Shown piece by piece: positions 1 through 64,000 of a DNA stretch of 64,000 nt. Both the position numbers and the translations under genes were made by a program. Under the pieces are notes generated by a model. It was not told where the DNA came from. It saw nothing but the letters and a program-made list of their open reading frames with translations, and made no database searches. The stretch covers positions 3,990-67,989 of the forward strand of contig SVRJ01000006.1 of NCBI GenBank assembly GCA_015064885.1, read 5' to 3'. The first letter of the stretch is position 1; every line of letters begins with the position of its first letter. This stretch comes from Oscillospiraceae bacterium (lineage in GTDB: Bacteria > Bacillota > Clostridia > Oscillospirales > CAG-272).

Positions 1-3000
1 TGCATAAAGCTCGGCTACCTGCTTTTCCATACGGACGGTCACGTTTGACATGCCCTTACTGTTAAGGTGGCTTATATCTCCTACCGCCTTTGAATAAAGC
101 TCACGGAAGGAAACGTCATTCATGTCGACTCCGGATATGCTTGTATCTGCGGCATTTATTATCGAAACGTAATCAAGCTTCAGCTGCTTTTGGTACTCTA
201 CCATCTTCATAGCGTAATTATACGTAACGTAGCTTGAATTGTCCTTGTAGTTCCACGGTGTTACAAGAATAATAAGAGCGTTCGGGTATTTCTTATGAAG
301 CCCCTCTATCATTATATTCAGCGCTCCGCATAAAGTTTTACTGTCTCTGCTATCAAAGTCACCGTAAGGAACCTTCTGATTTCTGTCGTTTCGTCCGCCC
401 TCAAGAATGATTATATCCGCATCGCCGTTCTGCATTGACGTATATCTTATTACCATCGGATTGTTTGTAGAAACGTTGGCTATAGTGCTTCCTCCGATAC
501 CGTAATTGATATGGGACATATTGTACTTTCTTGCTATCTCGGAGGGCCACGTATAATAATGGCCGAGACCCGAGCCCTGGAAATAACTATCACCTATAGC
601 ATACATGGTAAGGCCCTCGAGTATATCCGAGTAATAATTGCCCTCACTCTGAGTCTTCACGAGAGTCTTAAGCCCGTCTGCCGACGCCTTCTCGGCAGAA
701 AGCGACGCCGCAGTGTATTTTGAGATCTCGGTACTGTCTCCCACGTAGTACGTCTTCTCTCCGTTTATCGGATAAAGCGTGGTGAGATATGCGTACACCT
801 CAAAAAGAGCCTGACCGCTTGCATTCGTATATGCGCAAACAGTATTTTTGAGTTTTTCTCCCTTTGCCAGTGAATATGCACTTTCACTGTCTGTGAGAAG
901 GAGTGTAGAATAATCGTCGGGAGAATATCCCTCGTTCGTGCTTATCCTGCAGCTGTATTCCTTGTCTCCGACACTGATCTTTATCTCGCTTTCACCTTCA
1001 GAAATAAGAGCAGTATCTTCTGCGATAAATACAGGACACATTATAACGGGAATATTGGGAGATCCCTGAGATGCGCGTATTGAGAGTCTGACGTATTCGT
1101 TGTCCTTTCTCGAGGTGTATCTGAACACTCTGAAATTATGGTCGGAGGTAATATAGGTGTCAAGATCCTTGCTCTCGATTCCCCTCGGGGAAACTATTTT
1201 CTTACCCTCACTGTCCCAGAAGGAAAACGCATATCCTTCTGTTCCGAGATATGTGTACGCGTCGCTTCCTATCTTTGCGGTATCCATAAAGTATATAACG
1301 GTACCCGCCTTTTCGAGATGTATAACGTCACTGTAAAGGAAGCCGTCCTTACCCGCGTTAATACTGCCCGAGGAGGTAACGTATCCTCTGTTCCACGATA
1401 CGTCTATAGGCTTTATATTCTCGCTTACAAGGCCCTTGCTGTTTTCGAGGCTTCCTCTGAAGTATTCGTCGTAATCCGGAAACGCATTTTCCCAGGTTCC
1501 CTTGGCACCGCTCCCGATCTCTTTTATCGCTATTACCGGAACGTATGAGGTTCTGGATTTCTGCATTGTGAATCTGATATATTCATTATCATCCGACGTA
1601 ATATATTTATAGACAGACATATCGCTCTTTTCGTTGTAGGTCTCAAATACCGTATTTCCGGACGCAGGATTTCCTACAAAGGTAGCTTTGCTGTAATCTA
1701 CAGACTTTCCGTCAGCTCCGTATGAGGAGAGAACCGCTATATCGTCTCTTGCCGGATTCGCCACCATAACGATAACCTGCGTACCCGCCTTAGGAATATG
1801 TATTGCCTCGCTCACGATATGTTCCTCAAAAACGTCACCGATATCAACGCTCATACTATCGTTTACCGTATCAAGAGTCATAAGACCCTTTTTGCCCGAC
1901 TCTGTAAAAGGTGAAGAAACGTAACCGGGAAGCCAAAGGGTATCCGTAATATAGGTCATTTTTCCCGGCATCTCGGTGTGAAGCCTATCAAACGAACCCT
2001 TGAAATAGTTTTCGTCAACCTTATAAGTAATAGAAAGCGATTGATTTTCTGCGGGAACACAAAGTCTTATTATCTCATTATCAAATGAGGTCGTATACTC
2101 AAATTCATGAGATTTTCCGCCGTTTACCCTCTGTATTCCGTCCTTACCCGTAACTATGGCGTTATAGTTTGACGAACCGGTATTATTCTTGTAAAGTCCG
2201 TCCTCCGCAAGGTACCACGAGGTAAGAGATGCTACGTCGTATGAATACTCACCGCTTACGGTATACGTTATCGTAGTTCCTTTTTTGGGGATGACTATAT
2301 TCTGCGTGGTCTTAAATTCCGTATCCGAATAGTCAAGTGAAAGCTTATATCCCTTTGTGTTATTTATACTTCCCACACTTCCCGGAAGAAGGAGAACGTC
2401 GGTAGCAATACCCTGACCGCTTTCGGGTAGAGTATACGGAGTATCAAGCTTTGCGGTGGTAGCGTCTGAGGATCCGCTGCAGACGGAAACAGCTGCAGAT
2501 TCAGCTTGCCCTACAAACACGCATATACGCACGTATTCCACGTCTGCGCTTGTGGTATATGAATATGAGCCGTCGGTCGCTATAACGTAATCACACGGCT
2601 TGAATTGAGGAGCCCTTCTGTCAAGAGAATAGGTACCGTCTTTGTTATCGCTCCAATGCGAAATAACGAACACATTTTCCTTTCCCTCGGGGATTGCCTC
2701 GATTCCGCTGACAGAAAGAGTTATACCCTTACCGTCAAGCCGTACGATCTCGCTCGTATAGAATCCGCTTTCCTCATCCTCGACAAAAGCCCCCGAATGC
2801 GTAAGGCCGGAGAGTGTTTTTCCGTCTCCTATATTCTCAAAAGAGCCTACGTATCCCTTTTCCCATGAGAGTGTAAGCTCCTGAGGCTTTGGACTGAGAT
2901 GGTTTCCGTCTACTGTCGTAACATCACCCTCACCGTCCTTACACGAATAAAGGACCGCAGAAAGCAGGATACAAAGTGCAAGAGCAAATGCAGATCTTAT

Positions 3001-3012
3001 TATTTTTTTCAT
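1..3012 (-). CDS. Multidomain secreted lipoprotein with a C-terminal SGNH/GDSL-type hydrolase (esterase/lipase) domain. Partial: the C-terminus lies beyond the left edge.
   Basis: Not in the ORF track because there is no stop inside the window. My hand translation of the reverse strand is open from ATG 3012..3010 (AAAGGAG 7 nt upstream) down to base 1, which is 1004 codons. The N-terminus MKKIIIRSAFALALCILLSAVLYSC is a signal peptide with a lipobox-like Cys. The last ~200 aa carry the SGNH blocks: AIGDSYFQG (Ser codon 588..586), GIGGSTI, LEGGRND and DISH (Asp 78..76, His 69..67). Four divergent upstream modules each end in a (D)NE(Y/I)(V/I)R motif. Confidence 0.8.
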   Translation of the reverse strand, partial: MKKIIRSAFALALCILLSAVLYSCKDGEGDVTTVDGNHLSPKPQELTLSWEKGYVGSFENIGDGKTLSGLTHSGAFVEDEESGFYTSEIVRLDGKGITLSVSGIEAIPEGKENVFVISHWSDNKDGTYSLDRRAPQFKPCDYVIATDGSYSYTTSADVEYVRICVFVGQAESAAVSVCSGSSDATTAKLDTPYTLPESGQGIATDVLLLPGSVGSINNTKGYKLSLDYSDTEFKTTQNIVIPKKGTTITYTVSGEYSYDVASLTSWYLAEDGLYKNNTGSSNYNAIVTGKDGIQRVNGGKSHEFEYTTSFDNEIIRLCVPAENQSLSITYKVDENYFKGSFDRLHTEMPGKMTYITDTLWLPGYVSSPFTESGKKGLMTLDTVNDSMSVDIGDVFEEHIVSEAIHIPKAGTQVIVMVANPARDDIAVLSSYGADGKSVDYSKATFVGNPASGNTVFETYNEKSDMSVYKYITSDDNEYIRFTMQKSRTSYVPVIAIKEIGSGAKGTWENAFPDYDEYFRGSLENSKGLVSENIKPIDVSWNRGYVTSSGSINAGKDGFLYSDVIHLEKAGTVIYFMDTAKIGSDAYTYLGTEGYAFSFWDSEGKKIVSPRGIESKDLDTYITSDHNFRVFRYTSRKDNEYVRLSIRASQGSPNIPVIMCPVFIAEDTALISEGESEIKISVGDKEYSCRISTNEGYSPDDYSTLLLTDSESAYSLAKGEKLKNTVCAYTNASGQALFEVYAYLTTLYPINGEKTYYVGDSTEISKYTAASLSAEKASADGLKTLVKTQSEGNYYSDILEGLTMYAIGDSYFQGSGLGHYYTWPSEIARKYNMSHINYGIGGSTIANVSTNNPMVIRYTSMQNGDADIIILEGGRNDRNQKVPYGDFDSRDSKTLCGALNIMIEGLHKKYPNALIILVTPWNYKDNSSYVTYNYAMKMVEYQKQLKLDYVSIINAADTSISGVDMNDVSFRELYSKAVGDISHLNSKGMSNVTVRMEKQVAELYA

Positions 3013-3096
3013 TTTGGTATGCTCCTTTCAAAAAAGGCAGACGGGTATCCTTACCCATCTGCCAAGCTTTTCTTCACAAAGCTCGGTTACGAGCAA

Positions 3097-4362
3097 TTAT
3101 AAGAAGAACATTATTATAAACTGTGAGCAAAGCACTACCGATATAAGAGCTATCGGGTAAGTGGATGCGTAAGCCGCCGCAACGTCTTCTGTTCCGGCAA
3201 CGCTGATAAGCGTACCGAGGGCGGGAGTCGAGGTCATACCGCCGGTGATAGAACCGAGAGTATTGAGAAGGTTCAACTTAAGAATGAACTTTGCAAAGAT
3301 GAATCCTATTATCATAGGTACAAGTGTCATTACCGCACCGTAGAGGAAGTATACGGGCTGGAAGTACTGAACGAACTTTGCTCCGCCCGCAACACCCGCT
3401 CCGATAAGGAACATCATAAGTCCGAATTCTCTGAATACCTTAAGAGTCTGAACGGGAGGCATCACCTTGATAGGTCCGAAATGAGAGAAGTGACCGAAGA
3501 CGAGAGCTGTAAGCAGACATCCGCCTGTGGTCGTAAGCGAGAACGCACCGAATTTTATCGAGCCGAGGAGCATACCGATTATAGCGGCTATAGCGAAGGG
3601 GGCTATACCGAAGCCGTCTATTTCAATAAGCTTTCTTGTCTGCTTTGTCTCTATCGGTTCATCGCCCGAAGCGCCTGCGGACTTATCAGCTCCTGCGAGC
3701 TTTGCGCGTTCGGCCGCCATATCCGCTTTAAGAAACTTAGGAATAAGCTGAACGAAGAGAACAACTCCTATAACACCGAATATATAAGCGATACCGTTAC
3801 CCACAGATACCTTGTCTGCAAGCTCTGCGCCTACCGCTTCCTTTGCCGCCGAAAAAGCGGGTGTCGACGTGAGTGCTCCTGCAAAGAGTCCCACCATAAT
3901 AGAGATAAGGTCCTCCCTCGGAACGTCCATAGTAGAGAGTGCGATCGCGGTACATCCTACGCACGCAAGAGCGCCGGATACGATTATCACAACACCGAGA
4001 AGAATATATGTTTTAAAGTTGCGCTTAAGATCTCCAAAGAATTTGGGACCTGCAATAAAGCCAACTGAGGTTACAAAAAGAATAAGTCCTATATTTTCAA
4101 CTATCTTCAGAACGTTACCTGCATAGTTCTCGGGCTTTGCCATCCCTTCCGCCATCACAGTAAACTGTCCTTCAAAGAAAGAGTAAAAGAGAGCTCCGTA
4201 AAGAAGAGCTACGAGAAAAACGCCCGCAGTGCCGAGGTTGACACCCTTTATCGTTATTCTGCCGACGAGATAACCGACTGCCGCTATAGCGAGCAAAGAA
4301 AAAACAAGAAACGAAACGCCCTTTACTGAAAGCTCAACGGCGCCGAATTTTATAAGTTCCAT
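3097..4362 (-). CDS. AAE-family (aspartate:alanine exchanger, YidE/YbjL-type) dicarboxylate carrier. Short form without the central TrkA-C domains.
   Basis: 421-aa polytopic membrane protein with two homologous halves (GVNLGTAGVFLVALLYG / SLTTTGGCLLTALVFGHF) joined by a ~40-aa charged linker. A GGAGG RBS lies 6 nt before the ATG at 4362. It sits directly downstream of the frdA-like gene. Confidence 0.7.
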   Translation of the reverse strand: MELIKFGAVELSVKGVSFLVFSLLAIAAVGYLVGRITIKGVNLGTAGVFLVALLYGALFYSFFEGQFTVMAEGMAKPENYAGNVLKIVENIGLILFVTSVGFIAGPKFFGDLKRNFKTYILLGVVIIVSGALACVGCTAIALSTMDVPREDLISIMVGLFAGALTSTPAFSAAKEAVGAELADKVSVGNGIAYIFGVIGVVLFVQLIPKFLKADMAAERAKLAGADKSAGASGDEPIETKQTRKLIEIDGFGIAPFAIAAIIGMLLGSIKFGAFSLTTTGGCLLTALVFGHFSHFGPIKVMPPVQTLKVFREFGLMMFLIGAGVAGGAKFVQYFQPVYFLYGAVMTLVPMIIGFIFAKFILKLNLLNTLGSITGGMTSTPALGTLISVAGTEDVAAAYASTYPIALISVVLCSQFIIMFFL

Positions 4363-4401
4363 TTAAATGCCTCCGATAGATCAGTTATAATAGTTTACGC
4401 A

Positions 4402-4433
4402 ACGCACACCCTGCCTCTCGGCAGGGCGTGCGT
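4402..4433 (-). promoter_or_regulatory. Intercistronic GC-rich stem-loop between the frdA-like gene and the carrier gene. It has no U-tract.
   Basis: acgcacaccctgcc-tctc-ggcagggcgtgcgt forms a 14-bp stem with one mismatch or wobble. It sits in the only sizeable gap (91 nt) of the cluster. Neither strand has a T-run after it. Confidence 0.4.
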
Positions 4434-4453
4434 ATATTTAGCGTAAGATAGGA

Positions 4454-6085
4454 TCACTTTGCTTCGAACTTGGGGTTTCCGTGTGTATATCTGGGAAGAA
4501 GTATGGGAGATACCTTATCCGTCTTGATACCTGCTTCCGCAAGCTCCTTTGCAAAGTCGTCAACGTGAGAAAGCGTGAGCTTTCCTACAGTAGTATTCTT
4601 TGCAGCAAGTGCCGCATTTACACCTGCGTTTCTACCAAATACGATAATATCGAGGAGCGAGTTACCCATAAGTCTGTTCTCACCGTGGATACCGCCGACA
4701 GCCTCACCTGCAACGAAGAGGTTTTCAACGTCGGACATACCGTTTGCACCTATCTTGATACCGCCGTTCTGATAGTGGAGAGTGGGGTATATAAGGATAG
4801 GCTGCTTGCGCATATCTATACCGTACTTGAGATACATACGCATCATAGCGGGAATTCTCTTCTCGATAGTTCCCTCTCCGTGGAGCTTTTCTATCATCGG
4901 AGAGTCGAGCCAGATTCCGTAACCGCCATCGGGTGTCTTAACGCCCTTTCCTCTTTCCTTGCATTCACGAATAATGGATGCAGCCGAAACGTCACGTGTT
5001 TCGAGAGGATTCATAAATGCTTCGCCGTCAGCATTGATAAGCTGTGCACCGATAGATCTTACCTTCTCTGTAACGAGAGCACCGAAGATCTGAGAGGGGT
5101 ATGCAACGCCCGTCGGGTGATACTGAAGCGTGTAAGCGTAAAGGAGAGGAGCACCTGCTCTGTAAGCGAGAACGAGACCGTCTGCTGTTGCACCGTAGTG
5201 GTTTGATGTCGGGAAGCCCTGATAGTGCATACGGCCCGCACCGCCCGTAGCGATAACTACAGTCTTTGCTCTTGCTATTCTGATCTCCTTGGTCTCCATG
5301 TTGAGGAGGACAGCACCTGCCGCCTTACCATCTTCATCCTTGATGATCTCGATAGCTGCCGTAAAATCAACTACCGTGATATTTCTGTTTATTACCTCGT
5401 CACGGAGAACTCTCATGATCTCTGCGCCCGAGTAGTCCTTACATGCGTGCATTCTCTTTCTGGAGGTACCGCCGCCGTGAGTTGTAACCATTGTTCCGTC
5501 AGGCTCTTTATCAAACATAACGCCGAGGTCGTTGAGCCACTTTATAGAGCTCGGACCCTCTGTTACGAGCTTTTCGAGGAGCTCGGGAACGTTCTTGAAG
5601 TGACCGCCTCCGAGAGCGTCGATATAGTGGATAGCGGGAGAGTCGTTCGGCTTATCCGCTGCCTGAATACCGCCCTCAGCCATCATGGTGTTTGCGTCAC
5701 CGTGGCGGAGCTTTGTAACGATCATAGCGTTTGCTCCGTTCTCGTGAGCCATAATAGCAGCTGCGCTTCCCGCACCGCCGCCACCGATTATAAGAACGTC
5801 AACGTCATAATCGGGGTTTGAGAGATCAATATCCGCGGGGTTGATCCTGCTGTTAGCCTGAAGAATATCCGCAAGCTCGAGCGGAACCTTTTCTCCCTTG
5901 TTGGGACCCATCTTAAGGGTTGCGAACTGAGAGGTAATGTGGTCGGGATGGAAAGCCGCAAGAACTGCTTCCTTCTCATCTGCGGTCATACGGCGGGGGT
6001 TTTCTCCGGCGTTTACCTTGGCAAGTCTCGCTTCACGAGTTGCTTCAACCTTTTTTATAGATTCGAGCATATCCTGTGTATACAT
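4454..6085 (-). CDS. Fumarate reductase/succinate dehydrogenase-superfamily flavoprotein (FrdA/TfrA-like, soluble type)
   Basis: 543 aa. FAD dinucleotide fold VDVLIIGGGGAGSAAAI. By-eye alignment to E. coli FrdA retains QYHPTG, TEKVRS (catalytic Arg), PTLHYQNGG and GENRLMGNSL. AAGGAGGAA RBS. Confidence 0.8.
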   Translation of the reverse strand: MYTQDMLESIKKVEATREARLAKVNAGENPRRMTADEKEAVLAAFHPDHITSQFATLKMGPNKGEKVPLELADILQANSRINPADIDLSNPDYDVDVLIIGGGGAGSAAAIMAHENGANAMIVTKLRHGDANTMMAEGGIQAADKPNDSPAIHYIDALGGGHFKNVPELLEKLVTEGPSSIKWLNDLGVMFDKEPDGTMVTTHGGGTSRKRMHACKDYSGAEIMRVLRDEVINRNITVVDFTAAIEIIKDEDGKAAGAVLLNMETKEIRIARAKTVVIATGGAGRMHYQGFPTSNHYGATADGLVLAYRAGAPLLYAYTLQYHPTGVAYPSQIFGALVTEKVRSIGAQLINADGEAFMNPLETRDVSAASIIRECKERGKGVKTPDGGYGIWLDSPMIEKLHGEGTIEKRIPAMMRMYLKYGIDMRKQPILIYPTLHYQNGGIKIGANGMSDVENLFVAGEAVGGIHGENRLMGNSLLDIIVFGRNAGVNAALAAKNTTVGKLTLSHVDDFAKELAEAGIKTDKVSPILLPRYTHGNPKFEAK

Positions 6086-6098
6086 ATTGGCTTCCTCC

Positions 6099-6773
6099 TT
6101 ACTTTTCTATCTCTCTCGTATTGTAAAGCTCCTTGAGCTCCTCGAGAGGCTTCTGCATAAGCGATTCAACGAGTGCCTTGAAGTCACCGTTGAGTATCTC
6201 CTGAACTCTTGCCTCGAGATGCTCTGAGGTGGGAGCGAGATACTTACCCGTAAGTCTGCGGGCAAGCATACCTACCTGAGGATGTGTGATACCCGCAGGA
6301 CAACGGGAGGAGCAGACTCCGCACATTACGCAGTCGAATGACTCCTCTGCGCAAGCCTCGAGATCGCCTCTCTGAGCGTATGCTATGTACTGCATTACGT
6401 TAAGGCCCTGAGTACATACCTTTGTACAAGCGTTACAGCCTATACAGGAATATATCTCGGGATAGAGCTGCATCATAACGCGCTCTGTGGGCTTTACGTT
6501 TTCGATGTCGTACGGCTGCTTTACAAGCGGGAAGAAAGGAAGTGTTGCAACGTACATATTGTCTTCGACCTGTGTCTGACAAGCGAGGCACGCCTTGAGC
6601 TCTCTGTCTCCCTTTATTCTGTAGATCGTTGCGCAAGCTCCGCAGAAGCCGCAACGGCATCCGCATCCGCGAACGAGCTGATATCCGGCATATTCCATAG
6701 CGCCCATTATTGTGAGGCTTGCCGGTACTGTATACTGTTTACCGAAAAGGTATACGTTAACTGTTTGTTCCAT
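6099..6773 (-). CDS. FrdB/SdhB-like iron-sulfur subunit (2Fe-2S-like N-terminal domain plus two 4Fe-4S motifs)
   Basis: 224 aa. Cys cluster CGCRCGFCGACA...CLAC followed by CIGCNACTKVC and CVMCGVCSSRCP. It ends 13 nt before the frdA-like start. Confidence 0.7.
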   Translation of the reverse strand: MEQTVNVYLFGKQYTVPASLTIMGAMEYAGYQLVRGCGCRCGFCGACATIYRIKGDRELKACLACQTQVEDNMYVATLPFFPLVKQPYDIENVKPTERVMMQLYPEIYSCIGCNACTKVCTQGLNVMQYIAYAQRGDLEACAEESFDCVMCGVCSSRCPAGITHPQVGMLARRLTGKYLAPTSEHLEARVQEILNGDFKALVESLMQKPLEELKELYNTREIEK

Positions 6774-6809
6774 TATTTGCGTTTCCTTTCAAATCAAGAT
6801 TGCAGATCA

Positions 6810-7643
6810 TCAATATTCATCCGGAAGCTCTCCGAGCTCATCGCAACGGAATACCGGTCCGTCCTTACATACGTACTTGTCGCCGATGTTGCAGCGTCCG
6901 CACTTACCGACGCCGCACTTCATCTTAAGCTCCATAGTCGTAAACACCTGGGTCTTGCTGAAGCCCATTTCCATAAGTCCCTGAAGAGTGAACTTGATCA
7001 TTATGGGAGGACCGCAGAGAAGGACTGTTTTGTTTGTCGGGAATTCAAGCTCCTTTACGTAGCTGGGAACGAATCCTACGTGGCCGTCCCAACCGTCCTG
7101 AGGACGGTCTATTGTGAGGTGAACGTCAACGCCCGCCTCGTTCATCCATTCGTCGATGATCTCCTTATAGTCAACGAGGTCATCCATAGAACGCGAACCG
7201 TAAACGATATCTATCTTTCCGTATCTGTCGCGATAGTGGCGGCAGTAATTGATAACCGAACGGAGAGGAGCAAGTCCGATACCGCCCGCGATAAAGAGGA
7301 GATCCTGTCCTTTAAGAGCAGTATCAACGGGAAAAGCATTTCCGTAGGGGCCTCTTATCGTTATCTGCTGACCTACGTCCATGAGGTGGAGCCAATTTGT
7401 AAGGCATCCGCACTTCTTTATACTGAACTCCATATACTCGGTATTTGTGGGAGAAGAGGTTATAGAGAACATAGCCTCACCCACACCGGGGATAGAGAGC
7501 ATTGCGCACTGACCGGGCATATGCTCAAAGCACTTTCCCTTTCCGTCAGCCGAAACCACTCTGAAGGTCTTTACGTCGGGGGTATCTATTCTGATATCGG
7601 TAACGACGCCTAACATAGGTATGAGAGTATCATTCTGTATCAT
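6810..7643 (-). CDS. FAD/NAD(P)H-binding oxidoreductase with a C-terminal [2Fe-2S] (FlxA / AsrB / HydG / PyrK family)
   Basis: 277 aa. NAD-binding motif LLFIAGGIGLAPLRSV. C-terminal KCGVGKCGRCNIG cluster motif typical of the PyrK/AsrB type. Its start overlaps the stop of the upstream gene (ATGA). Confidence 0.75.
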   Translation of the reverse strand: MIQNDTLIPMLGVVTDIRIDTPDVKTFRVVSADGKGKCFEHMPGQCAMLSIPGVGEAMFSITSSPTNTEYMEFSIKKCGCLTNWLHLMDVGQQITIRGPYGNAFPVDTALKGQDLLFIAGGIGLAPLRSVINYCRHYRDRYGKIDIVYGSRSMDDLVDYKEIIDEWMNEAGVDVHLTIDRPQDGWDGHVGFVPSYVKELEFPTNKTVLLCGPPIMIKFTLQGLMEMGFSKTQVFTTMELKMKCGVGKCGRCNIGDKYVCKDGPVFRCDELGELPDEY

Positions 7644-8674
7644 TCTGCTTTACCTCCTTTGGCAAGCTCGCGGATAACACCCGCTATGTTCTTTGATACG
7701 GGGCAGGACGCCACGCATCTTCCGCAGCCTACGCAACCGAATATTCCTTCATTATTATTAGGATAATATACGAGCTTATGCATAAATCTCTGGCGGAAGC
7801 GTTCTGTCTGAGTAAGTCTGGGGTTTCCGTGCGCCATCTTTGTAAAGTCTGAATACATGCAGCTGTCCCAGCATCTGAATCTCTTTACTCCGTGACCGGT
7901 GTCGAACTCTCTTATATCATAGCACTGACACGTGGGGCAAACGTAGGTACACGTTCCGCAGCCGAGGCAGGCTTCTGACATATGGAGCCACTTGTCCGAA
8001 TAGAAGAGCTCCTTAAGCTCCTTGTCACTGATCTTATCGAGAGGAAGATCCGCAAGGGGAAGCTTATCAAGTATCTTTTTAGTATTGTTCTTTGTTTCGG
8101 TAAGCTCGCTTGCATCTGCGTCCTCGCATACAGAGTCGATAGCCGCGCAAAGCTCGTTTGCCTTATCGCTGTTACACTCAATATAGAGGTAGTCGCCGCT
8201 TATCCATGCACACGCATCTGCATCGGGCTCTGTGGGGTCTATTCCGAAGGCGGTGCAGAAGCAGGTCTCGGCAGGTCTTGTGCATGCGAGAGAAACGATT
8301 ATACCGTTCTCGCGGCGTGTCTTATAGAACGAGTCGACCGGATCTGTGAGGAATACTCTGTCGAGTATTTTCGTGCTTGCCGCATCGCACGCGCGAACAC
8401 CGAAGACTACGTACTTTTCGTCAAGGTCCTCTTCTACGGAAGGAAGGATCTCTATATTCTTACCGTCCACCTTAAAGTCAACTATGTTTTCGCTCTGGGG
8501 GAAGTAGAAATCCTTTACCGATCTTCCGCTGTTCACGTAATCGTAAGTAAGCTCTCCTTCACCGAATTTTTTGAATTCAACGCTATGCTCGCACTTTGTG
8601 GGAACGTAGAGGTTTCTCGTCTCCGCTATTTTTTCAAAGAGGGCGGAAGCGTTTGAAAGTTTGATCTTTTTCAT
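7640..8674 (-). CDS. Iron-sulfur protein of the AsrA / HydB / FlxB type (2x[4Fe-4S])
   Basis: 344 aa. Motifs CLGCGTCTYVCPTCQCYD and CVGCGRCVASCP. It is a paralogue of the next gene upstream. TGATG stop/start overlap at 8674. Confidence 0.7.
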   Translation of the reverse strand: MKKIKLSNASALFEKIAETRNLYVPTKCEHSVEFKKFGEGELTYDYVNSGRSVKDFYFPQSENIVDFKVDGKNIEILPSVEEDLDEKYVVFGVRACDAASTKILDRVFLTDPVDSFYKTRRENGIIVSLACTRPAETCFCTAFGIDPTEPDADACAWISGDYLYIECNSDKANELCAAIDSVCEDADASELTETKNNTKKILDKLPLADLPLDKISDKELKELFYSDKWLHMSEACLGCGTCTYVCPTCQCYDIREFDTGHGVKRFRCWDSCMYSDFTKMAHGNPRLTQTERFRQRFMHKLVYYPNNNEGIFGCVGCGRCVASCPVSKNIAGVIRELAKGGKAE

Positions 8675-9660
8675 CAGCAGTTACCTCTTTCCTTAACTAT
8701 GCTCGGCTCCGCATCTTCCTGAGTAAACGTGAGGAGAGGGGGCTTGCTTTCGCTGTCTTCTCCCGATACGTACTCGCCGTAAAGCTCGTTGTAGTCTTTG
8801 ATAAACTTACGGTTGAGAAGCTGGAGAGGTATGTTCTGGGGACATACGCGTGAGCATTCTCCGCAGTCTGTACATCTTCCGGTAACGTGGAACGCACGGA
8901 TTATGTGGAACATATTCTCTTCGAAGGTATCGGTATTTGCCTTTGACGCTATTCCCGAATCGTCGTTATCGAATACGCACTTTATGCACGAGCAAGCGGG
9001 GCAAACGTTTCTGCACGCGTTACATCTGATACAACGTGAGAGCTGCTCTCTCCAGTATTCAAATCTCTCGTCAGCCGTCATTTCCTCGAGTCTTGCGACC
9101 TCGGAGAATCTGTCGGCACCGACCGTCTTTGTGTTTTCTTCATTGAGCACGATAGTCTCGTCCGCTATCTTGTGCTCCTTACCCTTACAGCAGAGGCATC
9201 TTTCAAGGAGGAGCTCGCCCTTCTCGAAGGTCTCGTCACCGTAAAGAGTCTTCACGGTGACGGTGTCACCGTTGTCTTCAAAGCCGACAAGACCTGTGAG
9301 GCCTTTGGCTCTTATCTTGTTCACGTCAAGGTTGCCTGCACACTCAACACCTACAACGTAAAGCTTTTCTCTGTCAACTCTGTGCTCACGGATAAGAGCG
9401 TTTATAGAGTACGTATCGCAGGGCTTTGCAAATACGAGGATCTTTCCCTCCTTTGCACACTCACGAATGAGATATTTTGCAAGGTTGGGGCCGCAGAAAT
9501 CATCGTATACGAGCTCCTCGAGCTCCTCTGCGCTTTCAAAAACTGCGGGAGTGCTTTCATAGAAGAACTCTCCCCTCTTCCAACCGAGAACACATCTTAC
9601 CTGTCCTTCTGCCAGAAGCTTTGCAGCCTTTTCCTTCATTACAGAAATTATTTCTTGCAT
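8674..9660 (-). CDS. Iron-sulfur protein of the AsrA / HydB / FlxC type (2x[4Fe-4S])
   Basis: 328 aa. Motifs CIRCNACRNVCPACSCIKC and CTDCGECSRVCP. Its start overlaps the mvhD-like stop by 13 nt. Confidence 0.7.
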   Translation of the reverse strand: MQEIISVMKEKAAKLLAEGQVRCVLGWKRGEFFYESTPAVFESAEELEELVYDDFCGPNLAKYLIRECAKEGKILVFAKPCDTYSINALIREHRVDREKLYVVGVECAGNLDVNKIRAKGLTGLVGFEDNGDTVTVKTLYGDETFEKGELLLERCLCCKGKEHKIADETIVLNEENTKTVGADRFSEVARLEEMTADERFEYWREQLSRCIRCNACRNVCPACSCIKCVFDNDDSGIASKANTDTFEENMFHIIRAFHVTGRCTDCGECSRVCPQNIPLQLLNRKFIKDYNELYGEYVSGEDSESKPPLLTFTQEDAEPSIVKERGNC

Positions 9661-10088
9661 CTGAGGTCCTCCAATCTCTTGTTCTCACCGAGTTCTGTTA
9701 TCTGTGCAACGAATTCGTTCATCGTTGCCGCAAATTTTGCGCCTTCGGCAGCAGAAATCCATTCAACTCTCGTTCTTTCTCTTTCTATTCCGAGATAATC
9801 GAGCATAGAGAAGAGGAGAGTCATTCTGCGGCGCGCATAGTAGTTACCTGTTGAATAGTGGCAGTCTCCGGGGTGGCATCCTGCGATGATAACTCCGTCT
9901 GCGCCCTTCTGGAAGGCACGGAGAATAAACATCGGGTTTACACGGCAGGAGCAGGGCACGCGGATTACCTTTACGTTTGCGGGATAGTTAAGTCTTCCCG
10001 TTCCGGCAAGGTCTGCGCCCGCATACGAGCACCAGTTACAGCAGAAAGCAACTATCTTAGGCTGAAAATTCTTTTCGTTTACTTGCAT
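9648..10088 (-). CDS. mvhD: MvhD/FlxD-like protein (methyl-viologen-reducing hydrogenase delta-subunit family)
   Basis: 146 aa. Hallmark motifs KIVAFCCNWCSYAGADLAG and AGCHPGDCHY. Its ATG overlaps the hdrA stop by 10 nt. Confidence 0.85.
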   Translation of the reverse strand: MQVNEKNFQPKIVAFCCNWCSYAGADLAGTGRLNYPANVKVIRVPCSCRVNPMFILRAFQKGADGVIIAGCHPGDCHYSTGNYYARRRMTLLFSMLDYLGIERERTRVEWISAAEGAKFAATMNEFVAQITELGENKRLEDLRCKK

Positions 10089-12064
10089 ATTGCATCTACC
10101 TCCGCCATGATCTGTTTATTAGAGAAGCCGTTGAGGTTCATTGCTCCGGAAGGACAAGCTACCGTACATGCTCCGCAACCGTGGCATACTGCAGGGTTGA
10201 CAGAGGCTACGCGGCGTGTTTCGATCTTTCCGGCGATCCTGAACTCTTTATTTGAATATGTGATAGCACCGTAGGGGCATACCTTTTCACAGCAGGAGCA
10301 TCCGTTACAGAGCATTTCATCGCTTATGGCAACGCACGGGTCTGTGGTAAGCTTATCCTTAGCGAGAAGTCCTATTACCTTAGCTGCTGCGGCACCTGCC
10401 TGAGCAACCGTTTCGGGGATATCTCTCGGTCCCTGGCAGGTACCCGAAAGGAATACGCCTGCCGTCGGGCTTTCTACCGGACGGAGCTTTGCGTGTGCTT
10501 CCGTGAAGAAATCGTTCGTATCCATGCTTGCGGTGAGCTTTGTAGCGAGGGCTCTTGCTCCGTCGCTCGGCTCAATAGCTGTAGCGAGAACTACCATATC
10601 TGCCGCAACACAGATCTTTTCATCATTGATAAGGTCGCTTGCGTCAACGAGAAGCTTGCCGTCGACGTCATGGATCTTACCTACCATACCCTTGATATAA
10701 TGTACTCCGTATTCTTCAACAGCTCTGCGCTGGAATTCGTCAAAGCCCTTACCGGGAGTACGAACGTCTATGTAGAATACGTAAACGTCTGTATCGGGAT
10801 ATTTTTCTCTTGTAAGCATTGCGTGCTTTGCCGTGTACATACAGCATATCTTCGAGCAGTACGGCTTTCCGCAGCCGGAAGTGTCTCTCGAGCCTACGCA
10901 CTGAATGAATACTACAGTATGAGGATGGGCGTTATCCGAGGGGCGGAGAAGCTTTCCGCCTGTAGGACCTGCCGCATTTGTTATTCTTTCGAATTCAAGG
11001 CTGGTGATAACGTCGGGGCAGCGAGAGTAAGCATACTCGTCAAAGTTTTCAAGAGATATCGGCTTGAAGCCTGTAGCCACGACGATAGCGCCGTACTGTC
11101 TTGTCTCTATGCTGTCCTTCTGCGCAAAGTCTATAGCCTTTACTCCGCAGACCTTTTCGCAAAGTCCGCATTTGCCCGTCTTGAGCTTTATACACTGTGT
11201 CTCATCGATAACGGGAACCTTCGGAATAGCCTGAGCGAAGGGGATATATATCGCGCCTCTCTTCTTGAGTCCCATATTGAACTCGTCAGAGCCCTTTCTC
11301 GAGGGGCATTTTTCGGTACAGAGTCCGCATCCGGTACAGAGGTCCTCTCTGACGTGTCTTGCCTTTCTGCGGATATCGACCGTAAAGTTACCTACGAAGC
11401 CTTTTACGTTCTCTACCTCGCTGTAGGTCATAATATTTATCTTCTCGTGCTGAGCCGCATCGACCATCTTAGGTGTGAGGATACACGCCGAGCAGTCGAG
11501 GGTCGGGAAGGTCTTATCTATCTGAGCCATACGGCCGCCGATGGTGGGAGTTTTTTCAACGATATCCACCTCGTATCCGGCATCCGCTATATCGAGAGCG
11601 GTCTGTATACCTGCGATACCGCCGCCTATAACGAGCGCGCGCTTTACTACCGGGCTTTCTCCGGGATAGAGAGGAGCGTTGAGATTTACCTTAGCTATTG
11701 CGGCACGTCCGAGGATGATAGCCTTGAGAGTTGCGTCGCCCATGTCCTTATGTATCCAGGAGCACTGCTCTCTTATATTTGCGATCTCTACCATGTACGG
11801 GTTAATTCCCGCAACGGCTGCCGCCTTTCTGAACGTCGCCTCGTGCATACGGGGAGAACAGGAACATACGACTACTCCGTCGAGCTTATGTTCCTTTACC
11901 GAATTGACTATAAGCTGCTGTCCGCTTTCCGAGCACATATACTGATAGTTGTAGGAGCATACTACACCCGGCTCGTGGCTGAGCGCCTGCGCTACCTTTT
12001 CAACGTCTACAGTACCTGCTATGTTCGTTCCGCACCAGCAGACGAAAACACCTATTCTCTGCAT
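10079..12064 (-). CDS. hdrA: Heterodisulfide reductase subunit A-like flavoprotein (HdrA)
   Basis: 661 aa. N-terminal Cys domain (VFVCWCGTNIAG). FAD fold ALVIGGGIAGIQTALDIADAGYEVDIVEK...TLDCSACILTPKM. Several CxxCxxCxxxCP ferredoxin motifs. AAGGAG RBS. Confidence 0.9.
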   Translation of the reverse strand: MQRIGVFVCWCGTNIAGTVDVEKVAQALSHEPGVVCSYNYQYMCSESGQQLIVNSVKEHKLDGVVVCSCSPRMHEATFRKAAAVAGINPYMVEIANIREQCSWIHKDMGDATLKAIILGRAAIAKVNLNAPLYPGESPVVKRALVIGGGIAGIQTALDIADAGYEVDIVEKTPTIGGRMAQIDKTFPTLDCSACILTPKMVDAAQHEKINIMTYSEVENVKGFVGNFTVDIRRKARHVREDLCTGCGLCTEKCPSRKGSDEFNMGLKKRGAIYIPFAQAIPKVPVIDETQCIKLKTGKCGLCEKVCGVKAIDFAQKDSIETRQYGAIVVATGFKPISLENFDEYAYSRCPDVITSLEFERITNAAGPTGGKLLRPSDNAHPHTVVFIQCVGSRDTSGCGKPYCSKICCMYTAKHAMLTREKYPDTDVYVFYIDVRTPGKGFDEFQRRAVEEYGVHYIKGMVGKIHDVDGKLLVDASDLINDEKICVAADMVVLATAIEPSDGARALATKLTASMDTNDFFTEAHAKLRPVESPTAGVFLSGTCQGPRDIPETVAQAGAAAAKVIGLLAKDKLTTDPCVAISDEMLCNGCSCCEKVCPYGAITYSNKEFRIAGKIETRRVASVNPAVCHGCGACTVACPSGAMNLNGFSNKQIMAEVDAICK

Positions 12065-12075
12065 AGCTTCTCTCC

Positions 12076-12471
12076 TTACTTATTGTACTTTCTCATTGCC
12101 GACATGAGTGCCTGTCCGGGTATCTCATCGTCAAGCTTTGACGGTATCTCATCCTGCTTCATATAGGAAGCTCCCTGCTGTCTGAGATATACCGCTCTTG
12201 CCGCCTCCGCTATCTTTGCGGGCTTTACGTCTCTCGGGCAACGCTCGAGACATGCAAAGCAGGACATACACTTGTATATTCCCTTGGAGGTTGCAAGCTC
12301 CTCTACTCTTTCGTCGAGGACCATCTGCGCGAACTTGTGGGGATGTATCTCCATTTCATCGAATGCGGGGCATGCCGCGGAGCATTTACCGCACTTCATG
12401 CATTTTTCGGGATGAGCTCCGCTTATTCTCAAAACGAGCTTCTTCAGTTCTGTTTTATTACTGCTGTGCAT
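12076..12471 (-). CDS. hdrC: Heterodisulfide reductase subunit C-like protein (2x[4Fe-4S])
   Basis: Motifs CMKCGKCSAACP and CMSCFACLERCP. I moved the start to ATG 12471 (MHSSNK...), which has an AAGGAGGAG RBS. The longer track ORF (to 12501) would overlap hdrB. Confidence 0.85.
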   Translation of the reverse strand: MHSSNKTELKKLVLRISGAHPEKCMKCGKCSAACPAFDEMEIHPHKFAQMVLDERVEELATSKGIYKCMSCFACLERCPRDVKPAKIAEAARAVYLRQQGASYMKQDEIPSKLDDEIPGQALMSAMRKYNK

Positions 12472-12481
12472 ACGCTCCTCC

Positions 12482-13291
12482 TTACTTCGCCTCAGAAACA
12501 CCGAGTGCTTCTGCGATGAGTTCTGTTATATAGTATGTTGGAAGCTTTGCTTTATCTCCGCCGTGTACAAGATTGTACATACAGAGCGGGCAGGCTGTTA
12601 TGAGAGAATCCGCGCCCTTATCCGCAGCGCTTTCTCTTACCGCGTCGGCACGCTTTGCCGCATAGCCTCTGTCATCGAGCACGGTGTAGCCTCCGCAGCA
12701 TTCGTTTCTCATCGAATATACCACGGGATCTGCACCGAGTGCCTTAACAAGGTCTTCCATAATTTTCGGATTTTCAGGGTTGTCGAAGTTCATTTCCTTC
12801 GAGGGACGGAGGAGCATACATCCGTAATAGGGTGCTACCTTTCTTCCCTTAAGAGGATTTACGACGTTTGCCTTGAGTGTATCAAAGCCTACCTTGTCTC
12901 TGAGAAGCTCAAGGTAGTGAATGACCTCGGTCTCTCCGTTATAGGGAACCTCAAGTCCGAGATAGCTGTTTACTCGTTCTCTTATGTACGCATTGTTCTT
13001 CATATCCTCGTTAACAAGCTTGATAACGTGGTGGCAAGCAGAACACAGCGTAACGAGCGGACGGCCTGCGTCTCTTGCGGAAACGAGTGCGCGGATCGCG
13101 GGAAGTCTGGGGGCTATTTCATCCTCGTTCATCGGATAGACAGCTCCGCAGCACTGCCATTCGGGGATCTCCTCGAGAGTAATGCCAAGCTTTTCGCAAG
13201 AGAGTCTTGCGTATTTGTCAAGATCCTTCGCTTTGTTCTTGAGAGTACAGCCGGGATAGTAACTGTATATCATAGTTTTCTTTATACCCAC
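12482..13291 (-). CDS. hdrB: Heterodisulfide reductase subunit B-like protein (two CCG domains)
   Basis: 269 aa with two complete CCG signatures: YPGC...CCGAVYP...CSAC and YYGC...CCGGYTV...CPLC. The start is ambiguous. GTG 13291 has a GGAGGG ~13 nt upstream, and ATG 13273 is the alternative. Confidence 0.85.
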   Translation of the reverse strand: MGIKKTMIYSYYPGCTLKNKAKDLDKYARLSCEKLGITLEEIPEWQCCGAVYPMNEDEIAPRLPAIRALVSARDAGRPLVTLCSACHHVIKLVNEDMKNNAYIRERVNSYLGLEVPYNGETEVIHYLELLRDKVGFDTLKANVVNPLKGRKVAPYYGCMLLRPSKEMNFDNPENPKIMEDLVKALGADPVVYSMRNECCGGYTVLDDRGYAAKRADAVRESAADKGADSLITACPLCMYNLVHGGDKAKLPTYYITELIAEALGVSEAK

Positions 13292-13409
13292 TGTGGGTAT
13301 ATTTCCCTCCGGTTAGTTTATTTTTTTGATATTTTCACGGGCAAATTAACCCGAGCAGGCGGTGAGAGCATAAAACCCCCACCGCCGCGGTGTACCGGTA
13401 GCAAATAGA

Positions 13410-14801
13410 TCAGACCATCTGCTCCGGATGGAATACTTCGTCAAATTTCTCTGCTGTAAGGAATCCGAGCTCTACGCAAGCTTCCTTAAGCGAGCAATTG
13501 TCCTTGAATGCCTTCTTAACTGTCTTTGCGGCGTTCTCATAACCGATGTAGGGGTTAAGAGCTGTAACAAGCATAAGAGAGTTGTGGAGGTTGTTGTGCA
13601 TCTTTGCTCTGTCTGCAACGATACCTACAGCACACTTGTTGTTGAAGGATACGATAGACTCTGCAAGGAGACGTGCGGACTGAAGGAAATTGTAGATACA
13701 AACGGGCATGAATACGTTAAGCTCGAAGTTACCCTGCGAAGCTGCCATACCTACTGCTACGTCGTTACCCATTACCTGTACTGCAACCATTGTTGCCTGC
13801 TCGCACTGTGTGGGGTTTACCTTACCGGGCATGATAGAAGAACCGGGCTCATTCTCGGGGATCTTGATCTCACCGAGACCTACGCGGGGACCTGAAGCGA
13901 GCCATCTTACGTCGTTTGCGATCTTCATCATATCAGCTGCGAGAGCCTTGAGTGCTCCGTGAGCAAATACGAGCTCGTCCTTGGAGGTAAGAGCGTGGAA
14001 CTTGTTCTCTGCCGTTACAAAATGCTTACCTGTGATCTCGGAAATAGCCTCTGCTACCTTAACGTCAAAGCCCTTGGGGCAGTTAAGACCTGTACCGACT
14101 GCCGTTCCGCCGAGTGCGAGCTCGGAGAGGTAAGGAAGAGCGGACTCAAGCATTGCTCTGTCTCTTTCAAGAGAGGTTCTCCAGCCGGAGATCTCCTGGG
14201 AGAACTTGATAGGTGTTGCGTCCTGAAGGTGTGTTCTTCCGCTCTTTACTATGTCGTCGTTTTCAGCTTCAAGTCTCTTGAAGGTGTCAACGAGAAGGTC
14301 GATAGCGGGGAAGACCTTATCCTCGATAGCTATCTTTGCCGCTATGTGCATAGCTGCGGGGAACGTATCGTTAGAGCTCTGGCTCATATTGATATCATCA
14401 TTGGGGTGAAGAGGCTTTTCAAGAGAAGCGCCTGCTATCTCTGTTCCTCTGTTGGCGATAACCTCGTTAGCGTTCATGTTGGACTGTGTGCCCGAGCCTG
14501 TCTGCCAAACGACGAGCGGGAAATGGTCGTTGAGCTTGCCGCTGATGACCTCATCGCATGCCGCAGATATAGCCGCGAGCTTTGCGTCTGTCATCTTTTC
14601 GGGCTTAAGGCTGTTGTTTGCGATAGCGCAAGCCTTCTTAAGAACACCGAAAGCGTGTGTTATTTCTCTGGGCATAGTCTCGATGCCTACGCCTATAAGA
14701 AAGTTTTCATGGCTTCTCTCTGTCTGAGCTGCCCAATATTTGTCGGCGGGTACTTTAACCTCGCCCATAGAGTCTTTTTCGATACGATACTCCTGTGCCA
14801 T
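13410..14801 (-). CDS. fumC: Class II fumarate hydratase
   Basis: 463 aa. Lyase-1 family signature [16 protein letters not shown]-terminal [35 protein letters not shown]. Confidence 0.95.
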
Positions 14802-14862
14802 AATTAGAAATCCTCCAAAAAATAATGTTGTATCGGGTAGTGCCCGTAATTCTACAAATATA

Positions 14863-14891
14863 ATTATATCATAAACAAAAGAAAAAGTAAA
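14863..14891 (-). promoter_or_regulatory. Sigma-A-type promoter for fumC and probably the whole hdr/flx/frd cluster
   Basis: The reverse strand reads TTTACT, a 17-nt spacer, then TATAAT with an extended -10 TG (tatgaTATAAT). It lies ~60 nt upstream of the fumC ATG. Confidence 0.6.
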
Positions 14892-15005
14892 TAGCTTTTG
14901 ATAAAGTTTTAAGATTTTTTTACACCTTAAGAGGTACTATTTTCATACACCGCCTCTCTTTGCTTTGATCTCAGAGAAAAATATCTTATTTTTGATACTT
15001 TTGTC

Positions 15006-15034
15006 TTGACAAGAGAGGCGTTTTGTGGTATAAT
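15006..15034 (+). promoter_or_regulatory. Sigma-A-type promoter preceding the TPP riboswitch
   Basis: TTGACA (15006-15011), 17-nt spacer, tgtggTATAAT (15029-15034). Confidence 0.7.
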
Positions 15035-15057
15035 AAAGCGAAGAATAAAATATCGCA

Positions 15058-15146
15058 CATATTCGGGGGTGCTTTTGTAGCTGAGACGGTGCTTCGCGCC
15101 GAACCCTTTGACCTGATACGGATAATGCCGTCGTAGGGAGAAGTCG
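15058..15146 (+). promoter_or_regulatory. TPP (THI-box) riboswitch aptamer
   Basis: Contains the conserved GGGGUGC ... CUGAGA ... ACCCUUUGACCUGAUACGGAUAAUGCCGUCGUAGGGA, which matches the thiM/thiC-type THI element almost position for position. It lies upstream of a thiamine transporter gene. Confidence 0.9.
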
Positions 15147-15168
15147 CAGAATTATTTTCTGCCGTTTT

Positions 15169-15198
15169 ACCGCACGGATACCGTGCGGTATTTTGTTT
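15169..15198 (+). terminator. Riboswitch expression-platform terminator
   Basis: accgcacgg-ata-ccgtgcggt followed by attttgttt. It lies between the aptamer and the thiT RBS (GGAGGAAAAAACAAA-ATG). Confidence 0.75.
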
Positions 15199-15233
15199 AT
15201 CTTCAAGTATAACAAAGCGGAGGAAAAAACAAA

Positions 15234-15830
15234 ATGAAAACGGTAAACACAAAAACAAAGCAGGCTCTCGTTTCGCTTTGTGTCAGCGCGATAATGCTTG
15301 CGCTTGCCACAGTGCTCAGCCTTCTGAAGATCTGGTCATTTCCCTGGGGAGGCTCTATCACCCTCGCGTCCATGGTACCCATAATCTTTATATCGATAGC
15401 CTACGGTCCGGTGCAAGGGCTTCTCACGGCATTCCTTTATTCGTGGATACAGTTCTTTCTCGACCTCGGAAGCATCATGAGCTGGGGACTTACAAAAGAG
15501 ATGTTCATATGGACGGCCCTTCTCGACTATATACTTCCCTTCACTCTCATAGGAATTGCGGGAATATTCGCAAAAAAGGGCTTTGCGGGAAGAATGACCG
15601 GAGTATGCATTGCGGTCACGCTGAGATATGCGTCTCACGTTCTTTCGGGTACTCTTCTCTGGCATTCGGCGGGAAAGATATGGGAGGGGCTCGTTATTGA
15701 AAACGAGTGGCTCTACAGCATAGTTTACAATGCGTGCTATATGCTCCCCGAGCTTATTATCACCGCGGCGATCACCGCTATTCTCCTTAAGAACAAGAGC
15801 TTTCTCAGACTCATTCCAAGCAGAGTCTGA
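15234..15830 (+). CDS. thiT: Thiamine ECF-transporter S component (ThiT/YuaJ family)
   Basis: 198 aa with ~6 TM helices. Contains the WGGSITLASMVPI motif. Sits directly under a TPP riboswitch. Confidence 0.8.
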   Translation: MKTVNTKTKQALVSLCVSAIMLALATVLSLLKIWSFPWGGSITLASMVPIIFISIAYGPVQGLLTAFLYSWIQFFLDLGSIMSWGLTKEMFIWTALLDYILPFTLIGIAGIFAKKGFAGRMTGVCIAVTLRYASHVLSGTLLWHSAGKIWEGLVIENEWLYSIVYNACYMLPELIITAAITAILLKNKSFLRLIPSRV

Positions 15831-15845
15831 AAAAAGAAAAGCAAA

Positions 15846-15888
15846 GCAGACCGTATCTGTCAGGTCGGATACGGTCTGCTTTTTTATT
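15846..15888 (+). terminator. Intrinsic terminator of thiT
   Basis: gcagaccgtatc ... gatacggtctgc (12-bp perfect stem) followed by ttttttatt. Confidence 0.85.
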
Positions 15889-15967
15889 TATTCTTTTACG
15901 AATCATGTTAACTCGGGAGCGAAAAATGAATCTGAAATAATTTCATAAAATATTGAGTGATTTTTCA

Positions 15968-15996
15968 TTGACTTGAATATGATTATGTGGTATAAT
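15968..15996 (+). promoter_or_regulatory. Sigma-A-type promoter
   Basis: TTGACT, 17-nt spacer, tgtggTATAAT. Confidence 0.65.
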
Positions 15997-16058
15997 ATAA
16001 AATACCTTATTCTATTTATATTTCGACCTTTGTCGAGGAAAGGACGGTTTCCGTTTCT

Positions 16059-18215
16059 ATGGCAAAACGCTATGAAAATATCTCGGTATCCTTTGACGAA
16101 AGCTCAAATCAGGCGAACTTTATCTTTTCGGTCGCTATGATGCCCGTGATATTCATATATTTTGAAGTGATCCTGCATATGGCAACAGGCATAGAGTGGT
16201 CACGCTCTGCCTGGATGTACGTGCTTATATATTCGTTGATAGCGGGGTCTCTGCTCTATATTGCATCTACACTGTTCTCATACAAGGTAAACAGAGTTAT
16301 ATTCCTCATCGCTTGCGGACTTATCGGCTTCGTATATGCGGTGTACGAGGTCTATTATTCCTTCTTCCGCGCATTTATAGATATGACCGCTGCGGGTGAA
16401 GCCGGAAACATGCTCAGAGACTTTCTCGGAAATATTATAAGCTGCACCTTCAAAAACATTCACTGGGTAGCACTCTTTATGCTTCCTCTCTTTCTGTTCA
16501 TCCGGCTCACGAAAAAGACTGTGAGAATACAGAGAAGCTCCTTCCCCTTCAAGGCAGGTGTTCTCGTATTCATGCTCGTATTTCTCGGTCTCAGATCTCT
16601 TCTCATTTCGATAAACAGTAACGAATACGACGATAAGTTCTACTACAACGAGGGCTACGACGTAACGATAGCAGCTCAGAGATTCGGTCTCCCGACCGCT
16701 ATACGCCTTAACGTCAAGTACACTCTCTTCGGACGTCCCGAGGTTGAGCTCACACCTCCCGATACGGTGGAATCGATAGACATGGGACAGCTTTTCGGAA
16801 CGACTACGGCGGATACGACCACACTGCCCGCTCCTCCTACCGGAACAGGCTCGGACGGCTCCTCCTCAGCGATAGAGACAGAGCCTCCCTTCGTACCTGT
16901 TGACAGGGTGCTCGATATCAACTTTGAGCAGCTGGCGGCAAGTGCATCGAAGTCGACCATCAAATCCATGCACCAGTATTTCGGCTCGGTAACACCGACG
17001 CAGACGAACAAGTATACCGGAATGTTCGAGGGCAAGAACCTCATCTATATCACGGCAGAGGGCTTTACCGACAAGGTGATAGATCCTCAGCTCACTCCCA
17101 CACTCTACAAGATAGCAACTCAGGGCTTTGTATTCAACAACTGCTATAACAGCCTTTGGGGAGGAAGCACCGCTACCGGAGAATACCTCTCTATGACCGG
17201 TCTCTTCTACAACAGCTCGAGCTGCCTTAAGAAATCGGGCGGCGGAAGCGACGGAAAAGTGCGCAATATGTATTACGCGCTCGGAAATACCTTCAGCAGA
17301 GAGGGTTATCTCACCTACGCATTCCACAACCACAATCCCAAATATTATTCAAGACATCTCTCGCATCCCAATTTCGGCTTCACCTTTATCGGAGCAAACG
17401 GAAGCTACGACGGATACACCTACAGCGACGGTATAACCTATCCCACCAACGCATGGCCGAAGAGCGACCTCGAAATGGCTCAGCTCTCCACCCCGTATTA
17501 TATTGACAGTGACAAGCCCTTCTGCGCTTACTATATGACTGTCAGCGGACACGCGAACTACAACTGGGGCGGCAACAATATGTCAAAGAAGCACCGTGCT
17601 GAGGTGGCTCACCTTTCCTACTCCGAGGAGGTAAAGGCGTACATCGCCTGCAATCTCGAGCTCGAGCTTATGCTTGAGGACCTTATAAAGCAGCTCACCG
17701 CCAAGGGAATACTTGAAGACACGGTGTTCGTTATAAGCGCAGACCACTATCCCTACGCTCTCTCCGAGGATTCTCTCGCAGAGCTTTACGGTCTCCCGAA
17801 GGACGGTATCCTCGAGAACTTTGACCTTTACAGAAACAAGTTCATGATCTGGAGCGCATCTATGGATGAGCCCGTGGTCGTGGATAAATATTGCTCAAGC
17901 ACAGATATAATTCCGACCGTATACAACCTTTTCGGAATAGAATACGATTCAAGACTTCTCATGGGTATTGACGTAATGTCAAGCGCAGGCGGTCTTGTAA
18001 TACTCAACACACACGGATCTTCATGGAACTGGCTTACCGATTACGGTTATTACAGCACAGCCGCCGGATCTTTTACACCTCATCCGGGTGTTACTGTAGG
18101 AAACGATTCCGCACTCAGGACATATATAAACAACATGAAGTCGATAGTTTCAAACAAGCGTAAATATTCGCTTGCGATACTTGACAACGATTATTACAGA
18201 TATGTCTTCGGATGA
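16059..18215 (+). CDS. LTA-synthase-family membrane sulfatase-fold transferase (LtaS-like)
   Basis: 718 aa. N-terminal multi-TM block, then a Thr/Pro/Gly linker, then an extracytoplasmic alkaline-phosphatase/sulfatase-fold domain (ITAEGFTD, SADHYPY). Confidence 0.7.
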   Translation: MAKRYENISVSFDESSNQANFIFSVAMMPVIFIYFEVILHMATGIEWSRSAWMYVLIYSLIAGSLLYIASTLFSYKVNRVIFLIACGLIGFVYAVYEVYYSFFRAFIDMTAAGEAGNMLRDFLGNIISCTFKNIHWVALFMLPLFLFIRLTKKTVRIQRSSFPFKAGVLVFMLVFLGLRSLLISINSNEYDDKFYYNEGYDVTIAAQRFGLPTAIRLNVKYTLFGRPEVELTPPDTVESIDMGQLFGTTTADTTTLPAPPTGTGSDGSSSAIETEPPFVPVDRVLDINFEQLAASASKSTIKSMHQYFGSVTPTQTNKYTGMFEGKNLIYITAEGFTDKVIDPQLTPTLYKIATQGFVFNNCYNSLWGGSTATGEYLSMTGLFYNSSSCLKKSGGGSDGKVRNMYYALGNTFSREGYLTYAFHNHNPKYYSRHLSHPNFGFTFIGANGSYDGYTYSDGITYPTNAWPKSDLEMAQLSTPYYIDSDKPFCAYYMTVSGHANYNWGGNNMSKKHRAEVAHLSYSEEVKAYIACNLELELMLEDLIKQLTAKGILEDTVFVISADHYPYALSEDSLAELYGLPKDGILENFDLYRNKFMIWSASMDEPVVVDKYCSSTDIIPTVYNLFGIEYDSRLLMGIDVMSSAGGLVILNTHGSSWNWLTDYGYYSTAAGSFTPHPGVTVGNDSALRTYINNMKSIVSNKRKYSLAILDNDYYRYVFG

Positions 18216-18231
18216 TATGATCCCGTTACCA

Positions 18232-18272
18232 AGGCGGTTCCGTGTTTTGCGGAACCGCCTCGCCTATTTTTT
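18232..18272 (+). terminator. Probable intrinsic terminator
   Basis: aggcggttccg-tgttttg-cggaaccgcct. A T6 run begins 6 nt after the stem. Confidence 0.55.
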
Positions 18273-18293
18273 GCAAAACCTTTGGAGCTCTTT

Positions 18294-19355
18294 ATGGAAA
18301 ACACAAGAAAGCTGAATGCACATTCTTCATACGATATACTCTGCGCAGACGGTATCATATCGCGTGCGGGAGAGGAGATAAAAAGCCGCTTCGGTGCGGA
18401 TACGACCGCATATATAATAAGTGACAGCAACGTATTCCCCCTTTACGGAGAAAAGCTTACCGCCTCGCTCTCACGCGCAGGAATCGGATACAAGGTCAAG
18501 GTGTTTCCCGCCGGAGAGGGATCGAAGACCCCCGACACTCTGATAGATATACTCAACTCTATGGCAGAGGAGGGCATCTCACGCTCTGATACAGTGATCG
18601 CCCTCGGAGGCGGTGTGGTCGGAGACGTTTCGGGGCTTGCGGCATCTCTTTATGAAAGGGGGATAAGGTGTATCCAAGTCCCCACCACCCTTCTTGCGGC
18701 GGTAGATTCGTCGGTAGGCGGAAAGACCGCGGTAAATCTCAAGGCGGGGAAAAATCTGTGCGGTGCCTTTCACCGCCCGTCTCTCGTTCTTTTTGACTTC
18801 GATACGGTAAAAACTCTTCCGTCCGAATGTATAGGAGACGGAATGGCGGAAATGATAAAATACGGAGTAATATACGACGCGTCTCTCTTTGCTTCTCTCT
18901 CAAACGGGCTTCCCTCGGGCGAAGAGCTGAAGGACATCATATGCAGATGCATCAAAATAAAGATAGAAGTTGTCGAGCAGGACGAGTTTGAGGGCGGACT
19001 GAGAATGATACTGAACTACGGGCACACCTTCGGCCACGCAATAGAAAAGCTCTCCTCGTACGCCGTATCTCACGGGCACGCGGTAGCTATAGGCTCTGTT
19101 CTTGCGGCAAGGGCAGCCGTAAAGCTCTCGCTCTGCACGGGCGAAGTATACGAAAAGGTGCTTTCCGCAATAAAGGCAGCTTCCCTGCCCTACGAGTCGC
19201 CGTACTCCTGTGACGACATGTACAAATGCATGCTCAACGACAAAAAGAGACGCGGAAGCAGTATAAGCCTCGTTCTTCCGAGGGAGATCGGAAAGTGCGA
19301 GATAAAAAAGCTTTCTCTTGACGAGCTTAAAGAACTTATGGAGAATCTCGGCTAA
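18294..19355 (+). CDS. aroB: 3-dehydroquinate synthase
   Basis: Motifs GGGVVGDVSGLAAS and NYGHTFGHAIE. I chose ATG 18294 (GGAG 6 nt upstream) rather than the TTG at 18282 used by the track. Confidence 0.9.
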   Translation: MENTRKLNAHSSYDILCADGIISRAGEEIKSRFGADTTAYIISDSNVFPLYGEKLTASLSRAGIGYKVKVFPAGEGSKTPDTLIDILNSMAEEGISRSDTVIALGGGVVGDVSGLAASLYERGIRCIQVPTTLLAAVDSSVGGKTAVNLKAGKNLCGAFHRPSLVLFDFDTVKTLPSECIGDGMAEMIKYGVIYDASLFASLSNGLPSGEELKDIICRCIKIKIEVVEQDEFEGGLRMILNYGHTFGHAIEKLSSYAVSHGHAVAIGSVLAARAAVKLSLCTGEVYEKVLSAIKAASLPYESPYSCDDMYKCMLNDKKRRGSSISLVLPREIGKCEIKKLSLDELKELMENLG

Positions 19356-20638
19356 TGAAAAACATCACGTTTGACAAAAACACGGTGCGCATACACGGAC
19401 GCCCAAGGCTTTCGGGCGAGGTATACTGCCCGAGCTCAAAATCCGCGGCTCACAGAGAGCTTATTGCGGCCGCCCTTTCGGACGGGCCGTCGGTCCTTTT
19501 CTGCAGAGGAATAAGCAAGGATATAAGAGCTACGGCAGACTGCCTTTCGGCGCTGGGGGCGGATATACGGATAGACAACGATTTGATACGCGTCTCTCCC
19601 ATTAAAGAGCCTGCGCGCAAAGCAACTCTTAACTGTAACGAGAGCGGGACCACTCTCCGCTTCATGATACCTCTTGCGGCATTTCTCGGAGTAGACACGA
19701 CCTTCGTATGTGCACCCGGGCTTGCGAGAAGGCCTATATCCGTTCTGTGCGACGAGCTTACGCGTCACGGGGTGACTTTCCCCGACGGATATTCTTTTCC
19801 CCTCCGAATGAACGGAAAAGCACTCGGAGGAGAATGGCGTATACGCGGAGATATCTCCTCTCAGTTTATAAGCGGAATACTGCTCGCGCTTCCTCTCTCG
19901 GATATTCCATCGACTCTTGAGGTGGTAGGAAGATGCGAATCGCTTCCTTACATTAATATCACGGTAGGCGTTATGCTGAGCAGAGGAATAAGTGTTTCCG
20001 GGTCGGGATCCGTATATTCTGTAAATACGGGTAAATATTCTTCTGTGGGAAGCGAGGCTTTACCTCACCTTATAGAATCAGATTGGTCGAGTGCGGCATT
20101 CTGGCTTGCTGCCGGGCTTTCCTCGGATGAGGGAATAACCGTCCACGGCCTTAAGTGTGACTCGTGTCAGGGTGACAAGGCTATTCTTCCGCTTCTCATT
20201 TCCGCGGGGGCAAGAATCGAGAGCTCGGATGAAAAAATAAAGATAAGAAAAAGCTCGCTTCATTCATTTGACTGCGACTGCTCGCAGACTCCCGATATGG
20301 TACCCGTGCTTTCGGTATGCGCCGCAATCGCGGACGGCGAAAGCAAAATACGCGGCATAGAGCGTCTGCGCCTCAAGGAAAGCGACAGAATAGAAAGTAC
20401 TATGGCTATGCTGACCTCTCTCGGAATAAGCTCATCCTACTCGGACGGGATCATGACGGTGCGCGGCGGAAAAATACGCAAAGGAAGTGTAAACGGCTAC
20501 AACGACCACAGAATAGTAATGTCTGCCGCGGTAGCTTCCTGCTTTACAGACGAGGAAATAGAGATAAGCGACGCCTTTGCGGTGGAAAAGTCATATCCTT
20601 CATTTTTCGATCACTTCATCTCTCTTACAAAAGACTAA
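19355..20638 (+). CDS. aroA: 3-phosphoshikimate 1-carboxyvinyltransferase (EPSP synthase)
   Basis: 427 aa. Motifs PSSKSAAHRELIAAAL, NCNESGTTLRF and LKESDR. TAATG overlap with the aroB stop. Confidence 0.9.
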   Translation: MKNITFDKNTVRIHGRPRLSGEVYCPSSKSAAHRELIAAALSDGPSVLFCRGISKDIRATADCLSALGADIRIDNDLIRVSPIKEPARKATLNCNESGTTLRFMIPLAAFLGVDTTFVCAPGLARRPISVLCDELTRHGVTFPDGYSFPLRMNGKALGGEWRIRGDISSQFISGILLALPLSDIPSTLEVVGRCESLPYINITVGVMLSRGISVSGSGSVYSVNTGKYSSVGSEALPHLIESDWSSAAFWLAAGLSSDEGITVHGLKCDSCQGDKAILPLLISAGARIESSDEKIKIRKSSLHSFDCDCSQTPDMVPVLSVCAAIADGESKIRGIERLRLKESDRIESTMAMLTSLGISSSYSDGIMTVRGGKIRKGSVNGYNDHRIVMSAAVASCFTDEEIEISDAFAVEKSYPSFFDHFISLTKD

Positions 20639-20671
20639 TAATATCCGCGTGGATATAAAACGGAGATACAC

Positions 20672-21796
20672 ATGAATTTCGATAATATATCAAAAACAGA
20701 GCTCTCAGCTCTTTCTCTTAAAATATACGGTGCCTCGCACGACGAGAAGATCGGAGTGGAATGCTCGGGGCTTCCCGAGGGTGAGAAGATCGACCTTGAC
20801 GAGCTTTCCTCCTTTATGCAGAGGAGAGCACCCGGCAGGTCAAAAACCTCCACACTGAGAAAGGAAGCCGACCTTCCCGTTTTCGTGAGCGGGCTTTGCG
20901 GTGATACTCTCACGGGAGATCTTTGCGCCGAGATATACAACACAAACAAAAAAAGCTCGGATTATTCTTCACTTGCGTTTATTCCGAGGCCCGGGCATGC
21001 GGACTATCCCGCACGCGTAAGATTCGGCAGTGAATACGATCTTTCGGGCGGAGGACATTTTTCGGGAAGGATGACCGCGCCTCTCTGCATAGCCGGAGGT
21101 ATTGCTCTTCAGCTTTTACGCAAGAGAGGAATACACGTCGGAGCGCATGCGGAAAGAATAGCGTCTGTCTGCGACAGAAGGTTTTCTCCTCTCGACGGTA
21201 CGCTTGACGATATTCTTCTTCTGAACGAACGCGCAAAGCAGGACGGAATACTCACATTTTCGGATGAGGTAAGTGCAAGCATGGAGCGTGAGATACTCTC
21301 CGCGGCAGAGGCAGGCGATTCTGTGGGCGGAATAATAGAGTGTGCCGCTACGGGGCTCTGCCCGGGGCTCGGTCAGCATATGTTCGACAGTGTGGAGCAC
21401 GTGATAAGCAGACTTGCCTTTGCGGTTCCCGCGGTAAAGGGAATAGAATTCGGTGAGGGCTTCGGCGTTGCATCTCTCAGAGGCTCGCAGAATAACGACG
21501 GCTACAGATATTCGAACGGAAATATAAAGACCGTCTCAAATCATGCCGGGGGAATTCTCGGCGGAATGACAAACGGTGCACCCGTCATATTCAGAGTCGC
21601 GATAAAGCCTACTCCCTCTGTTTTCACAGAGCAGGAATCTGTCGATATGGTGAGCGGTGAGAACGTCACCCTCAGCATTAAGGGGCGTCACGACCCGTGC
21701 ATAGTCGGAAGGGCGATACCCGTCATCGAGGCGGTGTGCGCGCTTTCTCTCCTCGATATCATTCTCGAAAACGAACGGAGGCATAAAAATTGCTAA
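20672..21796 (+). CDS. aroC: Chorismate synthase
   Basis: 374 aa. Motifs PRPGHADY, GGGHFSGRMTA, GGILGGMTNG and GRHDPC. Confidence 0.9.
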   Translation: MNFDNISKTELSALSLKIYGASHDEKIGVECSGLPEGEKIDLDELSSFMQRRAPGRSKTSTLRKEADLPVFVSGLCGDTLTGDLCAEIYNTNKKSSDYSSLAFIPRPGHADYPARVRFGSEYDLSGGGHFSGRMTAPLCIAGGIALQLLRKRGIHVGAHAERIASVCDRRFSPLDGTLDDILLLNERAKQDGILTFSDEVSASMEREILSAAEAGDSVGGIIECAATGLCPGLGQHMFDSVEHVISRLAFAVPAVKGIEFGEGFGVASLRGSQNNDGYRYSNGNIKTVSNHAGGILGGMTNGAPVIFRVAIKPTPSVFTEQESVDMVSGENVTLSIKGRHDPCIVGRAIPVIEAVCALSLLDIILENERRHKNC

Positions 21797-22989
21797 AAAA
21801 CAGTAACACCACACGCATCGCATGCTATATCGGGTACGTTGTACAGGCAATAATGCTGAACTTCGCACCGCTTCTGTTCGTAACCTTCGAAAGATCGTTT
21901 TCATTTTCGCTTCTTCAGCTGAGCTTTCTTATAGCGGTCAGCTTTATAATACAGCTGTCGGCTGACGCTCTTGCCGCTCTGATCTCCGACAGGATGAACT
22001 ACCGGGGGATCGCTGTAACGGCGGGTATATTCGGAACGGTGGGGCTCTCTCTCCTTTCCTTTCTTCCCTTTGTCGCAGACGCTTACGTCGGCGTGCTCAT
22101 ATCCACAATATTCTGCTCGTTTGCGGGAGGAATGATCGAGGTCATAATAACTCCGACCGCAGAGGCGATACCGTCCGACAACAAGAGTGCTCACATGAGT
22201 CTTCTTCACTCGTTTTACTGCTGGGGATCTGCGTCCGTGGCACTTCTCTCCACAATTTTCTTTGCCGTATTCGGTATAGACAACTGGAGGTATCTCGCTC
22301 TGATCTGGGCAGCAGTTCCTCTCATCGACGCATTTCTCTTCACCAAGGTGCCGATCTTCACTCTTATCGGGGAGGGAGAACGCGGACTCGGTCTTCGTAT
22401 ATTCAAAAAGAAAAGCTTCTATCCCTTCCTCATCATGATGATATGCGCAGGCGGCTCGGAAATGATAATGAGCCAATGGGCAAGCACCTTTGCCGAAACC
22501 TCTCTCGGTGTCAGCAAGGCTGTGGCGGATCTGCTCGGCCCTTGCTCGTTTGCGATATTTATGGGAACGAGCAGGCTGCTCTACGCCCTACTCGGAAAGA
22601 GGATAAAAATAAAAGCGTTTATGCTCATAAGCAATATCCTCTGCATATTTGCATATCTTACCGCCGCATTCGTAAAGGATTCTCCGATAGCTCTGATAGG
22701 CTGTGCGCTGTGCGGATTTTCGGTGGGTATAATGTGGCCGGGAACCTTCAGCATGGCGTCCGAGAAGATTCCGGACGGAGGTATCACCATGTTCTCGGTG
22801 CTCGCGCTCGGAGGAGATATCGGCTGTCTCATAGCTCCCACTCTTGCGGGGCTTATAGCTCAGGCTCTCGGAGGAGACCTTGCTCTTTCATTTATATTTG
22901 CATCCCTCTTCCCTATAGTCGGAACTCTCAATTCACTTTTATTTATCATAAAAAGAAAACAAAAAAGCACCTCTCACACAGGGGCATAG
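21790..22989 (+). CDS. MFS transporter embedded in the shikimate operon
   Basis: 399 aa, ~12 TM helices. A TTG start at 21790 overlaps the aroC stop by 7 nt (GGAGG ~10 nt upstream). The first TM helix begins before the first internal ATG, so the TTG start is needed. Confidence 0.7.
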   Translation: MLKNSNTTRIACYIGYVVQAIMLNFAPLLFVTFERSFSFSLLQLSFLIAVSFIIQLSADALAALISDRMNYRGIAVTAGIFGTVGLSLLSFLPFVADAYVGVLISTIFCSFAGGMIEVIITPTAEAIPSDNKSAHMSLLHSFYCWGSASVALLSTIFFAVFGIDNWRYLALIWAAVPLIDAFLFTKVPIFTLIGEGERGLGLRIFKKKSFYPFLIMMICAGGSEMIMSQWASTFAETSLGVSKAVADLLGPCSFAIFMGTSRLLYALLGKRIKIKAFMLISNILCIFAYLTAAFVKDSPIALIGCALCGFSVGIMWPGTFSMASEKIPDGGITMFSVLALGGDIGCLIAPTLAGLIAQALGGDLALSFIFASLFPIVGTLNSLLFIIKRKQKSTSHTGA

Positions 22990-23007
22990 CATACGAAAGG
23001 CATCAAA

Positions 23008-24276
23008 ATGACTGAAAAGGATCTCAGATGCGGTCTTATCGGAGAAAAGCTCTCTCATTCCTACTCTCCCGAGATACACGCATCTCTCGGAAAGAAATAC
23101 GAATACAAGCTGATAGAGCTTGAAAAGGAGGAGCTGTGCGACTTCTTTCGCTCTGACTCGTTCGATGCCGTAAACGTTACCATTCCCTACAAGAAGGAAT
23201 GCATGAAGTATCTCGACGTTATATCAAGCGAGGCTCTGGGGGTAGGCGCCGTCAACACAGTCGTACGAAAAGGCGGAAAGCTCTACGGCTACAACACCGA
23301 CGTCTACGGAATAGAGGCTTCTTTTAAAAAAGCGGGCATAGACGTAAAGGGAAAAAAGGCTCTCGTCCTCGGTACGGGGGGCGCATCTCTTGCGGCGATA
23401 TATTTTCTTTCCTCGCGCGGGGCAAACGTAATAAACGTATCGAGGAGTAAAAAGGAAGGGTGTATCACATATTCCGAGCTGTCAATGCACAGAGACGCAA
23501 AAATATTGATCAACGCCACTCCCGTGGGAATGTACCCGAACGAGGATGCTTCTCCGCTTTCTCTCACCAAAAATTACGATTCCCTCGAATTTGTATTCGA
23601 CATGATATACAATCCTTTTCGGACAAGGCTCCTTCTCGAGGCGGAGTCGCTCGGGATACCCTGCATGAACGGTCTGTATATGCTTACCGCGCAGGCAGCA
23701 AGGGCGGCAGAGCATTTCTGCGGAAAAGACGTCCCGACAGAGAGTATAGACCGTGCGTACGCAGGTGTTATGAAAAAATGCGTCACTATATCTCTTGTAG
23801 GTATGCCCGGGTGCGGAAAGAGCACTGTGGGAAGGCTTCTCGCCGACAAGCTCTCACTCGGCTTTTGCGACGCTGATGAATATTTCTCACAAAAATACGG
23901 TGTTTCGCCCGCAGAGGTCATAACGGAAAAGGGAGAGCCCGTCTTCAGGGATATGGAGGAGATCTGTATCGACGAGTGCACAAAAAAACGCGGTGTTCTC
24001 TCAACGGGCGGAGGGGCTGTTCTCCGTGAAAAGAACCGAGAACGCCTTCGCATGCACGGGCCCGTGCTTCTTATCGAAAGGGGCAATGACGAGCTTTCGG
24101 TTGAGGGAAGACCTCTTTCCGCGGGGCGCTCTCTCGATGAGCTTTACAGTGAGAGGCGTCCGTACTACGAGGCGGCGCGTGATATAAAGATACAAAACGT
24201 CACGCCAATAGGTGCCTGTGAGCACGCCGAGGCGGTGCTTTCGGATATGATATTTTTCGGAGGAAAAGAAAGATGA
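23008..24276 (+). CDS. aroE: Bifunctional shikimate dehydrogenase (N-terminal) / shikimate kinase (C-terminal) fusion
   Basis: The N-terminal half has GLIGEKLSHSYSPEIH and LVLGTGGAS (AroE). The C-terminal ~165 aa has the Walker A motif ISLVGMPGCGKSTVGRLLA and STGGG (AroK). Confidence 0.85.
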   Translation: MTEKDLRCGLIGEKLSHSYSPEIHASLGKKYEYKLIELEKEELCDFFRSDSFDAVNVTIPYKKECMKYLDVISSEALGVGAVNTVVRKGGKLYGYNTDVYGIEASFKKAGIDVKGKKALVLGTGGASLAAIYFLSSRGANVINVSRSKKEGCITYSELSMHRDAKILINATPVGMYPNEDASPLSLTKNYDSLEFVFDMIYNPFRTRLLLEAESLGIPCMNGLYMLTAQAARAAEHFCGKDVPTESIDRAYAGVMKKCVTISLVGMPGCGKSTVGRLLADKLSLGFCDADEYFSQKYGVSPAEVITEKGEPVFRDMEEICIDECTKKRGVLSTGGGAVLREKNRERLRMHGPVLLIERGNDELSVEGRPLSAGRSLDELYSERRPYYEAARDIKIQNVTPIGACEHAEAVLSDMIFFGGKER

Positions 24277-24707
24277 GATTTCTTATAATAAACGGTCCCA
24301 ACATAAATATGCTCGGCATCCGCGAGCGCAACATTTACGGAAACCAAAATTACGAATACCTTCTCAGCCTTATCGACAGTGCGTGCAAGGAGGTCGGAGC
24401 AGAATACAAGCATTTTCAGTCAAACTATGAGGGCGATATTGTTACCGAAATACAAAACGCCTACCAAAAATTCGACTGCATAATAATAAATCCCGCAGCC
24501 TACACCCACACGTCTGTGGCGATACTCGACGCATTGAAGGCGGTCAGCATTCCAACATTTGAGGTACATATATCGGATATAGCGTCAAGGGAGGAATTCA
24601 GAAAATTCTCATACGTATCTCTCTATGCGGAAAAGACTATTGCGGGATACGGACTTGAGGGCTACCGAATGGCTATTCTCGAGGCGGCAAGAAAGTACAA
24701 AAAATGA
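24273..24707 (+). CDS. aroQ: Type II 3-dehydroquinate dehydratase
   Basis: 144 aa. Motifs RFLIINGPNINMLGIRE..IYG and NPAAYTHTSVA. ATGA overlap with the upstream gene. Confidence 0.9.
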   Translation: MRFLIINGPNINMLGIRERNIYGNQNYEYLLSLIDSACKEVGAEYKHFQSNYEGDIVTEIQNAYQKFDCIIINPAAYTHTSVAILDALKAVSIPTFEVHISDIASREEFRKFSYVSLYAEKTIAGYGLEGYRMAILEAARKYKK

Positions 24708-25447
24708 TAAACAGATACAAAGAGCAGATAAATGCAGTATGCTCGACTCCTCACGAGGTCTTCTTTTTTGAAGAAACAGACTCGACAAACCTCCGTGCCG
24801 CAGAATATATAAAGGAAAAAAAGGCACAGGGAGGCGAGGTTTTTATCGCGAGGAGGCAGAGCGCAGGCAGGGGAACGCGTCAAAGGAGCTTTTACAGTGA
24901 GGGCGGGCTTTATATGAGTCTCATTCTGAAGGCAGAGTATGCGTGTGAGAATCTTACGCCGTTTGCGGCGGTATGCGTTTGCCGTGCCATAGATTCTCTT
25001 TTTGGAACGAGGTGCGGTATAAAGTGGGTGAACGACGTTATTCTCGGCGGCAAAAAGCTGTGCGGTATACTCTGTGAGTCCTGCTTTACTTCAAACGGTC
25101 TCAGCTCCGGCTACGTGATCGTAGGCATAGGAATAAACACAGGCGTTACCTTCTTTCCGAGCGAGCTTTCGGGCATTGCGACGTCGCTCTGTCTTTGCGG
25201 GCACAAAGCGTGTGACAATGCGCTTATTGCGGCAAGGATACTGCACGAATTTGAGCACGGCGGTATCCCGTTCATGGACGAATACAGGTCACGGTCGGTA
25301 ATTCTCGGGCGTGACGTGGAGGTGAGCGGAGCTGACGGAGGCAAAAAAAGGGGTATAGCGGTCTCGATAGGTGATGACGGATCGCTGACCATAGAGACCG
25401 ACAGGGGTACCGAGCGCATAACCTACGGAGACGTTTTTTCGATATAA
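24704..25447 (+). CDS. birA: Biotin--[acetyl-CoA-carboxylase] ligase, group I (no N-terminal HTH domain)
   Basis: 247 aa. Motifs RRQSAGRGTRQRSF, GIKWVNDV and KLCGIL. ATGA overlap with aroQ. Confidence 0.85.
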   Translation: MINRYKEQINAVCSTPHEVFFFEETDSTNLRAAEYIKEKKAQGGEVFIARRQSAGRGTRQRSFYSEGGLYMSLILKAEYACENLTPFAAVCVCRAIDSLFGTRCGIKWVNDVILGGKKLCGILCESCFTSNGLSSGYVIVGIGINTGVTFFPSELSGIATSLCLCGHKACDNALIAARILHEFEHGGIPFMDEYRSRSVILGRDVEVSGADGGKKRGIAVSIGDDGSLTIETDRGTERITYGDVFSI

Positions 25448-25541
25448 ATACAAATAGATATTCTTTTTTAACACATACAGCAATTGAGATATTAACTTAT
25501 AGAATCACAAATACTATTTATACCTACAAGGAGGTAAACAG

Positions 25542-26897
25542 ATGAACTATTCGGAAATCACACCCTACATCAAGGAGCTTGCGGCTCTTTCGGACACCAG
25601 CAATCACATCCTTCCCGATATGTACGCTAAGCACGACGTAAAGCGCGGTCTGCGTGATATAAACGGCAACGGTGTTGTAGCCGGGCTTACCGAGGTGTCT
25701 TATATCAAGGCGAAGGAGATCGACGCACAAGGAAATGCCGTTCCGTGTGCAGGTCAGCTTTATTACCGCGGAATCAACGTGCGAAGTCTTGTAAAAGGAT
25801 TTGTAGCCGATAAGCGTCCCGGATTTGAGGAAACAGTATATCTGCTCCTTTTCTCAAAGCTTCCGACCAAGGACGAGCTTGATGCTTTTTGCAAGCAGCT
25901 TTCACTCTATCGCTCCTTGCCGCCATCCTTCGTTCGTGATATGATCCTCAAAGCTCCGGGCAAGGATATGATGAATATACTTTCAAGAAGTGTGTTGGCA
26001 CTCTACGCCTATGATGAGAATCCCGACGATATCTCCACCGAAAATATTCTGCGGCAATGCTTGCAGCTGATAGCGGAATTTCCGCTTCTTGCGGTTTACG
26101 GTTACCAGTCCTTTCAGCATTACCACAACGGTCAGAGCTTGTTCATTCACTATCCCAAAAAGGAGCTGAATACGGCAGAAAATCTGCTCTACATACTCCG
26201 CGAGGACGGGCAGTATACGCCGCTTGAAGCAGCGCTCCTTGACCTTGCGCTCGTTCTTCACGCAGAGCACGGAGGCGGTAACAATTCAACCTTTACAACG
26301 CACGTGGTAACCTCGTCTGGAACAGATACCTATTCGGCAATTTCAGCCGCTCTCGGCTCACTGAAGGGTCCGCGTCACGGCGGTGCAAACATTAAGGTAA
26401 TGCAGATGTTCGACGATATGAAAGCGAACATTAACACCAAGGACAAGGATGCGGTAAAGGATTATCTCGTCAGGCTTCTTGACAAGCAAGCCTTTGACAA
26501 GGCGGGACTTATCTACGGTATGGGACACGCAGTTTACTCACTCTCCGATCCGAGAGCCGATATTCTGCGGCACTATGCAAAGCAACTTTCTGAGGAAAAA
26601 GGAATGCAAGAGGAATTTGAGCTTTACCAAACGGTTGAGAAGATGGCTCCCGTTATTATTGCGGAAAAGCGCAAGATGTATAAGGGCGTCAGCGCGAACG
26701 TAGACTTCTATTCGGGTATGGTCTATAAAATGCTCGGTCTTCCTTACGAATTGTTTACTCCGATCTTTGCGATCGCAAGGATCGCGGGCTGGAGCGCACA
26801 CCGTATGGAAGAAATACAGAACGCAGGTAAGATCATACGTCCCGCTTACATAAGTGTAAAAGAAGAAACAGAATACGTGTCCTTGAAGGATAGATAA
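25542..26897 (+). CDS. Citrate synthase (Si-type citrate/2-methylcitrate synthase family)
   Basis: 451 aa. Motifs HAEHGGGNNSTF, LKGPRHGGAN, GMGHAVY and VDFYSG. AAGGAGG RBS. Confidence 0.9.
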   Translation: MNYSEITPYIKELAALSDTSNHILPDMYAKHDVKRGLRDINGNGVVAGLTEVSYIKAKEIDAQGNAVPCAGQLYYRGINVRSLVKGFVADKRPGFEETVYLLLFSKLPTKDELDAFCKQLSLYRSLPPSFVRDMILKAPGKDMMNILSRSVLALYAYDENPDDISTENILRQCLQLIAEFPLLAVYGYQSFQHYHNGQSLFIHYPKKELNTAENLLYILREDGQYTPLEAALLDLALVLHAEHGGGNNSTFTTHVVTSSGTDTYSAISAALGSLKGPRHGGANIKVMQMFDDMKANINTKDKDAVKDYLVRLLDKQAFDKAGLIYGMGHAVYSLSDPRADILRHYAKQLSEEKGMQEEFELYQTVEKMAPVIIAEKRKMYKGVSANVDFYSGMVYKMLGLPYELFTPIFAIARIAGWSAHRMEEIQNAGKIIRPAYISVKEETEYVSLKDR

Positions 26898-26919
26898 GGA
26901 CTAATAAACAACATTGTTT

Positions 26920-26950
26920 CCCCCGCCGCCGGGCGGGGGCTTTTCTTTAT
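26920..26950 (+). terminator. Intrinsic terminator of citrate synthase
   Basis: cccccgcc-gccg-ggcggggg followed by cttttctttatttt. Confidence 0.85.
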
Positions 26951-27112
26951 TTTCCGCATATTCAAAAGACGTCGCAAAAATTGTGTTGCTCGCTTTAATT
27001 TTACTGCTGATCTTGCGTGGACTCGGATCTGCCATTTTTGTTTTCTTCTTTTCGGCTGCTGTTATTCGGTTTGGGAACTCTGAAAAGCTATATTTTATTT
27101 TCGAAAAACGTA

Positions 27113-27141
27113 TTGACAATTAAGGCTTTTTATGATACAAT
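27113..27141 (+). promoter_or_regulatory. Sigma-A-type promoter
   Basis: TTGACA, 17-nt spacer, tgaTACAAT (extended -10). Confidence 0.6.
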
Positions 27142-27189
27142 AACATCATCAGTAAGCAACAAACACATGACAGAAAGGAAGGGTCACAT

Positions 27190-27843
27190 ATGACAGAAAA
27201 TGAAAAGATGACGGTAAACTCAGCAGAAAACGAAAAAGCGGAAGAAGTTATCGAGGTAACGGAGGCCGCATCCGAATCAGAGGTAAAGGAGCAAGAAACA
27301 GACGCGTCCGAGGCACTTGCGTCCGACTACTCTTATACGAACACTGCTCTTTCGGGAGTGACCGAGGCAAAGGAGCTTCCTCCCGAAAATATTTTTCTCG
27401 GAATAATAGGAGCGTTTCTCTTCTCTCTCGTCGGTGCTATCCTCTTCTTCGTATTATATCAGGCAGGCCGTGTGGCTGCGATATGCGGCTTTGTAACGGT
27501 AGTATGCGCTATAAAAGGATATTCAATATTCGGAAAGAGAGAAAACGTAAGAAGCATAGTTATAGCTACTGTAATATCTCTTATAACAATAATCATTGCG
27601 GAATTTTTATCATACTCATTCCTTCTTTACGACAGCGGTTGGCTTTCTGCGAGAGTGGAGCATGAGATCCCCTTTTATGCGATACCGTTTGAGGCGCTTG
27701 ATTTCCTTATGACAAACACAGACTATATTCCCGATCTTCTTATAGAGTATGCTCTTGTGATCGGAATGTCGGCACTCGGTGCTTTCACACAGATAAGAAA
27801 CGCTCTCTCTGCGGCAAAGCTTAACGCTCAGAACAGAAAATGA
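27190..27843 (+). CDS. Hypothetical membrane protein with an acidic N-terminal tail
   Basis: 217 aa. A Glu-rich first ~65 aa is followed by ~4 TM helices. AGGAAGGG RBS. I recognise no family. Confidence 0.6.
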   Translation: MTENEKMTVNSAENEKAEEVIEVTEAASESEVKEQETDASEALASDYSYTNTALSGVTEAKELPPENIFLGIIGAFLFSLVGAILFFVLYQAGRVAAICGFVTVVCAIKGYSIFGKRENVRSIVIATVISLITIIIAEFLSYSFLLYDSGWLSARVEHEIPFYAIPFEALDFLMTNTDYIPDLLIEYALVIGMSALGAFTQIRNALSAAKLNAQNRK

Positions 27844-27895
27844 TCATTCCGCGGTATACGGATGACTCAAAATAAAAGAAAAGGACGGCACTACT

Positions 27896-28786
27896 ATGAT
27901 CCTATCTACACAGACAAGTAACATATTCGCCTACTTTGGCGAGAAGGAAGGTCTCAAGATCCTCAAGGATGCGGGCTACGACGCACTCGATCTTTCACTT
28001 TTCGGTGTATCTACAAATCCCGACTACGTTCTTTCAAAGGACGGTTGGAGAGAATACGCAAAGCAGATAAAGGAATGGGCGGACGAGATCGGCATACCGT
28101 TCAATCAGAGCCACGTTCCGTTCGTTTTTAACTGGAAGAATCCCAACGAATATGAGGAAAGATTTATTCCTCTCAACATAAAGGGACTTGAAATATCGGG
28201 TATTGCCGGAGTAAAGACGGCTATAGTTCATCCCTTTCACTACAAGGAATACATAGGTCACGAGGAAGAGATATTCAATATTAATCTCGATTTCTACCGC
28301 ACTCTTCTTCCCTATGCAAAGGAATACGGTGTAAAGATAGCTATCGAAAACATGTGGCGCACAGAGCCGAAGAGAAAATACATTTGTCCGAGTGCCTGCG
28401 GCAAGGCTGAGGAGCTCGCAAGGTATATAGACGCTCTTGACGACGACACGTTCGTAGCTTGTCTTGACCTCGGTCACTGCGGTCTCGTAGGCGAGGAGGC
28501 GCAGGACGCCATACGCATTCTCGGTCACGACAGGCTGAAGGCTCTCCACGTTCACGACAACAACTACAGAGAGGACACTCACACTCTCCCCATGCTTTCC
28601 ATGATGGATTGGAACGAGATAACAAAGGCTCTTGCCGACATTGACTACGACGGTGAATTTACCTTCGAGGCTGACGCATTCCTTCGCTACATACCGAAGG
28701 ACTTCAAGCCAACGGCGTGCCGCTTTATGGTTGAGACCGGACGCTATCTGATAAACAAGATAGAGACTTACAAGTCTCAGAAATAA
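27896..28786 (+). CDS. Xylose-isomerase-like TIM-barrel protein (sugar phosphate isomerase/epimerase family)
   Basis: 296 aa. Typical pattern HPF..., IAIENM, LDLGH, LHVHDN (metal-binding His/Asp/Glu ladder). Confidence 0.75.
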   Translation: MILSTQTSNIFAYFGEKEGLKILKDAGYDALDLSLFGVSTNPDYVLSKDGWREYAKQIKEWADEIGIPFNQSHVPFVFNWKNPNEYEERFIPLNIKGLEISGIAGVKTAIVHPFHYKEYIGHEEEIFNINLDFYRTLLPYAKEYGVKIAIENMWRTEPKRKYICPSACGKAEELARYIDALDDDTFVACLDLGHCGLVGEEAQDAIRILGHDRLKALHVHDNNYREDTHTLPMLSMMDWNEITKALADIDYDGEFTFEADAFLRYIPKDFKPTACRFMVETGRYLINKIETYKSQK

Positions 28787-28848
28787 CCTGTCACTTAAAG
28801 GCGCATCAGGCTTTTGTCCTTGCGCCTTTCTTTACGGAGGAAATGATT

Positions 28849-29580
28849 ATGAACGGTAAAAGATTTTGCGCGCACAGGGGGCTTTCGGCTCTCACTCCCG
28901 AGAATACTCTCCCCGCATTTGCGTCGGCTCTGGCTCTCGGTGCGGACGAAATAGAATTTGACGTGCGTCTTACAAAGGACGGACAGCTTATAGTTTCTCA
29001 CGACAACACTCTCGAGCGGATATCAAACGGCTCGGGGAAGCTTTGCGACCACACTCTTGCCGAACTGCGTGAGCTGAACGTCGGAATAAAGCGCGGCTGG
29101 GAGGTGCCATTCTGCACGCCCGAGGAGGTGTTTTCCGCATTTGCGAACAGAATAATATTCAACATCCATCTGAAGGAGCACGGGGACGGCGGATATCTCA
29201 TCCGCGAGCTTGTCCGCATTGCCGACAAGTACCAAGCGTGCGAGAGCATATATTTTGCAGGCTCTCCCTCCGAGCTTGAGTGGATGCAGAGAATAGCGCC
29301 CGGCATTCCGCGTGTGGCTATACAGCTTCCGAAGGACACGCTCGGAATATACGAGGCGGCAAAGGAGTTCGACTGCTTTGGCGTTCAATTCTGGCTCGGT
29401 ATGTTTGACGAAGAGCTGATAAGGAGAATGCACGGTGATAATATCAGGTGCAATCTCTTCTATGCGGACACTTATGAGGATTACGATAAATATTTCGGAA
29501 TGGGGATAGACACTCTTCTGACCAACAGAATGGATCTTGCGTCAAGGTGGAAATTCACAAAGAATATACAAAAGTTTTAA
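28849..29580 (+). CDS. Glycerophosphodiester phosphodiesterase family protein
   Basis: Motif AHRG...PENTLPAF..A..LGADEIEFDVRLTKDGQLIVSHDNTL. I chose ATG 28849 (GGAGG 8 nt upstream) over ATG 28843. Confidence 0.85.
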   Translation: MNGKRFCAHRGLSALTPENTLPAFASALALGADEIEFDVRLTKDGQLIVSHDNTLERISNGSGKLCDHTLAELRELNVGIKRGWEVPFCTPEEVFSAFANRIIFNIHLKEHGDGGYLIRELVRIADKYQACESIYFAGSPSELEWMQRIAPGIPRVAIQLPKDTLGIYEAAKEFDCFGVQFWLGMFDEELIRRMHGDNIRCNLFYADTYEDYDKYFGMGIDTLLTNRMDLASRWKFTKNIQKF

Positions 29581-29669
29581 TACGCTCGTCTTTCTTTACA
29601 GGACTATATTTGTTATAATTAAATTTGTTGATTCGTACACACTACTATTTATATTCGGAGGAAGCTTAA

Positions 29670-31526
29670 ATGCAACGTTTATCTGAAAGATACTGTGAAA
29701 AGAGCTACGAGGTCATTGTAGTAGGCGGAGGCATGGCAGGACTTTGCGCTGCTCTCTCTTCTGCAAGGCACGGAGCAAAGACTGCTCTTATTCACGCGCG
29801 TCCTATGCTGGGCGGCAACGCTTCGAGCGAAATAAGAATACATATTTCGGGTGCTGATCAGAGCCTCCGTCAATCTCAGTATGCAGAAAGCGGTCTCGTT
29901 TACGAGCTCATGCTTGCAAACAAGGCTGTTAACGACAATTTCAGCTACTCTATATGGGATATGACTCTCTTTGACGCAGCTCAAAAGGAAAAGAACCTCG
30001 AGGTCTTCTACAACACGGTAATGTACGACTGCGAGATGGACAAAAACACGATAAAGTCTATTATGTGCGTACAGGAGACTACAGAGATGAGGATCAAATT
30101 CTCGGCTCCTCTCTTCGTTGACAGCACGGGTAACGGAACTCTCGGCTACTATGCGGGTGCGGAATACCGCCAGGGAAGCGAATCGAAATATGAGACGGGT
30201 GAGCCTCATGCTCCCGAGAGATCCAACAACGAAAGAATGGGCAACACCGTTCTTATGAAGGCTGTCAACACCGGGCATCCGGTCAAGTACGTTGCTCCTT
30301 CCTTTGCAAAGAAGCTCACAGAGCATCAGCTCAGGTACAGAATGCACGCTGCAAACCAGAAGATAGATTCCAGCATGGCTCCCGACCCCGAGGAGTGGCT
30401 CCGTCTTTCCGGAACCTCTTGTAAAGGCGTCGACTACGGCTACTGGTGGCTCGAGCTTATGGGAGACGGTGAGGACATCATCACAGATTTTGAGACTATA
30501 AGAGACGATCTTCTCGCTTACGCATACGGTCTTTGGGATCACATAAAGAACGACGGTGACCACGGTGCCGAAAACTACGCTCTTGAGTGGGTAGGTATTC
30601 TTCCGGGGATGAGAGAAAGCCGCAGGCTTATGGGTGACTACGTTCTTTCCGAGTCTGACATTCTTGAGCACAGGATATTCGACGACGCTGTCGTTTACGG
30701 CGGATGGTGTATTGACCTTCACGCTCCTCACGGTCTTCTCGACTTTGACGTACTCCCCAGCGACTGCCAGCATTTCAACGGGGTTTACACTGTTCCCTAC
30801 CGCTCGTACTATTCAAAGAACATAGACAATCTCTTTATGGCCGGCCGTGATATCAGCACGACGAAGCTCGGTCTCGCTTCCACACGTATTCTCGGATGCT
30901 GTGCGATAGGCGGTCAGGCGGTCGGAACTGCCGCTGCTCTTTGCACAAAGTACGGCATTAAGACTCCGAGAGAGCTCGCCCCGCATATCAGAGAGCTTCA
31001 GCAGATAATTCTCAAGGACGACGGCTTCCTTCCGGGATTCAGGAACGAGGATGAGGCTGACTTTGCTCTTAAGGCAAGCTTCAGCGCAAGCTCGTTTACA
31101 AACGGCGGTGAGCCTATCAAGGTTATAGACGGTATTTCCAGAAGACTTGACGGGGACGAGCACGGTTGGGTCTCGGACGGAATAAGCGAAAACGGAGAGG
31201 TACTTACAATGTCTCTTCCGAAGGCAGAGGTGATCTCTCAGCTCCGCATTACGTTCGACTCAAACTTCAGCTATCCCATAAGAGTTACGATGGCAAAGAA
31301 CAGGCAGGTCCAGCAGAGGATAGGCGTTCCTGCAGAGCTTGTCAAGGACTACGACGTTATTCTTCTCAGGGACGGCAAGGAAGTTGCGAAGAAGGAGATC
31401 AGGGGAAACTTTCAGAGACTCAACGTTATCGACTTTGATCCCACGGAATGTGACACCGCCGAGTTCAGGTTCCATTCCACGAACGGTGCTGACAAGATAA
31501 CCGTATTTGAGGTAAGGGCATACTGA
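29670..31526 (+). CDS. FAD-dependent oxidoreductase (FAD_oxidored family) with a C-terminal ~150-aa beta-sandwich-like domain
   Basis: 618 aa. N-terminal YEVIVVGGGMAGLCAALSSARHGAKTALIHARPMLGGNASSE. The C-terminal part (ASFSASSF...FEVRAY) looks like a galactose-binding/discoidin-type module by eye. Confidence 0.75.
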   Translation: MQRLSERYCEKSYEVIVVGGGMAGLCAALSSARHGAKTALIHARPMLGGNASSEIRIHISGADQSLRQSQYAESGLVYELMLANKAVNDNFSYSIWDMTLFDAAQKEKNLEVFYNTVMYDCEMDKNTIKSIMCVQETTEMRIKFSAPLFVDSTGNGTLGYYAGAEYRQGSESKYETGEPHAPERSNNERMGNTVLMKAVNTGHPVKYVAPSFAKKLTEHQLRYRMHAANQKIDSSMAPDPEEWLRLSGTSCKGVDYGYWWLELMGDGEDIITDFETIRDDLLAYAYGLWDHIKNDGDHGAENYALEWVGILPGMRESRRLMGDYVLSESDILEHRIFDDAVVYGGWCIDLHAPHGLLDFDVLPSDCQHFNGVYTVPYRSYYSKNIDNLFMAGRDISTTKLGLASTRILGCCAIGGQAVGTAAALCTKYGIKTPRELAPHIRELQQIILKDDGFLPGFRNEDEADFALKASFSASSFTNGGEPIKVIDGISRRLDGDEHGWVSDGISENGEVLTMSLPKAEVISQLRITFDSNFSYPIRVTMAKNRQVQQRIGVPAELVKDYDVILLRDGKEVAKKEIRGNFQRLNVIDFDPTECDTAEFRFHSTNGADKITVFEVRAY

Positions 31527-32053
31527 TGAAAAGATCTTCCACACTTAAAAAGGTTACCGTAACGGCAATAGCTCTGACTCTTACCGCCATGGTTCTTGAG
31601 ATTATATTCGTACGCGCGCTGAAGCTTGAATACGCATCACCGGTATTTATGCCGGTAAGGCTTATAACACTTATTTCAGCAAATCTTCTCGGCGGATGCA
31701 TATTCACAAAGGTCATAAATTCCGCATTCCTCGCAAAGAGGAGCGAGCACATGCTTGAGTCTTACAAAAAGCTTAGGTTTCCCGTTCTTTGCGGTGGCGC
31801 GGTGCTTATATTTATCGACTGTATCAAGGACGCGTTCCTCCATCCCGAAACAACGACGGTTTCGTCGGCACTCATTTTCACTTATCTTTTACTCGCCGGG
31901 ATATGTTCGCTTCTCACACCGAAGGACGATCCTTCATGTGACAGGGTAGGCTATATCGGAGGTGCCGTTGTATGCTTTGTGCTTTCGGTTTTTGCTATCC
32001 TTGTTTTCACTCTTAGTGTTATTGGCGATATTACGTACTTATTTAACAGATAA
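31526..32053 (+). CDS. Hypothetical small membrane protein, translationally coupled to the FAD oxidoreductase
   Basis: 175 aa, ~5 TM helices. Its ATG shares a base with the upstream TGA (TGATG). Confidence 0.55.
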   Translation: MKRSSTLKKVTVTAIALTLTAMVLEIIFVRALKLEYASPVFMPVRLITLISANLLGGCIFTKVINSAFLAKRSEHMLESYKKLRFPVLCGGAVLIFIDCIKDAFLHPETTTVSSALIFTYLLLAGICSLLTPKDDPSCDRVGYIGGAVVCFVLSVFAILVFTLSVIGDITYLFNR

Positions 32054-32058
32054 AAAAA

Positions 32059-32096
32059 GAGGCTGTCTCACCTTATAAGTGAGGTAGCCTTTTTTT
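32059..32096 (+). terminator. Intrinsic terminator
   Basis: aggctgtctcac-cttataa-gtgaggtagcct (two mismatches) followed by T6. Confidence 0.7.
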
Positions 32097-32204
32097 AGTT
32101 AGTTCACGTCAAAGTTACCGCTGTAGCTTTATACCTATATCCGCAAGCTTCCTCTCGGTGTCGCTAATGCTGCCGAACGGCTTTTTTGTTTTAACACAAT
32201 ATTA

Positions 32205-32233
32205 TTGACTTTTCCGTGCATTTGTGATATAAT
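32205..32233 (+). promoter_or_regulatory. Sigma-A-type promoter
   Basis: TTGACT, 17-nt spacer, tgtgaTATAAT. Confidence 0.65.
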
Positions 32234-32317
32234 TATTACCGTGGAATATTTCGGTTTAAACTTAACCGTTTGGGATATAATAAAAACAACACGTTCTGTA
32301 AAGGGAAACTGATAGGA

Positions 32318-33769
32318 ATGAATAAATATAAGAAGCTGGTGTCAAACACCGCAATACTGGGGCTCGGAACATTCTCGTCCAAGGTACTCGTTTACCTTTT
32401 AATGAGACTCTATACCGCGTGCCTTACGACCGAAGAATACAGCAGTGCCGACCTGCTGACACAAACGGCAACTCTGCTGATGCCGCTTGCCGTATGCGGA
32501 ATAACAGATGCTATATTCAGATTTACGCTCGACAGAGCCGACGATACGAAGAAGCATACCGTCTTCTCGACCGGACTGACGATAATGATATTTTCATCAC
32601 TTGTCTTTCTCGCGCTCTCTCCCCTTCTGTTTTTTGCAGACGGATTCTTCTCGGGACATACGTGGATAATAATAGTGTACGTTCTGGTAGCTAATTTTCA
32701 CAGCGCGGTATCCGTATATATACGCGGAAGAGGGGAAATGGTCCTCTACGCCGCCCAAGGCCTTATGAATACCGCCATAGTTATCGGTCTGAACATCCTC
32801 TTCCTCCCCATACTCGACCTCGGAGTCGTGGGATACGTATCAAGTATAATGATCGCGGATGCGTCGGTCACAGTATTTCTCGTAATAAAAAAACGCTTGT
32901 GGAAGCACTACAGCGTAAAGCTCTTTGACAAAGAGACAGCCGTCTCAATGCTCAGATACAGCCTTCCTCTCATACCCACACTCATATTCTGGTGGATAAC
33001 CGCACTTTCGGACAGATTTATGATAATAGGTATGCTCAGCGGTCCTCTCGGTGAATCGGGAGCCAAAGCCGCAAACGGCCTATATAGCGCCGCACAAAAG
33101 CTTCCGACAATAATAACACTGCTGACTAACATCTTCCTTGATGCATGGAACTTTTCAGCAGTCACAGAAAGCGAGGACAAGCAAGCGAGAGCAGATTTCT
33201 TCACGGAAATATTCAGACCCTTCTCCGCACTTCTCCTTATAGCGGGCGGAGGAATAATCCTCTTCTCGGATCTGCTGACAAATATAATGGTGGACGCGTC
33301 ATTCAGCGAATCCGCGCGCTTTGTTCCGATCCTTGTCTGCTCTACCGTATTCTCGGGACTTGCCTCCTTCCTTGGCAGCGTCTATACAGTAGAAAAGAAA
33401 AGCTCGATGTCGCTCGTTACTTCAATGGTAGCCGCCGTCGCAAATATCATTCTCAATATAATTCTTATACCGGTTATAGGTGCCATGGGTGCCGCCGTAG
33501 CAACAGCCCTCAGCTATCTTCTCTTGCTCGCGATACGCCTTGTGAACTCAAGGGCGTTCATCCCCTTCAAGGTAGACTTCAAGGTGCTTCTTCCGAGTAC
33601 CGCCATCATAACGGCAGCATCCGTATGGATGTCGTTACTCCTACCCGGAAGATATATCGCCGCGTCGGTATCCCTCGCCCTTCTGTGCTTCATAAACAGA
33701 AAGTCTATCCTCCCCGTAGTAGAAACGGTCTTCTCGGCTGTAAAAAAGAAAATTGTAAATAAATCGTAA
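32318..33769 (+). CDS. MOP-superfamily polysaccharide/lipid-linked oligosaccharide flippase (Wzx/SpoVB/MurJ-like)
   Basis: ~14 TM helices. N-terminal KKLVSNTAILGLGTFSSKVLVYLLMRLYT is typical of this family. I chose ATG 32318 (AGGA RBS) over the TTG at 32270 used by the track. Confidence 0.75.
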   Translation: MNKYKKLVSNTAILGLGTFSSKVLVYLLMRLYTACLTTEEYSSADLLTQTATLLMPLAVCGITDAIFRFTLDRADDTKKHTVFSTGLTIMIFSSLVFLALSPLLFFADGFFSGHTWIIIVYVLVANFHSAVSVYIRGRGEMVLYAAQGLMNTAIVIGLNILFLPILDLGVVGYVSSIMIADASVTVFLVIKKRLWKHYSVKLFDKETAVSMLRYSLPLIPTLIFWWITALSDRFMIIGMLSGPLGESGAKAANGLYSAAQKLPTIITLLTNIFLDAWNFSAVTESEDKQARADFFTEIFRPFSALLLIAGGGIILFSDLLTNIMVDASFSESARFVPILVCSTVFSGLASFLGSVYTVEKKSSMSLVTSMVAAVANIILNIILIPVIGAMGAAVATALSYLLLLAIRLVNSRAFIPFKVDFKVLLPSTAIITAASVWMSLLLPGRYIAASVSLALLCFINRKSILPVVETVFSAVKKKIVNKS

Positions 33770-33786
33770 ATTGTTCGCACACCCTA

Positions 33787-33815
33787 TTGCAAAAAAACCT
33801 GCGTTATGATATAAT
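33787..33815 (+). promoter_or_regulatory. Sigma-A-type promoter of rplS
   Basis: TTGCAA, 17-nt spacer, tgaTATAAT. Confidence 0.65.
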
Positions 33816-33904
33816 ATTTAGGCTTATGCGAAAGCAAATATTATGCGAGCGGTCCTCTGCATGCTCCGCACGAACGCTCAAGAAAAACAAGGAGGCCTAT
33901 AATT

Positions 33905-34249
33905 ATGGATTACATCAAGGCTTTTACAAGCGAGCAGATCAAGGCTGAAAAGCCGCTCATCAGAATCGGTGACACAGTTTGCGTTCACAACAAGATCAAA
34001 GAAGGTACCCGCGAAAGAATCCAGCTTTTCGAGGGAACAGTTATTGCTAAGCACGGCGGCGGAATCTCCGAGACATTCACTGTAAGAAGAATTTCCTACG
34101 GTTGCGGTGTTGAGAAGACATTCCCCATCCACTCCCCCAACGTTGAGAAGGTTGATATCATACGTGTCGGTAAGGTAAGAAGAGCTAAGCTCTACTACCT
34201 CAGAGACAGAGTAGGTAAGGCTTCCAAGGTTAAGGAAAAGATTCAGTAA
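33905..34249 (+). CDS. rplS: 50S ribosomal protein L19
   Basis: 114 aa. Motifs [30 protein letters not shown] and [21 protein letters not shown]. Confidence 0.97.
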
Positions 34250-34289
34250 TCGGTGTGCCTGAAAATTCACCTTCGGGTGGCAAGATATA

Positions 34290-34326
34290 ATAACCGAAGG
34301 TTCTTCCCTTCGGTTATTATTTTTTA
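34290..34326 (+). terminator. Intrinsic terminator of rplS
   Basis: ataaccgaagg-ttcttc-ccttcggttat followed by tattttttaa. Confidence 0.85.
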
Positions 34327-34355
34327 ACGCTTATATTTAAACAAAGGAGAAGCCT

Positions 34356-35456
34356 ATGAAATTCGGTATAGTAGGAAGAAACAGCGAAAGCATTTTCAAA
34401 TATCAGGGATGGCCCACCGTCTGCAAAGATGAAAACGGTGTCCTGTATGCCGCCTGCTCGGGACACAGACTCGAGCACGTATGCCCGTTCGGAAAAAATC
34501 TGCTCTACGTAAGCTATGACGAAGGAAATAGCTGGTCTGCTCCTTCAATAATCAACGACACCCCGCTCGATGACAGAGACGCAGGCCTCACTCCCCTCGG
34601 AGACGGCAAAATGCTTATGACCTATTTCAATAACTCCGCGGCCTTCTATATGAACAGAGATAAAAACAATCCCGCGGTAGATCCGTTCGTTGCGGCGGCG
34701 TATAAGGTCTGGGAAAAGCTCCCCGAGGAGGAGAAACGCGCAGGCTCCTACTGTATGCTCTCACACGACGGAGGAAGATCCTTCACCGAAAGATATAAAG
34801 CTCCCGTCTCCTCTCCTCACGGACCTGTAAAGCTCTCGGACGGAAGACTTCTCTATCTCGGCAGAGGAACCGACCACAAGGATATACCCGAGGACGGAAT
34901 ATACGCCTGCGAGAGCCTTGATTGCGGCAAGACGTGGAAGGTAATATCCCACGTAAAGAAAAGCGAGGATATGACAGACGCAGAGCTTATGTGCGAGCCC
35001 CACCTCGTAGAGCTTGGCGACCGAACGTTGCTCGGTGCCATCCGCGTACAGACGAGCGGAAGGGGTGCGTACTTCACTGTGTACACCTGCACGTCAAACG
35101 ACGGAGGCAGAGAATGGACTACTCCGAAGGCTACCGGAATATGCGGTTCTCCCCCTCATATGATCCTCCATTCATCGGGCGCAATAATTCTTACGTACGC
35201 AAGAAGAGCGGGCGACCTCGGCGAATACGCAAGAATAAGCCTTGATAACGGTAAAACGTGGAGTGAGGAAAAGAGAATAAGCCCTCCGTCTCCTTCTCCC
35301 GACTGCGGATATCCGTCATCGGTCGAGCTGTCCGACGGCTCGATCATCACCGTCTACTATCAAAGATATAACGACGACAATTATTGCTCTATACTTTATA
35401 CGGTGTGGACGCTCGATGAAACCTTTGGAGATATCCTCAAAGGCAACGGACAATGA
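34356..35456 (+). CDS. BNR/Asp-box repeat beta-propeller protein (sialidase-superfamily glycosidase-like), with no signal peptide
   Basis: 366 aa with five SxDxGxTW-type Asp-boxes: SYDEGNSW, SHDGGRSF, SLDCGKTW, SNDGGREW and SLDNGKTW. No N-terminal (F/Y)RIP motif. Confidence 0.75.
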   Translation: MKFGIVGRNSESIFKYQGWPTVCKDENGVLYAACSGHRLEHVCPFGKNLLYVSYDEGNSWSAPSIINDTPLDDRDAGLTPLGDGKMLMTYFNNSAAFYMNRDKNNPAVDPFVAAAYKVWEKLPEEEKRAGSYCMLSHDGGRSFTERYKAPVSSPHGPVKLSDGRLLYLGRGTDHKDIPEDGIYACESLDCGKTWKVISHVKKSEDMTDAELMCEPHLVELGDRTLLGAIRVQTSGRGAYFTVYTCTSNDGGREWTTPKATGICGSPPHMILHSSGAIILTYARRAGDLGEYARISLDNGKTWSEEKRISPPSPSPDCGYPSSVELSDGSIITVYYQRYNDDNYCSILYTVWTLDETFGDILKGNGQ

Positions 35457-35655
35457 CCGTCTCCGCGTCCTTGTTTCTTATCGCAAAGACCGCTCCCTTA
35501 ACAAAATATGCCCTCGGATCTCCGAAAGGCGAGCTCCCAATACACTTTATCTCGCTTCCGGGTGAAAAGCCTATCTCGAGCAGCCTTCTTCGTATATCAC
35601 CGCCGGGCTTAAGATAAACGACCTCGGCACGCTCTCCCCGTAATATTTTATCCAT
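35437..35655 (-). CDS. feoA: FeoA-family small protein
   Basis: MDKILRGERAEVVYLKPGGDIRRRLLEIGFSPGSEIKCIG... is an SH3-like FeoA pattern. The start is uncertain (ATG 35655, or TTG 35688 as in the track). Its 3' end overlaps the convergent BNR gene by 20 nt. Confidence 0.7.
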   Translation of the reverse strand: MDKILRGERAEVVYLKPGGDIRRRLLEIGFSPGSEIKCIGSSPFGDPRAYFVKGAVFAIRNKDAETVIVRCL

Positions 35656-35754
35656 CGGTATTTCGTTCACAGACTCACATCCTTTCAATGTTATTCTATT
35701 CGGATGTCGACAGAATGTGACAAAAACATCTATAAAAACAGAGAGGAAAAGATC

Positions 35755-36195
35755 ATGTCAACAAAAATAAATATCAAGCTCACAGACGGAGCCGCAGTTC
35801 CCGAATATGCGACCTCGGGCGCCGCAGCGGTCGACCTCCGCGCAAACGTAAAGGAAAGCACGGTAATAGCCCCCGGTGAAAGAAAGCTCATCCCCACGGG
35901 ACTCTCGATGAGCATCCCCGAAGGGCTCGTCGGCATAATAGCCGCAAGATCCGGACTCGCATGCAAAAAAGGAATAGCCCTTTCAAACGGTATAGGAGTC
36001 ATCGACTCGGACTACAGAGGTGAGATAGGCGTCAGCCTTTTCAATACCTCAAAAGAACCGTTCACCGTCGAAAAAGGCGAGCGCATCGCACAAATGATGT
36101 TTATCCCCGTCTGCAAGGCCGAGTTTAGCGTATGCGATTCTCTTGATGAAACAGAAAGAGGAGAGGGTGGCTTCGGCTCGACCGGTAAAAGCTGA
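35755..36195 (+). CDS. dut: dUTP diphosphatase
   Basis: Motifs ATSGAAAVDLRA, IIAARSGLA and GVIDSDYRGEIGV. ATG 35755 has a GAGGAAAAG RBS. Confidence 0.92.
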   Translation: MSTKINIKLTDGAAVPEYATSGAAAVDLRANVKESTVIAPGERKLIPTGLSMSIPEGLVGIIAARSGLACKKGIALSNGIGVIDSDYRGEIGVSLFNTSKEPFTVEKGERIAQMMFIPVCKAEFSVCDSLDETERGEGGFGSTGKS

Positions 36196-36204
36196 AAGCA
36201 CCAA

Positions 36205-36254
36205 AACACACAAGGAGCCGTCTCGTTTTTGAGGCGGCTCCTTGTGTGTTTTAT
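36205..36254. terminator. Long hairpin terminator between the convergent dut and Gfo/Idh/MocA genes
   Basis: aacacacaaggagccgtctc-gttttt-gaggcggctccttgtgtgtt followed by ttat. Confidence 0.75.
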
Positions 36255-36286
36255 CCTTAATATGCTTTGACTTAAAGCTTATCGCA

Positions 36287-37552
36287 TTACGCCTTTTTGC
36301 CTTCGATCCAAAGCTGCTTTACGTTCTCATATACCTCGTCGGGAATATCCCTGAGATATTCTGTCCGCGAGGTGATCGGAAGAAGCTGATCTCCCGCTAT
36401 GCTTTCGTTTGTACATGCGTTATCGTTTCTGTAGGCATCCCTCTGTGCAGGGTCTCTGAGGTCCGGAACCTCCATAGGTATATTGCCGGCAAGCGCAGAA
36501 CGGTATGCGAGTATTCCGCATATACCCATGTCGACTGCCATATACACGTCAACGCTCCACTGTCCGTCCTCGTTGCCGAGTATCTTTTCTATAAAGCAGT
36601 GGGTTGGGTAAAAATCGCTTCCTGCGTGCGATTTCAGTCCCGAAGCCTCTCTTGCCTCTGCGGCGATATCGCTCACTGCATCGTATTTTTCCCACTCTCC
36701 GACGCAGTTTCTGTCGCTCTCCTTGTATATATTGAACTTCTTGTTCTCGGGGAGTCTGCCGCTCTCCATCATTCCCTTCGTGCAGTATAGCTGGTAGTTG
36801 ACGCTGCTCGGCTCGCGCTTGAGATCTCCGTGTATACTCTTGAAGATAACACCGTTCTCCATAGTGACCATCTCGATCCCCGCTCCTCTTATGCTTCCGA
36901 GCTTTATCATACATTCGTGAGGATTCGTCTCAAAGCCGACTACCCTTACAGGTCTAAGTCCCGTCATGGCAATGAGCGGGCCGAGAGAATGCGTGCAGTA
37001 GAAGGTAGCGTACATTTTGTTTCTCCAGTGATCTCTCTCACCATATGTTATCGACGGCCAGATAGCCGAGCAGTCGTGAATATATTCACCTTCACCGTAT
37101 ACGGCCTCTCCTATCTCACCCGTCTTATATCTCTTCCACATTTCAAAGGTATGCTGCATATAGCAGTAGTTCTCCGCATACGCGTAGACGAGACCGGTCT
37201 CCTCGACCGCCTCTATAAGCTCTACCGCCTGAGCCATCGTCTCACACGGAAGCACCTCACTGAGAACGTGCTTGCCCGCTTTAAGGCAGCGCACCGCAAA
37301 GGTGGCGTGCTCGTTTGCGTAGTTGGCAAGAACGACCGCGTCCATTTCGGGATGCTTTATAAATTCATCGAAGCTCTCGTAAAGAGCCACCTCTACCCCT
37401 GCCGCAGCCGCAGTCTCTCTGACCTTGTCGAGCACGGGCACGTACTTATCGCAAACGGCAACCAGCTCGGCATTCGGATGATGCAAAAGAGCCTTTATCA
37501 TTGTCTTCCCGCGGTAACCGCCGAATACTCCTATTTTAAGCTTTCTGTCCAT
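36287..37552 (-). CDS. Gfo/Idh/MocA-family NAD(P)-dependent oxidoreductase with a long C-terminal extension (paralogue 1)
   Basis: Motifs KIGVFGGYRG, MDAVVLANYANEHA, GKHVLSE, AENY, GEGEYIHD and HWRN. ATG 37552 has a GGAGGAA RBS, whereas the track starts 5 codons earlier. Confidence 0.8.
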   Translation of the reverse strand: MDRKLKIGVFGGYRGKTMIKALLHHPNAELVAVCDKYVPVLDKVRETAAAAGVEVALYESFDEFIKHPEMDAVVLANYANEHATFAVRCLKAGKHVLSEVLPCETMAQAVELIEAVEETGLVYAYAENYCYMQHTFEMWKRYKTGEIGEAVYGEGEYIHDCSAIWPSITYGERDHWRNKMYATFYCTHSLGPLIAMTGLRPVRVVGFETNPHECMIKLGSIRGAGIEMVTMENGVIFKSIHGDLKREPSSVNYQLYCTKGMMESGRLPENKKFNIYKESDRNCVGEWEKYDAVSDIAAEAREASGLKSHAGSDFYPTHCFIEKILGNEDGQWSVDVYMAVDMGICGILAYRSALAGNIPMEVPDLRDPAQRDAYRNDNACTNESIAGDQLLPITSRTEYLRDIPDEVYENVKQLWIEGKKA

Positions 37553-37671
37553 AACGTATTCCTCCATGGTGTTTTAGCTATGAGTAGATTATAGCACAAA
37601 AAAGCTTTTAAGTCAAGTATTTTTCTCCTATAAATTTTTTAAAAACATGCAAAAAACTTTTCAAAAACCTA

Positions 37672-37700
37672 TTGACAAACGAATAAGTTTGTGGTATAAT
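37672..37700 (+). promoter_or_regulatory. Sigma-A-type promoter of the rplJL operon
   Basis: TTGACA (37672-37677), 17-nt spacer, tgtggTATAAT (37695-37700). Confidence 0.8.
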
Positions 37701-37706
37701 ATATAG

Positions 37707-37864
37707 GCTATCCAAAGACAGCAGGTTCCCGTAAAAGCTTGTGCCACCCTGCCGAGGAAAAAAATTAAACTTATATTTTGTTTGATTTATCCTTTTCCCG
37801 GTATCTGTGCGCGCTTTTCGGGATTAAGGATATTTTTTATTTTAATCACGGGAGGAAAAAACTT
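37707..37864 (+). promoter_or_regulatory. Ribosomal protein L10 leader (autoregulatory 5' UTR) with an attenuator hairpin
   Basis: A ~155-nt UTR begins ...CCAAAGACAGCAGGUUCCCGUAAAAGCUUGUGCCACCCUGCCGAGG, which resembles the L10(L12)4-binding mimic as I remember it. It is followed by the hairpin atccttttcccg...cgggattaaggat (37789-37831) and attttttatttt, just upstream of the rplJ RBS. Confidence 0.7.
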
Positions 37865-38386
37865 ATGCCGAGTAATGCTATACTTGAACAGAAGAAGCAA
37901 GTTGTTGCTGATGTAGCAGAGCTTATTAAAAATTCTCAGGCAGGCGTTGTTGTTAACTATCAGGGTATCACAGTTGACGCTGATACAGCAATGCGTAAGG
38001 CTCTGAGAGAGGCCGGCGTTAAGTACATGGTTCTTAAGAATTCTCTTACAGGCCGTGCTTGCGAAACAGTTGGTCTCGGCGATATGAAGCAGTACCTCAA
38101 CGGTATGACAGCTATCGCTATCGGCGGTGAAGATCCCATCGCTCCTGCAAAGATACTTAAGGAATACGACGAAAAGATCGAGTCCTTCAACATCCTCGCA
38201 GGTTATCTCGACGGTGCAGTTATCGACAAGGCAACCGTTATGGATCTCGCGGATACTCCTTCCAAGGAAACACTTATTGCAAAGTTCCTCGGAAGCATCC
38301 AGTCTCCTCTTTACGGTCTTGCATATGCTCTTCAGGGCATCATCGACAAGTCGGAAGAAGGCGCAGCAGAAGCTGCAGCAGAGTAA
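37865..38386 (+). CDS. rplJ: 50S ribosomal protein L10
   Basis: Begins MPSNAILEQKKQVVADVAELIKNSQAGVVVNYQGITVDADTAMRKALREAGVKYMVLKNSL. ATG 37865 has a GGAGGAAAAAA RBS. The track ORF starts further upstream at an alternative codon. Confidence 0.95.
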   Translation: MPSNAILEQKKQVVADVAELIKNSQAGVVVNYQGITVDADTAMRKALREAGVKYMVLKNSLTGRACETVGLGDMKQYLNGMTAIAIGGEDPIAPAKILKEYDEKIESFNILAGYLDGAVIDKATVMDLADTPSKETLIAKFLGSIQSPLYGLAYALQGIIDKSEEGAAEAAAE

Positions 38387-38446
38387 TCTATCTTACTCAC
38401 ATCAAAATTTTTACTAACACAAAACTATTTTTGGAGGTAATTTAAA

Positions 38447-38827
38447 ATGGCTAGCGAAAAGATTACAGCTATTGTTGAAGAAATCAAAGGTTTATCTATT
38501 CTTGAGCTTAAGGAGCTCGTAAGCGCAGTTGAAGAGGAGTTCGGCGTATCCGCTGCTCCCGTTGCTGCAGTTGCAGTTGCAGGTGAGGCTGCTCCCGCTG
38601 CAGAAGAAAAGACAGAGTTCGACGTTGTACTTAAGGGTCTCGCTGATCCCAAGGCAAAGCTCAAGGTTATCAAGGTTGTTAAGGACGTTACAGGTCTCGG
38701 ACTCGGCGAAGCTAAGGCTCTCGTTGAAGGCGCTCCCAAGACTGTTAAGGAAGCTGTTGCTAAGGACGTTGCTGAAGATCTCAAGAAGCAGCTCGAAGAA
38801 GCAGGCGCAGAAGTCGAAGTTAAGTAA
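38447..38827 (+). CDS. rplL: 50S ribosomal protein L7/L12
   Basis: 126 aa. Ala-rich hinge and [30 protein letters not shown]. Confidence 0.97.
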
Positions 38828-38861
38828 TCGACACCTTACTGTCTCAAATCCTGTCTGTACA

Positions 38862-38897
38862 AAAAGGGGTTATCGCTTATGCGTAGCCCCTTTTTTG
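38862..38897 (+). terminator. Intrinsic terminator of rplJL
   Basis: aaaaggggttatcgc-ttat-gcgtagcccctttt followed by ttgttt. The stem is imperfect. Confidence 0.7.
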
Positions 38898-38985
38898 TTT
38901 TCATAAAAGTAATGACACTTGCTTTCAATATTCATATTTTTATGATATAATTATTCGTACAAGATAAAAAGAACAGAGGATAGGT

Positions 38986-39513
38986 ATGGACGTTCAAAGC
39001 ACCGCCTGCTTTACCGGGCACAGACCCTACAATCTCGGAATAAATCCGCAGAATGATAAAAAGACATTCGGTAAGCTTTTATCACGCATTGAAGCCGAGA
39101 TAACCGACCTTGCCCTTTACGGGGGGATAACAGATTTTATAAGCGGAATGGCACTCGGTGTCGACACGTACGCCGCAAGCTGCGTTTTAAAGATGCGCGA
39201 CGAATTCGGGCTCGGCATACGCCTCGTATGTGCTCTTCCCTGCCGCGATCAGTATCTGCGCTGGTCCCGCAGTGAGCAAAACGAATACAGGGCCATCCTC
39301 GATAAGGCGGACGAGGTGATCTGCCTTGAGGAGAGATATACCGACGGATGCATGATAAGGCGAAACGAATTTATGGTAAACAACTCATCTGTCGTAATAG
39401 CGGTGTGGAACGGTCTCCCGGGAGGGACCTCAAGCACGGTGAGGTATGCCAAGCGCAAGGAAAAGGAGATCATACTCATCGATCCGTCAAAGCTCAAGGA
39501 GGAAAAAGAATAA
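38986..39513 (+). CDS. DUF1273/YpsA-like SLOG-fold protein
   Basis: 175 aa. Motifs ACFTGHRPYNLG, ISGMALGVDTYAA and VIAVWNGLPGGT, which are typical of the YpsA family. Confidence 0.7.
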   Translation: MDVQSTACFTGHRPYNLGINPQNDKKTFGKLLSRIEAEITDLALYGGITDFISGMALGVDTYAASCVLKMRDEFGLGIRLVCALPCRDQYLRWSRSEQNEYRAILDKADEVICLEERYTDGCMIRRNEFMVNNSSVVIAVWNGLPGGTSSTVRYAKRKEKEIILIDPSKLKEEKE

Positions 39514-39550
39514 AGGAGCTGTCTCAAGGCTATGCCCGGACAGCTCCTTT
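39512..39550. terminator. Bidirectional terminator between convergent genes
   Basis: aaaggagctgtc-(14 nt)-gacagctccttt, flanked by A and T runs. It abuts both stop codons. Confidence 0.8.
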
Positions 39551-39552
39551 TT

Positions 39553-40734
39553 TTATTTTAAGAACAGCTTTCCCGCAGCCGACGGAAGATCTGTGCTTCC
39601 GTCCTCCTTTGGGAAGGGAGAAAGGTTATCGTTCTTTACTCTTTCGCGATCCTCTTTGCTTCGGAAATCGGGAATATAGAAGGTCTTTCCGTCCTCCAGA
39701 CAGCTCCTCCACGCGAGAATTGCTACCGCAGACATAGTACACCCTCTGTAAACGTCAAAAAACGGTTCCTTGCCATCAAGAATATAATCGATAAAGTTCT
39801 TTACTACCCAGTAGTCGCCACCGCTGTGTCCCGCATCACCGACAGCCTCTGTATGCTCGCCGAAATCCGGAGTATACGTAGTGTTCTGTTCTCTGCCCTC
39901 GGGTATCTTCCACGAATGGTATACGAGATTTACGCTCTTACCGAGAGAGCGACCGGTCTCGACTCCGCCAAACTCACCGCACACACGGTATCCGCTCTTT
40001 GAAGCCATAGCGGCACATCCGGTAAATCTGAACAGAGCGCCCTTATCGGTTATGCAGTTCATCATAACGAAGGCGTCGGTATTATGTCTGAAGTCGGAAT
40101 ACTCCTCCAGCACGTTTGAGTGCACCGCATTTGCGTTGACCTTTATCGGCATTTGCTTTGTCATATACATGAGAGGGCCGAGCGTATGCGTAACGTAATA
40201 GGATCTCGGTAGGAATGCTCTCCAATGGTACTTACCCGGTGTGAGGCGTTCAAGCTCCTCTCTGGGAGCGGCGTGGTTGTATTCACCCTCCGCATAGAGG
40301 ATATCGCCGAGAGTTCCCTCACTGCAGAGTCTCTCCATCTCGAGGAGGGCTGCGGTAAAAGGATAGTTTTCGGCTATCATATATTTGCAGCCTGTTCTTT
40401 CTACCGTCTCGCAAAGCCTTACACAGTCAGAAAGCGTGACCGCCGACGTGCATTCGCTGAAGACGTGTATTCCCTTTTCCATTGCACGTACAGCATACTC
40501 CGCATGCTCGTGAAAATAGTTGCAAAGGAGGACTGCGTCCATCCCCGAATCAATAAATTCATCAAAATTCTTATAATATTTCGTTTCTTCTCCGCATTTT
40601 TCTTTAGCTTTTTCGAGTCTCTCCTCGGACATATCGCACACAGAGGTTATTTTTACACCCTGCATTCTCATTATCACCTTAACGTACGCCATTCCGCGCC
40701 AGAGCCCGAAAACACCAAGTCTTATCTCTTTCAT
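39553..40734 (-). CDS. Gfo/Idh/MocA-family oxidoreductase with a C-terminal extension (paralogue 2)
   Basis: 393 aa. Collinear with the gene at 36287-37552: LGVFGLWRG, MDAVLLCNYFHEHA, GIHVFSE, AENY, GEGEYNHA, HWR and C-terminal IPDFRSKEDRERVKNDN. Confidence 0.8.
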   Translation of the reverse strand: MKEIRLGVFGLWRGMAYVKVIMRMQGVKITSVCDMSEERLEKAKEKCGEETKYYKNFDEFIDSGMDAVLLCNYFHEHAEYAVRAMEKGIHVFSECTSAVTLSDCVRLCETVERTGCKYMIAENYPFTAALLEMERLCSEGTLGDILYAEGEYNHAAPREELERLTPGKYHWRAFLPRSYYVTHTLGPLMYMTKQMPIKVNANAVHSNVLEEYSDFRHNTDAFVMMNCITDKGALFRFTGCAAMASKSGYRVCGEFGGVETGRSLGKSVNLVYHSWKIPEGREQNTTYTPDFGEHTEAVGDAGHSGGDYWVVKNFIDYILDGKEPFFDVYRGCTMSAVAILAWRSCLEDGKTFYIPDFRSKEDRERVKNDNLSPFPKEDGSTDLPSAAGKLFLK

Positions 40735-40756
40735 TTTTTTCTGCCTCCAAAATAAT

Positions 40757-40799
40757 TAAAAACGGCTGCCGCAGGGAAAGTATATCCTCGCGACAGCCG
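40757..40799 (-). terminator. Intrinsic terminator of infB
   Basis: The reverse strand reads cggctgtcgcgagg-atatactttc-cctgcggcagccg followed by tttttaatt. Confidence 0.7.
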
Positions 40800-40812
40800 A
40801 AAAGGTACGGTC

Positions 40813-43563
40813 TTATCTTTCGATCTCTTCCATTGTGAATGCTTCGAGAACGTCGTTCTCCTTGATATCCGCAAACTTTTCAAGTCCGATACCGCACTCA
40901 TATCCCTGAGCTACCTCGCGGACGTCGTCCTTGAAGCGGCGGAGAGATGAGATCTTATCTTCAAAAATTACTATACCGTCACGGACCACGCGTATCTGTG
41001 CGCTTCTTGTGACCTTACCGTCTGTAACGTAAGATCCTGCGATAGTTCCGACGTTGGGAACTCTGATGGTCTGACGTACGGATGCGCGTCCGAGAATGAC
41101 CTCGCGGTACTTGGGAGCAAGCATGCCCTTCATAGCTGCCTCGACCTCTTCTATGCACTCATAGATGACTCTGTAGGTACGGATCTCTACCTTCTGTCTT
41201 TCGGCACTGTCCATAGCCTGCTTATCGGGTCTTACGTTAAAGCCTACTATAATAGCGTTGGATGCTGCGGCAAACGTAACGTCGCTCTCGTTGATTCCTC
41301 CGGCTGCGGCGTGTATTACTTTTACCTTGACCTCGTCGTTGGAGAGCTTTTCGAGAGACTGCTTTACCGCCTCGACCGATCCTCCGACGTCTGCCTTTAC
41401 TATGATGTTAAGGTCCTTTGCACCTGCGGAGATCTGAGAGAAGAGATCGTTGAGGTTTGCTCTCGCATTCATCTTGAATATCTCTTCCTTAGCCTTTGCT
41501 CTGCGCTGGTCTGCAAGGAGTCTTGCCATCTTTTCGTCTTCAACCGCATTGAACTCGTCTCCTGCCATAGGAACCTCTGCAAGACCTGTGATCTCAACCG
41601 GAACGCTGGGGCCTGCCTTCTTGAGCACCTTTCCGTTATGGTCGGTCATAGCCCTTACGTGACCTACGCTCGTTCCTGCTATGATGGTATCTCCTGCACG
41701 GAGGGTACCGTTCTGAACGAGAACTGTAGCTACGGGTCCTCTTCCCTTATCGAGCTTAGCCTCGATAACTACGCCCTTGGCACGTCTGTTCGGGTTAGCC
41801 TTGAGTTCTTTTACTTCTGCAACGAGAAGGAGGTTCTCAAGAAGATCGTCTATTCCCATGTGAGTGAGTGCGGATACGGGTACGCATATAACGTCGCCAC
41901 CCCATTCCTCGGGTACGAGCTCGTATTTTGTAAGCTCCTGCTTTACCATATCCGGGTTAGCGGTGGGCTTATCCATCTTATTTATAGCAACGACTATATC
42001 AACTCCCGCCTGCTTTGCGTGGTTGATAGACTCTACCGTCTGCGGCATGATTCCGTCGTCTGCGGCAACGACGAGTATAGCAATATCGGTAAACATAGCG
42101 CCTCTCGCTCTCATCGCGGTGAACGCTTCGTGACCGGGGGTATCGAGGAAGGTAATATCCTTGCCCTTTGCCTTAACTCTGTACGCACCGATATGCTGAG
42201 TGATACCGCCTGCCTCTCCGCGTGTTACGTGAGCGTTTCTTATCGCGTCGAGAAGAGACGTCTTACCGTGGTCAACGTGACCCATAACTACAACGACGGG
42301 AGCTCTTTCAACGAGGCTTTCCTCGCTGTCCTCCTCCTGCTCGAAGAGTCTTTCCTCTATGGTAACGACTACCTCCTTTTCAACCTCCGCACCGAGCTCG
42401 TCACCTACGAGATAAGCGGTGTCGAAATCTACGGTCTGGTTGATGTTGGCCATAATGCCCATAAGCATAAGCTTCTTGATGACCTCTCCCGAGTTCACCT
42501 TGAGTCTTGAAGCAAGCTCACCTACCGTTATCTCATCCGGAACGGTGATATGGAGCTTCTGCTTCGGAACTTCTGCCTTCGGAGCATTCTTCTTACCGTG
42601 CTTGTTCTTATTGTTTGCAAAGCCCTTGTTACCCCACGACATATCCTCGTCGTGCATCTCTCTTCTGCCTTCGGGGTTGCGAGGGTCTATTTTCTTGGTT
42701 ACGGGCTTCTTTGCCTTCTTGCTGTCTCCTCTTCCCATTCCTTCACTTACAGAGTCAGAGACAAAATTATTGAGCTTGTCGTCGTATTTTGAAAGGTCTA
42801 CGGCGATCGTTCTCGTATCTACGACTCTTACGCGGGATTCGGATTCGGTCTTCTGAGTACCTACCGAAACGTTAGAGCCTACCTTTACCGTATTGTCGTT
42901 TCTCTTTGTATTTTCGGCATTTGTGCGGACGTTCTTATCCTGCTTTGCCTTCTTCGGGTCTGCCTTATTCTGAAGCTGACTTCTGTCAAAACGCGAAAGG
43001 TCGTTCTTCTTTTCGGCGGTGTTTTTCGGCTCCTGTCTTACGGGTGCAGGCTCGGGCTTCTTTGTCTGCTCGGGTGCCTTTACCTGTTCGGGCTTCTTTG
43101 TCTGCTCGGGCGTCTTTACCTGTTCGGGCTTCTTTGTCTGCTCGGGCGTCTTTACCGGTTCGGGCTTCTTTGTCTGCTCGGGCGTTTTTGCGGGCTCGGG
43201 CTTCTTCACCTCGGGCTTCTTTACCTCGGGCTTCTTCACCTCGGGCTTCTTTACCTCCGGCTTTTTCTCGTCTGCGGGGTTTGTTACCTCCGCCTTCACG
43301 TCTGCGGATTCCTTTTCGGGATCTGCTTTCTTTTTACCCGTATTGGGGAGAGGAGCTCCAAGTATATAATCATCTATACCGGAAATCTGATTTTGGCTTG
43401 TAATCTTATCGAAAAATACGTCGAACGCCTCTCCGTCAAGGTATGCTTGCGCGGAGGTATCGTAATCGGTACCCTTCATAATATCCGAAATATCCTTAAG
43501 CTTGAGATCGAGATCCTTTGATAATGTATTAACTTTGAATTGTTTCTTGGTAGTAGCTGCCAT
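40813..43563 (-). CDS. infB: Translation initiation factor IF-2
   Basis: 916 aa. G-domain [28 protein letters not shown] and NKMD. Repetitive Lys/Pro/Glu-rich N-terminal region. Confidence 0.97.
43053..43262 (-). repeat. In-frame tandem repeats inside infB: about four 36-bp units followed by about four 15-bp units
   Basis: The unit cgggcttctttgtctgctcggg(y)g(y)ctttacc(k)gtt repeats about 4 times (encoding [12 protein letters not shown]). It is followed by cgggcttct(t/c)(t/c)acct about 4 times (encoding KPEVK). Confidence 0.9.
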
Positions 43564-43617
43564 ATAAACACCCTTTTCTGTATTTAAAAAATATCTATAT
43601 AAAACCCATACGGGGAT

Positions 43618-43926
43618 TCAACGTAAGTTTTTCAAAATAGCGTCCGAAAGACCCTTGTCGGTTATTCCGACGCATGCGCTTCCGCTGTTGTTTCCGACTG
43701 CCGAGCCGAGCTCGATCATATCGAAATCGGTATAGACGACGCACACACGGTAGAAATCCGCCTTATCGGAAAGCTTTTTTCTTGTATTCTCGGAGATACC
43801 GCTTGCGGCAAGCACGAGTGAAACGTCACCGTTTTCTCTCATGCGCTTACAGACTGCGTCGGCTCCCGTCACCGTCTTTCCTGCTTTTCTGCAGAGACCG
43901 AGAGTTGAAAGTATTTTATTATTCAC
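43618..43926 (-). CDS. ylxQ: L7Ae-family RNA-binding protein (YlxQ-like)
   Basis: Conserved core LSTLGLCRKAGKTVTG...LVLAASGISENT. I start it at GTG 43926, which overlaps the ylxR stop (GGTGAATAA). The 164-aa track ORF would overlap most of ylxR. Confidence 0.75.
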   Translation of the reverse strand: MNNKILSTLGLCRKAGKTVTGADAVCKRMRENGDVSLVLAASGISENTRKKLSDKADFYRVCVVYTDFDMIELGSAVGNNSGSACVGITDKGLSDAILKNLR

Positions 43927-44188
43927 CGTCTGCCACCTCTGCCGCGAGCTCGTCGTATATCTCCTCGGAAAGAGCAACTCCGAGCGAGCTTGAAAGGCGT
44001 CCGCTTTTTTTGGCTTTTTTAAGACATTCGGTTGAGCGGCACATATAAGCGCCTCTTCCGTTCTGCTTTCCGATCCTGTCGAGCACGACGTCTCCCTCGG
44101 GAGTTCTGACAACTCTTATAAGCTCGGTCTTCGCCTTCTGCTCTCCGCATACGGCGCATTTTCTGAGAGGGATCTTTTTTTCCTTCAT
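43919..44188 (-). CDS. ylxR: YlxR/DUF448 RNA-binding protein
   Basis: 89 aa. Motif PLRKCAVCGEQKAKTELIRVVRTPEGDVVLDRIGKQNGRGAYMC. Confidence 0.9.
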   Translation of the reverse strand: MKEKKIPLRKCAVCGEQKAKTELIRVVRTPEGDVVLDRIGKQNGRGAYMCRSTECLKKAKKSGRLSSSLGVALSEEIYDELAAEVADGE

Positions 44189-44210
44189 CTTTCGGATCTT
44201 CTCCTCTGTA

Positions 44211-45257
44211 TCAGACTTCTATTTCGAGCGAGTCGCCTGTTATATCTATCTTACATCCTGTGAGCTTTGCCGCAAGTCTTGCGTTCTGACCGCCTCTGCC
44301 TATTGCGAGTGACAACTGCTCGGGAGCAACGTATACCTTTGCGCTTGCGGTGTCGAGCATGACGACTGCCTTTACCGTAGCGGGAAGGAGGGCGGACTTT
44401 ATGTATTCCACCTTATCCTCGCTGTAGCCGATAACGTCCACCTTTTCGCCTGCGAGCTCGGAGAGGATACCCTCAATTCTCGACTTGTTCTGACCGATAC
44501 AAGCACCGATAGCGTCGATGCCTTCGACTCTGGAATATACCGCAACCTTACTTCTCGATCCGGGATCTCTCGCGATAGAAGCGAGCACCACGTCTCCGGA
44601 TGCGATCTCGGGAACCTCAAGCTCAAAAAGTCTGCGGAGGAAGCCCGTGTGCTTTCTCGAGATAGTAACAGAAACGCCGTTTGCTCTTCTGTCTACCTCC
44701 TGAATGAACACTCTTATGCTCTGACCGATCTCAAGCTTTTCGCCGGGGATCTGTTCCTTGAGAGAAAGGATAGCCTTGTGGTCGCCAAGGTCGATGATAA
44801 CGTCGCCCGTATCTCTGTCGATCTTATCTACGACTGCGCTGACGATCTCCTCGCGGCGCTTCTCATAGCTCTGCTGAAGCATCTGCTTCTGTGCTTCTCT
44901 TATATTATGAACTATGACCTGTCTTGCCGCGCCTACGCTTACGCGCTTAAGGTCTTTTGCCTTGATCTCGTTTTCGAATATATCGCCGACCTTATATCTC
45001 TTGCTCTTGCGCTTTGCTTCCTCGAGAGATATTTCAACGTCGTCGTTTACGACCTCCTCAACTACAGTTCTCTGTCTGAAGAACTGGAGGTCTTCCTTTT
45101 CGCTGTTGAGCTGAACTCTGACCTCGATATTGGGCTTATCATACTCCTTTTTAAGAGCTGAGACCATAGCGGCCTTTATCTTGTCAACCATATAGTCCTT
45201 GTCTATGCCGTACTCCTGTTCAAGAAGCTCGAGAGATCTGAAAAATTCCTTATTCAT
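44211..45257 (-). CDS. nusA: Transcription termination/antitermination factor NusA
   Basis: 348 aa. NusA N-terminal domain, S1 domain and two KH domains (GACIGQNKSRI, AIGRGGQNARLAAKLTG). Confidence 0.96.
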   Translation of the reverse strand: MNKEFFRSLELLEQEYGIDKDYMVDKIKAAMVSALKKEYDKPNIEVRVQLNSEKEDLQFFRQRTVVEEVVNDDVEISLEEAKRKSKRYKVGDIFENEIKAKDLKRVSVGAARQVIVHNIREAQKQMLQQSYEKRREEIVSAVVDKIDRDTGDVIIDLGDHKAILSLKEQIPGEKLEIGQSIRVFIQEVDRRANGVSVTISRKHTGFLRRLFELEVPEIASGDVVLASIARDPGSRSKVAVYSRVEGIDAIGACIGQNKSRIEGILSELAGEKVDVIGYSEDKVEYIKSALLPATVKAVVMLDTASAKVYVAPEQLSLAIGRGGQNARLAAKLTGCKIDITGDSLEIEV

Positions 45258-45306
45258 TTTAGGATTATTCCTTTCAACTTGATTTAATATTTAAATTCTG
45301 TTATTA

Positions 45307-45798
45307 TCAAAAATCGTATACCGTTTTTACGTTTGCCACCTGCTCGAGAAGAACAGCCTCACTTTTTCCGTCAAGCTCGAGAGTGATCGACGAGCCGTCC
45401 TCGCTTATATCCGAAAGCGTCGCGCGAATGACCTTCATTCCGTCAAAGATGCCTTCCTTCTTCTGCGAATAGAGTGACACTCTGACCGTCTCTCCGAGGA
45501 AAGCCTCGAAGTGCTCGTATCTTTTAAGCTCACGCTCGATACCGGGAGAGGATACCTGAAGATAATACTCGCACGAGATAGGATCAGCCTCGTCAAGAGG
45601 AGCGTCTATCGCGCGGCTCACCTTTTCGCAGTCTTCGATATTTATACCCTCATCGCTGTCGAGTGTGATACAGAGTATCTGTTCGCTTCCTTCCTTGTAG
45701 AACTCTATATCCCAAAGGTAGTAGCCCTGCTCCTTTACAACAGGCTCAACTATCGGGAGGACCTTTGCGGGTACGCCCTTATACGTGCCGAGTTTCAT
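45307..45798 (-). CDS. rimP: Ribosome maturation factor RimP
   Basis: Motifs IVEPVVKEQGYYLWDIEF and YLQVSSPGIEREL. ATG 45798 has a GGGGG RBS. The track starts 7 codons earlier. Confidence 0.9.
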   Translation of the reverse strand: MKLGTYKGVPAKVLPIVEPVVKEQGYYLWDIEFYKEGSEQILCITLDSDEGINIEDCEKVSRAIDAPLDEADPISCEYYLQVSSPGIERELKRYEHFEAFLGETVRVSLYSQKKEGIFDGMKVIRATLSDISEDGSSITLELDGKSEAVLLEQVANVKTVYDF

Positions 45799-45862
45799 AA
45801 AATACCCCCTAACAAACAATTAAGAGCGGACTCGCGCCCACCCTCTAAATCTGCCTATATAT

Positions 45863-45891
45863 ATTATACCACACTTTATTTCAAAATGCAA
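45863..45891 (-). promoter_or_regulatory. Sigma-A-type promoter of the rimP-nusA-infB operon
   Basis: The reverse strand reads TTGCAT, a 17-nt spacer, then tgtggTATAAT. Confidence 0.65.
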
Positions 45892-46104
45892 TACCTTTTT
45901 TAAAAATTCCCGGGTTTTTTCAAAAAAAATAAACCGAGAACGCCAAAAAATCATTCTCGTGATATTTATATATTTATGAACGCAATATTCAGTAACTGCA
46001 ATGTGCAAATTAACACACGTATAAATACGTCGTTTTATCCCGGTCAAAGTCAAAAGCGGTCGAATGATCATACGCATTTGCCACTGCGGATTTTTCTCTT
46101 TGTA

Positions 46105-46133
46105 TTGACAAACGGGTTTAAATGTGGTATAAT
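46105..46133 (+). promoter_or_regulatory. Sigma-A-type promoter
   Basis: TTGACA, 17-nt spacer, tgtggTATAAT. Confidence 0.75.
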
Positions 46134-46166
46134 TTTTACAGAGCAAGAAAAGAGGAAGTGTAAAAA

Positions 46167-46574
46167 ATGAATCTGCATAAAAACGCGCCGCTGATCATAA
46201 GATGCGACGATACCCAAATGAAGATATCCCACAGAGAGTACGTGATATGCCAGCACCAGGCAGGGCTCGGGACCGCACATCTCGGATTCACCGCGCTTCT
46301 GTACGGGAAGATAAGCATGCTCGTTTTTGCGTCGTCGGGGCTCAGCGAGAGATCGCTTGCCTTTGAGGAGATAAACGGCAGCTTCCGCGTATTCCCGAAC
46401 GGAAGGCGAGACCTTGCATGTGATATAAGCAAGTGGGAGATAGAGGCTATTGACGGACTTATTATGGACTGTATGCTCGGCAGATATGCCGAGGAGGTAA
46501 ACATAGATACCGAGCTTTCGAACATATACGGAAGGGTCAACCTGGTGTTTACGGTAAGCGATTTCTTTCTGTAA
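46167..46574 (+). CDS. Hypothetical cytoplasmic protein (135 aa) of unrecognised family
   Basis: Monocistronic unit with a consensus promoter, an AAGAGGAAG RBS and a perfect 14-bp terminator. I recognise no motif. Confidence 0.6.
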   Translation: MNLHKNAPLIIRCDDTQMKISHREYVICQHQAGLGTAHLGFTALLYGKISMLVFASSGLSERSLAFEEINGSFRVFPNGRRDLACDISKWEIEAIDGLIMDCMLGRYAEEVNIDTELSNIYGRVNLVFTVSDFFL

Positions 46575-46579
46575 AGCAG

Positions 46580-46614
46580 ATCGGGTGCGCCACTGAATAA
46601 GTGGCGCACCCGAT
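46580..46614. terminator. Bidirectional terminator
   Basis: atcgggtgcgccac-tgaataa-gtggcgcacccgat followed by ttt. It is shared by convergent genes. Confidence 0.85.
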
Positions 46615-46615
46615 T

Positions 46616-46960
46616 TTACAGTAAGAGAAGTATAAGTATCATAAGAAGCGCACCGTCGTCCTTTTCGCCGCCGCCCGCGGCGAGTACGAGAAGGACCAAG
46701 AACAGAATAGCCGTGTCCGTGGCTATCGACAGGCCCGCAAACGGGAGCGGCAGAGAGGGAGATTCCCTCTTTTCTTTTTTCTCTCCGGCATCACTGTCTT
46801 CTCTGTGCTCTTTAGCTACGGGCAGTGCAGTATTTTTTTCGGCACTGTCCGCTTCTTTTTCTTTTATTTCAGGAGAAAATGCATTTCCGCTGTAATTTTC
46901 GGGCAGAGAATTTACTCTGTAGCTCGGCTTACCGAAGGAAGGATGGCTCTGTCTATACAT
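46616..46960 (-). CDS. Small hypothetical protein with a C-terminal membrane anchor
   Basis: ATG 46960 has a GGAGGTGG RBS and overlaps the upstream stop by 8 nt. The charged Glu/Lys-rich middle is followed by the C-terminal hydrophobic stretch ILFLVLLVLAAGGG...LLMILILLLL. Confidence 0.55.
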   Translation of the reverse strand: MYRQSHPSFGKPSYRVNSLPENYSGNAFSPEIKEKEADSAEKNTALPVAKEHREDSDAGEKKEKRESPSLPLPFAGLSIATDTAILFLVLLVLAAGGGEKDDGALLMILILLLL

Positions 46961-47354
46961 TTTTACCACCTCCGAGAAGCCCGATAAGAGCTTGCGGGTC
47001 TATATTCCCAACAAGTCTGCCTATAGATTCAAGGCTTATCATCATATCGAGTGCTTCTCTCCTTTTCGGGCTCATATACGGACGCAGAGCATAGAGAAGC
47101 TTTTTCTTGTCGTCGCTGCCCTTATCCGGAGTTTTCTCTTTTATACTGCCGGCATCCGTCGGAGGACTGTCCGAGCGATTCCCGTCTTCTCGGTTATCCT
47201 CGTGCTTCTCTTCATTTTTTACCGCTCCGCCGGATAATCCGAGCTCGCTTGCGATATTCATAAGGAGATCCGGACGTGAAAGCAGCTTGCTCACCGCATT
47301 CCCTATAGCCCCGTCGGATGAAGCAAGTGCGGAAAGGTCAAGATTACCGTCCAT
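46953..47354 (-). CDS. Small hypothetical protein (133 aa) with a low-complexity acidic/basic centre
   Basis: ATG 47354 has a GGGAGGAA RBS and overlaps the upstream stop by 11 nt. The conserved-looking C-terminus is KKKLLYALRPYMSPKRREALDMMISLESIGRL. Confidence 0.55.
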   Translation of the reverse strand: MDGNLDLSALASSDGAIGNAVSKLLSRPDLLMNIASELGLSGGAVKNEEKHEDNREDGNRSDSPPTDAGSIKEKTPDKGSDDKKKLLYALRPYMSPKRREALDMMISLESIGRLVGNIDPQALIGLLGGGKNV

Positions 47355-47568
47355 TCTTATTTCCTCCCGTAAAATATTTCAGAAATGCCTCGATATCCGC
47401 ATCGCTCGCATTTGCGAGCACCGTGCGAAGAATACCGATCTCTCTTTTTCCGATACTGAACGTTGAGCTGTCTATTCGGTTGTCCTCGCATAGCTTTTTT
47501 ATCACCGCTATAAGCTCATCGTCCGAAAGAGACAGCAGCTGTCTCACTGTGTTTTTGTCGGGTCTCAC
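47344..47568 (-). CDS. Small hypothetical protein (74 aa)
   Basis: GTG start at 47568 with an AAAGGAGGTG RBS 7 nt upstream. It is the first gene of a three-gene overlapping unit. Confidence 0.5.
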   Translation of the reverse strand: MRPDKNTVRQLLSLSDDELIAVIKKLCEDNRIDSSTFSIGKREIGILRTVLANASDADIEAFLKYFTGGNKNGR

Positions 47569-47652
47569 GGCTTATCACCTCCTTTTTCTCTTACCTTCAT
47601 TGTATGCAGGAATAAAAAAAACGGTGAAAGGCGGCTGAGGCTTTTCTTTAAC

Positions 47653-47682
47653 AAAAAAGCAGACGTACTATTGTACGTCTGC
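47653..47682 (-). terminator. Intrinsic terminator of surface-protein gene A
   Basis: gcagacgtac-tatt-gtacgtctgc (10-bp perfect stem), with T6 on the minus strand. Confidence 0.85.
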
Positions 47683-47692
47683 ATTTATTTTT

Positions 47693-47809
47693 GAAGATAA
47701 CTTATCTTGCGGAAACCTTCTTTGCAACTACAACACCTGCGAGGGAGATGATAGCCATAACAACGAGAAGTGTTGCGACGTCACCTGTGCCGGGGTTGGG
47801 TGTGGGTGT
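47693..47809. repeat. Direct repeat, copy 1 (3' end of the surface-protein genes)
   Basis: 117 nt that match 49324-49440 with one synonymous mismatch (47711 g versus 49342 a) by manual alignment. It covers the stop codon, the charged tail, the TM helix, NPGTGD and the start of the PT linker. Confidence 0.9.
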
Positions 47810-49189
47810 GGGATCGGGAACTACGGGAGCCTTGTATGCCGTATCGAAGCCTGCGATCTTTGTAGCAGAAGGAGCGAGAGCGTCAGTGATCTTCTTCGCT
47901 GCTGCAGCTGCTACTGCTGCTTCTGCATTCTCTGTGCAGTTTGTAATAGCTGTTTCCGGATTCTTTACGCTGAACGTAACAGACTTTACCTTACCAACGC
48001 ATACGCAGTCGGAATAGAGAATGTTTTCGAAGTTTGCGGAGTATATAGTTCCGAAGATATCGGAGGTCCTGTCCTGCTTGCCGCCTTCATAAGCTATAGC
48101 GCCTGTATTAACGCAACCCTTTACTGTGATAGCGTTGTTACCGTTTTCGGGGTAACCGCCCATACCGCCAACGTGAGCATAGCTGTTAGCTGTGCCGCCT
48201 GTTGTACCCTTGAGGTCGCCTGCATTGAGACAGCCGTCAAAAACGAGGTTGAGGTCGTAGGTACCGCCCTGGAAGCTTGCGATCATACCTGCAACGTAAA
48301 TTGTTGTATCTGCCGCAACCTTGGCTGTGATGTCACCGTTGTTCACGCAATTCTTGAGAGTCATAAATCTCTCTGTTGCATTCTTGGAGCTGTATGCTAC
48401 GATACCTGCCGTACGAATAGCACCGGTCTCGCAATTGACTGTAAAGTTACCGTTGTTTACACAGTTTGTATAGTTTGTACCGTTGGATTCAGCAACTATA
48501 CCGCCTGCACGGCCCTGAGCTTTACCGTTAAGGGTAATATCGCCGTTGCTTACTACGTTTTCAAACTCTGTGCGGAAAGCGTAGCCTGCTACACCTGCTG
48601 CTCTGGGGGATTCAGCATAGTTTGTTACTGTGATATCAACGTCTGTAACGATATTGATGATTCTGAGTGTGTTAGTGGGAACTGTAGTTGTGTTCTGGAA
48701 GGACCAGCCTACGAGAGGAGATGCGCTCCAGTGACCTGTAAGTGTTGCGTCCTTGATCTCCATCTTACCCTCGAGAGTAAGGTTTGCGATACCGCCGTCA
48801 AAACCGTCTGTAGCGAGGTATCCGAAAAGACCGCTGAACTTGAGAGGAGCAGACTGATAGAAGCCCTTGATCGTGTATCCGCAACCGTTGTAAACACCTG
48901 CGAAGGGAGATCCTGTACCTGCTCCGATAGGCGCCCATTCCTTGCCGCCGAGGTCGATGTCTGCTGTCTGTGTGATGTACTTGCCTGCATACTTGTTACC
49001 GCCGTTAACGTCCTTAGCAAGGAACGCAAGATCTTCTGCAGTTTCAACAAGGTAAGGCTTATCTGCTGTTCCTTCACCCTTGAGGGATGTGGAAGCTGTT
49101 GTTCCGTCCCAAGCCGCTGCGCTTGTGGAAACAACGAAAAGCGAGAGAAGCATTACTGTGCAAAGCACGATGGATAATACTTTTTTCAT
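47702..49189 (-). CDS. Secreted GLUG-motif/beta-helix-like surface protein with a PT linker and an NPxTG-type C-terminal sorting signal (paralogue A)
   Basis: 495 aa. Signal peptide MKKVLSIVLCTVMLLSLFVVSTSAAA. N-terminal GEGTADKPYLVETAEDLAFL...GKYITQTADIDLGG..W.PIG, then repeated NCVNNGxxT...AGGIVA units. C-terminal PTPTPNPGTGD followed by a TM helix and KKVSAR. Confidence 0.8.
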   Translation of the reverse strand: MKKVLSIVLCTVMLLSLFVVSTSAAAWDGTTASTSLKGEGTADKPYLVETAEDLAFLAKDVNGGNKYAGKYITQTADIDLGGKEWAPIGAGTGSPFAGVYNGCGYTIKGFYQSAPLKFSGLFGYLATDGFDGGIANLTLEGKMEIKDATLTGHWSASPLVGWSFQNTTTVPTNTLRIINIVTDVDITVTNYAESPRAAGVAGYAFRTEFENVVSNGDITLNGKAQGRAGGIVAESNGTNYTNCVNNGNFTVNCETGAIRTAGIVAYSSKNATERFMTLKNCVNNGDITAKVAADTTIYVAGMIASFQGGTYDLNLVFDGCLNAGDLKGTTGGTANSYAHVGGMGGYPENGNNAITVKGCVNTGAIAYEGGKQDRTSDIFGTIYSANFENILYSDCVCVGKVKSVTFSVKNPETAITNCTENAEAAVAAAAAKKITDALAPSATKIAGFDTAYKAPVVPDPTPTPNPGTGDVATLLVVMAIISLAGVVVAKKVSAR

Positions 49190-49220
49190 ATTCTTTTTTC
49201 CTTTCTTAAGATGAAAAAAA
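49056..49220. repeat. Direct repeat, copy 1 (5' end, RBS and 5' UTR of the surface-protein genes)
   Basis: ~165 nt that match 50678-50841 with 2 substitutions and then a 1-nt indel in an A-run. Weaker similarity continues up to the -10 box. Confidence 0.9.
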
Positions 49221-49234
49221 TTCTTGGTAACTTT

Positions 49235-49263
49235 ATTATACTATACTTTTATTAAAATGTCAA
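49235..49263 (-). promoter_or_regulatory. Sigma-A-type promoter of paralogue A
   Basis: The reverse strand reads TTGACA, a 17-nt spacer, then TATAAT. Confidence 0.7.
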
Positions 49264-49282
49264 GAGTTTTTTGGCGGTTTTT

Positions 49283-49313
49283 AAAAAAAGCAGGCACACA
49301 AGTGTGTGCCTGC
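49283..49313 (-). terminator. Intrinsic terminator of surface-protein gene B
   Basis: gcaggcacac-aagt-gtgtgcctgc (10-bp perfect stem), with T7 on the minus strand. Confidence 0.85.
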
Positions 49314-49323
49314 CTCTATATTC

Positions 49324-49440
49324 GAAGATAACTTATCTTGCAGAAACCTTCTTTGCAACTACAACACCTGCGAGGGAGATGATAGCCATAACAACGAGAA
49401 GTGTTGCGACGTCACCTGTGCCGGGGTTGGGTGTGGGTGT
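49324..49440. repeat. Direct repeat, copy 2 (3' end of the surface-protein genes)
   Basis: See 47693-47809. The constant offset is 1631 nt. Confidence 0.9.
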
Positions 49441-50811
49441 AGGTGTGGGTGTGGGAGTTACCGTTTCAACTGCGAAATTAAGCTTAGTTCCGTTAACAGT
49501 AACAGAGGTAGTTGCCTTCTGTGCGTCCTCAATAGCCTTGATAGCCGCATCAATAACAGAAGCCTGAGCATCGGACACGCAGTTTACTGCGATGGTAGCA
49601 GTATCGTTTGTCCATCCGACTGCCTTTATTGTGGAATTGCAGTTTTCTACCTTGGAGTTCTTTCCGCTGAAGTTGGAAACACCAATGATACCGCCGGGGA
49701 GCATTTCCTTGTTAACACCGGAAGCAGTAACCTCACCCTTGTTTGCGCAGTTCTTAATGGTTGTATAGCCTACGTTTTCGTAGCCATATATACCGCCTGC
49801 ATAAGCATTGGCAGAATCTTTGGTCGTCTTAGCATCGATCTTGCCTGCGTTTGCACAGTTTTCGAGAGTTGTGTTTCTGGTATTAGCGTTGAAGCCCTGA
49901 GCGATAACGCCTGCTGCAAATGCATTGCTGCCACCAACACTGTTAACGTTACCGTAGTTTACAGAATTATTTATTTTGCATGCTGCGGTCTGAGCACCGT
50001 TTGCTCTTCCTATCATACCGGAAGCAACTGCGAGGTGTCCGGATTTTACTTCGATATTAACGTTACCGTAGTTTGCTACGTTTTCAAGAGTAATGTTGTT
50101 GTATGCGTTTCCGAGGATTCCGCCGATCAAGAGGTGTCTTCCGTCACTCTTAACTGTAACGTCGCCCTTGTTTACAGTGTTAACAACAGTTACGTTGGAG
50201 TTCCAACCGCCTATACCGCCGATGTACATGATCTTTCCGTCGGTTGCTGTGGGAACAGTAACGTCGATATCAACGTCAACAACGCAGTTTGCGATCACGA
50301 TGGGCTTTTCTGCCTTACCCTCGAGCTTACCTGCGAGACCTGCTACGAGTGCATCGCTTGCAGCGTTGAAGGTCCAGCTGTCGATCTTACCCTGAAGGTT
50401 AAGATTGAGAATAGCCGCCTGATTTGTATCAGTAGACTTAAGGCAACCGAAGAATCCGATAAATGCGCTTGTTACAGATCCGGAATATCCTGTTACGTCG
50501 TTACCCTTACCGTCATAAATACCGGAAAAGGGAGCTGCGTTCGAACCGATAGAGGTCCAAGCCTTGCCGCCGAGGTCGATGTCAGCTGTCTGTGTAATGT
50601 ACTTGCCTTCGTAGGTGGTGCCGTCGCTTACAGACTTAGAGAGGAATGCAAGGTCCGCAGCCGTCTCTACGAGATACGGCTTATCTGCTGTTCCTTCACC
50701 CTTGAGGGATGTGGAAACTGTTGTTCCGTCCCAAGCCGCTGCGCTTGTGGAAACAACGAAAAGCGAGAGAAGCATTACTGTGCAAAGCACGATGGATAAT
50801 ACTTTTTTCAT
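49333..50811 (-). CDS. Secreted GLUG-motif/beta-helix-like surface protein with a PT linker and an NPxTG-type sorting signal (paralogue B)
   Basis: 492 aa from ATG 50811. The track ORF extends 31 codons upstream with no RBS. The first ~47 aa and last ~38 aa are almost identical to paralogue A, while the central region is strongly diverged. Confidence 0.8.
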   Translation of the reverse strand: MKKVLSIVLCTVMLLSLFVVSTSAAAWDGTTVSTSLKGEGTADKPYLVETAADLAFLSKSVSDGTTYEGKYITQTADIDLGGKAWTSIGSNAAPFSGIYDGKGNDVTGYSGSVTSAFIGFFGCLKSTDTNQAAILNLNLQGKIDSWTFNAASDALVAGLAGKLEGKAEKPIVIANCVVDVDIDVTVPTATDGKIMYIGGIGGWNSNVTVVNTVNKGDVTVKSDGRHLLIGGILGNAYNNITLENVANYGNVNIEVKSGHLAVASGMIGRANGAQTAACKINNSVNYGNVNSVGGSNAFAAGVIAQGFNANTRNTTLENCANAGKIDAKTTKDSANAYAGGIYGYENVGYTTIKNCANKGEVTASGVNKEMLPGGIIGVSNFSGKNSKVENCNSTIKAVGWTNDTATIAVNCVSDAQASVIDAAIKAIEDAQKATTSVTVNGTKLNFAVETVTPTPTPTPTPNPGTGDVATLLVVMAIISLAGVVVAKKVSAR

Positions 50812-50841
50812 ATTCTTTTTTCCTTTCTTAAAATGAAAAAA
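50678..50841. repeat. Direct repeat, copy 2 (5' end, RBS and 5' UTR of the surface-protein genes)
   Basis: See 49056-49220. The offset is 1622 nt. Confidence 0.9.
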
Positions 50842-50854
50842 TTTTTGTAAGTCT

Positions 50855-50883
50855 ATTATACTATAAAACCGGCAGATTGTCAA
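50855..50883 (-). promoter_or_regulatory. Sigma-A-type promoter of paralogue B
   Basis: The reverse strand reads TTGACA, a 17-nt spacer, then TATAAT. Confidence 0.7.
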
Positions 50884-50900
50884 GTCTTTTATAAAAAGTA

Positions 50901-52271
50901 TCAAATTTTTTTGTACTCGATAAGTATCTTTTTTCTCGTAAGCTCCTCCGCGCGCAGGCCTCTGTCGTTATATTCCGCCTCACCGCTCTGGTTATCGTAC
51001 GGGTCTGTTCTGCAGAAGGAGGACGGAGGGTCAAAGTCTGCCTGAAAGGCGTTATTCGCGATCATGCGGTAGGGATCGAGGTTCCCGAAATAGTGGTCGT
51101 GGAGTATATCATCCTCTTTTTCATCGGCATCCTCACCGCCCGAAAGGTCGGCGTAGAGCTTACCGAACGGTTCGATATAGAAGGTTGCCCAGTCGTGGCT
51201 TGAGGCTCTGTTCGGGTAGACGGAAAGTCCCGACTGCCAGCCCGCGGGTATTCCGGACGCACGACAGAGGGTTATAAAGAGAAGCGCCATGACACCGCAG
51301 TCACCTATCGTCGAGGTAAGAGCGAATTCGGGGATATTTTCAAAGGTGAGATACTCACGCATAAAAGAATATCTGAGGTAACGTGTGACGTAGTCGTATA
51401 TGAGCCTTGCTTTTTTCAGCGGGTTGGTCTCGCTTTTGCATATTTCCTTTGCCGTCTCGCGTATAAGAGGGGTGAAGGCTATATGAGGCAAGAGCTCTCC
51501 GCTCATTCCCTCAACGAACGGCGGCTGCTCTTCCGACACTCTGTCGTAGTCAATTTTTTTGTATCTTATACAGATGGCATACTCATATTCAACGAAAAAG
51601 ACCTCGTCCTCTTTAAGCACGGTATCAATATAAACGCAGGTCTGTCCGCCTTTTTTTATTTCGCACGGGTGAGAGGCTGCGACGAGAATTATATCGCTCT
51701 GCTCGTCGCATTCCGCCGGGAAAGGAAGATAGACCTTTATTCTTTCTCCGACGCGCTCGCTCATCTTATTCACAGACAGCTCCTGGCGTATTCTTATCCT
51801 GCGCTTGCAGAAGCTTCTCTCGTGCATTTCGTCTATCGCCTCATGGATAAGGCGCACCTTCTCCGACTTAACGTAGGGGGCTCTGTCCTTCCTTGCGGCG
51901 TAAAGCGCTCTCTGTTTTCTCGACACACTCGAGCGGTAGGAGTCTGACAGGTGTCTCACTCCCTTTACGTATCTCCATTCGAGCATGCCGTTATTCATCA
52001 TCTCCTCGAAGGTCTCGCGCTTAAAGTCCTCATAATTTTCGCAGAACCATGAGAAAGCCTCCTCCTCGCTGACCGAGAATTCCTTCTTCATTCCCTCGGC
52101 TATCACCTTTTCAAGCTCAAGGCGTGTTCTGAGAGCTTCGGGAAGTCCTTCTCTCCCGAGGTATGCGTCTATTGCCTTTATCTCCGCGTCGAAATCTCCG
52201 AAATACTTATAAGAATTTATTATTTCGGGGAGCGGAACTCCGAGAAGACCGAATTTTTCAAGCTCGCTCAT
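50901..52271 (-). CDS. Transglutaminase-like (papain-fold) domain protein, cytoplasmic
   Basis: 456 aa. The C-terminal core GDCGVMALLFITLCRASGIPAGWQSG ... SHDWATFY ... YADLS gives a Cys-His-Asp triad pattern. No signal peptide or TM helix. Confidence 0.75.
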   Translation of the reverse strand: MSELEKFGLLGVPLPEIINSYKYFGDFDAEIKAIDAYLGREGLPEALRTRLELEKVIAEGMKKEFSVSEEEAFSWFCENYEDFKRETFEEMMNNGMLEWRYVKGVRHLSDSYRSSVSRKQRALYAARKDRAPYVKSEKVRLIHEAIDEMHERSFCKRRIRIRQELSVNKMSERVGERIKVYLPFPAECDEQSDIILVAASHPCEIKKGGQTCVYIDTVLKEDEVFFVEYEYAICIRYKKIDYDRVSEEQPPFVEGMSGELLPHIAFTPLIRETAKEICKSETNPLKKARLIYDYVTRYLRYSFMREYLTFENIPEFALTSTIGDCGVMALLFITLCRASGIPAGWQSGLSVYPNRASSHDWATFYIEPFGKLYADLSGGEDADEKEDDILHDHYFGNLDPYRMIANNAFQADFDPPSSFCRTDPYDNQSGEAEYNDRGLRAEELTRKKILIEYKKI

Positions 52272-52283
52272 AGTCTTTTCCTT

Positions 52284-52730
52284 TCAAGACTGATATTTCA
52301 GTTTGTCTATATAATTCTGGAGGATTATCTGTGCGCTGAGGGCATCTATGACCTTTTTACGCTTCTTACCGAAGGTGCCCGACTCTCCGAGGTATCTCGA
52401 CGCCTCTATCGTGGTCATTCGTTCGTCACAAAAATCTACGCATATTCCGCTCTCACTCTCAACGAGCGACCCGAAATATCTGCACTTTTCGGCTCTCTCT
52501 CCGTAGCTTCCGTCCATATTGACGGGAAGGCCTATAACGATCCCGGAGACATTTTCCGCCTTTGCTATTTCGACGACCTGTCTGACACAATCGTTTAGGC
52601 CGTTATTTACGATAGTTTCACGCGCGCTTGCTATAAATCTTGTGTTATCGCAGACAGCGATGCCCGTCCTTCTGTCGCCAAAGTCGACTCCGAGGAGTCT
52701 TCCCTTTCCGCTGACTATCTCACTCCTCAT
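52284..52730 (-). CDS. ruvX: Holliday-junction resolvase-like nuclease RuvX/YqgF
   Basis: 148 aa. Motifs LLGVDFGDRRTGIAVCD and GLPVNMDGS. Confidence 0.9.
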   Translation of the reverse strand: MRSEIVSGKGRLLGVDFGDRRTGIAVCDNTRFIASARETIVNNGLNDCVRQVVEIAKAENVSGIVIGLPVNMDGSYGERAEKCRYFGSLVESESGICVDFCDERMTTIEASRYLGESGTFGKKRKKVIDALSAQIILQNYIDKLKYQS

Positions 52731-53691
52731 CGCTTTTCTCCGTCATCTTTTCGCAGATACCGTTTATCCAACCGTAAAGGTCGTCGTATACTCTGTCCTT
52801 TTCTATATCGCAGAGTATCTCGTGTCTGCTCTGAGGGTATATCTTATAGCGCATGTTCTTTACTCCGGCGGCATAGAGCATCTCACAGACCTTAAGGGCA
52901 CCGACTCCGTAATTTCCGACGGGGTCATTCTTTCCGAATACCACGAATATCGGCAGCTCCTTATCTATGCTTTCAGCCCACTTTTTCGTGCTTACTCTTG
53001 CGAGGAGGTCGAACAGGTCGTAATATCCGCGCGCGGTAAAGGTGAAGCCCGCGAGGGGGTCTCTGTCGTATGCGTCAACAACACTCTCGATACTGCTTAT
53101 CCAGGCAGACTCGCTTCCCTCGTCCTTGAATTTTTTATTATATGAGCCGAAGGCAAGACTCTTTATGAATTTCGATCTGTTGTATTCACCGAACATTCTT
53201 GCGTTGAGTCCTGCGAGCAGCTTTGCTATTCTTGCGGGGCTTTCGGGTCCTACCGTTCCCATAATAATACACGAATCTGTTATATCGGGGTAGACGGATA
53301 TACAGTATCTTGCGATAAGAGAGCCCATGCTGTGACCGAGAAGAACGTGCGGGAGTCTCGGGAATCTCTCTTTTATAATATCGGAAAGCATATTTACGTC
53401 GGATGCGAGTATCTCGGCACCGTCCTTCTCAGAGGTATAACCGAGCTCATCCTCAGAGCGAGAGGTATAACCGTGACCTATGTGGTCGTTTCCGCAGACG
53501 ATAAATCCCTTTTCACATAGGAACTCGCAAAACGCCGAATATCTGAGAAAGTATTCGCTCATTCCGTGGACTATCTGCACTATTCCCTTGTATTCTCGGT
53601 TGTCGGGAATATATGCGTATGCGGCTATCTCGCTTACGCCGTCCGCCGACGCGTACGTAAATCTTTCGGGTACGTATTCCTTTATCACCAT
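52720..53691 (-). CDS. Alpha/beta hydrolase (lysophospholipase/monoacylglycerol-lipase-like)
   Basis: 323 aa. Nucleophile elbow LLGHSMGS. HG oxyanion motif (IVHGMSEY). C-terminal SRHE. Confidence 0.8.
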   Translation of the reverse strand: MVIKEYVPERFTYASADGVSEIAAYAYIPDNREYKGIVQIVHGMSEYFLRYSAFCEFLCEKGFIVCGNDHIGHGYTSRSEDELGYTSEKDGAEILASDVNMLSDIIKERFPRLPHVLLGHSMGSLIARYCISVYPDITDSCIIMGTVGPESPARIAKLLAGLNARMFGEYNRSKFIKSLAFGSYNKKFKDEGSESAWISSIESVVDAYDRDPLAGFTFTARGYYDLFDLLARVSTKKWAESIDKELPIFVVFGKNDPVGNYGVGALKVCEMLYAAGVKNMRYKIYPQSRHEILCDIEKDRVYDDLYGWINGICEKMTEKSDEE

Positions 53692-53692
53692 A

Positions 53693-54496
53693 TTATTTTT
53701 CTACCGCCTTTTCCTTAGCCTTAAAATATGTTCCTACCGGCACTCCGTCGAACAGTTCGTAGAGCACCTCCGGGCGGTGTCCGTTCAGAATGAACATGGA
53801 TATGCCCGCCTCGGTAAGTATTTTTGCCGCCTCAATTTTGGTCGCCATGCCACCGGTTCCTCTTTCGGTTCCCGCGCCGCCGGCTATCTTCACCAGCTCC
53901 TCGTCTATAGAATCCACTCTGCTGATGAATTTGGCATTCGGATTTTTTCTCGGGTCGCTGTCATAAAGTCCTTCTATATCGGAGAGGTTGAGCACAACGT
54001 CCGCCTTTGCGACGAGGGCAACGTATGCGGAAAGGGTGTCGTTTCCTCCGAACTTTATCTCAGCGGTAGAGACGCTGTCATTCTCGTTTACTATCGGAAC
54101 GCATCCCATTTCGAGAAGGGTGTTGAAGGTATCCTCGCACGCTTCTCTTCTCTGTACGTCCTCCACTACGTCCTTAGTCATAAGTATCTGAGCCACCGTA
54201 TGACCGTATGAGGAGAAGAATTTATCGTACATTCTCATTATCTCGCTCTGACCCACCGCAGCCATAGCCTGCTTTTCACGGACAGATCCGGGTCTCCTTC
54301 CGAGCTTTGTCCGTGCCACTCCCGCACTGACCGCTCCCGAGGACACGACTATTACCTCAATACCCGAATTTTTAAAATCAGAGAGTATCTTTACTATCTC
54401 CTCCATACGTCTTATATTTATATGCCCCGACTCGTGAGTAAGTGTGGACGAACCGAGCTTTATCACCATTCTTTTGCAGTTACTGAGTTTTCCCAT
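53693..54496 (-). CDS. proB: Glutamate 5-kinase (short form, no PUA domain)
   Basis: Motifs MVIKLGSSTLT, VVSSGAVSAG and PIVNENDSV. ATG 54496 has an AAAGGAGC RBS. The track starts 13 codons earlier. Confidence 0.88.
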   Translation of the reverse strand: MGKLSNCKRMVIKLGSSTLTHESGHINIRRMEEIVKILSDFKNSGIEVIVVSSGAVSAGVARTKLGRRPGSVREKQAMAAVGQSEIMRMYDKFFSSYGHTVAQILMTKDVVEDVQRREACEDTFNTLLEMGCVPIVNENDSVSTAEIKFGGNDTLSAYVALVAKADVVLNLSDIEGLYDSDPRKNPNAKFISRVDSIDEELVKIAGGAGTERGTGGMATKIEAAKILTEAGISMFILNGHRPEVLYELFDGVPVGTYFKAKEKAVEK

Positions 54497-54612
54497 AGCG
54501 GTGCTCCTTTTTGCTTGCTTAATATGAATTTTCACAGACGCCGTTTTTATGTATCTTAAGATAACGCAAGGTTAATAATTTGTTAAATCGGGCGTTTTGC
54601 AAAATATTTCAT

Positions 54613-54640
54613 TTGACATTTTAAAAATTTATATTATAAT
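54613..54640 (+). promoter_or_regulatory. Sigma-A-type promoter
   Basis: TTGACA, 16-nt spacer, TATAAT. Confidence 0.6.
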
Positions 54641-54727
54641 ATAAATAGTATACTATATTTTCTCGGATTTTTCAAGTACTTTTTTGAAATTTTTCGGTTT
54701 GCATACAAATATGCGGAGGAGTTAAGT

Positions 54728-54997
54728 ATGAATAACAAATACACACTCAACATTGACGGAATTTCGCTTTGCGTCAGAACGGATGAAAGCGAGGCATCTG
54801 TATCCGAGGTGGCAAATATGCTTTCAAGGAGAATACGCGCCATACATACGGCTTCACCCAACTGCTCGAGGACAGAGGCGGCTCTGATATGTGCGCTCGA
54901 ATGCTGCTCGGACTATAAAAAGGTGCTTGACGAAAGAGACTCGGCTCTGCGTGAGATAGAATCTCTTAGGCGCACTATAGAAATACTCAAGAGCTGA
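54728..54997 (+). CDS. zapA: Cell-division protein ZapA-like
   Basis: 89 aa. The N-terminus YTLNIDGISLCVRTDESEASVSEVANMLSRRI is followed by a coiled-coil tail, which is the ZapA-like layout. GGAGGAG RBS. Confidence 0.6.
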   Translation: MNNKYTLNIDGISLCVRTDESEASVSEVANMLSRRIRAIHTASPNCSRTEAALICALECCSDYKKVLDERDSALREIESLRRTIEILKS

Positions 54998-55007
54998 GGC
55001 AGTATAA

Positions 55008-56999
55008 ATGCAAAGAAACAAGCATGAGCTTCTCGCGCCGGCAGGAGACAGAGAGTGTCTTCGTGCCGCCGTGTGCGGAGGTGCGGATGCCGTATATTTC
55101 GGAGCATCCTCCTTCAATGCGCGTGCGAGGGCGACAAACTTCGGCAACGCCGAGATCAAGGAAGCAATAGATTATTGCCACGCCTACGGCAAGAAGGCAT
55201 ACGTCACGCTCAACACCGCTCTTAGGGAAAAGGAGCTCGGTGAGGCTCTCGAGCTTGCGGCAAGCCTCTATAGTGCCGGGGCGGACGCGCTCATATGCGC
55301 CGATCTCGGCCTCATATCACAGATAAAAAAGCAGATACCCAGGCTCGAGATACACGTGAGCACTCAGGCAGGCGTAAGGTCTTCGGCGGGAGCTGATCTC
55401 TTTTCCTCTCTCGGGGCATCGAGGGTGGTTCTTGCAAGAGAGCTGAACCGCGCAGAGATAAGAGATATAACCAAAAACGCAATGGCCGAAACAGAGGTCT
55501 TCATCCACGGTGCTCTCTGTGTTTCTGTCAGCGGAAGATGTCTTTTCTCCTCTCTGGTAGGAGGAAGGAGCGGAAACCGCGGAGAATGCGCACAGCCCTG
55601 CAGGCTCCCGTACGAAAAGGACAGGTATCTTCTGAGCCTTAAGGACCTTTGCCTCGCCAAGCATCTCACCGAGCTTTGCGATATGGGAGTCGCCTCCTTT
55701 AAGATAGAGGGGCGTATGAAATCTCCCGAATACGTGTATTCGGTAACGAGAATATACCGCCGTCTTCTCGATTCCGCAAGGAATGCGACAGACGTTGAGG
55801 TGAAAGAGCTTTCGGAGATCTTTTCACGCGGAGGCTTCACGGACGGATACTATACGGGAAGGATAACTCCCGCAATGAACGGAATACGCGGTGAGCTCAC
55901 CGAGCCGAAGCGTCAGCTGACAGAAAAAATAGAAGAACCGAGGATACCGCTTTCTCTGTGCGCAAGCATAAAGCGCGGAGAGGAGCTTTCGCTGACGTAC
56001 TCGTCAGAAGATAAGGGAAGCGTGACCGTGCGCGGATGTATTCCTCAGGAGGCACAGAGCCGTCCTATGGAAAGCGATGACTATCTGCGACCGCTCTCCG
56101 CTCTCGGAAACACTCAATTCTTTGTCAAAAGCGCAAATATAGACTGCGACCCGGGTCTTATGGTTCCCGTCTCCGCACTGAAGAGCGCACGCAGAGAGGC
56201 TATTGACGCTCTTGCTTCAAAATACGTTATAACAAGAGAAAAGCCGAACGTTTCTTATACCGAAGCATCAAGAAGAAGCAAGCGCAGGATAAAGAGCGCA
56301 AAATTTTTTCTTCCGGGAAGCGTAAGCGACAGAGCAAGAGAATTTTTCGACGTGATATTCATTCCGTCAGACAGATACGAAAGCAAAACGGCAAACGGAG
56401 CCTTTCTTCCCGAGATAACCTCGGAGGGAGAATGCGAGGAGCTTAAAAGGACGCTCGCCTCTCTTAAAGAAAGGGGCTGCAGGCATATTCTCGTTTCGGA
56501 TATAGGTCAGCTTCCTCTCGTTTTGGCGTGCGGCTTTGAAAGCGTACACACCGATATAGGCTTTAATATATACAATACAGAAGCGGCTTCTCTTTTTGAG
56601 GACTCCTTCAAGGTGAGAGCGATCGCCTCCCCCGAGCTGAATCTGTCGGCGCAAAGGGCTCTCGGATCTGCCACCGTCGTATACGGAAGAATACCGCTTA
56701 TGACACTCAAAAAGTGTATAGGCAGAGAGCTTATCGGATGTGATAAGTGCAAAAAGGGCGACGGAATATTCAGATTCAAGGACAGAAAGGGAGTAACCTT
56801 CACCGGAATGAGGGCATGCTCTCACGGAAGCGTTATATTCAACTCGGTGCCTACTTACGTAGGAGATGACAAAGTCGCTTCCTCTCTTACAGACGTGCAT
56901 TTCATATTCACGACAGAAAGCAGGTCGGAGGCTGACGGTGTGATCTCGGCATACGCTGAGGGCAGGTCTCTCGGAGTGCCTGTACGCAGAATAAAATAG
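55008..56999 (+). CDS. Peptidase U32 family protein (collagenase-like/PrtC family)
   Basis: 663 aa. Motifs ELLAPAGDRECLRAAVCGGADAVYFGASSFNARARATNF and EVFIHGALCVSVSGRCLFS, with FKIEGRMKSPEY. Confidence 0.85.
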   Translation: MQRNKHELLAPAGDRECLRAAVCGGADAVYFGASSFNARARATNFGNAEIKEAIDYCHAYGKKAYVTLNTALREKELGEALELAASLYSAGADALICADLGLISQIKKQIPRLEIHVSTQAGVRSSAGADLFSSLGASRVVLARELNRAEIRDITKNAMAETEVFIHGALCVSVSGRCLFSSLVGGRSGNRGECAQPCRLPYEKDRYLLSLKDLCLAKHLTELCDMGVASFKIEGRMKSPEYVYSVTRIYRRLLDSARNATDVEVKELSEIFSRGGFTDGYYTGRITPAMNGIRGELTEPKRQLTEKIEEPRIPLSLCASIKRGEELSLTYSSEDKGSVTVRGCIPQEAQSRPMESDDYLRPLSALGNTQFFVKSANIDCDPGLMVPVSALKSARREAIDALASKYVITREKPNVSYTEASRRSKRRIKSAKFFLPGSVSDRAREFFDVIFIPSDRYESKTANGAFLPEITSEGECEELKRTLASLKERGCRHILVSDIGQLPLVLACGFESVHTDIGFNIYNTEAASLFEDSFKVRAIASPELNLSAQRALGSATVVYGRIPLMTLKKCIGRELIGCDKCKKGDGIFRFKDRKGVTFTGMRACSHGSVIFNSVPTYVGDDKVASSLTDVHFIFTTESRSEADGVISAYAEGRSLGVPVRRIK

Positions 57000-57013
57000 T
57001 AAAGGCTGATCTT

Positions 57014-58117
57014 ATGAAGATATTGATAGTTCCCGACTCGTTCAAGGGCACTCTCAGCGCAAAAGAGGTGTGCGACGTTGTCGGTGAGGGTATATTATCC
57101 GAATTTCCCGACGCAGAAATAATAAAGATCCCCGTCGCAGACGGAGGAGAAGGCAGCTCTGATGCGCTTGGGGCTGCGCGTATTCCTCTTACGGTTAGCG
57201 GTCCTTTCGGTGAAAGGTGCGACGCCTTTATCGGAGTTCTCGGCAGCACCGCGGTCATAGAGATGGCTTCCTGTGCCGGACTTCCGCTTGTAAAGGGCAA
57301 GGAGGATCCCGAGAGGGCGAGCACGTACGGAGTTGGCGAGCTTATTCTCAAGGCTCTCGATCTCGGATACAGAGATATTCTGCTCTGTCTCGGAGGAAGC
57401 GCGACAAACGACTGCGGATGCGGTATGGCGGCATGCCTCGGAGCCGTATTCAAAAACCGAGACGGTGAGAATTTCATTCCGGTCGGAGGTACTCTGAAGG
57501 ACATATGCGAAATAGACCTCTCCGCTCTTGATGAAAGGCTGAAGGAATCAAGGATACGTGCCATGTGCGACGTGAGGAACCCTCTTTACGGAAAGAAGGG
57601 TGCGGCATACGTATTTGCTCCGCAAAAGGGTGCGGATGAAGAATGTGTAAAAAGGCTTGACACGGGGCTTATGAATTTTGCGAAGGCTTGCGACAGATCT
57701 CTCGGAAAGGATATTTCCTCGCTCGAAGGAGGAGGCGCCGCAGGCGGAATGGGTGCAGGCGTTGTGGCTCTGCTCGGAGGTGTTCTCGTACGCGGAATAG
57801 ACGCCGTGCTCGACGCGGCAGGCTTTGAGGAAAAGCTGGCGGGCGCTGACGCGATAATAAGCGGCGAGGGCAGGTTCGACTCTCAGAGCTTTGGCGGAAA
57901 GGTGATCTCGGGAATAGCGAGCCGCTCGGGCGGTATTCCGCTTATCGCGATATGCGGAAGCGTTGACAGAGATATAGAGGAGCTTGAGGGTATTTGTGCG
58001 GTATTCAGCATACAGAGCACTCCTCTTCCCTTTGAGGACGCGGTGAAGCACTCACGCCGTGATCTTTATTTCACATCAAAAAATATAGCGAGACTTATTT
58101 CCCGCTTCAAAAAATAA
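57014..58117 (+). CDS. Glycerate kinase family protein
   Basis: 367 aa. Motifs MKILIVPDSFKGTLSAKEVC, PVADGGEGS, GGSATNDCGCGM and ISGEGRFDSQS. Confidence 0.9.
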   Translation: MKILIVPDSFKGTLSAKEVCDVVGEGILSEFPDAEIIKIPVADGGEGSSDALGAARIPLTVSGPFGERCDAFIGVLGSTAVIEMASCAGLPLVKGKEDPERASTYGVGELILKALDLGYRDILLCLGGSATNDCGCGMAACLGAVFKNRDGENFIPVGGTLKDICEIDLSALDERLKESRIRAMCDVRNPLYGKKGAAYVFAPQKGADEECVKRLDTGLMNFAKACDRSLGKDISSLEGGGAAGGMGAGVVALLGGVLVRGIDAVLDAAGFEEKLAGADAIISGEGRFDSQSFGGKVISGIASRSGGIPLIAICGSVDRDIEELEGICAVFSIQSTPLPFEDAVKHSRRDLYFTSKNIARLISRFKK

Positions 58118-58144
58118 GATAATATTAAAAAGGAGATAAACAAT

Positions 58145-58984
58145 ATGTTAGAACTCGGTGTAATCATGTCTATGTCCGGCGATCTCGACGAAAAGTTCAA
58201 GAAGGTTCACGACCTCGGTCTTACGTCGTGTCAGCTCAGCAACTACGAGCCTTCTGTATTTACAGACGAAAACGCGGCTATAGTCAACGAATGCTCAAAA
58301 AAATACGGTGTCCGCGTTTCCGCTCTCTGGTGCGGTTGGCCCGGACCTAAGGTCTGGAACTTTGTAGAGGGTCCTGCAACTCTCGGTATCGTTCCCGTAG
58401 CTTACAGATTCGAAAGAGTAAAGATGCTTCTCAAGGGTGGAGAATTTGCTCTCAAGATCGGTGTAACCGACGTTGCTACGCATGCGGGCTTCATTCCCGA
58501 GAATCCCTCTACTACAGAATATCTCGACGTTGTAGGCTGTATAAAGCATATAGCAAAAAACTATCTCGACAAGGGGCTTTATTTCCTCTTTGAAACGGGT
58601 CAGGAGACACCCACAACACTTCTCCGTCTTATCGAGGACGTGGGAACAGGCAACCTCGGAATCAATCTCGACCCTGCTAACCTCCTCATGTACGGCAAGG
58701 CAAATCCCTGCGATGCCGTTGATATTTTCGGAAAGTACATAAGAAACGTACACGGCAAGGACGGAAACTATCCGACCGACGGACGTTCTCTCGGAAGAGA
58801 AGCGAGAATGGGCGACGGAAAAGTTAACTATCCCGAGCTTATGAGAAGGCTCAAGGCGGCAGGATATAACGGTCCTATCACTATCGAGCGTGAGATAAAG
58901 GGTGACAAGCAGGTAGAGGATATTCTCCACGCAAAGGCAATGCTCACGGCTCTCTACAGTGAGATATACGGAGAAGAGGCGTAA
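58145..58984 (+). CDS. Xylose-isomerase-like TIM-barrel protein (sugar phosphate isomerase/epimerase family)
   Basis: 279 aa. Motifs THAGF, FLFETGQE, NLDPANL, VHGKDG and ITIERE. AAGGAG RBS. Confidence 0.75.
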   Translation: MLELGVIMSMSGDLDEKFKKVHDLGLTSCQLSNYEPSVFTDENAAIVNECSKKYGVRVSALWCGWPGPKVWNFVEGPATLGIVPVAYRFERVKMLLKGGEFALKIGVTDVATHAGFIPENPSTTEYLDVVGCIKHIAKNYLDKGLYFLFETGQETPTTLLRLIEDVGTGNLGINLDPANLLMYGKANPCDAVDIFGKYIRNVHGKDGNYPTDGRSLGREARMGDGKVNYPELMRRLKAAGYNGPITIEREIKGDKQVEDILHAKAMLTALYSEIYGEEA

Positions 58985-59002
58985 GCCGCGCGTTATCTTC
59001 AT

Positions 59003-59413
59003 ATGAAAAAAATATTATTTTTATCGGCGGCGGTGCTTGCCGCAGTTCTTATTGCTCTGGCATCATTTTTCGGAAGCGAGATCGTCAGCATAAACGCATT
59101 CTCTCTCTGCCCGTTCGTCCTCTTCTTTGTGATCGCGGTGACCGGCATCGGAAACGTCCGCTTTAAGGATGAGGAGGACGACAAGCTTACAAAGGAGGAG
59201 TGCTCTCTCCCGATAAAGACTGTGGCAAAAATAAGGCATTCAAGCGGTATTGCCGTACTGATAGGCTGTATTCCCGAGCTGTTTCTCATTTTCTTTCTGG
59301 AAGGGATACTGAAGGCGGCTCTCTCTGTTGCGGTCATAATCCTTTCCTTCCTTCTCATGCGTGCGGTGTACTCGTATGAGATGAAACGGGCTCTTACGAA
59401 TACCGAAAAGTAA
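59003..59413 (+). CDS. Hypothetical small membrane protein
   Basis: 136 aa, ~4 TM helices. No clear RBS. Confidence 0.45.
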   Translation: MKKILFLSAAVLAAVLIALASFFGSEIVSINAFSLCPFVLFFVIAVTGIGNVRFKDEEDDKLTKEECSLPIKTVAKIRHSSGIAVLIGCIPELFLIFFLEGILKAALSVAVIILSFLLMRAVYSYEMKRALTNTEK

Positions 59414-59430
59414 AATACGAATTTACATTA

Positions 59431-59470
59431 AAAAGCTCCGCAAAACGAGTAGGTTTCGCGGAGCTTTTTT
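59431..59470. terminator. Bidirectional terminator between convergent genes
   Basis: aaaagctccgc-(16 nt)-gcggagctttttt. Confidence 0.75.
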
Positions 59471-59496
59471 CTGTTTATCCGAAAGACCGTATGGCC

Positions 59497-60207
59497 TCAC
59501 TCACCGTCGGTATCAAGTATAAGATACGGTGTCGTATCGTTTACACAGAGGGCGGGGAGGGTTATATATTCCACACCGTCCACGGTAGCGTTTCCTCCGT
59601 AATGGTAATGTCCTTGCACTACCGTGACCTTCTGCTCTGCCGAGGAAAGGATATTGTGTATCTCCTCAAAATTCTTTATCCTGTGTCTGTACTCGGCGTT
59701 CGGGGCAAGGCACTGATGGACGAAAATAAATATTTTTTTACACTCCGAGCCGACAACCTCACGTATAAGCTCTGTCTGGTCATTCGGAATCACGCTGTCC
59801 GTCCAATCTACGTTGGAATAGAGGTATCCGCTTCCGTTGGTAAGGAAGTTTGCATCGAGGAATACAAGCGTGCTTTCCTTATCCTTGAGGATAAATGGTG
59901 CCCTGCTTTCAAACGAGCCTAACTTATGGAACTGCTCCTTTGAAAAATTTATGCAATCGTGATTTCCCATCAGCACGTACGCCTTATCCGCCACCGAATG
60001 AATATACCCGGATATCTCGCGAAGGCATACCGCACATTCGTCACGCTTTCCGTCGTCCGTAAGGTCGCCGAGGCAGATCAGAGCATCGCATTCGGTTATT
60101 TTTTCTTCAAGTGTCTTAAGCTTTTCGAGAGAAAGCCTCGGATATCTGTTCTTATTCTTCAAAGGCGATCTTCCGTAATGGGGATCGGCAAATATAAACA
60201 GCTTCAT
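59497..60207 (-). CDS. Calcineurin-like metallophosphoesterase
   Basis: 236 aa. Motifs FIFADPHYG, CLGDLTDDG, GNHD, FVHQ and GHYH. Confidence 0.85.
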   Translation of the reverse strand: MKLFIFADPHYGRSPLKNKNRYPRLSLEKLKTLEEKITECDALICLGDLTDDGKRDECAVCLREISGYIHSVADKAYVLMGNHDCINFSKEQFHKLGSFESRAPFILKDKESTLVFLDANFLTNGSGYLYSNVDWTDSVIPNDQTELIREVVGSECKKIFIFVHQCLAPNAEYRHRIKNFEEIHNILSSAEQKVTVVQGHYHYGGNATVDGVEYITLPALCVNDTTPYLILDTDGE

Positions 60208-60226
60208 TGTGTGTATCCTTTCTTAT

Positions 60227-61615
60227 TTATTTTTCGCTATCACCGAGGTATACGCCGTTATCGAGAAGCGTACTGCGGAGGAGGGCAAAGTCGAGCTCTC
60301 TTACCGACACACCGTTCTTTACCGCGAGGGCGGCGGCAGTTCCCGACGCCTGGCCCATTGCCATACACGGCGGCATAACGCGGACGGCTCCCGCGGCGGT
60401 AGAATCCGCGCTCAGGCATCTTCCGGTGAGGATAAGCCCTTCCACGCCTACCGGAACGAGCGAGCGGTAAGGAACTCCGTAATAGCTTCCCTCTATCGGT
60501 ATATACTCGTTACTCCTCGGCCCGAATCTTCCGTGAACGTCAACAGAGTTTGCCGCGAGGAATACGCTGTCAGAGGGTACCTTTGCCGAGAGGAGGTCGT
60601 CTGCCGTAAGTCTGTATTCTCCCTTTATGTGTCTGCTTTCTCTTATTCCGAGGTGGGAGGCGGTAGCCTTTACTCTCACGTTCTCACATCCGGGAACGTA
60701 CTTTCTGAAGAATGCCGTTATCTGTTCCACCTGCTTTCGCCCTTCGATCTCTCCTCTCGTCAGGCTCTCGTTGTTCGTGCTGTCTATCTTCATTATTCTT
60801 GAAGTATTTACGCACCACTCATCCTCCTTCGGCATGCGGAAGAGACCTATACTGACTCTGTCGAGCGTCCAGTCTCCATTCTCTCTCGCCTCACTCACAC
60901 GCCAGTGGAGAGAACGGTAGTTAACTCCGTCCTTGCGGTAGAAGTTGTGCAGATTTGCCTGTATGTCCGCTTCGAGAGCTTCGGCATTTACACCCGATAT
61001 ATGATAGAACATAGTAGCAGGCTGAACGAGACCTGCCTCCTCGTTGCCGAATTCGAACGGAACTCCCGCACGTGCGGCAACGTCGCCGTCTCCGGTAGCG
61101 TCAACGGTAACACTCGAATACAGTGCGCACAGCCCCGCTTTTGAAGAAAGAACACTTCCGACAAGCGTATTCCCTTCAAGTATCGGAGAAAGAAAATTCG
61201 TATGGAAGAGCACCTCTACTCCCGCCTCTGCCGCCATTTCGTCAAGAACGAGCTTGAGGCCTTCCGCCTCAAATGGGGTTACGTGATCGTGGCCTATCTT
61301 TATCCACGAGGTAAATCCCGTGCCCGAACGCACCTTTGACGGATGTATGGCGTACCCTCTTTCCACGAGGCGGTCTACTATCTCCTCAAATATTCCGCGT
61401 ATGATCATATTTTCGCCCTCGGCATCATAGCAGGTCATAAACGGACCTACGAGACCTTGAGTCGCCATTCCTCCAAGGCAGTTTCCCTTTTCAACGAGGA
61501 TGACCTTTACTCCGAGCCTTGCCGCACAGATAGCCGCGCAAACACCCGAAGGGCCGCCTCCTATTACGGCAACGTCCGCGTGCTTTTCATTCTCTATATT
61601 AAAATTTACGTTCAT
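60227..61615 (-). CDS. FAD-dependent oxidoreductase (FAD_oxidored family), second copy of the family in the window
   Basis: Motif ADVAVIGGGPSGVCAAICAARLGVKVILVEKGNCLGGMATQG. I chose ATG 61615, and the track starts 21 codons earlier. Confidence 0.75.
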   Translation of the reverse strand: MNVNFNIENEKHADVAVIGGGPSGVCAAICAARLGVKVILVEKGNCLGGMATQGLVGPFMTCYDAEGENMIIRGIFEEIVDRLVERGYAIHPSKVRSGTGFTSWIKIGHDHVTPFEAEGLKLVLDEMAAEAGVEVLFHTNFLSPILEGNTLVGSVLSSKAGLCALYSSVTVDATGDGDVAARAGVPFEFGNEEAGLVQPATMFYHISGVNAEALEADIQANLHNFYRKDGVNYRSLHWRVSEARENGDWTLDRVSIGLFRMPKEDEWCVNTSRIMKIDSTNNESLTRGEIEGRKQVEQITAFFRKYVPGCENVRVKATASHLGIRESRHIKGEYRLTADDLLSAKVPSDSVFLAANSVDVHGRFGPRSNEYIPIEGSYYGVPYRSLVPVGVEGLILTGRCLSADSTAAGAVRVMPPCMAMGQASGTAAALAVKNGVSVRELDFALLRSTLLDNGVYLGDSEK

Positions 61616-61649
61616 AATATACGCCCTTCTTTTATTTCTTTTCTTATTT

Positions 61650-61678
61650 ATTATAGCACACCTATACTCGTCTGTCAA
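61650..61678 (-). promoter_or_regulatory. Sigma-A-type promoter (divergent pair, minus-strand member)
   Basis: The reverse strand reads TTGACA, a 17-nt spacer, then TATAAT. Confidence 0.7.
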
Positions 61679-61740
61679 GCAAATAATGCGTGCTTTTCGC
61701 TTTTTATACCAAGCTTTTTCGTTTTTTTGGAGATTTCTTA

Positions 61741-61769
61741 TTGACTTTTCTGCATTTATATACTATAAT
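61741..61769 (+). promoter_or_regulatory. Sigma-A-type promoter (divergent pair, plus-strand member)
   Basis: TTGACT, 17-nt spacer, TATAAT. Confidence 0.7.
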
Positions 61770-61813
61770 ATAGATACATAAAACACGTTAGACACGTTAA
61801 ACGGAGGTTTATT

Positions 61814-62740
61814 ATGAAGATCAGTGTACAATCGGCTCCCTGGTTCAGCTACGACGATCCCAACGCGGGCTTTGCTATGATAAAGGCCTGCGGCTTTGAC
61901 GCGGTTGACTTTAATATCGACCACCTTCTTTCTCCGAGAGCGCTCGCAAAGTCGGGCGGTCCTCTCGTTTCCTTCTTTGATAAGTCGGACGAGGAAATAC
62001 TCGAGTTCTTCCGTCCCGTCAAGGAGGCTGCCGAAAAGAACGGCATTTCGTTCGCTCAGATGCATGCGCCCTTCCCTACCTATATTCCCGACAGAGACGA
62101 CGTTACGGCATACGCTGTAGCCGCAACCGAAAAATGCCTCATGGTCTGCGATTACGTCGGATGTCCCGCCATAGTGGTTCATCCCTACACTTTTTACGCC
62201 GCTCCCACAAAAGAGAAGGAGCATGAGATAAACCTCGGTATTTACAGAGCGCTTATCCCCGCAGCAAAGAAATACAAGGTAAAGGTATGTCTCGAAAACC
62301 TGTTCACCGGATTCAACGAAAGAAGATTCCAGGGAGCTTGTGCGAGTGCTGAGGAGGCTGTCTGGTATATAGACAAGCTCAACGAGGAGGCAGGAGAGGA
62401 CTGCTTCGGCTTCTGCTTTGACATAGGACACGCAAATATAGTTGGTGCAAATATCCGCCAGTATCTCAATACACTCGGAAAGAGACTTACCATCCTCCAC
62501 CTTCACGACAATGACGGTCACTACGACACTCACACTCTTCCCTACGCCTGTCTCACGGGTGCAAAGCTCACCTGCGACTGGGAGGGCTTTATGGCGGGGC
62601 TTAAGGATATAGGCTACGAGGGTGCGCTCAACTTTGAGACCTTCCGTGCTCTCGGTGCTTTCCCGAAGGAGGTATGGCCGGAAACGCTCAGACTCATATC
62701 CGCTATCGGACGTATGTTCGACAACAGAATACATTCTTAA
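61814..62740 (+). CDS. Xylose-isomerase-like TIM-barrel protein (sugar phosphate isomerase/epimerase family)
   Basis: 308 aa. Motifs VVHPY, VCLENL, FDIGHAN and LHLHDNDG. GGAGG RBS. Confidence 0.75.
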   Translation: MKISVQSAPWFSYDDPNAGFAMIKACGFDAVDFNIDHLLSPRALAKSGGPLVSFFDKSDEEILEFFRPVKEAAEKNGISFAQMHAPFPTYIPDRDDVTAYAVAATEKCLMVCDYVGCPAIVVHPYTFYAAPTKEKEHEINLGIYRALIPAAKKYKVKVCLENLFTGFNERRFQGACASAEEAVWYIDKLNEEAGEDCFGFCFDIGHANIVGANIRQYLNTLGKRLTILHLHDNDGHYDTHTLPYACLTGAKLTCDWEGFMAGLKDIGYEGALNFETFRALGAFPKEVWPETLRLISAIGRMFDNRIHS

Positions 62741-62809
62741 TAATTCTTCACGGGTCCTATATTTCTTTTAATATGGGACCTGTTCTTTAAAAAAGCAGGA
62801 GGTAAAATC

Positions 62810-64000
62810 ATGCTTTATCTTTACTTTTTTCTTACAATTCTGATCTTCGTGATCCCTCCGATAGTTCTCACGATCATGAATATATTCTATCTTATAAAGG
62901 ACAGAAGAAGGAGTAAGAAGCCCGGCAACGAGGACGCCTCTGCAAAAACAACGCAAGAGCCCGCTGCAAGTGAAGCAGAGATAAAAGATCATACCGACTC
63001 TATTGCCGTTTTTGAATCGCGTGAAGAAAAAATGTCACGCAGAAGGATGGGCGTTGACGTTCTGATCTTTCTGCTCGGTATAACGTACACGGTCATTCTG
63101 TGGGCAATTCTTCCGCTGTGCGAATGGGACAATGCGGTATTGTATCTGAGCGATCATATGAGCTTGGCTTATACATTCTACACTCCGATAAGTGCCGCCT
63201 ATCTTCCCACCGTCCTTACGCTTGTGTGTATCGCGATAGTCGGCTTCTGGGTTCTGAGGCTTTCCGAGGCTAAGCTACCTCCTCTTGTTTCTGCTTTCTG
63301 CTTCTCTTCCCTCTTTATCGGTTTTGTCCTTTCGCTTGTATGGGCGGTACAGATACTGCCCGGATACAATTCGTTTGCTATGCCCATGTTCTTACTCTTT
63401 CCGCTTAACTACTGTATCTGTTCTGTTCGTCTCCTGCGTAATATCCTGCCGACGATCTGTCAAAAAATAAGCGATACCGAATATAAAGCTCCTATTCTCG
63501 TAAAATGCAAGGGCTTTCTTTCAAGGGCACACGGATTTATTCTTTTTTCCTTTGTTCTTGCTTTTCCGCTTACCATTTTGGCGGTAGTTATTCTGATCCT
63601 TTTCGGTCAGGCACCCGATTCAGCGATAAAAGCGTTCACGGAAACCGCAGAGTGGACACTCTCGCAGAAGATACCGCCTCCGCGGATCAATTCCCAAGGG
63701 CACTATCTGTGCACGGTTGCCGCATGCGGTGACGAAAAGACAGTAAAACCGCTGCGCGCAGGTAAGAGACACGGACGGCTTATAGTGGTGAACAGGCAGC
63801 TTCTCGTCGCAAATGCTTTTGAGGATCTGATAAAGGAGCGCACACCCAAGCTGCACAGGCTTATCCGAGGAATATACGATAAATACGGTATCCCGATATC
63901 AAAACACATCACAACGAAAAGAAGATCGAACGCCGTGTATTTTCTCATGAAGCCGCTCGAGTGGCTGTTCGTTCTTGCTCTTTACACGTTTGATCTCTCT
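62810..64000 (+). CDS. Polytopic membrane protein with a conserved Cys/His-containing soluble C-terminal domain (possibly DUF6688-like). Partial: the 3' end lies beyond the right edge.
   Basis: Not in the ORF track. Hand translation is open from ATG 62810 (AGGAGG 7 nt upstream) to base 64000, which is 397 codons. The N-terminus MLYLYFFLTILIFVIPPIVL and several further TM helices are followed by QGHYLCTVAACGDEKTVKPLRAGKRHGRLIVVNRQLLVANAFEDLIKERTP. The family name is from memory only. Confidence 0.6.
   Translation, partial: MLYLYFFLTILIFVIPPIVLTIMNIFYLIKDRRRSKKPGNEDASAKTTQEPAASEAEIKDHTDSIAVFESREEKMSRRRMGVDVLIFLLGITYTVILWAILPLCEWDNAVLYLSDHMSLAYTFYTPISAAYLPTVLTLVCIAIVGFWVLRLSEAKLPPLVSAFCFSSLFIGFVLSLVWAVQILPGYNSFAMPMFLLFPLNYCICSVRLLRNILPTICQKISDTEYKAPILVKCKGFLSRAHGFILFSFVLAFPLTILAVVILILFGQAPDSAIKAFTETAEWTLSQKIPPPRINSQGHYLCTVAACGDEKTVKPLRAGKRHGRLIVVNRQLLVANAFEDLIKERTPKLHRLIRGIYDKYGIPISKHITTKRRSNAVYFLMKPLEWLFVLALYTFDLS

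Follow-up and report, generated by a model that had tools for sequence, protein, structure and literature searches.

The window (the whole stretch of 64,000 nucleotides of DNA that was analysed) carries on its minus strand, within positions 3097–14801, 11 co-directional genes in the order fumC–hdrB–hdrC–hdrA–mvhD/flxD–flxC–flxB–flxA–frdB–frdA–AAE carrier. The ORFs and coordinates of the original prediction were the same on re-check, and its count of 12 genes for this interval becomes 11 on recount; the twelfth could, at a guess, have been the large GDSL-lipase lipoprotein gene at 1–3012 (minus strand), which lies outside the interval and beyond a strong terminator (3063–3036). The latter, an intrinsic-terminator-like hairpin on the minus strand (3036–3063) with a 12-bp stem and a T run, ends the unit 3' of the carrier gene. 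The fumC–hdrB and frdA–carrier gaps are 118 and 91 nt, other intergenic gaps of the cluster are 11, 36 and 13 nt, and the overlaps previously claimed at four junctions recur, at 10, 13, 1 and 4 nt. The open frame of hdrC extends to GTG 12501, but its start is most likely ATG 12471, preceded by the Shine–Dalgarno sequence TAAGGAGGAGCGT, so that hdrB and hdrC are separated by a 10-nt gap and do not overlap by 20 nt. These junctions are too short to house a FrdC/FrdD-type gene, in keeping with the earlier statement that the cluster has no such anchor.

The promoter proposed 5' of fumC corresponds to a promoter-like site at 14863–14891 (minus strand; TTTACT-17-TATAAT with TG upstream; a consensus match only), which is indeed the top minus-strand match in a scan of 2500–15400; however, since that scan returned 17 sites against a chance expectation of 13.1 ± 4.1, the site proves little. 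A single transcription unit of ~11.8 kb appears to be the best explanation of this layout. Among related genome loci with enough flank to take in the whole core, the nine genes hdrB–hdrC–hdrA–mvhD–flxC–flxB–flxA–frdB–frdA are complete and colinear in 56/56, an arrangement far beyond chance.

Fumarase, carrier and the FrdB–FrdA pair

At the 5' end, fumC (13410–14801, minus strand) encodes a class II fumarate hydratase of 463 aa (Lyase_1 and FumaraseC_C) that scores 698.6 bits against TIGR00979 (cut-off 664.75), and it adjoins hdrB in 42 of 54 related loci. The two loci without fumC that were examined (L046 and L079) have, downstream of the operon, a class I Fe-S fumarate hydratase of two subunits and, upstream of it, a gene of the Ldh/Mdh family; this non-orthologous swap of fumarases points to fumarate as the substrate. 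At the other end lies the gene for an AAE-family carrier of 421 aa (3097–4362, minus strand) with two Asp-Al_Ex domains (199 bits) and a YidE_YbjL_dupl match (130.7 bits; cut-off 71.95), in which TrkA_C domains are absent. The gene is adjacent to the operon core in 45/64 related loci, and its product probably exports succinate or exchanges it for a C4-dicarboxylate.

FrdB (6099–6773, minus strand; 224 aa) has a [2Fe-2S] motif and two four-cysteine ferredoxin motifs, with C39, C44, C47, C65 and eight more cysteines invariant even in distant members. It matches the N-terminal part of the TfrB model (E 1.2e-10), and neither domain and model searches nor the family alignment revealed a CCG domain in it. 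FrdA (4454–6085, minus strand; 543 aa; FAD_binding_2, 223 bits) consists of a conserved N-terminal extension of ~92 aa followed by FAD and capping domains, and has neither the C-terminal helical domain nor the histidine for covalent FAD. Across the FrdA family, residues H323, E340, R343, R364, H437 and R471 do not vary, and they align with catalytic and binding residues of Escherichia coli SdhA and Mycobacterium smegmatis Sdh1, while the position of the covalent-FAD residue of E. coli SdhA, His45, is occupied by Asn132. Non-covalent FAD supports fumarate reduction, not succinate oxidation, and the alignment fits a non-covalently bound flavin and the reductase direction. The AlphaFold model (pLDDT 94.9) has as its top structural matches E. 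coli FrdA (1kf6_A; E 2e-36, TM 0.71), SdhA and flavocytochrome c3. Judged by sequence, FrdBA is a distinct family, with predicted non-covalent FAD, the conserved N-terminal extension and no C-terminal domain; P0123 is a natural FrdB::FrdA fusion.

We considered whether the FrdA-like protein might instead reduce some other unsaturated acid or be an L-aspartate oxidase (NadB), given that it scores nearly as well on the NadB model TIGR00551 (264.5 bits) as on the Sdh/Frd model TIGR01812 (270.7 bits), neither reaching its cut-off. This is very improbable: the structural search is led by FrdA and SdhA and ranks NadB 37th, the linked fumarase comes in two forms that are not orthologous, and neither nadA nor nadC occurs in the neighbourhood of the operon. 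Moreover, His204 stands at the position aligned with Glu121 of E. coli NadB, which we take to be functionally important, and this position varies across the FrdA family.

We also regard as highly improbable that the system works in the opposite direction and acts as a confurcating succinate dehydrogenase (succinate + reduced ferredoxin -> fumarate + 2 NADH). Such a reaction would be needed by syntrophic propionate oxidisers, flavin-based bifurcation is reversible in principle, and Hdr/Flx and fumarate reductase are reportedly treated together for Syntrophobacter (PMC5947623). Against this, the operon occurs in gut and rumen fermenters, some of them known succinate producers (PMC7174568); Christensenella tenuis and Ruminococcus flavefaciens are among the cultured bacteria that have it. 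The linkage of a fumarase and an Ldh/Mdh-family gene to the operon is that of a reductive branch, and the asparagine in place of the covalent-FAD histidine disfavours succinate oxidation.

The Hdr/Flx module and its link to FrdBA

The hdrB gene (12482–13291, minus strand; start at GTG 13291 or ATG 13273) encodes a 269-aa protein with two CCG motifs, which scores 148 bits on the SdhE model and 142 bits on the HdrB model TIGR03288 (both under cut-off) and matches the HdrB structure 7bkb_B (E 1.8e-34). HdrC (12076–12471, minus strand; 131 aa from ATG 12471) carries 2x[4Fe-4S] motifs; its eight cysteines are all kept in 55/55 orthologues. HdrA, the bifurcating flavin/Fe-S subunit of methanogen Hdr, is represented by a protein of 661 aa (10079–12064, minus strand) that matches the methanogen structure 5odc_A over its full length (650 bits, residues 3–658) and the HdrA2 model at 779 bits (cut-off 1100), and its cluster cysteines are invariant among orthologues. 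The [2Fe-2S] connector MvhD/FlxD (9648–10088, minus strand; 146 aa; FlpD, 191 bits) matches positions 642–774, the C-terminal MvhD part, of the HdrA2 fusion model.

The FlxC-like Fe-S protein (8674–9660, minus strand; 328 aa) is named from its operon position; its matches are to generic dicluster ferredoxins only and its cysteines are conserved. The FlxB-like protein (7640–8674, minus strand; 344 aa; Fer4_22, 104 bits) is HydB/AsrA-like, scoring 164 bits on ShyB, 143 on HydB and 130 on AsrA, each under cut-off. The two had been put forward as paralogous polyferredoxins, of which a weak likeness stands (E 1e-4, 21% identity over the ferredoxin part). The FlxA-like FAD/NAD(P)H/[2Fe-2S] reductase (6810–7643, minus strand; 277 aa; FAD_binding_6, NAD_binding_1 and DHODB_Fe-S_bind) is AsrB/HydG-like and keeps C243, C248, C251 and C259 in 73/73 orthologues. 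Cluster-binding cysteines are thus invariant throughout HdrB, HdrC, HdrA, MvhD, FlxA–C and FrdB. Mean identity among orthologous operons is 51–58% for HdrB, HdrC, FlxB and FlxC and 74–82% for HdrA, MvhD, FlxA, FrdB and FrdA. In the NCBIfam-type model search every subunit scored below the curated equivalog cut-offs of the Hdr, Tfr and Frd models. This and the markedly lower conservation of HdrB, HdrC, FlxB and FlxC count against the mechanism proposed below.

The association of FrdBA with Hdr extends to environmental loci of the same FrdA family: where at least 6 kb of upstream sequence was available, Hdr genes lie within 10 kb in 29 of 30. The donor modules beside Hdr-linked FrdBA change between these loci, and elsewhere FrdBA occurs with a NuoF-like NADH module only, or alone, which implies that bifurcation is not intrinsic to FrdBA.

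A distinctly unlikely alternative is that there are two enzymes linked by a diffusible thiol/disulfide, with Flx–Hdr reducing ferredoxin and, at HdrB, a low-molecular-weight or DsrC-like disulfide, and FrdBA using fumarate to re-oxidise the thiols, just as methanogen Tfr uses it to oxidise CoM-SH and CoB-SH. HdrB retains 10/10 CCG cysteines (in 57/57 orthologues) and so both sites are complete; since the CCG sites of methanogen HdrB reduce a disulfide, such a carrier is possible. Published models invoke thiols or a DsrC-like protein (PMC7282089, PMC11636981), and the best NCBIfam match of FrdA is TfrA (335 bits; cut-off 718). However, the CCG domain, the thiol-oxidising site of TfrB, is absent from FrdB, so that FrdBA itself has no thiol site that can be recognised, and the operon junctions leave no room for a carrier gene. 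Furthermore, hdrB lies directly 5' of frdB in 15/30 environmental loci, and four-gene units hdrC–hdrB–frdB–frdA exist among them, for which one wired enzyme is the better fit.

It is also unlikely, if somewhat easier to envisage, that the locus encodes a plain non-bifurcating soluble NADH:fumarate oxidoreductase, in which Hdr/Flx is a wire from NADH to FrdBA and ferredoxin is not reduced. In the Gammaproteobacteria (L081–L083) FrdBA relatives are paired with a single NuoF-like NADH module, there is precedent in the purified soluble, quinone-independent, five-subunit NADH-dependent fumarate reductase of Hydrogenobacter thermophilus, which has a FrdA/FrdB pair and extra subunits (PMC13147460), and NADH -> fumarate is strongly exergonic alone (-58 kJ/mol; PMC13147460). 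Yet every orthologous operon has MvhD and an HdrA of full length in which each ferredoxin-domain cysteine is kept, which would be costly for a wire. Moreover, the succinate output of Pseudoclostridium thermosuccinogenes collapses under high H2 (PMC7282089), as expected if fumarate reduction yields reduced ferredoxin.

Proposed mechanism

We consider it very probable that at this locus Hdr/Flx serves a fumarate-to-succinate module, and somewhat probable that this module bifurcates to ferredoxin. A cytoplasmic NAD(P)H-linked fumarate reductase on an Hdr/Flx core, fed by fumC and with the carrier beside it, as originally predicted, is the best-supported reading, because the fumarate site is intact, FAD is predicted to be non-covalent, synteny is perfect, the fumarase is swapped and FrdBA is Hdr-associated. 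What we observed directly is the gene content, the cofactor motifs, the catalytic residues, the fold, the synteny and the co-occurrence; from these we infer the complex, the electron donor, the passage of electrons at each step and the bifurcation.

The operon would thus encode both a soluble source of electrons that does not depend on quinones and the final two steps in the reductive route to succinate. FumC would convert malate to fumarate, and FrdA, with its non-covalent FAD and complete dicarboxylate site, would reduce fumarate to succinate with electrons passed on by FrdB ([2Fe-2S] and two [4Fe-4S]), which in turn draws on HdrC and HdrB; FrdA, FrdB, HdrC and HdrB may jointly amount to a split thiol:fumarate reductase (TfrAB). 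Oxidation of NADH at FlxA would send electrons via FlxB, FlxC and FlxD (MvhD) to the HdrA flavin, where they most likely bifurcate. From there the downhill electron would reach fumarate through HdrC/HdrB and FrdBA and the uphill electron would reach ferredoxin through the HdrA ferredoxin domains (net: 2 NADH + Fd(ox) + fumarate -> 2 NAD+ + Fd(red) + succinate). Fd(red) could then power Rnf or a hydrogenase, and the AAE carrier would take succinate out or swap it against a C4-dicarboxylate. The crotonyl-CoA couple drives the established Bcd–Etf bifurcation. It lies at -10 mV, and the fumarate/succinate couple (+33 mV, vs NADH at -320 mV) is more favourable (PMC5861303). If true, the use of Fd(red) by Rnf or a hydrogenase would provide energy from fumarate reduction for a bacterium without quinones.

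Comparison with known systems

The novelty claimed in the original prediction was overstated, as the same 11-gene operon and the same hypothesis are already in print: the 'succinate operon' of P. thermosuccinogenes (CDQ83_RS03365 to RS03315; Koendjbiharie et al. 2020, PMC7282089, which cites an earlier 2019 preprint, 10.20944/preprints201912.0288.v1). There, a fumarate hydratase, seven Flx–Hdr, two fumarate reductase and one putative succinate transporter genes follow in the same order, are transcribed together and co-regulated, and are ~4-fold up at low CO2; the hypothesis there, too, is that NADH reduces fumarate and ferredoxin. That our locus is its orthologue is the best explanation, resting on that paper's description, although the host there is a thermophile and here a gut Clostridia lineage near Flemingiibacterium/Acutalibacteraceae. 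The further claim that no characterised enzyme has this subunit set agrees with the literature found, in which we met no biochemical, genetic or structural demonstration of an Hdr/Flx-linked fumarate reductase.

Tubeworm symbionts and Thioflavicoccus mobilis likewise have an anchor-less two-subunit fumarate reductase interleaved with flxABCD–hdrABC, a proposed bifurcating complex; Hdr-Flx/tfrAB/korABCD clusters of the symbionts appear in papers of 2019, 2024 and 2026 (PMC6315080, PMC11636981, PMC13147460), the homologous cluster of Endoriftia is co-expressed (PMC11636981), and the 2026 paper still terms the complex a suggestion. Unlike our locus, these clusters add 2-oxoglutarate:ferredoxin oxidoreductase, for the reverse TCA cycle and CO2 fixation, and kor genes also occur in environmental loci of the same FrdA family (L084, L091–L155); the window, with fumC and the carrier and no kor genes, fits fermentation.

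The FlxABCD–HdrABC of Desulfovibrio vulgaris, reportedly described by Ramos et al. in 2015, has the same seven protein types (FlxA FAD/NAD(P)H/[2Fe-2S], two Fe-S proteins, MvhD-like FlxD, HdrA–C), but the window has the mirrored gene order (hdrBCA–flxDCBA) and an attached fumarate reductase where D. vulgaris has a DsrC-type disulfide as proposed acceptor. As in methanogen MvhAGD–HdrABC (5odc, 7bkb, 8rvu), HdrA is full-length and HdrB, HdrC and MvhD have all cluster ligands, and by analogy our locus probably works in the same way as a bifurcating core; in contrast, it has no hydrogenase, the donor module being Flx (NADH), and the terminal acceptor is probably fumarate, CoM-S-S-CoB not being expected in a bacterium.

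From Methanothermobacter, the thiol:fumarate reductase TfrAB, reportedly described by Heim et al. 1998, provides in TfrA the top model for FrdA and in TfrB a model tiled piecewise by FrdB (19–92), HdrC (124–219) and HdrB (266–485). Scores nevertheless remain far under equivalog cut-offs (335 vs 718 bits), the fused CCG domains of TfrB are missing from FrdB, and FrdA differs from TfrA by its N-terminal extension and its lack of the C-terminal domain. The H. thermophilus enzyme, reportedly that of Miura et al. 2008, is said to have scattered genes and another subunit set, with HdrA/MvhD and bifurcation not reported. Finally, type E succinate:quinone oxidoreductases and MFR have the CCG-domain subunit SdhE. 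The window HdrB scores as high on the SdhE model as on the HdrB model, which shows that direct docking of a CCG protein on an Sdh/Frd AB pair can occur. Unlike our locus, where the CCG protein is joined by HdrC, HdrA and MvhD, those enzymes are associated with the membrane and linked to quinones.

Layout and limits of the operon

Our analysis confirms, with minor corrections, the operon observed between positions 3097 and 14801 of the window, and Pfam and NCBIfam profile matches support every family name in the original prediction. On the minus strand, fumC (13410–14801), which scores above the curated cut-off for class II fumarases, is followed by hdrB (12482–13291; two CCG motifs, matching methanogen HdrB chains), hdrC (12076–12471; two [4Fe-4S] clusters), hdrA (10079–12064; 650 bits over the whole length to 5odc_A, the methanogen Mvh–Hdr structure), mvhD, alias flxD (9648–10088; FlpD domain, 191 bits), flxC (8674–9660; generic dicluster motifs only), flxB (7640–8674; Fer4_22, ShyB at 164 bits, HydB/AsrA-like), flxA (6810–7643; FAD_binding_6, NAD_binding_1 and DHODB_Fe-S_bind, the domains of AsrB/HydG-type reductases), the FrdB-like gene (6099–6773; 224 aa, with a [2Fe-2S] and two four-cysteine ferredoxin motifs), the FrdA-like gene (4454–6085) and, last, a gene for an AAE-family carrier (3097–4362). 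The seven Flx–Hdr genes from hdrB to flxA stand in one operon with junctions of −13 to +36 nt, the four overlaps originally reported being exact (10, 13, 1 and 4 nt), and the other junctions measure 118 nt (fumC–hdrB), 36 nt (flxA–frdB) and 91 nt (frdA–carrier). The hdrC start is most likely the ATG at 12471, which has a perfect Shine–Dalgarno sequence upstream and gives a spacing of 10 nt to hdrB, an upstream GTG placing it instead at 12501. FlxB and FlxC, described as paralogous polyferredoxins, do resemble one another, but the similarity is weak and marginal and we reject close paralogy.

The promoter-like site before fumC (14891–14863, −) and a terminator with a 12-bp stem 3′ of the carrier gene (3063–3036, −) suggest a single transcription unit roughly 11.8 kb long. 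The promoter predicted upstream of fumC does coincide with the best minus-strand site there, but the promoter scan in total came out at about chance level, and this evidence therefore weighs little. The interval holds 11 genes rather than the 12 first counted; the next co-directional gene (1–3012, −), which may be the twelfth in that count, sits beyond the terminator. This ORF of at least 1004 codons extends past the left window edge, begins with a lipoprotein signal peptide (MKKIIRSAFALALCILLSAVLYSC), and in an identical metagenome contig encodes 1018 aa that include a GDSL-lipase domain; it fills the stretch 1–3036, which we accordingly rejected as gene-free and in which no Rfam match was found. 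In divergent orientation to fumC there is a unit for thiamine transport (15006–15830, +) with a promoter-like site of perfect consensus (TTGACA-17-TATAAT, 15006–15034), a TPP riboswitch (15055–15156, 72.4 bits), a terminator-like hairpin (15168–15190) and a ThiT/YuaJ-type thiamine transporter gene (15234–15830), all on the plus strand.

As predicted, there is no FrdC/FrdD-type membrane anchor: no such ORF occurs within 3097–14801 and the junctions are too short for one, which rules out a classical membrane-bound Frd with a missed anchor, and an anchor gene is likewise absent from the related loci examined among the matches listed. Neither are the [NiFe] hydrogenase subunits MvhA and MvhG present among the operon genes, their position being held by the Flx genes. 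The subset of ORFs scanned in the remaining window, which includes IF-2, the shikimate pathway and citrate synthase, contained nothing for Rnf, hydrogenase, PEP carboxykinase or quinone synthesis. The shikimate row (18282–26897, +) comprises genes for 3-dehydroquinate synthase, EPSP synthase, chorismate synthase, an unassigned ORF of 399 aa and a protein fusing shikimate dehydrogenase to shikimate kinase, after which comes citrate synthase (25542–26897, +; NF010635, 691 bits); a ribosomal protein L10 leader lies at 37694–37848 (+; Rfam RF00557, 54.4 bits).

The FrdA-like and FrdB-like subunits

The FrdA-like protein has FAD_binding_2 as its only Pfam domain, carries about 92 additional N-terminal residues compared with SdhA/FrdA, and lacks the C-terminal helical domain (no Succ_DH_flav_C match). 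Its best curated model is TfrA (NF004900; 335.4 bits against a cut-off of 718), with lower scores to the Sdh/Frd model (271 bits, cut-off 567) and to NadB (TIGR00551; 264.5 bits, cut-off 452.75). All three scores fall well short of the cut-off. One rival reading has the FrdB-like and FrdA-like pair (FrdBA) acting on another substrate. The residues for dicarboxylate binding and proton transfer are present when the protein is aligned with E. coli SdhA and M. smegmatis Sdh1. In an alignment of ten family members, with identities as low as 38%, H323, E340, R343, R364, H437 and R471 do not vary. The histidine that binds FAD covalently (SdhA His45) is replaced by Asn132, which is invariant in the same alignment; in Frd/Sdh enzymes, non-covalent FAD goes with the reduction of fumarate and not the oxidation of succinate. 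E121 of E. coli NadB, the glutamate typical of L-aspartate oxidase, aligns with His204 of the window protein, a position that is variable across the family. An AlphaFold model built on a 68-sequence alignment (pLDDT 94.9, pTM 0.93, with confidence extending into the N-terminal extension) matched best, across about 448 columns, the structures of E. coli FrdA, of SdhA and of fumarate reductases of the flavocytochrome c3 type, with NadB at rank 37. Considering the residues, the fold ranking and the fumarase linkage described below, we reject L-aspartate oxidase or another non-fumarate enzyme as the identity of this protein.

The extension itself (residues 1–92 of the product of 4454–6085, −) is modelled as two helices, two short strands and one helix at pLDDT >90 and bears the family-invariant residues H46, P47, G60 and G64. 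No counterpart was found in solved Frd/Sdh/NadB structures, and we suggest that it may replace the absent C-terminal domain or touch FrdB.

The [2Fe-2S] motif of FrdB (C39, C44, C47, C65) and its two four-cysteine motifs are invariant, even at 31% identity, and the assignment as FrdB rests on these motifs, weak profile matches, constant adjacency to FrdA and a natural FrdB::FrdA fusion (family protein P0123). No CCG domain was matched in the 224 aa of FrdB; such domains are carried by HdrB, a separate protein. FrdB (model positions 19–92), HdrC (124–219) and HdrB (266–485) cover successive parts of the methanogen TfrB model, so that FrdA, FrdB, HdrC and HdrB together resemble a thiol:fumarate reductase divided among four chains. 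The SdhE model matches HdrB equally well.

Related operons and the wider family

A genome scan with one genome per species gave at least 80 loci (FrdA identity 71–86% among the matches listed), nearly all from gut or rumen Clostridia. Those listed include Christensenella tenuis as well as an assembly of Ruminococcus flavefaciens; a Candidatus Flemingiibacterium and an Acutalibacteraceae genome stand nearest to the window. The neighbourhood survey found the nine-gene core hdrB-hdrC-hdrA-mvhD-flxC-flxB-flxA-frdB-frdA complete and colinear in every listed locus with enough upstream sequence (56/56); among the matches listed, fumC adjoins it in 42 of 54 cases and the carrier gene in 45 of 64. Where fumC is missing in the loci examined, the operon is flanked upstream by a gene for an Ldh/Mdh-family dehydrogenase and downstream by genes for a class I Fe-S fumarate hydratase of two subunits. 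The exchange of the fumarase for an unrelated one is strong evidence that fumarate is the substrate of the reductase, and indicates that the operon is probably a reductive-branch module. The cluster-binding cysteines of HdrA, HdrB, HdrC, MvhD, FlxA–C and FrdB are all conserved among the orthologues listed, including the ten CCG cysteines of HdrB (57/57) and the four [2Fe-2S] cysteines of FlxA (73/73).

Conservation within the operon is uneven despite these invariant cysteines (related loci L001–L080 compared with window 7640–13291): mean identity to the window proteins is 51–58% for HdrB, HdrC, FlxB and FlxC and 74–82% for HdrA, MvhD, FlxA, FrdB, FrdA and FumC.

Distant FrdA-family members retain the N-terminal extension in other gene contexts. 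In marine Gammaproteobacteria (Thiotrichales-type assemblies, loci L081–L083, 9366–12891, +), three genes with overlapping junctions, frdB-frdA-nuoF-like, encode an FrdA of 48% identity with the extension kept, and this unit may represent a soluble NADH:fumarate reductase in minimal form. For the window enzyme, one rival reading is a plain NADH:fumarate reductase that does not bifurcate. Elsewhere a 2-oxoacid:ferredoxin oxidoreductase precedes hdrA-mvhD-hdrC-hdrB-frdB-frdA without flx, or the frdB-frdA pair occurs by itself or as a fusion protein. One such lone pair, at 41% identity, comes from a marine assembly (L086, 8001–10357, +; P0285, a cluster mate of which is annotated from Prochlorococcus sp. 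MIT 1201) and has no Hdr, Flx or NuoF genes near it. A partial ORF at the edge of another distant locus (L084), considered as a flx gene, was not recognizable as one.

A metagenome scan with a 57%-identical FrdA member as query returned 79 loci, 30 of them with at least 6 kb upstream. Within these 30, Hdr genes lie no more than 10 kb away in 29, hdrB directly precedes frdB in 15, a Kor-type oxidoreductase occurs in 15 and flxA in five; four-gene units hdrC-hdrB-frdB-frdA are found among the metagenome loci. Six environmental loci (L138, L139, L123, L154, L167 and L168) have several HdrA-like genes, mvhD and a weakly FlxC-like gene ahead of frdB-frdA, which suggests additional donor-module variants of the FrdBA reductase.

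What is new here is the presence of the operon in at least 80 species-level genomes, most of whose records are human, ruminant or other animal gut samples; the fumarase replacement as an argument for the substrate; and an FrdBA family defined by the N-terminal extension, the lost C-terminal domain and the non-covalent flavin, generally associated with Hdr genes while the donor modules change.

Proposed mechanism and relation to known systems

Taken with the tiling of TfrB and the SdhE score, the Hdr context of the wider family favours Fe-S wiring that leads straight from HdrC and HdrB to FrdB and FrdA, with HdrA–MvhD and a variable donor module upstream, over the rival of a diffusible thiol shuttle between Hdr/Flx and FrdBA. 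In the best-supported path, NADH would be oxidized at FlxA and electrons would pass through FlxB, FlxC and FlxD and be bifurcated at the flavin of HdrA, the downhill electron running by way of HdrC, HdrB, FrdB and the FrdA flavin to fumarate and the uphill one through the ferredoxin domains of HdrA to ferredoxin; each transfer step, the complex and bifurcation itself we infer. The crotonyl-CoA couple drives the established Bcd–Etf bifurcation. With fumarate/succinate at +33 mV against NADH at −320 mV, the driving force exceeds that offered by the crotonyl-CoA couple at −10 mV (PMC5861303). A further rival reading is reverse, confurcating operation.

We suggest, at about even odds, that the FrdBA family makes up a general class of soluble fumarate reductases, modular and dependent on Hdr, whose window version is truly bifurcating and linked to Rnf or hydrogenase. 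Its core would be HdrC–HdrB–FrdB–FrdA, in effect a split Tfr, supplied by an Flx/NADH donor in gut and rumen Clostridia, by a Kor-linked Hdr donor in sediment bacteria and symbionts, and by a bare NuoF-like donor module in marine Gammaproteobacteria. Quinone-free fermenters would then gain fumarate respiration via ferredoxin and Rnf or hydrogenase. The proposed reaction, if real, would be a further class of flavin-based electron bifurcation with fumarate as the high-potential acceptor, and would explain both the energy gain from fumarate reduction in succinate-forming Clostridia without quinones or cytochromes and the response of their succinate output to H2. Being common in gut genomes, the operon bears on succinate and propionate supply, hydrogen balance and methane in gut and rumen; it is also relevant to engineered succinate production, and its kor-linked relatives to the efficiency of the reverse TCA cycle.

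While fumarate reductase function is well supported, the original prediction overstated novelty: the same operon and the same NADH/fumarate bifurcation hypothesis are already in print for Pseudoclostridium thermosuccinogenes (PMC7282089). That operon is co-transcribed and induced about 4-fold at low CO2, and high H2 abolishes succinate formation (PMC7282089); it is the only source of physiological hints. In tubeworm symbionts and Thioflavicoccus mobilis, korABCD and tfrAB are interleaved with flxABCD-hdrABC (PMC6315080), the symbiont cluster being co-expressed (PMC11636981), and a 2026 survey still treats a bifurcating Hdr–Flx fumarate reductase as a suggestion (PMC13147460). The claim that no enzyme with this subunit set has been characterized agrees with our full-text literature search, in which genomic, transcriptomic and co-expression proposals turned up but no report of a purified complex, an enzyme assay or a structure. 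The window locus is thus of a described but biochemically unproven type, unsurprising to a specialist aware of the 2019–2020 papers; it adds no new principle to earlier proposals, and its value is as a well-defined, very widespread target for biochemistry.

Among known systems, classical FrdABCD/SdhABCD share with the window FrdA the dicarboxylate and proton-transfer residues (His, Thr/Glu/Arg, Arg, His, Arg) but have membrane anchor(s), the covalent 8-alpha FAD histidine and the C-terminal helical domain, which the operon and its FrdA lack. TfrB of TfrAB is a single chain with an FrdB-like part and two CCG domains, whereas the window splits these over FrdB and HdrB, and the window FrdA falls short of the TfrA equivalog score; in type E enzymes the CCG subunit SdhE, whose model HdrB matches equally well, docks on SdhAB. 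In MvhAGD–HdrABC of methanogens the [NiFe] hydrogenase MvhA/MvhG is the donor, where the window has Flx genes. With FlxABCD–HdrABC, an NADH dehydrogenase/heterodisulfide reductase, the window shares an FlxA with FAD, NAD(P)H and [2Fe-2S] domains, counterparts of the Fe-S proteins FlxB and FlxC (FlxC by generic motifs) and of the MvhD-like FlxD, and HdrA, HdrB (two CCG) and HdrC (two [4Fe-4S]) in the same operon. Closest is the ‘succinate operon’ of P. thermosuccinogenes, with genes for a fumarate hydratase, seven Flx–Hdr proteins, two fumarate reductase subunits and a putative succinate transporter, whose gene order, by the paper’s description, is that of the window and the related genomes (PMC7282089).
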